Assembly (NCBI RefSeq): GCF_003231495.1
Contig: NZ_PQWO01000004.1
Span: 90,001 to 122,000, forward strand
Length of the DNA stretch: 32,000 nucleotides
Direction of reading: 5' to 3'
Source: Acaryochloris thomasi RCC1774
GTDB taxonomy: Bacteria > Cyanobacteriota > Cyanobacteriia > Thermosynechococcales > Thermosynechococcaceae
A model generated the notes under the pieces. That model ran no database searches, was not told the DNA's origin, and worked only from the letters and a program-made list of their open reading frames with translations. Positions 1-32,000 of this stretch are shown here, one piece after another. Position 1 is the stretch's first letter; each line of letters starts with the position of its first letter. The translations under genes and the position numbers were made by a program.

Positions 1-124
1 AGTGAACCTTGTCGAATGCGACAACCAAAATCAACCTTTGCTTCGTCAGGCTAATGATTAAGAGGCTTGCAGACTCTGCTTAAGATCTCAAATGGGTTCT
101 ATATTGAACTTTGTATATAATCTC

Positions 125-304
125 TCATTTTTTGTGAGCTTTCCAGGTGCCGCCATAGACGTAGTGCGGGTTGTTCTGCCGCACAATTGACCAGCAGAGA
201 TCGCAAACAAACTGCCACTGCCCTGACTCATCGAACTGCACACGATAAAGGGTGTTCGCGGATTTGCAGCAGCGATCGCAATCTTTCTCACGCTTCCGAC
301 CCAT
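125..304 (-). CDS. small hypothetical protein (59 aa) with two CxxC pairs, zinc-ribbon-like
   Basis: Hand translation of the minus strand, ATG 304..302 to TGA 127..125, gives MGRKREKDCDRCCKSANTLYRVQFDESGQWQFVCDLCWSIVRQNNPHYVYGGTWKAHKK. It is below the 60-aa cutoff of the supplied track. The CDRC...CDLC arrangement resembles a zinc ribbon, and the composition is more protein-like than the overlapping track ORF 88..291. Confidence 0.45.
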   Translation of the reverse strand: MGRKREKDCDRCCKSANTLYRVQFDESGQWQFVCDLCWSIVRQNNPHYVYGGTWKAHKK

Positions 305-356
305 CTATGTATACGCCCCTATATACATAGATGCTACATCTAACCTTGCGTGCCCC

Positions 357-923
357 TTACCGTGCAAACTCTTCTTGGAGAAGCTCTTTACCCTGATAAA
401 TTGCGATTGATTTTGGCGTGACCCAATACTCATAGCCATTTTCTTTAATGTAGTAGCCGCTATCCGACAGTAAAGCGGGTAGCTCGGCCTCAGAGCCAGA
501 AGGCAGATAGGTGCCGTGATACCGATAGCTACCGTTATCATCGCAAACGGTCACTTCATAGGACTCTGTATTGAGTGTCAAAAGGCTCTCCTGCTCGCCT
601 GTACACTTACTTTTAGGTTCACTGGCTGCATCCGCCTGAGGTGGAGGTGAAGGGGCCGCATCAGAGCCGTCAGCCGCCGTTCCGATGGCTGTAGAGCCGG
701 GTGCATTAGATTGAGGTGCAGACTGCTGTTTCGTAAGAGCAGGGCTGGGAGAGGCGGTGGTCACCGGTTGATTGCCGGAGTTGAGGGAGTCAAAATTGAC
801 CTTGCCGCTGGGGGTGTAGGGCACATCTTCATAGGGCGGTTTGGCCGTGCAGCCCGATAGAATCAGATACGCGACTGTACCGCAGCAGCCTGCTTGCAAT
901 ACTTTATACAGCGTTAAAAACAT
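357..923 (-). CDS. putative secreted lipoprotein, function unknown
   Basis: 188-aa ORF. The N-terminal hydrophobic segment ends in the lipobox-like LSGC. A low-complexity Ser/Pro/Ala-rich linker and a C-terminal globular part follow. Confidence 0.6.
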   Translation of the reverse strand: MFLTLYKVLQAGCCGTVAYLILSGCTAKPPYEDVPYTPSGKVNFDSLNSGNQPVTTASPSPALTKQQSAPQSNAPGSTAIGTAADGSDAAPSPPPQADAASEPKSKCTGEQESLLTLNTESYEVTVCDDNGSYRYHGTYLPSGSEAELPALLSDSGYYIKENGYEYWVTPKSIAIYQGKELLQEEFAR

Positions 924-993
924 CTTGTGATCAGGAATTTATTGTTAGTGTGCCCTGCAGCACCCTTTCACCTGACCTTCACCGCCCTCAAAA

Positions 994-1809
994 TCACAGA
1001 TCAAGAGAGACAAACCAGTCGATCATTCGCCGCGCAATACTGGCCTTAGACGGGATATCCGGTAGATTGCGCTTTGTGAACCAAGCCGCGTCCGCGATCT
1101 CGGCGGGTTCCGGCGTAATTTCACCGCTGACGTAGGTGGCCGTAAATCCAATCATGAGAGAGTTCGGGAACGGCCAAGGCTGCGACCCAAAGTAGCGAAT
1201 ATCCTTGATCTCAATGCCGACTTCTTCTCGTACTTCTCGAATCACCGTTTCCTCCAGCGACTCACCGGGTTCAACAAAGCCCGCCAGAATGCTGTAACGA
1301 CCGGCAGGGAATCGATGGGCACGGGCTAACAGTAAGGCCGGACCCCGAGCAATCAGCATAATCACCGCCGGAGACAGCCGAGGATAGAAGACTAGACTGC
1401 ACTTGGGGCAGCGTTTAGTGCGTTCGTGGGGTTGTTGAGTTGTTGGCGTTGCGCAGTGGCCGCAGTACTGATGGGTGCGGTCCCATTCTATGATTTGGTA
1501 GGCTCTGCCTGCGATCGCAAACGCTTCATCGCTCAACACCCCATAAAGTCGCCGTAGCCCCTCCACCTTCATCCCCTCAGGTAGCTTACCTTCAAGCGCT
1601 AGTTCAGCAGAGTAGCAGGGCCGTCCGTCCAGTTCTCCTAAAAACTGAGTGCGAACCGGCGTTAACTCTGGTAATGCTGAACCAGTGGGCAAAACAACGG
1701 ACTCACCCTGCGTTTGCAGCAGTAGCTCGCGTCCCATAAAAGCAAACCACAGAGCTGATTCTGAACGGTCTTGAGGCGATTCAACGCCGGGAACAAACGT
1801 TGATGGCAT
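994..1809 (-). CDS. nudC: NADH pyrophosphatase, Nudix hydrolase with zinc ribbon
   Basis: Nudix box GFVEPGESLEETVIREVREEVG, preceded by CGHC...CPKC zinc-ribbon cysteines. I prefer the start at ATG 1809..1807, which overlaps the upstream TGA (TGATG coupling), over the longer track ORF ending at 1869. Confidence 0.85.
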   Translation of the reverse strand: MPSTFVPGVESPQDRSESALWFAFMGRELLLQTQGESVVLPTGSALPELTPVRTQFLGELDGRPCYSAELALEGKLPEGMKVEGLRRLYGVLSDEAFAIAGRAYQIIEWDRTHQYCGHCATPTTQQPHERTKRCPKCSLVFYPRLSPAVIMLIARGPALLLARAHRFPAGRYSILAGFVEPGESLEETVIREVREEVGIEIKDIRYFGSQPWPFPNSLMIGFTATYVSGEITPEPAEIADAAWFTKRNLPDIPSKASIARRMIDWFVSLDL

Positions 1810-2231
1810 CACCGCTGGATTAATCGGGCCTGCTGGATCCACTGTGTTACCTCTCCCACCGTCGGACATAGCTCTCTTTTCTGTAGAAGAGCCACCTGCA
1901 AGCGCAGCAAATTTTTATGGAGCCTAGAGGCTGGCATCTGTGCGAGCTGCGCACAGGAGCTAACGCCCGCATGCAGCAGCAAGCCACAATACTGCATCCC
2001 AACACCTGGAACCTGAGCGAGTTCAGCCAGAACAACCCACTTCGCTAACCGTTGGGGGTGAACCTGGAGCGTTGCCGCAAGCTGTTGTTTAGGTGTTGAG
2101 CGAGCTGCAGCCAGCAAATCACCCGTACTGGAAATACCGTGCTGCTTGAGAGCTGTCAGATCTGGTTTATCAAGACCCGGCAATTGCTCAATCGGCCAGC
2201 TCGCGCGCCGTCGCGTTGGGGGAGATGCCAT
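1809..2231 (-). CDS. DUF4332-like helix-hairpin-helix protein
   Basis: 140-aa ORF with LPGLDKPDLTALKQHGISSTGDLL and VPGVGMQYCGLLLHAGVSSCAQLA repeats, typical of DUF4332-type HhH proteins. Family assignment is from memory of the motif. Confidence 0.6.
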   Translation of the reverse strand: MASPPTRRRASWPIEQLPGLDKPDLTALKQHGISSTGDLLAAARSTPKQQLAATLQVHPQRLAKWVVLAELAQVPGVGMQYCGLLLHAGVSSCAQLAQMPASRLHKNLLRLQVALLQKRELCPTVGEVTQWIQQARLIQR

Positions 2232-2241
2232 CCGTTAACCG

Positions 2242-3216
2242 TCACAACTGATCTGCACTATACCCTTTATCCTCTAAGAGCTGGAGAACGTTGTTGTCTC
2301 CCACCAAATGTCCTGCCCCGACGACAACAAGATAATCCTCTTCTTTCTCGAGCAGCGGCACCAGTGTTTGCAGCCAGTTCTGATTGCGATCATCAAAAAG
2401 CTTTGTTCGCATCTCGGGGTATTGCTCAAAACTCTCGAAGAGCAGATCTTCGATTGTGGCTAAATCACCCACCTTCCAGGCCTGCACTATATCGGTAATG
2501 GAATTACCCAGCGTATCGAGTTCCAAAAGCGTCTGCTGCACATAGTCATCCTGGTTGGATGGGTTGAGAGCATCAAATACGCTAATCTGATCTGCAATTG
2601 TCTCCAGTGCTGAAATCTCTTTCCCATCCTTTACTGCCCGATCATAGTAGTGACGGTCAACGCCATATTGGGCCTGGAACCCAAGCTGATTCAGCTTTGT
2701 CGCGAGTAGAGAAAGCGAGAAAAACCAGGGTTCAAACTGCGCCATTGCCTGAATGGGCAAACCCGCCTCTGCAGCCTTTTGCTCAGCAAGTTGATAGGTT
2801 TCAGGACTCAGCACTGTCTGCAGCGTTTCACCATTGCTCAGAGTCGCTTTCTTAAGCATCAGCTGCTGGACTTCCGGTGACTGGGCCTCGTTGAGATCGA
2901 CCTCAAAAACCAACCTTTCTGCGTCTTGATAGGCCGTTTCCAGGGCCGCAGGTAGCGGATAGTCTTTCTCCTGCAGCAGGTGAACGGACCCAAGTAAATA
3001 CAGCGTATTTTGAGGAGACTCAATAGACCAGAGGAACACCTTACCGGTTTGTAATTCACCCGTACTTTGCCCTTGCGCTTCAGTTTGAGACTGCTCTGCA
3101 TCGGTTTGGGCGAGCTTCTCCGTACAGGCGGCTGTGGTTAGCAGCACCGCAGCCATCACAGCCACCTTTGTGAACTGGCCCAGAGCAATAGGTATAAAGC
3201 GATCGTAAGTTTTCAT
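2242..3216 (-). CDS. TraB/GumN family protein, probable lipoprotein
   Basis: 324-aa ORF with signal peptide and lipobox (LTTAAC). The LWSIESPQNTLYLLGSVHLL motif and C-terminal VVVGAGHLVG are characteristic of TraB/GumN. Confidence 0.7.
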   Translation of the reverse strand: MKTYDRFIPIALGQFTKVAVMAAVLLTTAACTEKLAQTDAEQSQTEAQGQSTGELQTGKVFLWSIESPQNTLYLLGSVHLLQEKDYPLPAALETAYQDAERLVFEVDLNEAQSPEVQQLMLKKATLSNGETLQTVLSPETYQLAEQKAAEAGLPIQAMAQFEPWFFSLSLLATKLNQLGFQAQYGVDRHYYDRAVKDGKEISALETIADQISVFDALNPSNQDDYVQQTLLELDTLGNSITDIVQAWKVGDLATIEDLLFESFEQYPEMRTKLFDDRNQNWLQTLVPLLEKEEDYLVVVGAGHLVGDNNVLQLLEDKGYSADQL

Positions 3217-3265
3217 CAGCTAGGTGTTAAGGAATGGGCTGTAGTGTTGTGGTGCTCTGCACCGA

Positions 3266-4060
3266 CTATCTTTGTGACTGGAGTGATTGTTCAGCCGCTT
3301 CAGTCAACGTCGTCCAAGAAGACTCTGAGGTGGGCGTTGTTCCAGCAATCCCTGCGTTCAGCGTTAGGTTGCGATGGGATATTGCATCACTCTTCGCTAA
3401 ATTTTCCAGCACCTTTTTCTGAATGGTGCCTGCAAGCTGGGCTGCTGCAGCCTGGGGTGTATTGGGAAGCAAGAGTGCAAAGGTGTTGTCTTGATAGCGA
3501 GCTACGAGGTCGGCAGAACGTCTCGCCTTGGACTTAATAATGGCCGCAATTTGGCGCAGGCAGGTATCCGTCTCTTCATCTCCTTCGCCAACTTCATTAA
3601 GCATCAGTCCATGAACCTGAAATAAGATCACTGAGAGGGAATTTTTGTCTCGCTGACCTCTGAGCCACTCTTGCTCTAATAAGGCGTCAAATCGCGCCCG
3701 ATTCGCAATCTGAGTCACGGTATCCGCCGTCACGAAGCGCTCAAAGAGACTATAGAGTTCTGATTGTCTTAGGGGTGCCGATAGCCTTGACGTTAGCTGC
3801 TTTAGCAACTGCAGTTGGGGTGTTTCTGACAACGTATCGATAGAAACTGGCTTCAATAAAGCTAAACTGGCTCGCCAACGATCTGGGTCGTCAGCATAGC
3901 GTTCGACTTCATCTACTCGACAGCGCAGACACAAGACAACTTCATCGCCAGCATCTAAGGGACCATCGCCTGTGATCACCCCTTCAATATCATTTAAGGG
4001 CGCATCAAAAGAAAATTCTTCTTCCCAGTTGATCTTTGTGTAGTCAAGGACTCGTGGCAT
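3266..4060 (-). CDS. GGDEF-domain protein with degenerate active site
   Basis: The C-terminal half aligns to the diguanylate cyclase pattern (TQIANRARFDALLEQEW...LSVILFQV...CLRQIA...ADLVARYQDNTFALLLPNT). The GG[DE]EF signature is replaced by QDNTF. Confidence 0.7.
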   Translation of the reverse strand: MPRVLDYTKINWEEEFSFDAPLNDIEGVITGDGPLDAGDEVVLCLRCRVDEVERYADDPDRWRASLALLKPVSIDTLSETPQLQLLKQLTSRLSAPLRQSELYSLFERFVTADTVTQIANRARFDALLEQEWLRGQRDKNSLSVILFQVHGLMLNEVGEGDEETDTCLRQIAAIIKSKARRSADLVARYQDNTFALLLPNTPQAAAAQLAGTIQKKVLENLAKSDAISHRNLTLNAGIAGTTPTSESSWTTLTEAAEQSLQSQR

Positions 4061-4384
4061 CTGTTCTATCTCAATCCGTTAAGGCTAGTTTAGTGCAGAA
4101 TATTTTCCAGCGAATAACAACGTAATTAAAGGACAAGCGACGCGTCATCTTTTGAGCGGGGAGAGGTCGGACAGGGGCTATTTATGGGCGTTAATCTTTT
4201 CGGTTGGTGCAGACCGATTAATATCTGTTAATGATGGGTGGCTGTTCTTGTGCTTGCGATGAGCTGATATCGGTCTTCGACTATCGCATCTTCCAAATAG
4301 TCAAACAACACGATCCCCGCAACCATTCTGTATGATGGCATTAGGAAAGTTGCTATCAATTCCAGTGTTCGCTTAGCCCAAAGT

Positions 4385-5236
4385 ATGCACCAGCAAATGA
4401 CAGTTCGGTTTTGGGGGGTACGCGGGAGCATCCCATGCCCAGGGCCTCATACTGTCCGCTATGGCGGCAACACTCCCTGTGTCGAAATCCAGGTCGGTGG
4501 CTCTCGGTTTATTTTTGATGGCGGTACAGGGCTACGGGTTTTGGGAGAAAGCCTACTTGAGCAAATGCCTATTGAAGCCCATCTGTTTTTTACCCATACC
4601 CACTGGGATCATATTCAAGGCTTTCCGTTTTTTAGCCCGGCTTTTATTAAGGGCAACTGTTTTCATATTTATGGGACTTTAGGCCCCAACCATCAGACCA
4701 TTGAGAAGCGCTTGACCGCCCAAATGCTGCACCCTAATTTTCCGGTGCCGCTGCAGGTGATGGCCGGGAACCTTAAGTTTCATAATCTAGCGGTGGGAGA
4801 GTCACGAGAGATTGATGAAGTCACCATTAGTAATGCATCGCTCAACCATCCGGGGGAATCTGTTGGGTATCGGATTGACTGGCAGGGGCTGACGGTCAGC
4901 TACTTGACTGATACAGAGCATCACTCAGGACAGATCGATCCCAATGTTCTAAAGTTGGCAGATCAAGCAGATATTCTGATCTACGACTGCACCTATACGG
5001 ATGAGGAGTATCACGAACCTGGCAACGATAAAATCGGCTGGGGACATTCAACCTGGCAAGAGGCGGTCAAGATCGCAAAGGCTGTCAACGCTAAACAGCT
5101 CATCCTGTTTCATCATGATCCGACGCATGATGATAACTTTTTGGATGACATCAGTCAAAAGGTCCAGCAAGCTTTTCCCAATAGCGTTATGGCTCAGGAG
5201 TCGCTGGTCCTGACCCTGGAGCCAGTGCTTATTTGA
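4385..5236 (+). CDS. MBL-fold metallo-hydrolase
   Basis: 283-aa ORF with the HTHWDH zinc-binding motif, later conserved D/H residues and C-terminal LILFHHDP. The start could instead be the second Met at 4397. Confidence 0.85.
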   Translation: MHQQMTVRFWGVRGSIPCPGPHTVRYGGNTPCVEIQVGGSRFIFDGGTGLRVLGESLLEQMPIEAHLFFTHTHWDHIQGFPFFSPAFIKGNCFHIYGTLGPNHQTIEKRLTAQMLHPNFPVPLQVMAGNLKFHNLAVGESREIDEVTISNASLNHPGESVGYRIDWQGLTVSYLTDTEHHSGQIDPNVLKLADQADILIYDCTYTDEEYHEPGNDKIGWGHSTWQEAVKIAKAVNAKQLILFHHDPTHDDNFLDDISQKVQQAFPNSVMAQESLVLTLEPVLI

Positions 5237-5283
5237 TGGGGGCGTTCTGTGTCTGCTATTGCCGCGCTCGGTCTTTGGAGCCG

Positions 5284-5697
5284 TCAGTAGTCAACTTTCC
5301 CTCTTAGCGCTTTTAGCCGCCCACGTTTAGTTTTGCTCTCCATTCGTCTTTTTTGAGATCCTTTTGTAGGCTTTGTCGGTCTGCGTTTTTTGCGGGGGAT
5401 GGCGACGCTCTTGACCAAGGTCTGGAGACGATTTAGGGCTGCTTCTCGATTCTGCTCTTGACTACGATGCTGCTGCGATTTGATAACGATAATCCCATCT
5501 TTAGAAATCCGCTGATCGTTCAGCTTCAGCAAGCTCTCTTTATAAAAGTGGGGGAGTGACGAGGCTTGGATGTCAAAGCGTAGATGAATCGCTGTTGCTA
5601 CCTTATTTACGTTTTGCCCACCTGCACCTTGAGACCGAATGGCCTGTAGCTCAATTTCAGAGCTAGGGATGGATACGTGTTTGGAGATGGGCAGCAT
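5284..5697 (-). CDS. arfB: alternative ribosome rescue factor ArfB (GGQ peptidyl-tRNA hydrolase)
   Basis: 137-aa ORF with the [13 protein letters not shown] motif and a highly basic C-terminal tail (RKKRRPTKPTKGSQKRRMESKTKRGR), typical of ArfB/YaeJ. Confidence 0.9.
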   Translation of the reverse strand: MLPISKHVSIPSSEIELQAIRSQGAGGQNVNKVATAIHLRFDIQASSLPHFYKESLLKLNDQRISKDGIIVIKSQQHRSQEQNREAALNRLQTLVKSVAIPRKKRRPTKPTKGSQKRRMESKTKRGRLKALRGKVDY

Positions 5698-5891
5698 GAC
5701 TGGAAAATTGAAGTGAGTAGTATTGTGAGTGTAGCAATGAGGCTAAGCAACGCATTCACTTGGCTGCGGAATTATCTATTGTGTGTAGTAAATTCATTCG
5801 CCGGTGTTTAGATTGAAAAATGCAAGCGATAAGTGTATGACTTGAACATCAGGTGCACTTGCGAGTTAGATGATGCTTTGTACCTATCAAC

Positions 5892-6104
5892 TTATATATC
5901 ACTAGGCTCAAGTCCAGTTTTTTTAGAAATACGTGACAGCACACGAGGGCCAATTTCTTCTCTGTCATGGAAGGCAAAGACAAAATCCGGCCAGTCGTCA
6001 CGGGCAAGAATACGGTGAGAACCAGATTGGCGTTTAACGGTCCAGCCAATTTTGAGCAGTGCTGCCAAAACTCGTTTGGATTTAGTGCTTCCCCACTGGC
6101 TCAT
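5892..6104 (-). CDS. hicA: type II toxin HicA (mRNA interferase)
   Basis: 70-aa ORF. KRVLAALLKIGWTVKRQSGSHRIL...HDREEIGPRVLSRISKKTGL matches the HicA pattern, including the GSH catalytic His. It overlaps hicB by ATGA (6101..6104). Confidence 0.85.
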   Translation of the reverse strand: MSQWGSTKSKRVLAALLKIGWTVKRQSGSHRILARDDWPDFVFAFHDREEIGPRVLSRISKKTGLEPSDI

Positions 6105-6319
6105 GCAGCATTAAACGTAACGCTTACCAATTCAGGCTGAGTCTCACCACTCTCAATGCGTTCGGCAAGCACACGCAAGGCCAAGGCTTGGACTTTAGCT
6201 CTAGCTTCCTCTGGAGTTTGACCATAAAGCATTACCCCAGATAGTTCTGGGATCTCTGCAATCCAGCGCCCATCTTCTTCTTGCTCAATTTCAATATCAA
6301 AAATCATGGCTACGGCCAC
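6101..6319 (-). CDS. hicB: type II antitoxin HicB-like (short form, no obvious DNA-binding domain)
   Basis: 72-aa ORF. FDIEIEQEEDGRWIAEIPELSGVMLYGQTPEEARAKV matches the HicB N-terminal fold pattern. It is translationally coupled to hicA. Confidence 0.8.
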   Translation of the reverse strand: MAVAMIFDIEIEQEEDGRWIAEIPELSGVMLYGQTPEEARAKVQALALRVLAERIESGETQPELVSVTFNAA

Positions 6320-6719
6320 TGTATAACTATGACCATAGTAGCAAGTGCAGCTCTCGCAAGACCTGACAGTGGCTAGTCTGGGGTGCGAGTATTAATTTTT
6401 AACAGCATAGACAGTAGAATGTTTCGAGCCTTCTCTGCACTGGCTTGTTATACCAATTCTCTACAGATATGAACTGTTTCATTTTTAAGATCGACCAGCC
6501 CATAAGGATTCTGAGCTTTCATTTAGGTCATTTCCCTGGGTAATTGGTATTAGGGCCCAACGAGAGGACGACTTCAGTTTAGGTTCGTAAATAACGGCCA
6601 ACCATCAGGGGCGTGAGCACTAATCTAAAGTGCTCAACTAGCAGGGGGATTCGAACGTCCCGCTGCATTGTTTGGTTAGATAATAAAATAAAATCTGAAT
6701 TTAGGATAATAAGCAATTT

Positions 6720-8294
6720 TTATTGAGAAAAAGGGTTGTTTTTGGCCCAACGAGAAACAGCCAACTCAAGCACATCTAATTGCGGCTCAATCGATCTATA
6801 CCAATGCTTTCTTGCATCCGAGGGCATACAGCTTGCAGCTGCGAGGACCGCTCTACGTTGCCAGTGGGGGTGTTCAAAAAGAGTCCGCCACTGCGATTGA
6901 AACCAATGTCTTTGCTGAGATCGACCGATTGCTAGGATCAGTTTGCGCTTACATGCCTGATCACGTTCTCGATTGTAGATATTGACAAACTGATCTTCAT
7001 TATCCCACTCACGAGAACTCGTGAAAACCTGCATGATCCACATACGATGGTAAGCTAGCTCACTTACTATTGAATCTTCAAGTAAATCCAATATTCTTGA
7101 ACCCAGCATTGATCTTTCATCAACATTTAGAAATCTCAAGTTAGTAAAGTATGAAATTATATCGACAAAAGCGGGGATTAAAGATTCTAAATTGTCAAAA
7201 ATGTCTTCAATTATACCGTCATCTCCTAGCTGCCCTAAACGTCTAAGACAAAATTTGATTACAGGTAAATCGGGCACTTCAGAATCAGCCTCTTCTTGAA
7301 AAAGTTCTACAAGATTGAGGGCATCAACAATTTCTTTCTGTTCTAATGTTAGATCATCATATTCAATCTCTTCATAAGGATTTTCTAGTCCCAATTCTTC
7401 TATCAAGTTTTGAAAACGCTCATGAAGCGAATCCATCTCTCTATCTAACGGAGTAGCTAAGAATTGTTGGCGAAAATCCAGTGCAGGAAGTATAGCTGTT
7501 TTGTTGGGCTGGAGAGAAAGGCCATGATTTCGAAATAATGTTTCAGCTAAAAATGCTATTTGTTGATACGCCAACGTCTCACTAGAGGCAAATATTCGAT
7601 AGTCATCGTTGAATCGAATAAAATCAACGCCATTGGCTAAGAGCGCTTCGTCAACGTCGGAAAGAGCTGTCTCTGCCAATATTCTTGATGGGGCACTACC
7701 AACTGGAATACCGAAAGTTTCCGTTCCATTCCAACCGGACATTAGGCTCATTAGCCCTTTAACATGATTTGATTTTGTGGTCGCAGCACGTAATCCATTT
7801 TCGAGTCGATGATGGTAAATACGAGAGTAGAAATCTGATATGTCAGTGGTCGCAACGACACCAGTATCTCCATTAGATAAGAGTTTTGAGCGACACTTTT
7901 CCAGAAATTGTCTATATCCAATATCTGGCTCAAAAAGCTGACCTTCTCTCGTTGTCGCCACCCGATAGGAAAACACTCTTTCGTCCTGGGATGATATGCG
8001 TCGATCTTCCAAGTCATCTGCAATTTCATAAATTAGTGCAGAATAAACCAAAAAATCTAATGGATCAAGCTGTGTAATTACACGAAATCCATATTTCGCT
8101 TTTGGAGATAATAGAGTACGTGCTGGACGTGTACACCATTCTAATACATTTATATCTTTGAGCTTGTCGAGTACATTATCCCAATCATAAGAAATTGCTT
8201 GATATTCAAAAGGTGCTGGAAATACGTCTGTATCTCCAAATTCTAAAGCATGAGCTATTGCCCAATTCCAGCTTCGTTCTTGTAATTTAAGCAA
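6720..8294 (-). CDS. Abi/UG-type (defence-associated) reverse transcriptase with helical-repeat C-terminal domain
   Basis: 524-aa ORF with a TTG start at 8294.
RT motifs read in the translation:
- KYGFRVITQLDPLDFLVYSAL (motifs 1/2)
- VATTDISDFYSRIYHH (motif A)
- FGIPVGSAPSRILAETALSDVDEAL (motif B)
- FIRFNDDYRIFA (motif C, YxDD variant FNDD)
- HGLSLQPNKT (motif D)
The N-terminal AIAHALEFGDTDVFPAPFE is typical of bacterial non-LTR, non-intron RTs. About 220 C-terminal residues look alpha-helical-repeat-like. There is no maturase/endonuclease X domain and no retron VTG signature. Confidence 0.85.
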   Translation of the reverse strand: MLKLQERSWNWAIAHALEFGDTDVFPAPFEYQAISYDWDNVLDKLKDINVLEWCTRPARTLLSPKAKYGFRVITQLDPLDFLVYSALIYEIADDLEDRRISSQDERVFSYRVATTREGQLFEPDIGYRQFLEKCRSKLLSNGDTGVVATTDISDFYSRIYHHRLENGLRAATTKSNHVKGLMSLMSGWNGTETFGIPVGSAPSRILAETALSDVDEALLANGVDFIRFNDDYRIFASSETLAYQQIAFLAETLFRNHGLSLQPNKTAILPALDFRQQFLATPLDREMDSLHERFQNLIEELGLENPYEEIEYDDLTLEQKEIVDALNLVELFQEEADSEVPDLPVIKFCLRRLGQLGDDGIIEDIFDNLESLIPAFVDIISYFTNLRFLNVDERSMLGSRILDLLEDSIVSELAYHRMWIMQVFTSSREWDNEDQFVNIYNRERDQACKRKLILAIGRSQQRHWFQSQWRTLFEHPHWQRRAVLAAASCMPSDARKHWYRSIEPQLDVLELAVSRWAKNNPFSQ

Positions 8295-8762
8295 TAGAAT
8301 TCCTTAGTTTTATGGCTAACTATGTTTAGGAGGCAAATCGCCTCCTATCACGAACTTGACTGATAGCTTCTGTACCTCTAAAGCCAAGCCGTCACAAGCA
8401 TAGCAGTTGTACACAAAGATCTGTTTTCCAGAAATTTGCCGAGATGCAAATGAAAAATCGATTGCTCGTGAGCAAGTCTAGACAGGTATCTCAGCAGAAA
8501 ACTCATGAGTTATCCAAGGGCCCTATCAGGCAAACCTCCGGTCTATATTCTCCTGTCGGGCGTTATCAGGCGTTTCACCACCCAACCCATCAATGCTTGT
8601 TAACTCAGTATTCTGAAAGCAAGCAGTCTAAAAATTAGCTCTCTTGAGATGAAAATCAATAAGTCATGCATCGGTAAGAGCAGGATTGGAGCAATCACCG
8701 CCAAGATATTCTACGTCTCCATAATCCTCTAAATAACAGGTTAGTGATTCAGACTTTTTCTC
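8295..8762 (-). other. 468-nt ORF-poor leader between mnmE and the RT; candidate RT-associated ncRNA and promoter region (hypothesis)
   Basis: No convincing CDS on either strand.
Small hairpins, palindromes and repeats:
- hairpins at 8328-8346, 8434-8451 and 8462-8475
- palindrome at 8501-8510
- nested hairpin at 8595-8624
- 8-nt direct repeat TATCAGGC at 8524 and 8564
Known DRT2, DRT9 and retron systems place their ncRNA immediately upstream of the RT. Confidence 0.25.
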
Positions 8763-10136
8763 TTACTTTCCAATACAGAAGCGGCTAAAAATACGCTCCA
8801 AAACTGATTCGGTGGCTTCCTCCCCTGTGATTTCGCCCAAAGCATGAATAGCTCCACGTAGATCAATCGTCCAGAAGTCGAGGGGGAGCTGATCTGCGAT
8901 CGCAACCAACACAAACTCCAAAGATCCCTTCGCCTCAGTCAGCGCTGCCGCCTGCCGCTGATTGATGGCAACATCTAGATCCGCCGCCTGCAAACCGGCT
9001 TGAGTAATAGCGAGAATAGCCTGCTCTAAATCTTCAATCCCTTGTTGCTGGGCGGCCACTGTGGTTACAACTTGGGTAATAGCTGCCGGATAGTGAACCT
9101 GATCGGCATCGGCAAGATCGACTTTATTGATCACCAACACGAGCGGGCGATCTTGGACGGTTTCGTAGAGCTGCTGATCGGCCTCGGTCCAGCCGGATTC
9201 AGCATCCATCGTGAGTAAAATTAGGTCGGCGCTTTGGGCTGCAGTTTGCGATCGCAACACCCCAATCTGCTCCACTGGGTCCAAAGTCTCCCGAATTCCA
9301 GCAGTATCCAAAACCTGCACCGGAATGCCCCCGACCACCAATTGCGACTCCACCACATCTCGCGTGGTCCCCGGCAGCTCAGTGACAATAGCGCGATCGC
9401 TCCGACTCCAGGCATTGAGCAAACTCGATTTACCCACGTTGGGACGACCGACAATCGCCACTTTTAACCCTGACCGCAGTAGCTCTCCCTGGTCGGCAGT
9501 GCCTAAAATGCGCTTCAGTTCGGTGGCAATCTGCCTCAGTTCTGCCTGTACCTGTGCCTCATCAAGGGGTGGCAAATCATCTTCAAAATCAATGCGGGCC
9601 TCGATTTCAGCCAGCACATCTAAGCAGGACTGCCGCAACTGACGAATCGGCTGCGCTAATTTTCCCTGTAGTCCGGCTAAAGCGGTCTGGGCCGCTTGTG
9701 GTGACTGTGCGCCAACGAGATCAGCAATGCTTTCCGCTTGGGTCAGATCAAGACGGCCATTCAAGAAGGCTCGGAGAGTAAATTCTCCTGGTTGTGCTAA
9801 CTTTGCTCCGGCTTGAATGCAGGCCTGCAAAACTTGCTGCACAGCAATGATGCCGCCGTGACAGTGGAACTCAACCACATCTTCGCGGGTGTAGGAGCGA
9901 GGTGCCAGCATCAATAGCAGAAGGGCTTCATCGATGATTTGCCCCTCAGAGTCTTGGATGTGCCCGTAGAGGATGTGGTGGCTCTCCCATTTTTGGTGAC
10001 CAGGGGCGTGGAAGAGGTGGGTTGCGATCGCAACTGCCTCCGGCCCCGACAACCGCACGACCCCAATACTGCCCTGCTGGGGAACGATAGCGGTAGCAAT
10101 GGCGACAATGGTGGTAGTGGAGGTTGCAGATGGCAC
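8763..10136 (-). CDS. mnmE: tRNA uridine-5-carboxymethylaminomethyl modification GTPase MnmE (TrmE)
   Basis: [24 protein letters not shown]-terminus, G-domain motifs [15 protein letters not shown] and NKVD, and C-terminal FCIGK. The track ORF extends to 10277, but that extension is non-conserved and overlaps the divergent YkuD gene. GTG at 10136..10134 gives a typical length of about 457 aa. The start is uncertain. Confidence 0.9.
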
Positions 10137-10801
10137 AGCGGAAGATTGTGGTGGGGGTACTGATCCTATCGGGAGCAGCCGGATTGTATGGGGTATTGAG
10201 TCGCTTGGGCTACGTGACGCCCGTTTCGGCTCTCCCCAGTGTATTGTGTTTCGATGGCTGTCTGTCTGCAGAGGCAATGCATAAGCTACCGGCAGAGAAA
10301 GGACTTTTGAACGGCGATGCAGCTCTTACAAGTTTGCTCGGGACAGATACTCCCAATAAACAGAATATTTCGGTGCTGATTGAAAAGGCCAAATATCGAC
10401 TGACTATCTACGACGATCGCCAGCCCATCAAGTCCTATCCGATTGTGTTGGGGTCAGCGCCGACGGGGGACAAGCTGAGAGAGGGCGATCGCAAAACCCC
10501 TGAGGGTATCTTTCGGATCCGCGATCTGTATCCCCACGAGAGTTGGTCGAAGTTTCTGTGGCTCGACTATCCCAACAAAACCTCATGGCGTAAGCATCTA
10601 GCGGCCAAGCGATCAGGCAAGTTAGATTTGTCCGCTACGATTGGCGGTGAGGTTGGTATTCACGGTGTACCAGAAGGCAACGATGCCTGGATTGATGCTC
10701 GGCAGAACTGGACCTGGGGCTGTCCTTCGCTGAAGAATAAGGATATTGATGAAATATACAACGTTGTACAAGTCGGCACTGTCGTTGAGATTGTGCCCTA
10801 G
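10124..10801 (+). CDS. L,D-transpeptidase (YkuD domain) with N-terminal membrane anchor
   Basis: 225-aa ORF with a TM segment ([18 protein letters not shown]). YkuD pattern: [19 protein letters not shown]...[10 protein letters not shown]...IHG...WTWGCPSL (catalytic H...GC). Confidence 0.8.
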
Positions 10802-11090
10802 AGGCTTAGTTAGGGGAAAATTTAAATACCAAAGAAAATAGAGGACGCTTTATACGCTGTAGATATTAAACGTCAACTTATGCCCTTGAGCGTATATTTA
10901 ACTTTTGAAGAACGGTAGTCCTCATCAAAAGTTGAGACCGTAATCAGGCTCTGAGAAGTCTTGCGTTGAACTGGGTACAACAAACCTCATGAAAGCAGTG
11001 AAATCTCAAAATTCACCCTGCTGGCTGAGATTGCCACCTCGCTTTAAGGTGAAACCCTGACGTCAAAAAATGACGACTGCAAGGCAATTA

Positions 11091-12204
11091 TTACTCTGCG
11101 GTCATCTGGGTCTCCTGCCGGAGGTAGGCTTCGATAAAGGGGTCTAGAGCACCATCCATGACGTTCTCAACGGCGGTCGTTTCTTCATTCGTGCGCAAAT
11201 CTTTGACCATTTGGTAAGGATGAAAGACATAGTTGCGAATTTGGCTGCCCCAAGCCGCTTCCACCATGTCTCCGCGAATGTCGGCGATCTCTTGGGCCTT
11301 TTGTTCTTGGGCAATGATCAATAGTTTGGCTTTGAGCAACGCGAGGGCTTTCTCTTTGTTCTGGAGTTGCGATCGCTCCTGCGTACACCGCACCGCCAAG
11401 CCTGTTGGTAGATGAACAATCCTCACCGCCGTCTCCACCTTGTTGACGTTTTGTCCTCCCTTGCCGCCAGAAAGCGAAGTGGTAATCTCTAGATCTTTAT
11501 CGGGGAGATCTACCTGTACCTTTTCATCAATCTGGGGCATAATCTCGACCCCAGCAAAGCTTGTCTGGCGTTTGCCGTTGGCGTTAAAGGGCGAAATGCG
11601 GACTAATCGATGGGTTCCCTTCTCCGATTTTAGATAGCCGTAGGCGTAGCGACCGCTAATCTCTAGCGTGGCAGATTTGAGGCCGGCCTCGTCTCCCTCA
11701 GAGATCTCTGCGAGCTGCACCTTGTAGCCTTGGCGCTCAGCCCAGCGAGTATACATGCGTAGCAGCATCTCAGCCCAGTCTTGGGCATCCGTCCCACCTG
11801 CGCCAGCATTGAGGGTGAGAATAGCCCCATTCTGATCGTAAGGACCGGCTAACAGACGCTGTAGCTCCCACTGGTCGAGCTGTTGGCCGAGTGTTGTCAG
11901 ATCAGACTCGGCCTCGTCAAGGAGTGCCTGATCCGTTTCCAGTTCCAGGAGCTCTAAAACAGCTCTGGAATCTTCTAAAGTGTCCTGCCACTGCTGGAGC
12001 TGGTCAATACTAGCCTTGAGATCATTGAGATTCTGGAGTGTTTTCTGAGCGCTATCTTGGTCATCCCAAAAATCAGGCTGGGCTGCAAGCTGTTCTAGAT
12101 CAGCAATTTGAGCATTCAGGGCAGGTAGGTCAAAGATAGTCCTGGGTTTTACCCAGGCGATCAGAGAGTGTCGCGATCTCGCGTTTAAGATCTAAGGCTT
12201 CCAT
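11091..12204 (-). CDS. prfB: peptide chain release factor 2, requires programmed +1 ribosomal frameshift
   Basis: The track ORF 11091..11768 holds the C-terminal part, with SPF (RISPFNA) and GGQ ([15 protein letters not shown]). Hand translation from ATG 12204..12202 gives [24 protein letters not shown], then in-frame TGA at 12132..12130. Shifting +1 (skipping T 12132) reads [14 protein letters not shown]... in frame with 11768. Total is about 370 aa. Confidence 0.9.
12129..12135 (-). promoter_or_regulatory. RF2 autoregulatory +1 frameshift site CTT TGA C
   Basis: The minus-strand sequence ACCCAGGACTATCTTTGAC matches the canonical prfB shift site (CUU UGA C), with a weak SD-like AGGA a few nt upstream. 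Confidence 0.85.
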
Positions 12205-12375
12205 TGGCGAAGGCAGTCCATCAACAATTTTTTGATTGTAGCGGACACAACTGTCCCAATTTTTGCCACAATTGTTTGTAACATTTGTTTAAATAGTTAT
12301 CAGCTTAACAACAGATGCCATTCTTAACGACTGTTAAGCTCGCGACTAGTCCTCTACTCCTTTCCCATCTTGGGT

Positions 12376-14442
12376 ATGAAAGAACTCTCCTATCTCGAAA
12401 TTCCGACCCCAGATACTGCTGCCGTGAAGACTTGGCTGCAGCAGTCTTTTGAGCCAGCCGGACTGAAAATTTCAACTTCTGCAGGCTGTCGGATTCGAGA
12501 CCTTGATGGCTCTGGAGAGTTAGCTATTGTGGCTTGGTCCCTGCAGCGCACCACTTATCTCAAGGTTTTTCGCTGGAGTCAGCAGCCTGTGAAGCAGGAG
12601 ATGCGACTGCTTAAGCAGCTTGAAAAAGAGCTGCGGGCAGACTTCCCGTATCGATATCCAGAACTGCCAACCTTTGATAGAGAGCAGACTTCTATCTTTG
12701 AGGCGTTGGCAACGGATTACCCTGAAACCGTCAAGTATTTTCAGCGGATGCCGAATGGGGAGTATGACCTCACCCGCGCCTATTGGTGGGAGCAGCGCTG
12801 GAAAGAGGGAGTGCGCCAGCCCCAGACGCCTCGCCAGATTGTGTTCTCGCATCGAACGGCTGCGGAATTTCCTGATGCACCTGCCTATGATCTGATTTAT
12901 TTGGGCGGCGCTTTAGGCGTTGTTCATGCTGCCGTGATGGCGCGTTTAGGGTACCGTGTTTTGCTGATTGAGCGATTGCCCTTTGGTCGTATGAATCGAG
13001 AGTGGAATATTTCTCGCAATGAGTTTCAGAGTCTTTTAGATTTAGGGTTGTTTACGCAGGCTGAGTTTGAAAGCTTGATTGCCCGTGAGTATCGTGACGG
13101 GTTCCATAAGTTTTTTGATGGCAATAATCCTGATCACTTGAAGTCTTCGGTGTTGACAACGCCAACGGTACTCAATATTGCCCTCGATTCTGAGAAGTTA
13201 CTCCGCCTGTGTGGTGAAAAGCTCCGCAAAGCGGGCGGTGAGATTTGGGATCAAACCGAGTTCACGCGGGCTGATGTGACGCCCAAGGGTGTGACCTGTA
13301 CAGTAACTGAACTGCAGACTGGCCAAGAGAAGCAGGTGACGGGGCGATTCCTCGTGGATGCGATGGGTACGGCTTCCCCAATTGCGTGGCAGCTTAATGG
13401 TGGTCGCTCTTTTGATAGCGTGTGTCCGACGGTGGGGGCTGTTCTCAAGGGACTCAATCAAGAAGTCTGGGACTCTGAATATGGCGATGTTCTGAACAGT
13501 CATGGCGATATTTCGCGTGGGCGTCAGCTCATCTGGGAACTCTTCCCGGCCGCGAATGATGAGCTGACGATTTATTTATTCCACTATCATCAGGTACATC
13601 CTGATAATCCAGGGTCACTGCTGGAGATGTTTGAGGATTTTTTCACAATTTTGCCGGAGTATCGTCGCTGTGATCTGGACGACCTCACCTGGATTAAGCC
13701 AACTTTTGGATATATTCCCGGTCATTTTAGTGGCGATAGTCGCGATCGCAACATTGCCTTCGACCGCCTCGTCGCCATCGGCGACTCTGCCTCTCTACAG
13801 TCCCCCTTGATCTTTACCGGATTTGGATCCCTAGTTCGTAATTTGCCGCGCCTGACGGACCTACTGAACACTGCTCTCCGTCACGATCTCTGGCAGGCCA
13901 AACACCTAGAGCAGATTCGCGCCTATCAGAGCAACATCGCCGTCACCTGGTTATTCTCGCGAGGCATGATGGTGCCGACTGGTAGACATCTGCCACCCGC
14001 ACGAATTAACTCAATGCTCAACACGTTTTTTGAAATACTGGCCCAGGAATCACAACCTCAGGCCGAGGCCTTTATCAAAGATCGGTTTGGTTGGCTACCG
14101 CTCAATAAAATGGCCCTCAAAGCTGCCTGGATGAACCCGATCCTGCTGTTCTGGATTTGGTCAGTTGTGGGTGCCCGTGACTTTCTGCGCTGGATGGGCA
14201 GCTACTGGAGCTTTACTGTTGCTAGCCTATTGAATACTCTCTTGCGTACCTGGTTTCCGCAGTTCGTACGGCGAGTGCAGCCCTGGGTTGAGAATCGAGT
14301 ACCCACGCTGTGGCTGTGGCTGTTGGCCCGCAGCTACGCTGTGACCTATTCTGTCGGACAGCCGAGGGTTGAGCAGTCGCTTCAGCCCGAAATTACCTGT
14401 ACAGAGACAAAGCCGCTGGTGGCCGAGTCTCGCTCTTCGTAG
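12376..14442 (+). CDS. FAD/NAD(P)-binding oxidoreductase-like protein (lycopene cyclase/GG-reductase-like fold) with extra N-terminal domain and hydrophobic C-terminus
   Basis: Dinucleotide-binding motif YDLIYLGGALGVVHAAVMARLGYRVLLIER at about residue 170, and a later GD motif (LVAIGDSAS). The C-terminal part has hydrophobic Trp-rich segments. ATG at 12376 is preferred over the TTG at 12370 used by the track. Precise function is unknown. Confidence 0.6.
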   Translation: MKELSYLEIPTPDTAAVKTWLQQSFEPAGLKISTSAGCRIRDLDGSGELAIVAWSLQRTTYLKVFRWSQQPVKQEMRLLKQLEKELRADFPYRYPELPTFDREQTSIFEALATDYPETVKYFQRMPNGEYDLTRAYWWEQRWKEGVRQPQTPRQIVFSHRTAAEFPDAPAYDLIYLGGALGVVHAAVMARLGYRVLLIERLPFGRMNREWNISRNEFQSLLDLGLFTQAEFESLIAREYRDGFHKFFDGNNPDHLKSSVLTTPTVLNIALDSEKLLRLCGEKLRKAGGEIWDQTEFTRADVTPKGVTCTVTELQTGQEKQVTGRFLVDAMGTASPIAWQLNGGRSFDSVCPTVGAVLKGLNQEVWDSEYGDVLNSHGDISRGRQLIWELFPAANDELTIYLFHYHQVHPDNPGSLLEMFEDFFTILPEYRRCDLDDLTWIKPTFGYIPGHFSGDSRDRNIAFDRLVAIGDSASLQSPLIFTGFGSLVRNLPRLTDLLNTALRHDLWQAKHLEQIRAYQSNIAVTWLFSRGMMVPTGRHLPPARINSMLNTFFEILAQESQPQAEAFIKDRFGWLPLNKMALKAAWMNPILLFWIWSVVGARDFLRWMGSYWSFTVASLLNTLLRTWFPQFVRRVQPWVENRVPTLWLWLLARSYAVTYSVGQPRVEQSLQPEITCTETKPLVAESRSS

Positions 14443-14443
14443 G

Positions 14444-14995
14444 ATGGGCAAACGCGCTGGCCCTGTTCTACTGTTTCTGCTTCTGTTTATTTGGCCACCG
14501 CTGATGGCATTCTTACTCACTTGGGTGGGGATGGCGACGGGATGTGAGGTGACGGGAGAGGCTCACTGTTCTGTTGCGGGGCTAGACATTGGCTGGGCCA
14601 TTGAAGGACTGCTAAATATCACTTGGGATTTCCCGCTGTTTGGTTTTTTCCCAGTGTTGTGGCTGGTCGTTGTCATCGTGAGCTTGAGTGTTATTCACCA
14701 TCGCTTGCGAGGATGCGCCCGTCCATTTTTGGGAATATTGAGCATCTGGTTTCTTCCAGTGGCACCCAGTCTCCTCGGCTACTTTTATGTGGCGCGTCTG
14801 GCTGAGTTAGGTGAGTGTCAGATTGGCCAACAAGGCGTGAATGATTGCTGGGTCTTTGGCGTCAATATGGGGGATGTTTTTGCGACAGCTACGCTGGTGC
14901 CTTGGTTTGCTGTGGCTGTGGTGCCAGCTAGTTTGGTGATTTCCTTGGTCTATTTAATGTTGACGTGGTTGGTGCAGCCTCGATGGTCTGGTTGA
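14444..14995 (+). CDS. multi-pass membrane protein, function unknown
   Basis: Several hydrophobic helices (PVLLFLLLFIWPPLMAFLLTWVG; FFPVLWLVVVIVSLSVI; ILSIWFLPVAPSLLGYFYV; VVPASLVISLVYLMLTWLV). ATG at 14444 lies 1 nt after the upstream TAG (TAGGATG), so I prefer it to the track start at 14369, which overlaps the upstream gene. Confidence 0.55.
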   Translation: MGKRAGPVLLFLLLFIWPPLMAFLLTWVGMATGCEVTGEAHCSVAGLDIGWAIEGLLNITWDFPLFGFFPVLWLVVVIVSLSVIHHRLRGCARPFLGILSIWFLPVAPSLLGYFYVARLAELGECQIGQQGVNDCWVFGVNMGDVFATATLVPWFAVAVVPASLVISLVYLMLTWLVQPRWSG

Positions 14996-15251
14996 GGGCA
15001 AAATCTGAAAAATTGTGTGGTCTCGTAGGGTGCCAAAATCTGAGGCTGTGCTCAAAATTTCTCAACGGTTATCTCAGGCTAGATTTCTCCGTTCAGTCTT
15101 CTGCAGGCGTGACCGGTCATCTCGTTCGGGGTACTCACAGACTCGATGTGATAACGAGAACTCAGCACGTAGAGGCTCGCCAAGAAGCAACAATAGTGTC
15201 TTTGAATAAAGTGCACTCATACCAGCTCACTCCATTTCACCGCTTTGGTCA

Positions 15252-17006
15252 TTATGTTGTGTTGTTAGTGAATTGTTGCTGTTGACTGAGCAATTGAGCG
15301 GCCCGAGTGCCGTTTAAAGGACCAGCAAGGAAATAGCCTTGGGCGTCATTACAGCCCACCTTTGCCAACGCCTGCAGTTGCTGATTGTTTTCTACACCCT
15401 TTGCACTGACCTTGATCTTTAGCTCATGGGCTAGTTGGATAATCAGACCTACAGCAGTCTGATATTGTGGCTGACTGTGCATCAAAGAAGTAAGACAGGA
15501 TGGCGCCAACTTCAACGTATTGAGTGGTAGCTGCTGTAACGCATTCATCGCTGCATAGCTACCGCTAAAGTCATCGACGCATAGCTGAACCCCTAGCGCT
15601 CTCAGCTGTTCTAGAACAAGGCGAGAACGAGTGAGATGCTTGAGCAAGACCTGCTCATGGAACTCCAACTGCAGGTGTTGGGGCTTGATATTCGTTTCTT
15701 TGAGAACTTGAGAAATTTGCTGTGCTAAATGCGGCTGTTTGAACTGGACCGCTGATACGTTGACGCTCACCGTTAGAAAAGCGTGCGTCACCTTACACCA
15801 CTGCTGAATGCGAAAACAGGCTTCACGCATCAGCCAGAGGTCAATGGCACTCATAAGCCCAATGGACTCTGCGACCGGTAGAAATTTTAAAGGGGCAATG
15901 GAGCCGCGCTGTGGATGGAACCAACGGACGAAAGCCTCAAAACCTTCGATTACTTCACCTTTAATGGTCAGAATTGGCTGGTAATGGATCTGGAGGTCCT
16001 GATCGCCTACGGCCTGGTACAGATCATTCTCAAGTTGAAACTGCCTCACGGCTTGGTGGTGCATGAATGGTTCAAATATGACCAGTTGTGCACCACCCAA
16101 AGTTTTTGCTTGCTCCATTGCTGTGTGAGCATCACGCCAAAGATCTTGAGCCTGCTTATACTCCTCACGGCTACGCGCCAAACCCATGTTGGCTGAGATA
16201 ACAACCTCTTGATTGTTGAAAGTAAACGGAGATTTCAGTACTGTTAAAATCCGATTAGACAGATGAGTGACCTGCTCAAAGCTGACCACATAGGGGAACA
16301 AAAGAGCGAACTCATTGCTGTCACAGCGCGCCAGTACAGTCTCTGGAATCAAATATTCTTTGATGCGCCAAGCAAACTGGACAAGTAGCTGCTCGCTAGC
16401 GACGTGCCCTAAACTGCTCGCCAGCAGATTAAACTGATCAATGGAAATCATGAGAATTGCTGACTGGCCAGCTTTATCCTGCCGACAGATCTCAAAAGCT
16501 TGCGTGAGCTGTAGAGAAAGATATGTTTGATTGGGTAACCCTGTTAAGGCATCGTAAAAAGTGCTGTTAACAAGCTCTTGGCTGTTCTGCCTCCGGTCTG
16601 ATGAATAACTGAGCGAATTCTCCCTCGCTTTCTGAATAAGAGCTCCCTTTTCGTTAGCGCTAGCTTCTTGGGCTGCAATTAAGAGCAGTTGCTTCGTACC
16701 CACCGCTAAGATTGACGCTTCCAGATATAGTGTCTCACCTGCTTGAGTTTGCTCTGACCACAGCCCTGATTTTGCAATCTGCTGAGCTGCATGAGGCCAT
16801 TGAGTCTCAACGTCGGTTAAGAAATACTCTAGAAATGGAAAAACTTCAGATAGACAAGTGCTAGGCTGGCCATTTAATAATTCTGGCTTGACATCCGCAA
16901 GCCAAGCTGGCATTTGACCTACACTCTTGAAGTTCCGATCTGTCACCTTCTCATAGGTTGCGATGCCAAGGGCTGCTAGTAGTTCCGAAGTAATGGGATG
17001 ACTCAT
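15252..17006 (-). CDS. GGDEF-EAL domain signalling protein, both signatures degenerate
   Basis: GGDEF-fold region DALTGLPNQTYL...LMISIDQFNLL...ARCDSNEFALLFP (GGDEF replaced by DSNEF). EAL-fold region HYQPIL...GFEAFVRW...SVNVS...LEFHE...VDDFSGSYAA (EAL becomes EAF, ELTE becomes EFHE, DDFGTG becomes DDFSGS). N-terminal sensor-like domain of about 130 aa. Confidence 0.8.
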   Translation of the reverse strand: MSHPITSELLAALGIATYEKVTDRNFKSVGQMPAWLADVKPELLNGQPSTCLSEVFPFLEYFLTDVETQWPHAAQQIAKSGLWSEQTQAGETLYLEASILAVGTKQLLLIAAQEASANEKGALIQKARENSLSYSSDRRQNSQELVNSTFYDALTGLPNQTYLSLQLTQAFEICRQDKAGQSAILMISIDQFNLLASSLGHVASEQLLVQFAWRIKEYLIPETVLARCDSNEFALLFPYVVSFEQVTHLSNRILTVLKSPFTFNNQEVVISANMGLARSREEYKQAQDLWRDAHTAMEQAKTLGGAQLVIFEPFMHHQAVRQFQLENDLYQAVGDQDLQIHYQPILTIKGEVIEGFEAFVRWFHPQRGSIAPLKFLPVAESIGLMSAIDLWLMREACFRIQQWCKVTHAFLTVSVNVSAVQFKQPHLAQQISQVLKETNIKPQHLQLEFHEQVLLKHLTRSRLVLEQLRALGVQLCVDDFSGSYAAMNALQQLPLNTLKLAPSCLTSLMHSQPQYQTAVGLIIQLAHELKIKVSAKGVENNQQLQALAKVGCNDAQGYFLAGPLNGTRAAQLLSQQQQFTNNTT

Positions 17007-17008
17007 AC

Positions 17009-18016
17009 CTAAGGACGACAGAAGTATATTGTCATTGAACTAGAATCCTTGAAAGATAGCTCTGATTGGGTAAAGGTATCTTGATCGCGGGTCAAGTGGC
17101 TAAAGGTTTGGGCGTCGATCATCAGTTCTCTGGGGCGAATATGGCCTGTCAAGCCAATAATTTCAGGCATTTGAGGACTGATCAATCCCATACTTTGGTA
17201 AGGACTGGCGCGCAACAGACCTAAAGCTGATTTCCCCGATGTCACCATGGCCCCGGCCTCAAAACTTATGTCTAACTTAGATAGTGGTTTGTTTGTTGGG
17301 GAGGGGATTGGTTCAGATCCTGCGCTCAAAATCTCTCGACCTGCTTCAACAGCCTGTTGGGCAGGAGATAGCGGCACGGGTACTAAACCAAAGATTGCTA
17401 AAATCGTACGTCCCATCTGGGCAGTAACAACCCCCGAACGATCAACAACGGTTGTCGTTACTGCCGCAAAATATGTCTCAATGGCCTGAATGACGGTCAT
17501 GGGGGCTGCTGCCTCAGCATCCATTAATGGGGTGATTGTGATGTTGAGAATCGCAACATCGACGAGAGCAGAGAAATGAGAATCATCGGCGTTGAGCGAA
17601 GAGGGGCGGCTCTGAAAAAGAGACGAAAGATGCCGTTTCTGTTGTTGAGTCTTAAGGGCCAGATAATTTCCCTGCTGCTGCAGTTCTAGCTGCTGCTCTT
17701 CTGCCTCACTGCCGTCCAGAAGTAAGATCCAGTCGCTGTCAGTTGCAGGAACAATATGAATGTCCATTGAGCGTCCCTGCTGATCCTTTACCAGGGGTAA
17801 AAAAATAGGGTCATTTTCTAAAGGAATGAGGCCGGTTAAGACGTCAAGGCTATTGTGGGCAGTATCTCCTCGCTGTAACGTCTGTAACTCGTAATGTTCA
17901 AGCTGCCCACCAAGTTCTAAGATGGTGCCGTTTGCATCAACTCTGAGGTAGGCAGGCAAATATTGTTCTGCAATGTAGTCACAGATATGTTGAGCGAGTG
18001 GTGAGGGAAGGGTCAC
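17009..18016 (-). CDS. hypothetical signalling protein with degenerate class III nucleotidyl cyclase-like C-terminal domain
   Basis: 335-aa ORF with a GTG start. Residues of about 150-230 (VAILNITITPLMDAE...VIQAIETYFAAVTTTVVDRSGVVTAQMGRTILAIFGLVP...AVEAGREIL) follow the cyclase-homology-domain pattern, but the metal-binding Asp positions are substituted. The N-terminal domain ends with a PAS-like WILLLDGSEAEEQQLE. Assignment is by eye only. Confidence 0.45.
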   Translation of the reverse strand: MTLPSPLAQHICDYIAEQYLPAYLRVDANGTILELGGQLEHYELQTLQRGDTAHNSLDVLTGLIPLENDPIFLPLVKDQQGRSMDIHIVPATDSDWILLLDGSEAEEQQLELQQQGNYLALKTQQQKRHLSSLFQSRPSSLNADDSHFSALVDVAILNITITPLMDAEAAAPMTVIQAIETYFAAVTTTVVDRSGVVTAQMGRTILAIFGLVPVPLSPAQQAVEAGREILSAGSEPIPSPTNKPLSKLDISFEAGAMVTSGKSALGLLRASPYQSMGLISPQMPEIIGLTGHIRPRELMIDAQTFSHLTRDQDTFTQSELSFKDSSSMTIYFCRP

Positions 18017-18020
18017 TATA

Positions 18021-18521
18021 CTAACGGTTAACCATTTGGGTGGCTAAACTGTGAAAGCATTCTTCAACCCCAAGCCCTGCTTTCGCGCTGCTTTTGATCA
18101 CAGTCCACTGACTGTCTTTAGAAAGCTGTTCAATGGTTTGCTCATCGAGTTCCCATTCGCTGGTCAAATCAGACTTATTCAACATCATCATAATCGGTAC
18201 ATCACCAATCTCTTTCTTTATTTCAGCTTGAAGAGAGATCGCTTTATCTAAGGTTTCACTACGTGTCCCATCAACAACAAGGATATAGCCTGATGAACCT
18301 CTGAGATAAGACATCCTGATCTCTTGAAATTCATCTTCCCCATGAATATCCCACAGGATCAAATTGACCGTTTGCTCTCCAATTTGCATGGTTTTCTTGT
18401 CAATCTTGACGCCCACGGTTGTTTGATATTTGTCAGAGTAAATACCTCTAACAAACCGTGAGACCAAGCTTGTTTTCCCTGTCGCGAAGGCACCAATCAT
18501 GCAAATCTTCTTTTGCAGCAT
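18021..18521 (-). CDS. Ras-superfamily small GTPase (Rab/Ras-like, prokaryotic Rup/MglA-like group)
   Basis: 166 aa. Motifs: G1 GAFATGKTS, G2 TTVGV, G3 WDIHGED, G4 NKSD, G5 SSAK. There are no extra domains. Confidence 0.85.
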   Translation of the reverse strand: MLQKKICMIGAFATGKTSLVSRFVRGIYSDKYQTTVGVKIDKKTMQIGEQTVNLILWDIHGEDEFQEIRMSYLRGSSGYILVVDGTRSETLDKAISLQAEIKKEIGDVPIMMMLNKSDLTSEWELDEQTIEQLSKDSQWTVIKSSAKAGLGVEECFHSLATQMVNR

Positions 18522-18534
18522 ATATGAATCAAAG

Positions 18535-20280
18535 TTATTCCAAAGTTACCTTAAACGAAACTCGGCGTTCTGACAGACCCTGCTCTTGTGTTTGAGGACC
18601 TTGAGCAGCTCCAAGGGGCTTTATCTTCAAAATCGATGGGCTGATTTGACGACGCATGAGACGCTCTCGAATTGCATTGGCTCGTGCCTGACTGATTAAG
18701 AAGTTCTCACGCTCTGTTCCTACCCTATCAGCTCGCCCTTCGATGGAGAGGATAAGCTTGAGGTTGAGGGCGGTTGCGAGCTGTGTCGCGGCTTCCACAT
18801 CCTGGGCAAGCTGTTGAAATACAGATTCGCTGGTAGGCAGGGGTTGCGATCGCCCTTCGTCGAACAAAATATTGCGTCCTTCAATTTGCTTTTGTAGGCG
18901 ATTAAGAGTTTGCCGTTCAGCAGGCTTGAGCTGTTCTGTGCTGATCTGCATGACGCCAGGAATCTGTAGAGCTTGTTTCTGTAGCTGCGCGATCCAGTCT
19001 TGCTTTGCGGTGCCTGCTGCTATCAGCGTATTCTGCCCATCAACGGAGAGGGATACTGTCGCAGGAGGCTGGAGGCGCTGCTCGGCTCTGGCTTTTACTA
19101 GCTCTGGATGAAAAGAAAGGTATGGCTCCCAGGTTGTTTTGACTTTTTGCGGGTTTATCTTGTTGGGTTCTGCGAGGGAGAGCGGATCGACGGCTAGAGG
19201 GTCGCGCATGCCTGAAATCAAAATCTTGCGGTTTTTCAGCTTGCTGTCTACGATAACCAGCCCCGGTCGCTGCTGCAGAGTTGCTACATAGTTACCCATC
19301 ACTTTGCGGCGTTGATAGACGCCAAAGAGCTGCCAGCCTATGCCCAGCAGAATTAGGCCAAGGAAGAGCCAAGCTAGCGGGGAAAGAGAGCGTCGCTTGG
19401 GTTTAAATTGAGCCTGTAGACACTCTTGTAGATAGGGCTGGCTTTGGGCAAAGGCGGTGTCGTCTCCCTGAAATTGCTTGAGGTCTTGGCTGCAAACAAG
19501 ATGAATCTTTTCTAGGACATCCTGAAATAATCCCCGAATGTCTTGGGGGGCTGTTCCCCGAATGACGCAGGCCATCAGCGCTTGGGGACCTTCCTCAATC
19601 CAGACGGTGAGTTCGCCGAATTGGAGGGTCTCGAGAGAATCTCCCCCCTCAACACGAAAGGAGTCTTTAATAAAGTCTTGAATAGCGGTCAACATAGCTG
19701 AGACGAGGTCTGCATCCTGGGCAATCACTGTGTCAGCGACAAGCTGCTGCAGCAGAAGGCCGGTATCTTTATGAATAAGCAGGACCTGCTCCACTTGATA
19801 GAGGAGGGTGCGCAGCAGCACAATCTCGGCGAAAGATTTACCGGTTCGTGCGGCTTCGATACGCCATTGAAAGCTTTGGAGAGACAGACTATGCTCTAGT
19901 CCTTCATTTAGAGATTGCGTTAAGTTCTGCAGAGCGGCGGAAACAGCTTTACGCGTTGCTGGACCAATGACGGGGAATAGCGCTTCGGACAGAATATTAT
20001 GATCTTGATTGACGGAATTTCGAATGGCATCTTCAACGGTGGGAACGGCGGCAGTGGTTAATTTCCCCTGGTCTTCAGCACTCAGAATGATTGCCTCTGG
20101 CAAGGCGCGGCTGATATCTTCTGGACGCAGCTTGAGATTCATGATCCGAGCCTGCAGTTCTGGTCCTAAGAGAAGCGATCGCAACTCATCAAGACTCTCT
20201 CCAGACTCATCAAGATGCTTATCCGGCTTATCTTGATTGTGCTGGGAGGATGGATTGTTCTCGGATGACAGATCGTGCAT
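18535..20280 (-). CDS. membrane protein with cytoplasmic N-terminal region and periplasmic OmpA/MotB-like C-terminal domain
   Basis: 581 aa with a single central TM helix (LSPLAWLFLGLILLGIGWQLFGVY). C-terminal OmpA_C pattern: LSIEGRADRVGTERENFLISQARANAIRERL...PLGAAQ. The cytoplasmic part contains a Roadblock/LC7-like stretch (VEQVLLIHKDTGLLLQQ...DADLVSAMLTAIQDFIKDSF...LQFGELTVWIEEGPQALMACVIRG). Confidence 0.75.
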   Translation of the reverse strand: MHDLSSENNPSSQHNQDKPDKHLDESGESLDELRSLLLGPELQARIMNLKLRPEDISRALPEAIILSAEDQGKLTTAAVPTVEDAIRNSVNQDHNILSEALFPVIGPATRKAVSAALQNLTQSLNEGLEHSLSLQSFQWRIEAARTGKSFAEIVLLRTLLYQVEQVLLIHKDTGLLLQQLVADTVIAQDADLVSAMLTAIQDFIKDSFRVEGGDSLETLQFGELTVWIEEGPQALMACVIRGTAPQDIRGLFQDVLEKIHLVCSQDLKQFQGDDTAFAQSQPYLQECLQAQFKPKRRSLSPLAWLFLGLILLGIGWQLFGVYQRRKVMGNYVATLQQRPGLVIVDSKLKNRKILISGMRDPLAVDPLSLAEPNKINPQKVKTTWEPYLSFHPELVKARAEQRLQPPATVSLSVDGQNTLIAAGTAKQDWIAQLQKQALQIPGVMQISTEQLKPAERQTLNRLQKQIEGRNILFDEGRSQPLPTSESVFQQLAQDVEAATQLATALNLKLILSIEGRADRVGTERENFLISQARANAIRERLMRRQISPSILKIKPLGAAQGPQTQEQGLSERRVSFKVTLE

Positions 20281-20314
20281 GAAGAAGTCTCAAGCGTTCC
20301 GTGTGAGTGGGCGG

Positions 20315-20938
20315 TTAGTCAGCCTGGAGGCGTACCGACATTTCACCAAAGAACGATGCTAGGTTTGCTCGATCCGTTTTATCCACTGTATGCAGAATTG
20401 CAACTTCTCTTTCTACAATTGTGAGCAGCTCATTGTACTTTTGAATGCTGTCAGCACTTAGCTGATTGCTTTGCTCCAACAATTGCTTCCGCAGGCTGCG
20501 CTCACTCTCAGTTGTTCTCTCATCAAGCTGACTGAGCTTTTGCTCCAGTGCTTTCGTTGCTGAGAGCTGTGCTTGCTCAAGTCTTTCGGCGTTATTAGCC
20601 TGAATTTGCTTTGTCTCTTTGATTTGCTCACTCAAAGAACCCACTTCCTGTTGAATGTAGCTTTCTAGAGCGTCAAGACGCCGATTAACATCGCTGCGTA
20701 AAGTATTACATTCTTGCTCTAGACGCTCCTCTAGGCGAGCAAATCGTTGATCATGAGTACGAACCTGGCTACCAAACAAGATCTCTCTAATCTTCTCTAA
20801 ATTATGCAGATCTGGCGGTGCATCACTTATACCTTGTACAGTCATGACATTTTCATTTTGATCATGATTCATCTGCGCAAGGCTTTGCTGCTCCTGATTG
20901 TTCGATGTGTCATGGTTCTGTTCGTCATACTGCGTCAT
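20315..20938 (-). CDS. coiled-coil protein, function unknown
   Basis: 207 aa. A Gln/Asn-rich N-terminus is followed by a long heptad-like, Glu/Leu/Gln-rich region. It is the first gene of the minus-strand cluster. Confidence 0.6.
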   Translation of the reverse strand: MTQYDEQNHDTSNNQEQQSLAQMNHDQNENVMTVQGISDAPPDLHNLEKIREILFGSQVRTHDQRFARLEERLEQECNTLRSDVNRRLDALESYIQQEVGSLSEQIKETKQIQANNAERLEQAQLSATKALEQKLSQLDERTTESERSLRKQLLEQSNQLSADSIQKYNELLTIVEREVAILHTVDKTDRANLASFFGEMSVRLQAD

Positions 20939-21000
20939 GATTTCCCCCTTGAAAAAGACAATTTAAGCATTGCATGAAGACAATCACACACTCATCGATG

Positions 21001-21047
21001 TTGATTGAGAGCAAGTCAAAACTACTGCCAGACTTGCTCTCAATCAA
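21001..21047. promoter_or_regulatory. perfect 17-bp inverted repeat (TTGATTGAGAGCAAGTC / GACTTGCTCTCAATCAA) with 13-nt spacer
   Basis: Read directly: arms at 21001-21017 and 21031-21047 are exact reverse complements. It lies 63-109 nt upstream of the coiled-coil gene start (20938), in the divergent intergenic region. Confidence 0.7.
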
Positions 21048-21457
21048 GATGTCTTTTAGGCATTGTCTGCGATACAGGTATTTATCACTGCAATTGCTCA
21101 GGTCATATGCTTATTATTGCATGCTCCTATGGCAGCATGAGAGACCTGCAGAGCAAAGAAATTTTGCTTTCTTACGGCAGCGGCAGCGATTTTTAAACTA
21201 CGAAAAAAAATAATCGTGCAGGTCTGTAAGGATGGCTCAGCGTTGCTCTATTCACGCTCGTGCCCAATATTGAACTATAATCCTTTGCTGGAGGTTAAAG
21301 TCGCACCTCTGAAGCCTCTATAGCCTATCTGTCTGTTGCTCTCAGATAATGCTGCCCAAGATCGATAGGATTCTCAGTTCTCTCCATACTACGGCCTTTT
21401 CAAACAGCCGGTTGCGAACGCCTATCCTGATCTTTCTCGTCCGTAGGAGCACTTAAC

Positions 21458-22483
21458 TTGGGTTTGTTCAACCGTTTTTCCTCAGACATTGGTATTGATC
21501 TAGGCACAGCGAATACCCTCGTCTATCTTTCGAATCGAGGAATTGTGCTGAGAGAGCCGTCAGTGCTAACACGAGATCCGAACACTCAAGAGCTTCTCGG
21601 GGTTGGCAGTCAAGCCGAAGCCATGATCGGTCGAACGCCTGCAGAAATTGAAGTTGTTCATCCTCTGCAGGACGGGGTAATTACCCAGCCTAAAGTGGCA
21701 CAACTTCTGCTAGAGCATGTGGTCAGAGAGGCACTCAACGGGCGATCTCTCTTGCCCCCCCGCGTTGTCATTAGTATGCCGATGGGGGCCAGCAGTGTTG
21801 AACGGCGTGCCTTGTTTGATATTGCCGGTCAAATTGGCGCACGAGAGGCCTACCTGATCGAAGAGCCAATGGCAGCGGCCATTGGTGCTGGTTTGCCGAT
21901 TACCACCCCTGTCGGTAACCTGGTCATTGATATTGGTGGTGGCACCACAGAGATTGCAGTTCTAAGCTATTTAGGAGTTGCCGTTAGTCGGTCTATTCCG
22001 ATTGGGGGTGATCTACTTGATCGCACCATCATGCAAAGGGTGAAGCAAGATCACAGTCTTTTGATTGGCAAATTGATGGCAAGATCCATTAAACATCAGC
22101 TTGCTGCGGTCTATCCTAACTCCGTCTCAGATCAGCAAGAGATGGAAATTAGAGGGCTTGATCTGCGCTCAGGTTTACCCCGGTGGTTTAATTTACGGGG
22201 TGGAGAAGTACGAGAATATGTATCTGCTTCTATTGCCACTATCGCCACCAGCATCAAGCAGGTCTTAGAGAAAACCCCGCCAGAGCTTGCCGCTGATATC
22301 CTAGAGCGCGGCATGATATTGACGGGGGGCGGGGCTTTACTCAAGGGAATCGACCTTTATTTAAGTCGAGAGGTGGGGCTTGTGGCTCAGGTTGCCCCAG
22401 ACCCTCTAGACTGCGTTGCACTAGGAACAGGAATAGTGCTTGAACAGTTTCCAGAAATGAAGCGGGTCTTGCTGAGTTCTTAA
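21458..22483 (+). CDS. mreB: MreB-family actin-like ATPase (rod-shape protein homologue), solitary
   Basis: 341 aa. Motifs: IGIDLGTANTLVY (phosphate 1), VIDIGGGTTEIAV (phosphate 2), ILTGGGALL (adenosine). Collinear with E. coli MreB throughout. TTG start at 21458 with TAGGAG 8 nt upstream. No mreC or mreD follows. Confidence 0.85.
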   Translation: MGLFNRFSSDIGIDLGTANTLVYLSNRGIVLREPSVLTRDPNTQELLGVGSQAEAMIGRTPAEIEVVHPLQDGVITQPKVAQLLLEHVVREALNGRSLLPPRVVISMPMGASSVERRALFDIAGQIGAREAYLIEEPMAAAIGAGLPITTPVGNLVIDIGGGTTEIAVLSYLGVAVSRSIPIGGDLLDRTIMQRVKQDHSLLIGKLMARSIKHQLAAVYPNSVSDQQEMEIRGLDLRSGLPRWFNLRGGEVREYVSASIATIATSIKQVLEKTPPELAADILERGMILTGGGALLKGIDLYLSREVGLVAQVAPDPLDCVALGTGIVLEQFPEMKRVLLSS

Positions 22484-22513
22484 GTTACCCTGTCTTTATT
22501 GGTGGGGCTGTGT

Positions 22514-24025
22514 TTACCACCCACTCTCAATGCTGCTCATCGCTTGTACATGGGCTGGATCATCAGCCTGTACGTCACTATCTTCAATCACGTATACGTC
22601 ATGGATGGCCCTTCTAGCATTATCCGCAATGACCGCATTGGTGAGTAAACTCAGTGCTTCTGGTTGATCAAGATTATTCAGTGCTCCTGCATATTTGCGG
22701 CTGTGGGTAGGGCGAACAGACTCTTGGCAATAGCTAGAAAGTTCACGACTGGCCGTCATTACTTCATAGGCAAACTGCTTTTCTTGGTCGTTGCCAAAGA
22801 GGGCGGTGTATAACAGATTGATCATTGATGAGTCGTGGACCTGGATCTTGTATTTGGTTGTGATTTGAGACCAGTATCTCAAGGCCTTGAGGCCCTCTAG
22901 CCCGCCTGTATTGAGACCGGAGTTCTCACACCACCGCTCAAATTCTTCGACATTGAAGGGACACCGCTGCTGCGATCGCATAAATTTAGCCAGCACTTGA
23001 CCTGCCTGGAAATTTCGTGTGGGTTGTCCCGTCACCGGCAGCATCATGCTGCCCCGCACATCTGCCACCATTGCCGTGAGCTGGGAGAATGTATGGTCGC
23101 GCACCTTTTCCATGTTGCCTCCCGAGTTGAGTGTGGCCTCAATGCGAGGTACACCATAGCCTAACTCTGTTAGTTCAATGGGCTGGTTGTTGTAGAGTGC
23201 ATTTCGATCTCGGCGAGACATAGAAACGGTGGCTGCTTGATCCAGGCACTGATCTAGCAGTAGCGTAAGTAAAGTTGGCAGAATGCCAGGGTTCTCCCGA
23301 TGGTATTCATAGCCAAACCCAGCGAAGATTGAGGCCATGTTTTTTGCCGCTTTAATATACTGGGCCTCAATATTGTGAACACCGGGTGAAACCTGGATAT
23401 TAGGGGAGAGCTTATCGAGCATTCGCGCCCCCAGTAAGGCCGTTAGAGCATTAGGGTGACAAAAATTAGCTGTGAAGCTATCTACGGGAGCACGTAGAGC
23501 GCCATGGCGATGAAAACCTGTGAAGAAGGCTAAATTAGGCTGTTTTTCGCACAGTACATAGGCATCGTTCAGCACCGCATCGTGACTGAAGGATCCGGCA
23601 AGGCAGGCTAAGACAACCGTCTTGCGACCCAGCTTCTTTCTCAACCGACAGGCTTCCTCTAGATCTTGCTCAATGTAATTACTGTTGGCGCTCAAAATGA
23701 CGAGGTCACACTCTAAAATCAAATCTTCTAGCGTATTGGCAACCCACTCGTCGTTCTTTTTTGTGTGTGCAAGATTATGCATGCTCACCACATAATCTCG
23801 GTCCATGCCTTGGATGGCTTCTTTAGAAAATGCACCCATCAGTTCTCGCCCTGGACGAGGTGCTAGCAGCAAAGATGAACCGCCAGCCTGCATGACTGCG
23901 TTGTACACCAGTGATCCTGGATAAAGGCCAATACTATAGAGGCCAATCTTTGCCTGCTCCAGCTCACGAATACGCCTGTTGATATTGGCTTTATCTAAAG
24001 ACTGCTCAAAGAAACTATTCTGCAT
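22514..24025 (-). CDS. hypothetical protein, distantly glycerol-3-phosphate dehydrogenase (GpsA)-like fold
   Basis: 503 aa. It has an N-terminal Rossmann-like strand-loop (IGLYSIGLYPGSLVYNAV), CDLVILSANSNYIEQ (compare GpsA ADLVILAVPS) and GVHNIEAQYIKAAKNMASIFAGFGYEY (compare GpsA GVE..GALKNV.AIA.G). Resemblance is judged by eye only. Confidence 0.45.
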   Translation of the reverse strand: MQNSFFEQSLDKANINRRIRELEQAKIGLYSIGLYPGSLVYNAVMQAGGSSLLLAPRPGRELMGAFSKEAIQGMDRDYVVSMHNLAHTKKNDEWVANTLEDLILECDLVILSANSNYIEQDLEEACRLRKKLGRKTVVLACLAGSFSHDAVLNDAYVLCEKQPNLAFFTGFHRHGALRAPVDSFTANFCHPNALTALLGARMLDKLSPNIQVSPGVHNIEAQYIKAAKNMASIFAGFGYEYHRENPGILPTLLTLLLDQCLDQAATVSMSRRDRNALYNNQPIELTELGYGVPRIEATLNSGGNMEKVRDHTFSQLTAMVADVRGSMMLPVTGQPTRNFQAGQVLAKFMRSQQRCPFNVEEFERWCENSGLNTGGLEGLKALRYWSQITTKYKIQVHDSSMINLLYTALFGNDQEKQFAYEVMTASRELSSYCQESVRPTHSRKYAGALNNLDQPEALSLLTNAVIADNARRAIHDVYVIEDSDVQADDPAHVQAMSSIESGW

Positions 24026-24307
24026 TACGCTCCGTGCTACGCGACAGCTTTGGGAAATAGATGATAGACACTCTTCCCTAACCTGAGCCTAACAGCTCAG
24101 GTAAACCAAGTTTTTCCCTCAGACAAAGAATTGGGGTTGATCGCCCTTTGCCCTCAAGTGAAGAGGGCAGAAGTCGATGCCATCGTTTGCTTCCCTCAAA
24201 AACTTTGACCACCATGATAAAACGTCTGCATCGATCAATCTATTCTTTATTCTCTTATCACTTGAGCAGTTCTGACTGACGTGATGATTGATAGTGAGTG
24301 CCTAGTA

Positions 24308-26455
24308 TTAGTCTTCTTCTTCTGCTGAGAGCTTGCCGAGTCGTTTCAGCACCATGACTGAGCGAGCTGCCACCGCAAGCGGCTGATCTTCAAGATAGCG
24401 CTTCCCTCGCTGGACAAATCGGGGCTTCGTGGTGTTGATCAAAATAGACCATTCCCACGCCTGCAGGTCAGGATGCAGATTGAACTCTAACGTTTCGTGG
24501 TGGGCGTTGAAAAACATCAGAAAACTGTCGTCAATGATCCGTTCGCCGCGCTCGCCCATGGTGGCAATCTCTTCGCCGTTTAAGAGAATTGCGATCGCTT
24601 TAATAAATCCGTCCTGCCACTGCTCCTCTGTCATTTCGCTGCCGTCTACATCAAACCAGACAATATCGCGGACCTCAGACCCGTGAATGGCCCGCCCCTG
24701 AAACCACTTGCGACGGCGAAAAATTGGGTGGCGGCGGCGCAGATCAATCAACTGGCGCGTGAAGTCTAAAAGCGCCTCGTTTTCTTCTGGCAGATTCCAG
24801 TCAATCCAAGAGATCTCGTTGTCTTGACAGTAGGCATTGTTGTTGCCCCCCTGAGTGCGACCCATCTCATCACCGCTGACGAGCATGGGCACTCCTTGAG
24901 ACAGAAGTAGCGTGGCTAAAAAATTTCGCCTCTGCTGTTTCCGCAGCTCAATTATCGCTGGATCATCTGTTTCCCCTTCCGCGCCGCAGTTCCAAGAGCG
25001 ACTATGGCTATCGCCGTCTCGGTTATCTTCGCCATTAGCCCTGTTGTGCTTTTCGTTGTAGCTAACCAAATCATTGAGGGTAAAACCATCGTGGGCGGTC
25101 ACGAAGTTGATGCTAGCGTGGGGACGCCGACCATTGATCTGATAAAGGTCAGAACTGCCCGTTAACCGATAGGCAAATTCAGCTAAGCCACTTTCTTCGC
25201 CGCGCCAAAAATCGCGCACGGTGTCGCGGTACTTGCCGTTCCACTCGGACCATAGCAGCGGAAAGTTACCCACATGGTAGCCGCCTTCGCCGACATCCCA
25301 AGGTTCAGCGATCAGCTTCACCTCAGCGAGCACTGGATCTTGGTGAATGATGTCAAAGAACGAAGCCAGGCGGTCTACAGAATAGAACTCCCGCGCCAGC
25401 GCCGTGGCTAAGTCAAAGCGGAACCCATCGACGTGCATCTCTAGCACCCAGTAGCGGAGGCTGTCCATAATTAACTTCAGCACTTGGGGGTTACGGACGT
25501 TGAGCGAGTTGCCGCACCCCGTAAAGTCCATGTAGTAGCGGGGATCCTCTTCTACCAGGCGATAATAGGTGTAGTTATCAATGCCGCGCAATGAGAGGGT
25601 TGGTCCCAGTTGGTTGCCTTCGCCTGTGTGGTTGTATACCACATCTAAAATCACTTCAATGCCGCCCCGGTGCAGCGCCTTGACCATTTCCTTAAATTCC
25701 TGCACCTGTCGCTCGGCCTTGCCGGCAACATAGCCAGCATGAGGTGCGAGGAAGGCAATAGAGTCGTATCCCCAATAGTTTTGCAGCTCTTTGTCAGCAA
25801 GATGACCTGGCTGGGAAAGAAAGTGGTGGACGGGCATTAGCTCGACTGCCGTCACCCCTAAAGACTGGAGATGGGAGATGGCGGCAGGATGGGCAAGCCC
25901 TGCATAGGTACCGCGCAATCGTTTGGGAATTTCGGGATGTAGCTGGGTAAATCCTTTGACGTGCGCTTCGTAAATAATAGTCTCGTGCCAGGGTGTTTGT
26001 AAAAGCTGATCACCTTCCCAGTCAAAGGCTTCGTCGATGACGATTGCCTTGGGGACGAGGTGCGCGTCGTCTATTTCTGAAAAAGAGATGTCTTCATGGT
26101 GGTCTTCCCAAGCATATCCAAAGAGGTCGGGACCAAATTCGATTTCTCCGTCTAATGCTTTGGCATAGGGGTCAATCAACAGTTTGTAAGGATTGAACCG
26201 ATGACCGGCTTTTGGATCATAGGGACCGTGAACCCGGAAGCCATAGCGCTGACCAGGCCCAATGGAGGGAAGGTAGCCATGCCAGGTAAAGTTCCGAACT
26301 TCGGTGAGTGGGATGCGCGTCTCGCGCCCTCTTTTGCCAAACAAGCAGAGTTCAACACCTGTTGCATGTTCAGAGAACAGCGCGAAGTTCGTGCCCTTAC
26401 CGTCCCAAGTTGCCCCTAGAGGGTAGGGTTTACCTGGCCACAGCGATAGATACAT
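24308..26455 (-). CDS. glgX: glycogen debranching enzyme GlgX (GH13)
   Basis: 715 aa. The N-terminus is GKPYPLGATWDGKGTNFALFSEHATGVELCLF. GH13 catalytic regions: VILDVVYNHT, GFRFDLA, EPWD, FVTAHDGF. Confidence 0.92.
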   Translation of the reverse strand: MYLSLWPGKPYPLGATWDGKGTNFALFSEHATGVELCLFGKRGRETRIPLTEVRNFTWHGYLPSIGPGQRYGFRVHGPYDPKAGHRFNPYKLLIDPYAKALDGEIEFGPDLFGYAWEDHHEDISFSEIDDAHLVPKAIVIDEAFDWEGDQLLQTPWHETIIYEAHVKGFTQLHPEIPKRLRGTYAGLAHPAAISHLQSLGVTAVELMPVHHFLSQPGHLADKELQNYWGYDSIAFLAPHAGYVAGKAERQVQEFKEMVKALHRGGIEVILDVVYNHTGEGNQLGPTLSLRGIDNYTYYRLVEEDPRYYMDFTGCGNSLNVRNPQVLKLIMDSLRYWVLEMHVDGFRFDLATALAREFYSVDRLASFFDIIHQDPVLAEVKLIAEPWDVGEGGYHVGNFPLLWSEWNGKYRDTVRDFWRGEESGLAEFAYRLTGSSDLYQINGRRPHASINFVTAHDGFTLNDLVSYNEKHNRANGEDNRDGDSHSRSWNCGAEGETDDPAIIELRKQQRRNFLATLLLSQGVPMLVSGDEMGRTQGGNNNAYCQDNEISWIDWNLPEENEALLDFTRQLIDLRRRHPIFRRRKWFQGRAIHGSEVRDIVWFDVDGSEMTEEQWQDGFIKAIAILLNGEEIATMGERGERIIDDSFLMFFNAHHETLEFNLHPDLQAWEWSILINTTKPRFVQRGKRYLEDQPLAVAARSVMVLKRLGKLSAEEED

Positions 26456-26840
26456 ACTGCCTCAGCTCTACGAAAGTTTAAAGATGCCCCCGACTTTGCG
26501 CGGGGAAACTTGGACATAACTCTATGAATTATAGATTTAGCGGCTGAATCGTGCGTCCATCCTTGGATACAAACGGGGCTAAAGACATAGGTAGTTGCCT
26601 TTTCAATCATCTCTTTCTCTGCCTGCCATGACTGGAAGACAAGCTTTGATAGAAAAGCAAGCATGGGATTTCTATCAAAGCCTCTATGCAAGAGAGGAGA
26701 TGCTCTCTTGTGCAAGATCATGCTCAAGGCTGTGGTCCAAGACATAAATTACCATTTCTAATGGCGTTGTTGATCCGACTCCGCCAGGGCTATGGGAAAG
26801 GCACTACACTGGTTGAGCTATCGTTTATTCTGCCCTTGAA

Positions 26841-27470
26841 ATGCAACCTCGCCGAATTGCCCGTGAATTGGCTCTACTGAGCCTTAGCCAACTGCCCAGC
26901 AAGCCTAAAAAGCTGGAAGAGCAGACGCCCCAGACTGTCATGCTGACGGCTATTCGCGCATTGACAGGAGAGGTGCAGGATGCTTTGGAAATGGCCTCGG
27001 CAGATCTAAAGCGTGGCAATGATTTGCTTCGGGATAGTGAGTTTCGTGCGGTTGATTTGAAGAGTTCTCAGGCAATGGTGGGAGATGCGATCGCACGTAC
27101 TCAAACTGCTATCAATCGCCTTGGTTCAGCCGTGGAGCTACCGGAACTCATGCAGCTGGGTGACCAGCAGGAAGTGCGAGATTACACCATCCAAATTGTC
27201 AGCACCTGCAACCAGTACCGCCAAGAGGTCGATGAACTGCTAGAAGCCTCGCTACAGGACTGGCAGCTCACACGCCTTGCAAAAGTAGATCAAAATATCC
27301 TTCGGATTGCGGTTGTCGAAATGGTCTACCTAGCGCTGCCGGATCGAGTTGCCATCAACGAAGCTGTGGAGCTAGCCAAACGCTACAGCGCCGAAGAGGG
27401 GCATCGATTTATCAACGGTGTGCTGCGGCGCGTCACGAAACAGTTGCCTGCGGCCCCTCAGCAATCTTGA
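26841..27470 (+). CDS. nusB: transcription antitermination factor NusB (long cyanobacterial form)
   Basis: 209 aa. It has N-terminal RRIARELALLSLSQL and a C-terminal NusB core (ILRIAVVEMVYL...PDRVAINEAVELAKRYSAEEGHRFINGVL). Confidence 0.85.
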   Translation: MQPRRIARELALLSLSQLPSKPKKLEEQTPQTVMLTAIRALTGEVQDALEMASADLKRGNDLLRDSEFRAVDLKSSQAMVGDAIARTQTAINRLGSAVELPELMQLGDQQEVRDYTIQIVSTCNQYRQEVDELLEASLQDWQLTRLAKVDQNILRIAVVEMVYLALPDRVAINEAVELAKRYSAEEGHRFINGVLRRVTKQLPAAPQQS

Positions 27471-27505
27471 ACGGCAAACCTTGAAGTCTGATGGTCTTAG
27501 ATTTC

Positions 27506-28681
27506 TCAAGCGGCTTCATGATCTGAATGTTCGTGCCGCTCCTTGCCGTATTTAAACTGAGAACGCTCACCCAGCTCTTGGCCTACTTTCCATAAATGCA
27601 TTCCCAATCGCAGTTGATTGGCTTCCCAAGCGTCTAGTGCTTTGGGGACATCGTGATTTTGGGCGGTTAGAGCCTCGGTGAGTGCGATCGCATTGGCTGC
27701 CCCTTTAGAAACACTAGCTGCCGTATGAGGACGAGGAACAAAGGCTGCATCCCCAACCAAGGCAACACGATCAAATGCCATTTGCGGCACGCCCAGATCT
27801 AGAATTGCTTGAACAAACGGCTCCTGGGTTGCAGCCACAAGCTGCTGAAAAGGCGGTGCAAGTACTTGATCCGCATACGATCGCATCTGCTGCTCAACGT
27901 CTAAAGCCATCATTCCCGGCGGAATCGAGTAGTCGCGGCGCTTACCGTTTTTATCCGTGAGGATAGATGCAAGTTCAGTGGCCTCGTCATAGTTGACGTA
28001 CCACACCCAGTTAAAACGACGCTCTCCAGGAATAAGTGACTCGTTTTCCCCTGGAATTACATATTGAAGAATATGGGAGTTGGGAAATTGAAAGAAGACA
28101 AACCGCTCTCGCATTAGATTTGCCGCTACGCTGTCAAGTTCCGCTTCATCCACCAAGCCACGATAGGCAACATAGCCTGCGTAGCTCGGCTCATAGCTTG
28201 GGAGGAGCTGGCTTCGCACCGTCGAGTTAGGACCATCTGCACCAATCAACAAACTGGCCGTATCTTGAGTATCGTCAGTGAAAGTAGCCGTGACCTGTTC
28301 TCTCTCCTGCTGAAACGTCTTCAGCGTTTTGCCTTGGTGATAATGTTCTGTCGGGAGATGCCGCCGCATCGTACCGTAGAGCAAATTCCAAGAGGTCAAC
28401 GTCTGGTGCATCATCATCCGCTGAGCAATGCTACCGTCTTGTTCGAGGTAGAGCCGCTCGTTAGCGATAACACCCAGTGGAGCTTCATAGGCAACACCGG
28501 CCTGATGGAAGGCGGCCAGTACGTCTGGCTGCAGTACAACCCCGCCGCCACGACTGGCGAGCGTATGGGAAGAACGTTCGTAGATATCGACCTCCCAGCC
28601 GATTGAGCGCAGCAAGATTCCTGTGAATAGTCCGCTCAGCGATCCGCCAATGATGATGGCGCGTTTATCTGTGGATTTCAT
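27506..28681 (-). CDS. FAD-dependent aromatic-ring monooxygenase (salicylate hydroxylase / UbiH-like class A flavoprotein)
   Basis: 391 aa with AIIIGGSLSGLFTGILLRSIGWEVDIYER (GxGxxG-type FAD motif), LLIGADGPNSTVR (DG motif) and VALVGDAAFVPRPHTAASV (GD motif). Its start overlaps the upstream stop by ATGA (28678..28681). Confidence 0.8.
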   Translation of the reverse strand: MKSTDKRAIIIGGSLSGLFTGILLRSIGWEVDIYERSSHTLASRGGGVVLQPDVLAAFHQAGVAYEAPLGVIANERLYLEQDGSIAQRMMMHQTLTSWNLLYGTMRRHLPTEHYHQGKTLKTFQQEREQVTATFTDDTQDTASLLIGADGPNSTVRSQLLPSYEPSYAGYVAYRGLVDEAELDSVAANLMRERFVFFQFPNSHILQYVIPGENESLIPGERRFNWVWYVNYDEATELASILTDKNGKRRDYSIPPGMMALDVEQQMRSYADQVLAPPFQQLVAATQEPFVQAILDLGVPQMAFDRVALVGDAAFVPRPHTAASVSKGAANAIALTEALTAQNHDVPKALDAWEANQLRLGMHLWKVGQELGERSQFKYGKERHEHSDHEAA

Positions 28682-29328
28682 TTCGCAACCTCCGCTTTCT
28701 CTCGCAAGGCATTTTGTAGGGCGGTTGAGTATGCCTCAACAGACTGAGCACCCGATAGAATTTCCTGTCCAATCTGAATGCTAGGGACACCTTGAATACC
28801 GCGAACCATGGCCTGACGTTCTGACTCGCGCACGTCTTCAGTACCAGCATCAGAGCGAAGAAAAGCCCTCACCGTTTTTCTATCTAGACCCACTTCATCT
28901 GCGAGATTTGCTAAGACCTCAGCTTCAGCAATATTTTGTCCTTCTGTGAAATATGCCTTCAGAATGCGTTCAGCCATTTCAGTTGCTTTGCCGACCTGTG
29001 CTGCAAATCCTGTGAGGCGATGTGCCTTTAGCGTGTTGGGTGTCACCTCCATCAGGTCATAGCGAAACTCAATGCCGTCGTTCTGGGTCGCCTGGACCGT
29101 TTTTGCATCGAGCAGTTGAGAATACTCCCAACTGCCAAACTTATTCGAGCGATAGGTTTGGCGATCGATTCCCGCTGCAGGCATGTCTGGGTTTAGCTCG
29201 TAGGGATGCCAGATACGTTCGATCTTGACTGTTGGATTGAGCTGGTCAAGGGCACAATTTAGCCTAGCCTCGGCAACCAAACACCAGGGACAAATAAAGT
29301 CTGACGTTATCTCTATTTTCAAAGCCAT
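28678..29328 (-). CDS. DsbA-family oxidoreductase (FrnE / 2-hydroxychromene-2-carboxylate isomerase-like)
   Basis: MALKIEITSDFICPWCLVAEARL contains the CPWC thioredoxin-fold motif. ATG at 29328 is preceded by AAGGAGG. The track ORF extends to 29406 with a non-protein-like extension. Confidence 0.8.
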   Translation of the reverse strand: MALKIEITSDFICPWCLVAEARLNCALDQLNPTVKIERIWHPYELNPDMPAAGIDRQTYRSNKFGSWEYSQLLDAKTVQATQNDGIEFRYDLMEVTPNTLKAHRLTGFAAQVGKATEMAERILKAYFTEGQNIAEAEVLANLADEVGLDRKTVRAFLRSDAGTEDVRESERQAMVRGIQGVPSIQIGQEILSGAQSVEAYSTALQNALREKAEVAK

Positions 29329-29413
29329 GCTGACTGCCTCCTTTTGGGACAATCTCACCATAACTCCACTCAATAGAGATGTTAATATAGCTCTCGGGCT
29401 AAACACCTTTGCG

Positions 29414-29425
29414 TTTTGCGCAAAA
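29414..29425. promoter_or_regulatory. 12-nt perfect palindrome TTTTGCGCAAAA in LysR/DsbA divergent promoter (candidate LysR box)
   Basis: Read directly. It lies between the divergent starts at 29328 (-) and 29437 (+). LysR regulators typically bind dyad T-N11-A sites in exactly this position. Confidence 0.3.
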
Positions 29426-29436
29426 AAGAGTTCAGT

Positions 29437-30357
29437 ATGGATCAGTTTTCGGCAATGCGAGCCTTTACAAGAGTGGCGGCGACCGGGAGTTTTTCAGAAG
29501 CCTCCCGGCAGCTTGGGGTAGCTGTTTCTTCAGTCACTCGCCAGGTGAATGCTCTAGAAGCGATGCTGAACACACAACTTTTCAACCGCTCGACGCGTAG
29601 CGTGACTCTTACGCCGCAGGGACGTAGATATTACGACAAAGCCATCCTCATTCTCCAAGACGTTGAGGCCGCGAATCTCTCAGTATCAGAACAAGACGAA
29701 ATACCACGGGGATTATTGCGGGTCAGCTTGCCCGTTGCCTTCGGGCGGCTCCACATTGCGCCACTGCTGGGGGATTTTCTGTCTCAATATCCTGAAATGC
29801 AGTTAGATTTGATTTTCAGTGACGGACTTGCTAACCCGGTGGAAGAGGCGCTGGATCTGGTCATTCGGATCTGCAATCTCGATCGCTCCGGCGTCAATTG
29901 GATCCTTCGTAAGCTTACCTCTCACACTCGAAAGGTCTGCGCCAGTCCGAGCTACCTTCAGGAGCATGGCATCCCCATGCATCCGGACGATTTAGCGGAT
30001 CACAATTGTCTCTGCTTTAGCTACTCCATTGGGCATGATACTTGGCGATTTAAGCGAGATAGTGAGATCTGCGAAGTGAAGGTCAATGGCTCTTTGGTCG
30101 CGAATAACTCAGAGGTTTTACGTCAGCTTTGTCTAGAGGGTGCAGGGTTGATTTTGATGCCCACTTGGTTGATTGGCGAGGATATTTGTGAAGGACGTTT
30201 GCAGACTGTCTTGGATGATTTTCAGTTTTACCCTCACACAGATGTTGATACTGGCGTTTATGCGCTTTACCTACCCAATCGACGCCACTCTCTGAGAGTG
30301 AAGACGTTTGTTGATTACCTGACTCAGCGACTTAGTCATTCATCTGCTTCTGGCTAG
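29437..30357 (+). CDS. LysR-family transcriptional regulator
   Basis: MDQFSAMRAFTRVAATGSFSEASRQLGVAVSSVTRQVNALE is a typical LysR wHTH, followed by a LysR substrate-binding domain. ATG at 29437 is preferred over the alternative start at 29416. Confidence 0.88.
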   Translation: MDQFSAMRAFTRVAATGSFSEASRQLGVAVSSVTRQVNALEAMLNTQLFNRSTRSVTLTPQGRRYYDKAILILQDVEAANLSVSEQDEIPRGLLRVSLPVAFGRLHIAPLLGDFLSQYPEMQLDLIFSDGLANPVEEALDLVIRICNLDRSGVNWILRKLTSHTRKVCASPSYLQEHGIPMHPDDLADHNCLCFSYSIGHDTWRFKRDSEICEVKVNGSLVANNSEVLRQLCLEGAGLILMPTWLIGEDICEGRLQTVLDDFQFYPHTDVDTGVYALYLPNRRHSLRVKTFVDYLTQRLSHSSASG

Positions 30358-30412
30358 ATAAGAAGAAAAACGCTCTAACTAAGTTGACTGCATTTACGGC
30401 TCTATAGTCGGC

Positions 30413-31324
30413 TCAACTCTTCAATCTTTCAATATCTCTCCTGGGTGGCGCACCAAACATACGGGAATATTCACGGCTAAACTGCGAGGGACTTTCATAA
30501 CCGATCTGATAGGCCGTCTGAGCCGCATCAGTACTCTCAGTAAGCATCATCTGACGCGCTTTCAATAGTCTTAGCTGTTTTTGGTACTGCAGCGGACTCA
30601 TTGAAGTGACCTCTTTAAAGTGGCGATGAAATGACGATGAAGACATATTAGCCTGCTCAGCTAGGGCCTCAACTCGCAGTGGCTTTGTGAAATCAACGTT
30701 GATTTGCCTGAGCACCTCAGCAATTCGCTGCATAGTGCTGCCAGATGTGGCGATCTGACGCACCGCTTCGCTTTGTTCACCGATTAGAAGGCGGTAATAG
30801 ATTTCACGGATAATCATTGGTGCCAAGAAAGGGATATCCTGTGGCGCGTCCAACAGTTGCGTCAGTCGGGTGGCACAATCAATTAACGGTAAATCGGCAT
30901 TATTGACAAATAAGCCTCTCACCGAGTTCTCTTTTTTATCTTTAATCGGTCTGACTTGAGCAATAATGTCGCAGAGTTGAACGGGGTCTAACGTCAGCTT
31001 GAGTCCTAAGTAAGGCTGACTGGTTGTTGCCTCCACCGGAAAGCCACAGATCGGTAAGTCAACTGAAACCACTAGATATTGGGCAACGCCATAGTAATAG
31101 GTTTCATCGTTGAGCAATACTTCTTTTTTGCCCTGAACGATGATAGCAAGGGTTGGTTCACAGACCCCCTGAAGTGTTTTTGCGGTAGATTCCCGCATGA
31201 GGTCTAGTTGATTGATGGCAGTTGTATGCATACCATCTCCCTTGCCGTCAGTATGCCGAGCTACCAATGCCGCTAATTCGCTGCATTTGCTGATTGTCGT
31301 CCTGTGACTCAGTACCTTATCCAC
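30413..31324 (-). CDS. AraC-family transcriptional regulator (AraC_N-type ligand domain plus C-terminal dual HTH)
   Basis: 303 aa with a GTG start. The C-terminus LAEQANMSSSSFHRHFKEVTSMSPLQYQKQLRLLKARQMM...AYQIGYESPSQFSREYSRMFGAPP is a canonical AraC HTH pair. Confidence 0.85.
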   Translation of the reverse strand: MDKVLSHRTTISKCSELAALVARHTDGKGDGMHTTAINQLDLMRESTAKTLQGVCEPTLAIIVQGKKEVLLNDETYYYGVAQYLVVSVDLPICGFPVEATTSQPYLGLKLTLDPVQLCDIIAQVRPIKDKKENSVRGLFVNNADLPLIDCATRLTQLLDAPQDIPFLAPMIIREIYYRLLIGEQSEAVRQIATSGSTMQRIAEVLRQINVDFTKPLRVEALAEQANMSSSSFHRHFKEVTSMSPLQYQKQLRLLKARQMMLTESTDAAQTAYQIGYESPSQFSREYSRMFGAPPRRDIERLKS

Positions 31325-31501
31325 CGCGTTGAATCCTTCATTGATTTCACTACTCCTGTGATCTCATTGTAGAAAATGTTTTTCTTGCCAATACTCCATT
31401 TGAGAGGATTAGGCAATTATCTGAGAAGTTTGTGTATTTAGCGTCAAGATTTTTGCGCCTACGATGAAACTATGTCAAAAGAACCATGAAAGGATAAGGC
31501 A

Positions 31502-32000
31502 ATGGTAAACGACGCAACAAAAATTGCTTTGGTGACAGGATCGAGCCGGGGGCTGGGCAAAAACACTGCTTTAGCACTGGCAAAAAAAGGAGTGAATGTC
31601 ATCGTCACATATCACAGCAGCGAGGCGGAAGCCGATCGTGTTGTGGCTGCGATCGCAGAACTGGGTCGTGAAGCTGTTGCCCTACAGCTCGACACATCTA
31701 GCACGAAAAACTTTGATGCGTTTGCAGTGCAAATCAAACAAGTCCTGAAAGACAAGTGGCAAACAGAGCAGTTTGACTTCTTGGTCAGCAATGCCGGAAT
31801 TGGCATCAACCAACCCTTTTTAGAGACAACCGAAGCAGACTTTGACTGCCTGATGAATATTCAGTTGAAGGGCGTGTTCTTCTTGACGCAAAAACTGCTG
31901 CCGCTGATCAAGGATGGCGGACGGATTATTAATATCTCATCGGGTCTGGCTCGATTTGCGCTACCAGGATATTCTGCCTATGCCGCAATGAAGGGAGGCA
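31502..32000 (+). CDS. short-chain dehydrogenase/reductase (SDR), 3' end truncated by window edge
   Basis: Hand translation from ATG 31502 gives MVNDATKIALVTGSSRGLGKNTALALAKKGVNVIVTYHSS...LVSNAGIG...ISSGLARFALPGYSAYAAMKG. It contains TGxxxGxG, NAG and YxxxK motifs. It is not in the track because no stop codon falls within the window. Confidence 0.8.
   Translation, partial: MVNDATKIALVTGSSRGLGKNTALALAKKGVNVIVTYHSSEAEADRVVAAIAELGREAVALQLDTSSTKNFDAFAVQIKQVLKDKWQTEQFDFLVSNAGIGINQPFLETTEADFDCLMNIQLKGVFFLTQKLLPLIKDGGRIINISSGLARFALPGYSAYAAMKGG

Follow-up and report, generated by a model that had tools for sequence, protein, structure and literature searches.

UG7, which corresponds to DRT8, is a Class 1 group of UG/Abi reverse transcriptases (RTs) with a recognised solitary variant (165 members; Mestre et al. 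2022, PMC9226505). [quoted passage not shown] The UG7 group is enriched in defence islands (PMC9226505). Class 1 DRTs are described as catalysing untemplated synthesis (PMC13174585). DRT4 (UG15), which we used as the mechanistic template, is a single-gene Class 1 system; it forms a hexamer, is activated by phage ssDNA-binding protein and produces random single-stranded DNA (ssDNA) in a Tyr-primed, template-independent manner. AbiK, Abi-P2 and AbiA, from Lactococcus and E. coli, are abortive-infection polymerases that use protein priming and untemplated ssDNA synthesis. [quoted passage not shown]

Here we describe a gene for a 524-aa RT-like protein in a 32-kb stretch of DNA from Acaryochloris thomasi RCC1774 (32,000 nt, analysed as a whole and referred to below as the window). 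The protein is a UG7/DRT8 member and hence a Class 1 UG/Abi RT, not an orphan. It shares with DRT8/UG7 proteins a length of roughly 520 aa, the RT plus alphaRep architecture and all of the common invariant catalytic residues; the difference is that the validated DRT8 carries an adjacent PD-(D/E)XK nuclease, whereas the A. thomasi protein is without one.

Results and discussion

Gene and family membership

The UG7/DRT8 RT-like polymerase gene lies at 6720..8294 on the minus strand, from a TTG start to a TAA stop, as given by the ORF call together with the match to the PADLOC Drt8 model. The 524-aa ORF that the initial annotation had placed here, with the strand unstated, is confirmed. The start is preceded by an AAGGA ribosome-binding site at 8301-8305, and its position is kept in relatives, with ATG in most of them and TTG in both Acaryochloris copies. 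The protein is 100% identical to C1752_01591 of A. thomasi RCC1774, whose prior annotation is merely 'hypothetical protein'. One database yielded 744 homologues at E <= 1e-5 and a second one 517 representatives at E <= 1e-30, and we estimated a dN/dS of approximately 0.14 for the gene; this is therefore not a chance ORF, and the gene is under purifying selection. Full-length conservation of 55-88% extends over cyanobacteria, proteobacteria, Acidobacteriota (Pyrinomonadaceae), Bacteroidales and Poribacteria.

Residues 3-520 match positions 1-492 of the 493 in the PADLOC Drt8 (UG7) model with E = 2e-161 and 537 bits. The runner-up model, RT_UG21, has E = 7e-53, and the Drt6 model reaches only 1.3e-20. 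Distant loci also score as Drt8, with lower values of 456-502 bits. The RT nests in a named DRT type, DRT8 (UG7), with the same RT and alphaRep architecture, an outcome that the initial annotation had itself set down as refuting its reading. Identification as a maturase, retron RT or DGR RT is ruled out by NCBIfam scores far under cut-off (47 bits versus 300 for group_II_RT_mat and 23 versus 235 for retron), by the lack of any Rfam match to an intron or retron RNA in the window, by flanks devoid of noteworthy repeats, and by the alphaRep C-terminus. No examples of DRT8 were found in the ecoli_genomes set, which was searched with the DNA of loci L023 and L024, or in the phage collection. Plasmid matches were distant and uninformative.

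Catalytic core and C-terminal domain

An RT-like fingers/palm core covers residues 1-300 (7395..8294, minus strand), as indicated by Pfam RVT_1 over residues 105-269 (E = 7e-12), by invariant columns, by the AlphaFold model and by PDB profile matches to the RT cores of DRT6, Abi-P2 and DRT4. All of the polymerase motifs reported as readable in the initial annotation were recovered, namely 1-2 (K65, R71), A (D151), B (G195-S203), C (F228-D231) and D (K265-T266). Motif A reads T150-D-I-S-D-F-Y156 (7827..7847, minus); its catalytic D151 is invariant, and I152, D154 and F155 are conserved to at least 90%. In motif B, G195-I-P-V-G-S-A-P-S203 (7686..7712, minus), G199 is invariant and G195 and P197 are conserved to at least 90%. 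Motif C, read directly from the sequence, is F228-N-D-D231 (7602..7613, minus). The residues invariant in the family are R71, D151, G199, D215, R227, D230, D231 and K265, with R71, D151, G199, D230, D231 and K265 unchanged in 135 sequences. As judged from its residues, the polymerase active site is intact, with catalytic D151, D230, D231 and K265 all invariant.

The helical C-terminal extension of about 220 residues noted at the outset corresponds to an alphaRep (HEAT-like helical repeat) domain at residues 317-519 (6738..7346, minus), assigned from AlphaFold and Foldseek. In the AlphaFold model, which has a pLDDT of 94.8 and a pTM of 0.92 over the whole chain, these residues are all-helical, with approximately 14 helices at pLDDT above 90. 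The residues of this domain conserved in the family are R450, W478, R481 and A482. The modelled protein is an RT fingers/palm core with a HEAT-like alphaRep solenoid at the thumb position, an arrangement with which the whole-chain superpositions are in accord. The C-terminal domain alone matched alphaRep, HEAT and ARM repeats in Foldseek (TM 0.57-0.62), with no HEPN or maturase match, and the whole chain was aligned over 520-563 columns with DRT6, UG15, Abi-P2 and AbiK. Both searches bear out the suggestion that the C-terminus is of the AbiK, Abi-P2 and Class 1 UG kind.

The best whole-chain match is the DRT6 (UG12) cryo-EM hexamer 9wy8 (TM 0.62/0.65 over 563 columns), which is also the best PDB profile match (E = 2e-26) and likewise has RT and alphaRep in a single polypeptide; however, identity is only 14%, DRT6 belongs to another UG group and its motif C is YVDD. 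The other top matches are UG15/DRT4, Abi-P2, AbiK and AbiA. DRT4 (9vdo, 9l9s, 21ou) shares the replacement of the thumb by alphaRep, but the TM is only about 0.53 and its motif C is YIDD and not FNDD. AbiK, Abi-P2 and AbiA (7r06-7r08, 8oz7) have the RT-like core plus alphaRep, although at 13-16% identity and TM values of 0.40-0.51, and AbiA carries an additional HEPN domain, which the A. thomasi protein lacks. Since the best structural matches are to DRT6, DRT4/UG15, Abi-P2, AbiK and AbiA, we regard the protein as a Class 1 UG/Abi enzyme.

Two Rx4H strings in the C-terminal domain had been proposed as a possible HEPN-like nuclease signature. Both are present, RSQQRH at residues 458-463 (6906..6923, minus) and RTLFEH at 470-475 (6870..6887, minus), with a spacing of 6 residues and not 7. 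In conservation counts, R458 is found in 116/117 and H463 in 109/117 close homologues, compared with 16/106 and 11/106 distant members, so that the first string is a helix surface of the sub-clade and not a HEPN motif. The His of the second string is not conserved: H475 occurs in 47/117 close homologues and in approximately 13% of the family. No HEPN family was found in Pfam or NCBIfam searches of the protein. With the strings unconserved family-wide and the C-terminus without a HEPN fold, the proposed nuclease fails.

Proposed activity and candidate priming residue

As the initial annotation had held, the activity cannot be read from the sequence, because DRT8 is without an established mechanism. 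By analogy with the Class 1 relatives, protein-primed untemplated ssDNA synthesis is the most likely, and the best supported, of the activity options. The reading that we favour, and hold to be probable with considerable room for doubt, is that of a solitary-variant UG7/DRT8 polymerase encoded by a single-gene cassette of roughly 1.7 kb, in which Tyr-primed untemplated ssDNA synthesis would stop phage or host growth. The protein would form a homo-oligomer, as suggested by AbiK, Abi-P2, AbiA, DRT4, DRT6 and DRT7. The first dNMP would be attached to a tyrosine of the enzyme itself, predicted to be Y307 in the flexible linker between RT and alphaRep. The growing ssDNA, made with no nucleic acid as template, would pass through a narrow channel lined with the conserved arginines R71, R111, R227, R450 and R481. 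Upon phage infection, ssDNA would accumulate or be stabilised, and phage replication or host growth would be halted (abortive infection). The adjacent nuclease of the other DRT8 variant would be dispensable.

The linker from the RT core to alphaRep, residues 302-316 (7347..7391, minus), is acidic and predicted to be flexible; it is modelled as coil, and pLDDT is at its lowest there. The codon of Y307 is at 7374-7376 (minus). Y307 is the sole Tyr conserved to at least 90% in the family, its own value being 90-92%; it is found in 95/106 distant members and is invariant in the 26-sequence A5 set. This conservation and the location in the linker, where the priming residue of AbiA also sits, lead us to predict Y307 as the protein-priming tyrosine. 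In contrast, the priming Tyr125 of DRT4 lies in the palm. A DRT4-like palm residue was rejected here: at the position of Y127, the equivalent extrapolated from the alignment, most UG7 members (64 of the 106) have Trp. Y110, of the invariant-looking S-Y-R motif, was also rejected as the priming residue, being Tyr in just 56-65% of the family.

Genomic context and the question of a partner nuclease

The only DNA homology between the window and a 12.4-kb locus of another Acaryochloris (L001) is a segment of 1724 bp (87%) made up of the gene with 27 nt on its upstream side and 117 nt on its downstream side. We take this segment, 6603..8321 on the minus strand, as the minimal horizontally transferred cassette. 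Its GC content is approximately 0.40, compared with approximately 0.50 in the flanks. No convincing terminal repeats were seen to bound the low-GC insert, and there are no mobility genes near the RT gene. That the gene is solitary was already part of the initial annotation and is confirmed: the gaps of 468 nt upstream and 400 nt downstream contain no ORF of more than 64 aa. Across 18 related loci no neighbour recurs. The sole adjacent defence-type genes are a HicAB toxin-antitoxin pair, and the window otherwise holds housekeeping genes.

The alternative that survives best, although in our estimate an unlikely one, is that the RT is a half-system whose DNA product acts with a PD-(D/E)XK (SduA_C-like) or other nuclease encoded in trans. 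It draws on the loss of defence in the tested DRT8 when the nuclease active site is mutated, and on one distant UG7 locus in which the RT and SduA_C are encoded on the same strand. However, searches of the window and of the DNA up to 6 kb from 18 close-clade relatives gave no SduA_C-type nuclease homologue, and no nuclease family was found among the ORFs of the window. A 1.7-kb gene that moves alone, into unrelated contexts and across phyla, is hard to square with a specific unlinked partner, and the single-gene Class 1 systems DRT4, AbiK and Abi-P2 are autonomous.

Distant UG7 loci adjoin GAPS4, OLD/AriA-like and PD-T4-10 genes. In L023, a 317-aa gene that lies downstream of the RT was considered as a DRT8 nuclease partner and rejected, as it is GapS4a of a separate GAPS4 system. 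The 307-aa gene of L022 proved unrelated to it.

The FNDD sub-clade

The FNDD noted initially as an unusual motif C is indeed present at residues 228-231. It is not idiosyncratic, however, [F/Y]NDD being the norm of a discrete sub-clade. Among 117 close homologues the first position is F in 90 and Y in 27, and the second is N in 115. The wider UG7 family has the ordinary YVDD; distant members carry YVDD, FVDD or YSDD, with N in only 3/106. The sub-clade also differs from the DRT8/UG7 family at three other positions, with V/Q192 replaced by E, K/R469 by W and E494 by A. T191 and E192, just before motif B, are sub-clade-specific; all of the sub-clade has E192, and V, Q or T stands at this position elsewhere in UG7. 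A further sub-clade-specific element is a helix pair in alphaRep, GR[AS]xQxHWFQSQWR. With N229 and E192 the sub-clade has a remodelled dNTP pocket, and its chemistry may depart from that of its relatives.

These substitutions could be read as marking a functionally distinct, nuclease-independent DRT8 offshoot, in which the remodelled pocket (V229N in motif C, V/Q192E) and alphaRep surface (K/R469W, E494A and the helix pair) would alter the DNA product, and the product itself would be the effector. We consider this unlikely. If it were true, one possibility would be a base-biased or protein-templated repeat DNA, of the kind lately described for Drt3b and DRT7.

Flanking sequence and the question of a template RNA

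The initial annotation had listed templated cDNA from a neighbouring ncRNA among the possible activities, and our searches of the flanks gave this option no support. No Rfam match was obtained at either gathering or permissive thresholds. When the 600-nt flanks of 17 loci, whose proteins are 55-88% identical, were compared with one another by blastn in all combinations, no conservation was found, and similarity ends approximately 27 nt before the start codon. Folding of the flanks was no better than that of shuffled sequence (z = -1.3 and -0.6). A downstream hairpin and a T-loop-like string are not conserved in L001 in the pairwise alignment. The string GTTCGAATCC at 6647-6656 had raised the idea of a tRNA fragment or att site; ARAGORN found no tRNA, and the string, which has no conserved counterpart in L001, is probably due to chance.

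It is accordingly improbable, in our view, that the enzyme is a templated RT copying a neighbouring or self-encoded ncRNA, as DRT2, DRT3a and DRT9 do. The non-coding gaps on both sides of the gene are unusually long, the 117 nt or so downstream are conserved with L001, and a template could lie within the mRNA itself, all of which would suit such an RNA. Against this stand the negative results above and the relatives in which little room is left for one: in three loci (L004, L011 and L013) less than 110 nt separates the gene, on both sides, from the nearest neighbouring ORF of 80 aa or more. The alphaRep architecture, moreover, is that of Class 1 and not of Class 2. The Class 2 systems DRT2, DRT9 and DRT10 share with the A. 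thomasi gene the UG/Abi RT super-lineage and a single RT gene, but they are without alphaRep and need an adjacent conserved structured ncRNA as template, neither of which is true here.

Since neither a partner gene nor a conserved flank is present, structured and Rfam RNAs are likewise absent, and only 1.72 kb is shared with the second Acaryochloris, we conclude that the gene is a solitary UG7 variant and not the nuclease-linked form.

Remaining alternatives

A decaying or domesticated remnant without a defence role, such as a passenger of a past horizontal transfer, would fit a location among housekeeping genes and apparently outside a defence island, with no mobility genes nearby and a GC content foreign to the region. 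We regard it as very improbable, as the ORF is intact and keeps all catalytic residues under a dN/dS of 0.14, full-length conservation spans several phyla, and UG7 genes, taken as a group, are over-represented in defence islands and protect against T5. A fusion of the RT to a HEPN-like RNase that would use the Rx4H strings as active site, as in AbiA, is hardly credible and already largely refuted by the family-wide counts and the purely alphaRep/HEAT/ARM matches of the C-terminal domain, even though the first string is kept in the sub-clade and AbiA is among the whole-chain matches.

Conclusions

The gene can be recognised as belonging to a catalogued family and is otherwise an ordinary finding of a genome scan. 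Few named defence reverse transcriptases are still without a mechanism, and DRT8 is among them; the sole variant that has been tested needs a partner nuclease. The sub-clade described here is tightly conserved and widely transferred and, if functional, acts as a single 1.7-kb gene. The gene is therefore a clean test case for what DRT8 enzymes make, and for how DNA synthesis alone might stop phage. The predicted priming Y307, the candidate channel residues R71, R111, R227, R450 and R481, and the sub-clade residues N229, E192, W469 and A494 offer handles on the enzyme.

Gene and family assignment

The reverse transcriptase (RT) gene at 6720-8294 on the minus strand encodes 524 aa from a TTG start codon, with an AAGGA ribosome-binding site 6 nt 5' of it. 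The start position is common to relatives (ATG in most, TTG in the two Acaryochloris copies), which bears out the length of 524 aa. In sequence the protein is 100% identical to the Acaryochloris thomasi RCC1774 entry 'hypothetical protein C1752_01591', and its sole Pfam match is RVT_1 (residues 105-269). The FNDD motif C (nt 7602-7613) and both Rx4H strings (residues 458-463 and 470-475) are present, which confirms the observation made in the initial annotation. With a dN/dS of 0.14, the gene is under purifying selection.

We found that the PADLOC Drt8 model aligns to RT residues 3-520 over model positions 1-492 of 493 (E = 2e-161, 537 bits). The runner-up model is RT_UG21 (7e-53), the NCBIfam Drt2-5 models fall far under their cut-offs, and NCBIfam holds no DRT8 model. 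The gene is almost certainly a member of the UG7/DRT8 family. DRT8 is UG7 of the Class 1 UG/Abi group and comprises two variants congruent with the phylogeny, one nuclease-linked and one solitary (PMC9226505). The tested DRT8 is of the nuclease-linked kind, which carries a PD-(D/E)XK nuclease gene (cluster 17); it protects against T5, and the RT and nuclease active sites are both needed. The solitary variant has 165 members, and for these the authors propose that the nuclease has an accessory role or works in trans (PMC9226505). The RT gene belongs to this already catalogued solitary variant. As to whether it nests inside a characterised type of identical architecture, it does so in name and architecture (DRT8/UG7), but the type lacks a characterised mechanism: reviews up to mid-2026 give no established mechanism for DRT8, and the PDB holds no DRT8 structure. 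The overall interpretation in the initial annotation is partly supported.

Structure of the C-terminal domain

The AlphaFold model, built from a family alignment of 135 sequences (27-88% identity), reached pLDDT 94.8 and pTM 0.92 and has three parts: the RT fingers/palm core, a coil (302-316), and about 14 helices (317-519). The best whole-chain Foldseek matches were all Class 1 UG/Abi enzymes, among them the DRT6 hexamer 9wy8 (TM 0.62/0.65 over 563 columns) and UG15/DRT4 (TM about 0.53), with Abi-P2, AbiK and AbiA also at the top. The group II intron RT 6ar1 ranked high, but with a TMq of only 0.44, and DRT9 ranked lower. Modelled alone (pLDDT 91), the C-terminal domain matched artificial alphaRep proteins and HEAT/ARM repeats (TM 0.57-0.62) and no HEPN, maturase or retron-accessory fold in Foldseek. 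Together with the whole-chain search, this confirms the proposed alphaRep-type, Class 1-like C-terminus.

The Rx4H strings had also been read as a possible HEPN-like nuclease signature. Among close homologues (n=117, at least 55% identity) R458 and H463 are indeed kept in 116 and 109 sequences, whereas just 16 and 11 of the distant UG7 representatives (n=106) have them, and H475 is in the minority even within the sub-clade (47/117). Since these counts combine with an alphaRep-only fold, we rejected the HEPN reading.

Genomic context

Between the RT gene and its neighbours mnmE (468 nt upstream) and HicB (400 nt downstream), no ORF exceeds 64 aa. We compared 18 genome loci with RT proteins 54-88% identical, from cyanobacteria, gamma-, beta- and deltaproteobacteria, Acidobacteriota, Bacteroidales and Poribacteria; sister Nostoc genomes excepted, no neighbouring protein recurs across them. 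The distant UG7 member P0196 (31% identity) is of the other variant, with a same-strand 293-aa gene bearing the Shedu-type PD-(D/E)XK domain SduA_C, and neither the window nor any close-clade locus encodes a homologue of this nuclease.

The RT gene is followed immediately, on its own strand, by genes for a HicB-like antitoxin (6101-6319) and a HicA toxin (5892-6104), which overlap by 4 nt. None of the 18 related loci has this pair beside its RT, so the two genes probably form a toxin-antitoxin module of their own. The remaining ORFs of the window are housekeeping or regulatory genes. The mechanical call of mnmE (8763-10277, minus strand, 504 aa, TTG start) leaves about 55 N-terminal residues ahead of the TrmE_N domain; translation probably begins further downstream, the gap to the RT then being no shorter. 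The release factor 2 gene prfB (11091-12250, minus strand), split over two frames at CTT TGA C (frameshift site about 12130-12135), is a classic programmed +1 frameshift and not a pseudogene. An apparent minus-strand operon at 17009-20280, encoding an OmpA-domain protein (581 aa), a small Ras/Roc-like GTPase (166 aa) and a 335-aa protein without a Pfam match, is unrelated to the RT.

The RT gene forms a low-GC patch (about 0.40 versus about 0.50 in the surroundings). Its GC stays low in the RT genes of loci L001-L019 (0.35-0.50, mostly 0.35-0.46), in Nostoc, Bacteroidales, Thiodiazotropha and Halomonas alike, and the proteins remain 54-88% identical across phyla. Neither at 6603-8321 of the window nor in L001-L019 is the gene accompanied by an integrase or transposase. 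Contigs of viral or prophage origin carry distant UG7/DRT8 genes that adjoin other defence genes (L023 3964-6013; L020 6884-8575; L024 4208-4846). The neighbours are GapS4a (GAPS4 PD-(D/E)XK), found in a Vibrio locus, an AAA ATPase of the OLD/AriA/NsnB-like kind, and a PD-T4-10_B homologue. Unlike the window, these loci have the character of defence islands. In three metagenomic contigs (L030-L032; 2445-6129 in L030 coordinates) nuclease-linked UG7, that is RT and SduA_C gene, adjoins a serine recombinase/resolvase gene, which suggests one way in which such cassettes move. On the Aminobacter plasmid NZ_AP017988.1 (L026 4001-7686), a distant UG7-like RT is followed by a same-strand 'reverse transcriptase family protein' gene, possibly a two-RT arrangement reminiscent of DRT3.

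Search for a flanking RNA, and proposed mechanism

A template RNA in the flanks had been considered as well. Flank similarity among the loci does not extend beyond about 27 nt before the RT start codon, and the whole 12.4 kb of L001, from a second Acaryochloris genome, matches the window only at 6603-8321 (1724 bp, 87%), a stretch made up of the RT gene, the 27 nt before it and the 117 nt after it. Rfam gave no match even at permissive thresholds, neither flank folds better than shuffled sequence (z = -1.3 and -0.6), and several relatives have, on both sides, less than 110 nt between the gene and the nearest ORF of at least 80 aa. An obligatory flanking ncRNA, as in DRT2, DRT3 or DRT9, is therefore unlikely; a template may lie within the RT's own mRNA. 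A tRNA T-loop-like string, GTTCGAATCC, stands in a small hairpin on the RT strand (6647-6656), 64-73 nt past the stop codon. It may be a decayed att-site remnant; ARAGORN found no tRNA there, the string is not conserved in L001, and it is probably due to chance.

The Class 1 enzymes studied so far (AbiK, Abi-P2, AbiA, DRT4) start from a protein primer and use no nucleic-acid template, DRT7 being a protein-templated variant. DRT4 is a single-gene hexamer whose ssDNA turns toxic once a phage DNA-binding protein keeps host exonuclease away from it. The priming tyrosines sit in flexible elements that differ between enzymes: the fingers in AbiK, the palm in DRT4, the RT-alphaRep linker in AbiA and the first alphaRep helix in DRT7. 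Y307 is the only tyrosine kept in at least 90% of the family (95/106 distant members, invariant in a 26-sequence set), lies in the flexible acidic linker (residues 302-316) of the model, and is the predicted priming residue. We rejected the DRT4-equivalent position Y127, mostly Trp in the family, and Y110, kept as Tyr by only 56-65% of members. Candidates for contacts with the product, like those made by DRT7 from its fingers, palm and alphaRep, are the conserved arginines R71, R111, R227, R450 and R481. From these relatives we infer that the RT primes ssDNA synthesis on its own tyrosine and works untemplated, and we consider the full mechanistic proposal reasonably probable.

Motif C and sub-clade substitutions

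Asparagine occupies the second position of motif C in 115 of the 117 close homologues (first position F in 90 and Y in 27, followed by D-D) versus 3 of the 106 distant representatives, which mostly have YVDD, FVDD or YSDD. On these alignments FNDD, at first noted as unusual, is the hallmark of a discrete sub-clade; the nearest sequence outside it has only 42% identity. The sub-clade further departs radically from the rest of the family where residues are otherwise highly conserved: E at 192 (V/Q/T elsewhere), N at 229 (elsewhere V in 62, S in 16, A in 9), W at 469 (K/R in 97/103) and A at 494 (E in 96/103). These substitutions are the sole feature of this RT that could conceal novelty, and it is doubtful that they hide something new.

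Follow-up and report, generated by a model that had tools for sequence, protein, structure and literature searches.

A probable Group 1 Rup GTPase module with degenerate second-messenger domains in Acaryochloris thomasi RCC1774

What is the function of an operon which combines a Ras-like GTPase and a peptidoglycan-anchored membrane protein with three second-messenger enzyme domains, all lacking their catalytic residues? We addressed this question for a 32,000 nt stretch of the Acaryochloris thomasi RCC1774 genome (hereafter the window), which contains five successive minus-strand ORFs of 207, 581, 166, 335 and 584 aa. These are separated by 34, 13, 4 and 2 nt and constitute one operon, with a single transcription unit inferred from spacing and synteny, while promoter and terminator scans at the operon were uninformative. 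The features are as follows (window coordinates, strand):

20315 to 20938, minus: coiled-coil cytoplasmic protein, 207 aa (ORF; no TM helix by hydropathy; component described in PMC4316618)
18535 to 20280, minus: bitopic envelope protein, 581 aa (ORF, Pfam, 1423 homologues, AF2/Foldseek, hydropathy)
19411 to 19833, minus: its predicted longin/Roadblock-fold domain, aa ~150-290 (AF2, Foldseek)
19312 to 19389, minus: its single TM helix, aa 298-323 (hydropathy scan)
18571 to 18864, minus: its OmpA-like peptidoglycan-binding domain, aa 473-570 (PF00691)
18021 to 18521, minus: Rab-like small GTPase, 166 aa, very probably Group 1 Rup (Rup1); G1 at aa 10-17, G3 DIHGED at aa 58-63, NKSD at aa 115-118, SAK at aa 145-147 (Pfam, PDB relatives; family defined in PMC4316618)
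17009 to 18016, minus: 335-aa protein, GTG start (ORF)
17612 to 18016, minus: its p4N domain, aa 1-135 (found in 71/87 loci)
17099 to 17557, minus: its degenerate class III cyclase-homology domain, aa 154-306 (profile versus PDB)
15252 to 17006, minus: output protein, outN plus GGDEF-EAL, 584 aa (ORF, Pfam)
16602 to 17006, minus: its outN domain, aa 1-135 (83/87 loci, fused to histidine kinase or GGDEF-EAL)
16095 to 16559, minus: its degenerate GGDEF domain, DSNEF at aa 229-233 (Pfam and alignment)
15318 to 16028, minus: its degenerate EAL domain (Pfam and alignment)
20939 to 21457, no strand: intergenic region between the operon and the divergent MreB-like gene (clade comparison)
21458 to 22483, plus: divergent MreB-family protein, 341 aa (Pfam MreB_Mbl, 1.2e-119)

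The locus is very probably a Group 1 Rup (Rup1) module, as it matches item by item a neighbourhood described by computer analysis by Wuichet and Søgaard-Andersen in 2014 (PMC4316618), which comprises a Rab-like GTPase without the catalytic Gln, a coiled-coil protein, a protein with an unknown domain followed by a TM helix and an OmpA domain, and a GGDEF-EAL or histidine kinase output, in cyanobacteria and other taxa. The original prediction had considered this gene combination to be without characterised function, which stands insofar as our literature search turned up no experimental work on the Group 1 Rup neighbourhood, whereas the neighbourhood itself was already on record. The GTPase matches the Ras family (PF00071, E=2.6e-33), with Rab23, Rab6 and Rab1 as best PDB relatives. 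Its G1-G5 motifs (GAFATGKT, T34/35, DIHG, NKSD and SAK) are all there, as had been claimed, but they are not catalytically complete, since Glu replaces the catalytic Gln after G3 (WDIHGEDEF versus WDTAGQEEF in Rab23).

Our comparison covered 87 Rup loci in cyanobacteria, Acidobacteriota, Desulfobacterota and other groups, and contig ends truncate several of them. Of these 87 loci, 80 have the coiled-coil gene and 85 the OmpA-type gene, and the module components co-occur far beyond chance. The same gene order is seen in loci L001, L004 and L006, in Acaryochloris, Calothrix and Trichocoleus, and in 80 GTDB loci, while two Desulfobacterota loci (L089 and L092) have the full set of components, differently arranged; the co-conservation proposed as a test was thus found across cyanobacteria and other phyla. 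The clade of the window consists of the window itself and L001, L004 and L006. Most Rup loci have a histidine kinase as output instead of GGDEF-EAL, eight other GGDEF-EAL outputs have canonical EAL motifs, and canonical cyclase residues are present in L031, L036 and L053. The joint degeneracy of cyclase, GGDEF and EAL is particular to the small clade of the window, so that the description of the operon as containing only degenerate domains applies to this clade and not to its relatives. The copy in the window is unusual because all three second-messenger enzyme domains lack catalytic residues.

The 581-aa protein consists of an N-terminal motif, a helical region, a longin/Roadblock-like domain, the TM helix, a periplasmic region and the OmpA-like domain (E=5.6e-10, 39.9 bits versus a cutoff of 27.2), where the TD...RA motif still has its Asp and Arg (GRADRVG...SQARA). 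The earlier label 'MotB-like' is appropriate for this last domain alone, as there is no MotA partner and the sole TM helix contains no Asp. A Roadblock-like region had been mentioned in passing, and both AF2 and Foldseek back it: aa 150-290 were modelled with pLDDT 75-89 and an a-b-b-a-b-b-b-a topology, and nearly all PDB matches listed are longin/Roadblock proteins or complexes built on them, including Mon1-Ccz1 (1.1e-4), AP sigma, MglB (~1e-3), LAMTOR and TRAPP. The assignment derives from one AF2 model with an overall pLDDT of 61.8 and Foldseek E-values of 1e-4 to 5e-3; at the sequence level a profile search of PDB gave nothing, and only 2 of 28 members had a sub-threshold match to Robl_LC7. 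The protein has 1423 homologues, the cytoplasmic domain is present in 4162 representative clusters, and this domain is the most conserved segment in the clade (87% mean identity), with Rup (81.5%) the other most conserved part. GEF/GAP platforms of small GTPases have the longin/Roadblock fold. The conserved cytoplasmic domain is predicted to have this fold, which is an addition to the published Group 1 Rup description, and is a candidate GEF/GAP platform for the GTPase.

With regard to the coiled-coil protein, an N-terminal motif shared with the OmpA protein had been predicted, and this motif is real and family-wide. It reads LEKIREILFG in the coiled-coil protein (aa 47-56), the remainder of which is rich in Leu, Glu, Gln and Arg, Pro-free and without a TM helix, and LDELRSLLLG in the OmpA protein (aa 30-39). 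Of the coiled-coil proteins 72/80 carry the pattern L-x-x-h-R-x-h-h-h-G, as do 61/85 of the OmpA proteins, and it is missing from all members of the remaining three families.

No Pfam or NCBIfam family matches the 335-aa protein. Its N-terminal p4N domain is probably PAS-like, based on a low-confidence model (pLDDT 42), and then has a helix with an invariant QQxxN (aa 113-117). In the 71 loci with p4N, the domain either stands by itself (~133 aa) or is joined to a cyclase domain, and in either form it is a fifth, common component of the module, adding to the set given in the available text of PMC4316618. A profile of eight homologues matches class III cyclases in PDB over aa 154-306 (Cya2 2w01, E=2.2e-6; CyaC 1wc0, E=1.4e-3), with the metal-binding Asp1 and Asp2 replaced by Thr and Arg, the specificity Lys/Glu by Ala, and the transition-state Asn and Arg by Pro and Gly. 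In the output protein, outN carries invariant Gln125 and Arg128 (IQKAR), with an invariant Gln in this N-terminal region also noted in PMC4316618. In L069 and L085 a single ORF encodes both p4N and outN, but no homology between these domains was detected (hhalign probability 0.6%), and hence they need not bind Rup alike. The GGDEF (E=1.7e-30) and EAL (E=2.7e-61) domains are both degenerate: the GGDEF signature reads DSNEF, the substrate residues DxD, N and D have disappeared and there is no RxxD I-site, while the EAL signature reads EAF (EAFVR, aa 357-361), loop 6 DDFGTGYSS has become DDFSGSYAA, KID has become KLA and EGVE has become KGVE (aa 536-539). All five domain calls of the original prediction, including the difficult pseudo-cyclase, were borne out, and alignment did not restore canonical status to any of the three enzyme domains.

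The explanation we favour, with somewhat better than even confidence, is a Rup1 signalling module in a derived form with pseudo-enzyme outputs. The mechanistic chain as a whole is more tentative, and what is said here on the direction of signalling, on GEF versus GAP and on the part played by the coiled-coil protein is guesswork. The OmpA protein would be tied to peptidoglycan on the periplasmic side and could pass an envelope cue via its single TM helix to the cytoplasmic longin/Roadblock-fold domain, and this domain, acting as a GEF or within a GAP, would control which nucleotide Rup carries. Docking of the coiled-coil protein would occur through the LxxhRxhhhG motif, either to the partner that the OmpA protein also uses or to the OmpA protein itself. 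Rup-GTP would bind the p4N and outN domains. With its invariant Gln and Arg, outN may complete in trans the active site of the GTPase, as proposed by Wuichet and Søgaard-Andersen (PMC4316618).

A possible alternative, to which we give roughly half the weight of the derived module, is that the degenerate EAL domain, and perhaps the GGDEF or cyclase domain, acts as a c-di-GMP or cNMP receptor like FimX or LapD, with the GTPase switch gated by nucleotides made elsewhere; this is compatible with the favoured explanation, as its output or input step. The EAL domain keeps the Glu and Arg of EAxxR, the Asn, ExxE, DD, Lys and Gln-Gly, and loses the general-base/metal Glu (KGVE) and loop 6, a pattern which recalls the degenerate EAL receptors FimX and LapD. 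FimX is among the PDB matches and LapD and CsrD among the related NCBIfam families, and the substitutions are fixed in four lineages. Against this, a Lys where the metal-binding Glu should be might just as well prevent binding, the GGDEF domain lacks the guanine-binding Asn/Asp as well as the I-site, and the cyclase domain lacks every nucleotide-contact residue checked. Second-messenger reading is plausible for the EAL domain only.

It is rather unlikely that the dead cyclase, GGDEF and EAL domains are relics on their way out, with the core (coiled-coil protein, OmpA protein, Rup, p4N and outN) working alone. The Nostocales already lack the cyclase domain, and p4N stands alone in 50/87 loci with the whole p4 protein missing in 16, which shows that the family can do without the cyclase domain; in the clade, the pseudo-enzyme domains are also less conserved than the core (57-62% versus 81-87%). 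However, conservation is no higher in the periplasmic and OmpA-like parts (55-61%), the four lineages show neither frameshifts nor truncations although they differ by up to ~48% in these proteins, and 110/241 EAL and 66/158 GGDEF positions are invariant, with the replacement residues conserved as well (KGVE in all four lineages, EAF in three of four).

Slightly less probable still is that in this clade the Rup module steers the adjacent MreB-like filament in cell shape, polarity or gliding, the pseudo-enzymes serving as adaptors. The MreB-like gene is transcribed divergently from the operon and adjoins it in all four clade members despite their differing outer flanks, none of the 83 other Rup loci has it within 10 kb, and the clade with this neighbour is the clade without enzymatic output. 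The protein is atypical, being 47% identical to generic MreBs, which share 68% among themselves, with 46 of 131 near-universal columns changed. A block at ~21264-21295 is kept in all four members and reads TATAAT on the mreB strand, while a consensus promoter scan of the intergenic region gave nothing decisive. MglA contacts MreB, the GTP-bound form binding it in Myxococcus, the Roadblock-like partner recalls MglB, and in Bdellovibrio there is a precedent in MglA/RomR with the degenerate GGDEF protein CdgA. Nevertheless, the adjacency represents one evolutionary event in one narrow clade and may thus be inherited synteny, the 503-aa neighbour protein is clearly incidental to the module, the MreB-like protein still passes the NCBIfam MreB cutoffs, and Rup, which keeps the G3 Asp and is Rab-like, therefore falls outside the MglA family. 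Finally, anti-phage defence built on a small GTPase and membrane anchor is very improbable: a Drt8 defence reverse transcriptase lies ~7 kb from the operon and PADLOC gave weak ZorA/ZorB matches for the coiled-coil and OmpA-like parts, but these are generic (coiled coil, MotB/OmpA domain; E 6e-4 or worse), and the module lies on the chromosome, occurs almost throughout several cyanobacterial orders and in different genomes is surrounded by housekeeping genes, unlike patchy defence islands, while the usual clustering of Group 1 Rup proteins from one lineage is taken in PMC4316618 as evidence of vertical inheritance.

Comparison with known systems places the operon closest to the Group 1 Rup set of PMC4316618, which as described there has a c-di-GMP enzyme as output and three conserved neighbour genes, whereas the window has degenerate GGDEF and EAL domains, a p4N(+pseudo-cyclase) gene beyond those three, and the clade-specific MreB-like neighbour. 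The MglA/MglB pair of Myxococcus and Thermus similarly joins a Ras-like GTPase with an adjacent gene for a Roadblock-fold regulator (here predicted), but the Roadblock-like domain of the window is embedded in a membrane protein without sequence similarity to MglB, and no Frz, RomR or motility genes are near the operon. The actinobacterial conservons (CvnA-D/Mfp), an analogy drawn in PMC4316618 itself, share a membrane-linked set with a sensor-type membrane protein, Roadblock, small GTPase and accessory protein, but have an MglA group 2 GTPase, a histidine kinase as membrane protein, a free-standing Roadblock protein and a DUF742 protein without counterpart here. Eukaryotic Rabs with longin GEFs (Mon1-Ccz1/Rab7, TRAPP/Rab1, CPLANE/Rab23) and Ragulator/Rag likewise combine a Rab-like GTPase with a longin/Roadblock partner (predicted here), and Mon1-Ccz1 is the best structural match among those listed, with the likeness confined to the fold (13-22% identity, TM 0.5-0.68 on target); these GEFs are heterodimers, whereas the window has one domain, with a putative GEF role, in a membrane- and peptidoglycan-anchored bacterial protein. 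FimX, LapD and CsrD share the doubly degenerate GGDEF-EAL tandem, but have N-terminal REC, PAS or HAMP domains instead of outN, and the Glu to Lys change in EGVE is particular to the clade of the window, where ligand binding is putative.

Under the favoured explanation, the target switched by Rup in most genomes would be a histidine kinase or a c-di-GMP phosphodiesterase. In the clade of the window the cyclase, GGDEF and EAL domains are catalytically dead yet conserved, so the output would have to be binding or scaffolding, possibly through c-di-GMP binding by the EAL remnant and possibly through contact with the neighbouring MreB-like protein.

ORF calling placed five minus-strand genes between 15252 and 20938 of the window, separated by gaps of 34, 13, 4 and 2 nt, in agreement with the original prediction, and Pfam and NCBIfam returned the same OmpA, Ras and GGDEF-EAL domains that it had named:

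20938-20315, minus strand, coiled-coil gene (207 aa)
20280-18535, minus strand, OmpA-type gene (581 aa)
18521-18021, minus strand, Rup GTPase gene (166 aa)
18016-17009, minus strand, gene for a 335-aa protein
17006-15252, minus strand, output gene, GGDEF-EAL

This set is the neighbourhood of the Group 1 Rup GTPases (Rup1) of Wuichet & Søgaard-Andersen 2014 (PMC4316618). According to that paper, Rup GTPases have eukaryote-like G motifs with the G3 Gln missing, and their neighbours are a coiled-coil protein and a protein whose conserved unknown domain is joined to a membrane helix and an OmpA domain. The output protein is a GGDEF-EAL protein or a histidine kinase with an invariant Gln in its N-terminal region, which the authors suggest could be supplied in trans, as by some eukaryotic GAPs. 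They also state that Rup GTPases are not expected to pair with MglB homologues, and that no Rup had yet been characterised. Rup1 groups with eukaryotic Rab/Ras/Rho/Ran and Asgard RasL in published trees (PMC4316618; bioRxiv 2024.02.28.582541), the 2024 preprint treating Rup1 solely as a phylogenetic group (bioRxiv 2024.02.28.582541), and no functional or experimental study of Rup1 was found in the open literature, most subscription journals lying outside the search. The operon thus belongs to a family already defined by computational work but so far untouched by experiment, and does not represent a novel type of system. The original interpretation as an envelope-anchored GTPase switch is partly supported. 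What is new in this copy is that all second-messenger domains are degenerate and that it has an atypical MreB neighbour.

The window GTPase is, at 166 aa, below the Group 1 Rup limit (<240 aa), matches Pfam Ras (E=2.6e-33), contains the motifs GAFATGKT (G1), DIHG (G3, Asp kept), NKSD and SAK, and has Rabs as its closest PDB relatives; on these features it is assigned to Group 1 Rup, and an exact-sequence look-up gave no record. The G1-G5 set had been described as complete: all five motifs are there, but the catalytic Gln which follows G3 in Ras/Rab is replaced by Glu (WDIHGEDEF vs WDTAGQEEF in Rab23), and this GED is at least 97% conserved over 87 Rup loci. The G3 of the MglA family lacks the conserved Asp that is present in the window Rup, and whereas the MglA/MglB module has a sequence-recognisable MglB/Roadblock gene, in the window there is a fold-level resemblance only, inside the OmpA protein. 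Promoter and terminator scans stayed below shuffled expectation, and Rfam gave no RNA family over the window.

GTDB species representatives were scanned with the GTPase alignment, which yielded at least 582 loci, the best 80 of which were kept; component HMMs were built from the loci collected and run against every ORF at 87 loci.

Components of the Rup module at 87 loci; several of the apparent absences sit at contig ends
Coiled-coil gene present: 80/87
OmpA-type gene present: 85/87
Fourth gene consisting of its N-terminal domain (p4N) alone: 50/87
Fourth gene consisting of p4N and a cyclase domain: 19/87
Fourth gene and output protein as a single fusion (L069, L085): 2/87
Fourth gene absent: 16/87
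Output of N-terminal domain (outN) and histidine-kinase ATPase: 64/87
Output of outN and GGDEF-EAL: 12/87

Conservation of the neighbourhood in other genomes, which had been proposed as a check, is clear from these 87 loci. The three loci L001, L004 and L006, which form a clade with the window, carry all five genes in unchanged order, and Acaryochloris marina, Calothrix NIES-2098 and Trichocoleus/Coleofasciculus likewise show the arrangement of coiled-coil, OmpA, GTPase, fourth and output genes. The loci are mostly cyanobacterial, with others in Blastocatellia/Acidobacteriota, Desulfobacterota, Sericytochromatia and some Firmicutes-labelled MAGs; at two of the Desulfobacterota loci every component is present but the genes are arranged differently. 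One Coleofasciculaceae MAG (L031) has two adjacent Rup1 modules (2822-5942 and 7439-11849), one with fully canonical cyclase residues and the other with a histidine-kinase output, a pair which could be of use in studying the insulation of paralogous modules. In Calothrix NIES-2098 the hormogonium-motility coiled-coil protein HmpF is encoded some 9 kb downstream from the Rup1 operon (L009, 20641-21869), a proximity which is probably coincidental.

The 581-aa OmpA-type protein is the sole operon product with a transmembrane helix (aa 298-323), and it shares with other Group 1 Rup neighbourhoods the order of conserved domain, inner-membrane helix and C-terminal OmpA domain. The OmpA-like domain (aa 473-570, PF00691) scores 39.9 bits against a gathering score of 27.2 and retains the conserved Asp and Arg (GRADRVG...SQARA), which in domains of this kind bind the DAP moiety of peptidoglycan. 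More than 1400 full-length homologues were found in cyanobacteria. A MotB stator identity was rejected, as the helix contains no Asp and is not N-terminal; the NCBIfam MotB match (E=0.03) is to the OmpA-like part only, and neither the window operon nor the relatives examined contain a MotA-type partner gene.

The cytoplasmic part of this protein was modelled with AF2 (aa 1-300, 91-sequence alignment), and the model was confident over aa 150-290 (pLDDT 75-89, topology a-b-b-a-b-b-b-a). When this segment was compared with the PDB using Foldseek, almost all of the matches listed were longin/Roadblock proteins or complexes built on them, i.e. Mon1-Ccz1 (E=1.1e-4), AP sigma subunits, GATOR1, MglB (~1e-3), Asgard Roadblock, LAMTOR, TRAPP and CPLANE, with a probability of 1.0, E-values of 1e-4 to 5e-3 and TM scores of 0.5-0.68 on the targets. 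Proteins with this fold regulate or scaffold small GTPases, and a longin/Roadblock fold is predicted for the cytoplasmic domain. Profile searches against the PDB gave no sequence-level link to longin/Roadblock proteins, Pfam Robl_LC7 was sub-threshold in 2/28 members and significant in none, and this invisibility to sequence methods would explain why the fold was overlooked earlier. The copy of Pfam searched gave no match for this domain, p4N or outN. The family of the cytoplasmic domain comprises 4162 representative clusters at E<=1e-3, and within the window's clade it is the most conserved segment (87%), followed by Rup (81.5%).

Directly upstream in the operon, the 207-aa protein has no transmembrane helix and no Pro, and its richness in Leu, Glu, Gln and Arg makes it a putative coiled coil. 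The N-terminal motif that it was said to share with the OmpA protein proved to be conserved family-wide in both, and is absent from the other three component families, a distribution which fits a short docking motif.

The 335-aa protein matches neither Pfam nor NCBIfam families, but when its eight known homologues were combined into a profile, this matched PDB domains of class III cyclases over aa 154-306 (Cya2 2w01, E=2.2e-6; CyaC, E=1.4e-3), which bears out a cyclase-homology domain that had been called by eye. None of the five class III cyclase residues is kept in the window: both metal-binding Asp, the residue that sets substrate specificity, and the Asn and Arg of the transition state are all replaced. 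Across the Rup loci the domain ranges from canonical (D, K, D, N, R in L031, L036 and L053) through partly degenerate to fully degenerate in the window's clade, Acaryochloris and others, and it is absent in the Nostocales. The pseudo-cyclase has few close relatives (8 clusters, 51-78% identity), and a contig scan with its alignment gave nothing. The N-terminal p4N, with an invariant QQxxN, is the common fifth component of the module and probably PAS-like: an AF2 model of the 335-aa protein from only eight sequences (pLDDT 42) gave Foldseek matches to PAS-linker-cyclase architectures, a weak hint. Fusion of p4N to outN in two unrelated loci (L069 and L085) argues that the two domains act together; they were also compared as possible paralogues, and hhalign detected no homology (probability 0.6%).

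The window output protein consists of outN, GGDEF and EAL domains, one of the Group 1 Rup output types. In 83 outN domains, Gln125 (IQKAR) is at least 97% conserved and the nearby Arg128 is invariant. Alignment to the active enzyme MorA (4rnh) showed that the GGDEF domain lacks the signature of an active diguanylate cyclase: DSNEF stands at the active site, no RxxD I-site lies upstream of it, and the positions that bind metal and guanine carry other residues (SID for DxD, AS for ND, SE for GD). The EAL domain keeps the Glu and Arg of EAxxR (EAFVR), the Asn, ExxE, DD, Lys and QG, and is changed in loop 6 (DDFSGSYAA vs DDFGTGYSS), from KID to KLA, from EGVE to KGVE and at the Thr of ELTE (His), so that it too lacks the signature expected of an active phosphodiesterase. 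Together with the cyclase residues, this upholds the original prediction that all three second-messenger domains are degenerate. The degenerate state is common to all four clade members, in which KGVE is invariant, whereas all eight GGDEF-EAL outputs outside the clade are canonical (EAL, N, EITE, DDFGTGY, KID, AE[GRQ]VE, [GS][GS]DEF); among the GGDEF-EAL outputs examined, degeneracy of all second-messenger domains is specific to the window's clade.

The results above establish the composition of the module, its co-conservation, the loss of the catalytic Gln and the death of the enzyme domains. Beyond these, we propose that the OmpA-like domain would fix the bitopic protein to peptidoglycan, with an envelope cue relayed via the transmembrane helix to the cytoplasmic longin/Roadblock domain, which would control the nucleotide state of Rup, and that the coiled-coil protein would join through the shared motif. 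Rup-GTP would then engage p4N and outN, where the outN Gln and Arg may serve as catalytic finger, and the C-terminal module of the output protein would be the output, a kinase or phosphodiesterase in most genomes. As the enzyme domains are dead in the window, we infer that its output is restricted to binding or scaffolding. The EAL remnant could, with its retained residues, be a c-di-GMP receptor, a tentative reading which is compatible with this model. That the dead domains are relics appears unlikely, as 110/241 EAL positions are invariant within the clade and there are no frameshifts.

Two further genes adjoin the operon:

21458-22483, plus strand, MreB-family gene (Pfam E=1.2e-119)
22514-24025, minus strand, 503-aa gene, no family match

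In the window, L001, L004 and L006 the MreB-family gene is divergent from the operon and followed by the convergent 503-aa gene, with differing outer flanks, and at the remaining 83 Rup loci there is no MreB gene within 10 kb. The protein passes the NCBIfam MreB cutoffs (PRK13927, 406.6 vs 293; TIGR00904, 390.6 vs 365.75) and retains the ATPase motifs, but averages 47% identity to 80 generic MreBs which are 68% identical to one another, and 46/131 near-universal MreB positions are changed (e.g. R68H, D77Q, R181P, R206L and E209R), including the RPxxDGVIAD and GERTAE motifs. No mreC or mreD follows it in the window, and it may be a specialised MreB paralogue. A metagenome scan with this protein returned only MreBs of at most 52% identity, largely from bioreactor, gut and other environmental sources by contig names. 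A conserved intergenic block reads TATAAT on the strand of the MreB-like gene. Adjacency in all four clade members and at no other locus would suit a Rup module that steers an MreB-like filament, but it arose once, in a narrow clade, which leaves functional coupling of Rup and MreB as a hypothesis only, and one we consider rather improbable. A defence role for the operon is hardly credible, since PADLOC found nothing meaningful in it.

Conservation within the block is highest for the 503-aa protein (80-89% within the clade, about 70% across Pleurocapsales, Acaryochloris, Synechococcus PCC 7336 and Leptolyngbya; at least 637 homologues), which has no match in Pfam, NCBIfam, PADLOC or PDB sequences. 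It was considered as a part of the system and rejected, as it is widespread in cyanobacteria with different neighbours elsewhere, never MreB or Rup. In Acaryochloris it sits in an lpxA-lpxB / fabZ-lpxC-Omp85 cluster, and different genes again surround it in Synechococcus PCC 7336 and in Myxosarcina. We regard its adjacency to the operon as incidental; it is an uncharacterised core cyanobacterial protein, for which the Acaryochloris lpx cluster hints at an outer membrane or lipid A role. On the other side, the three relatives have genes on the opposite strand after the operon for a DUF6208 protein and a giant protein (1400-1760+ aa, running off contigs; L001 12754-19036, L004 10220-15755, L006 12740-17966). 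In the window these are missing, and their place is taken by a hydrophobic ORF of 208 aa and a 690-aa protein resembling FAD-dependent oxidoreductases.

Elsewhere in the window the following genes were noted:

4385-5236, plus strand, MBL-fold RNase Z-like or cyclic-nucleotide-phosphodiesterase-like protein, adjoining ArfB
5284-5697, minus strand, ArfB, alternative ribosome-rescue hydrolase (NCBIfam E=5e-58)
6720-8294, minus strand, 524-aa reverse transcriptase
11091-12204, minus strand, prfB (release factor 2), programmed +1 frameshift site CTT TGA C at 12130-12132

ArfB and prfB, two translation-termination/rescue factors, lie less than 7 kb apart; prfB is ordinary, with a short stretch of 27 residues before the main frame, and is split by ORF callers. 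The reverse transcriptase matches the defence-associated PADLOC Drt8 model over its full length (E=2e-161) and falls well short of the NCBIfam cutoffs for reverse transcriptases of Drt4/5 and of group II introns, and Rfam found no group II intron RNA. It lies inside a low-GC patch at about 7000-9000 (GC 0.40-0.43 in its region vs ~0.50 elsewhere), which suggests a horizontally acquired defence gene.

The Rup1 module is an abundant, unstudied Rab-like switch, for which the predicted longin/Roadblock regulator in the OmpA protein offers a concrete, testable first hypothesis for a GEF or GAP. The window's clade is a natural experiment, with the same core, three enzymatic outputs inactivated and an atypical MreB alongside, and comparison with Acaryochloris, which has an active-looking EAL, could reveal what the switch controls. 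It is a long shot that the full combination holds, i.e. that the conserved partner of the Rup1 GTPases, the closest bacterial relatives of eukaryotic Rab/Ras/Rho/Ran, is a membrane-anchored longin/Roadblock regulator, and that this clade was rewired to pseudo-enzyme scaffolds controlling an MreB-like filament. If so, the eukaryotic pairing of Rab and longin-GEF in membrane traffic would have an envelope-tied bacterial counterpart, and the module of this clade would have moved from second-messenger or kinase output to control of a neighbouring divergent MreB-like actin filament.
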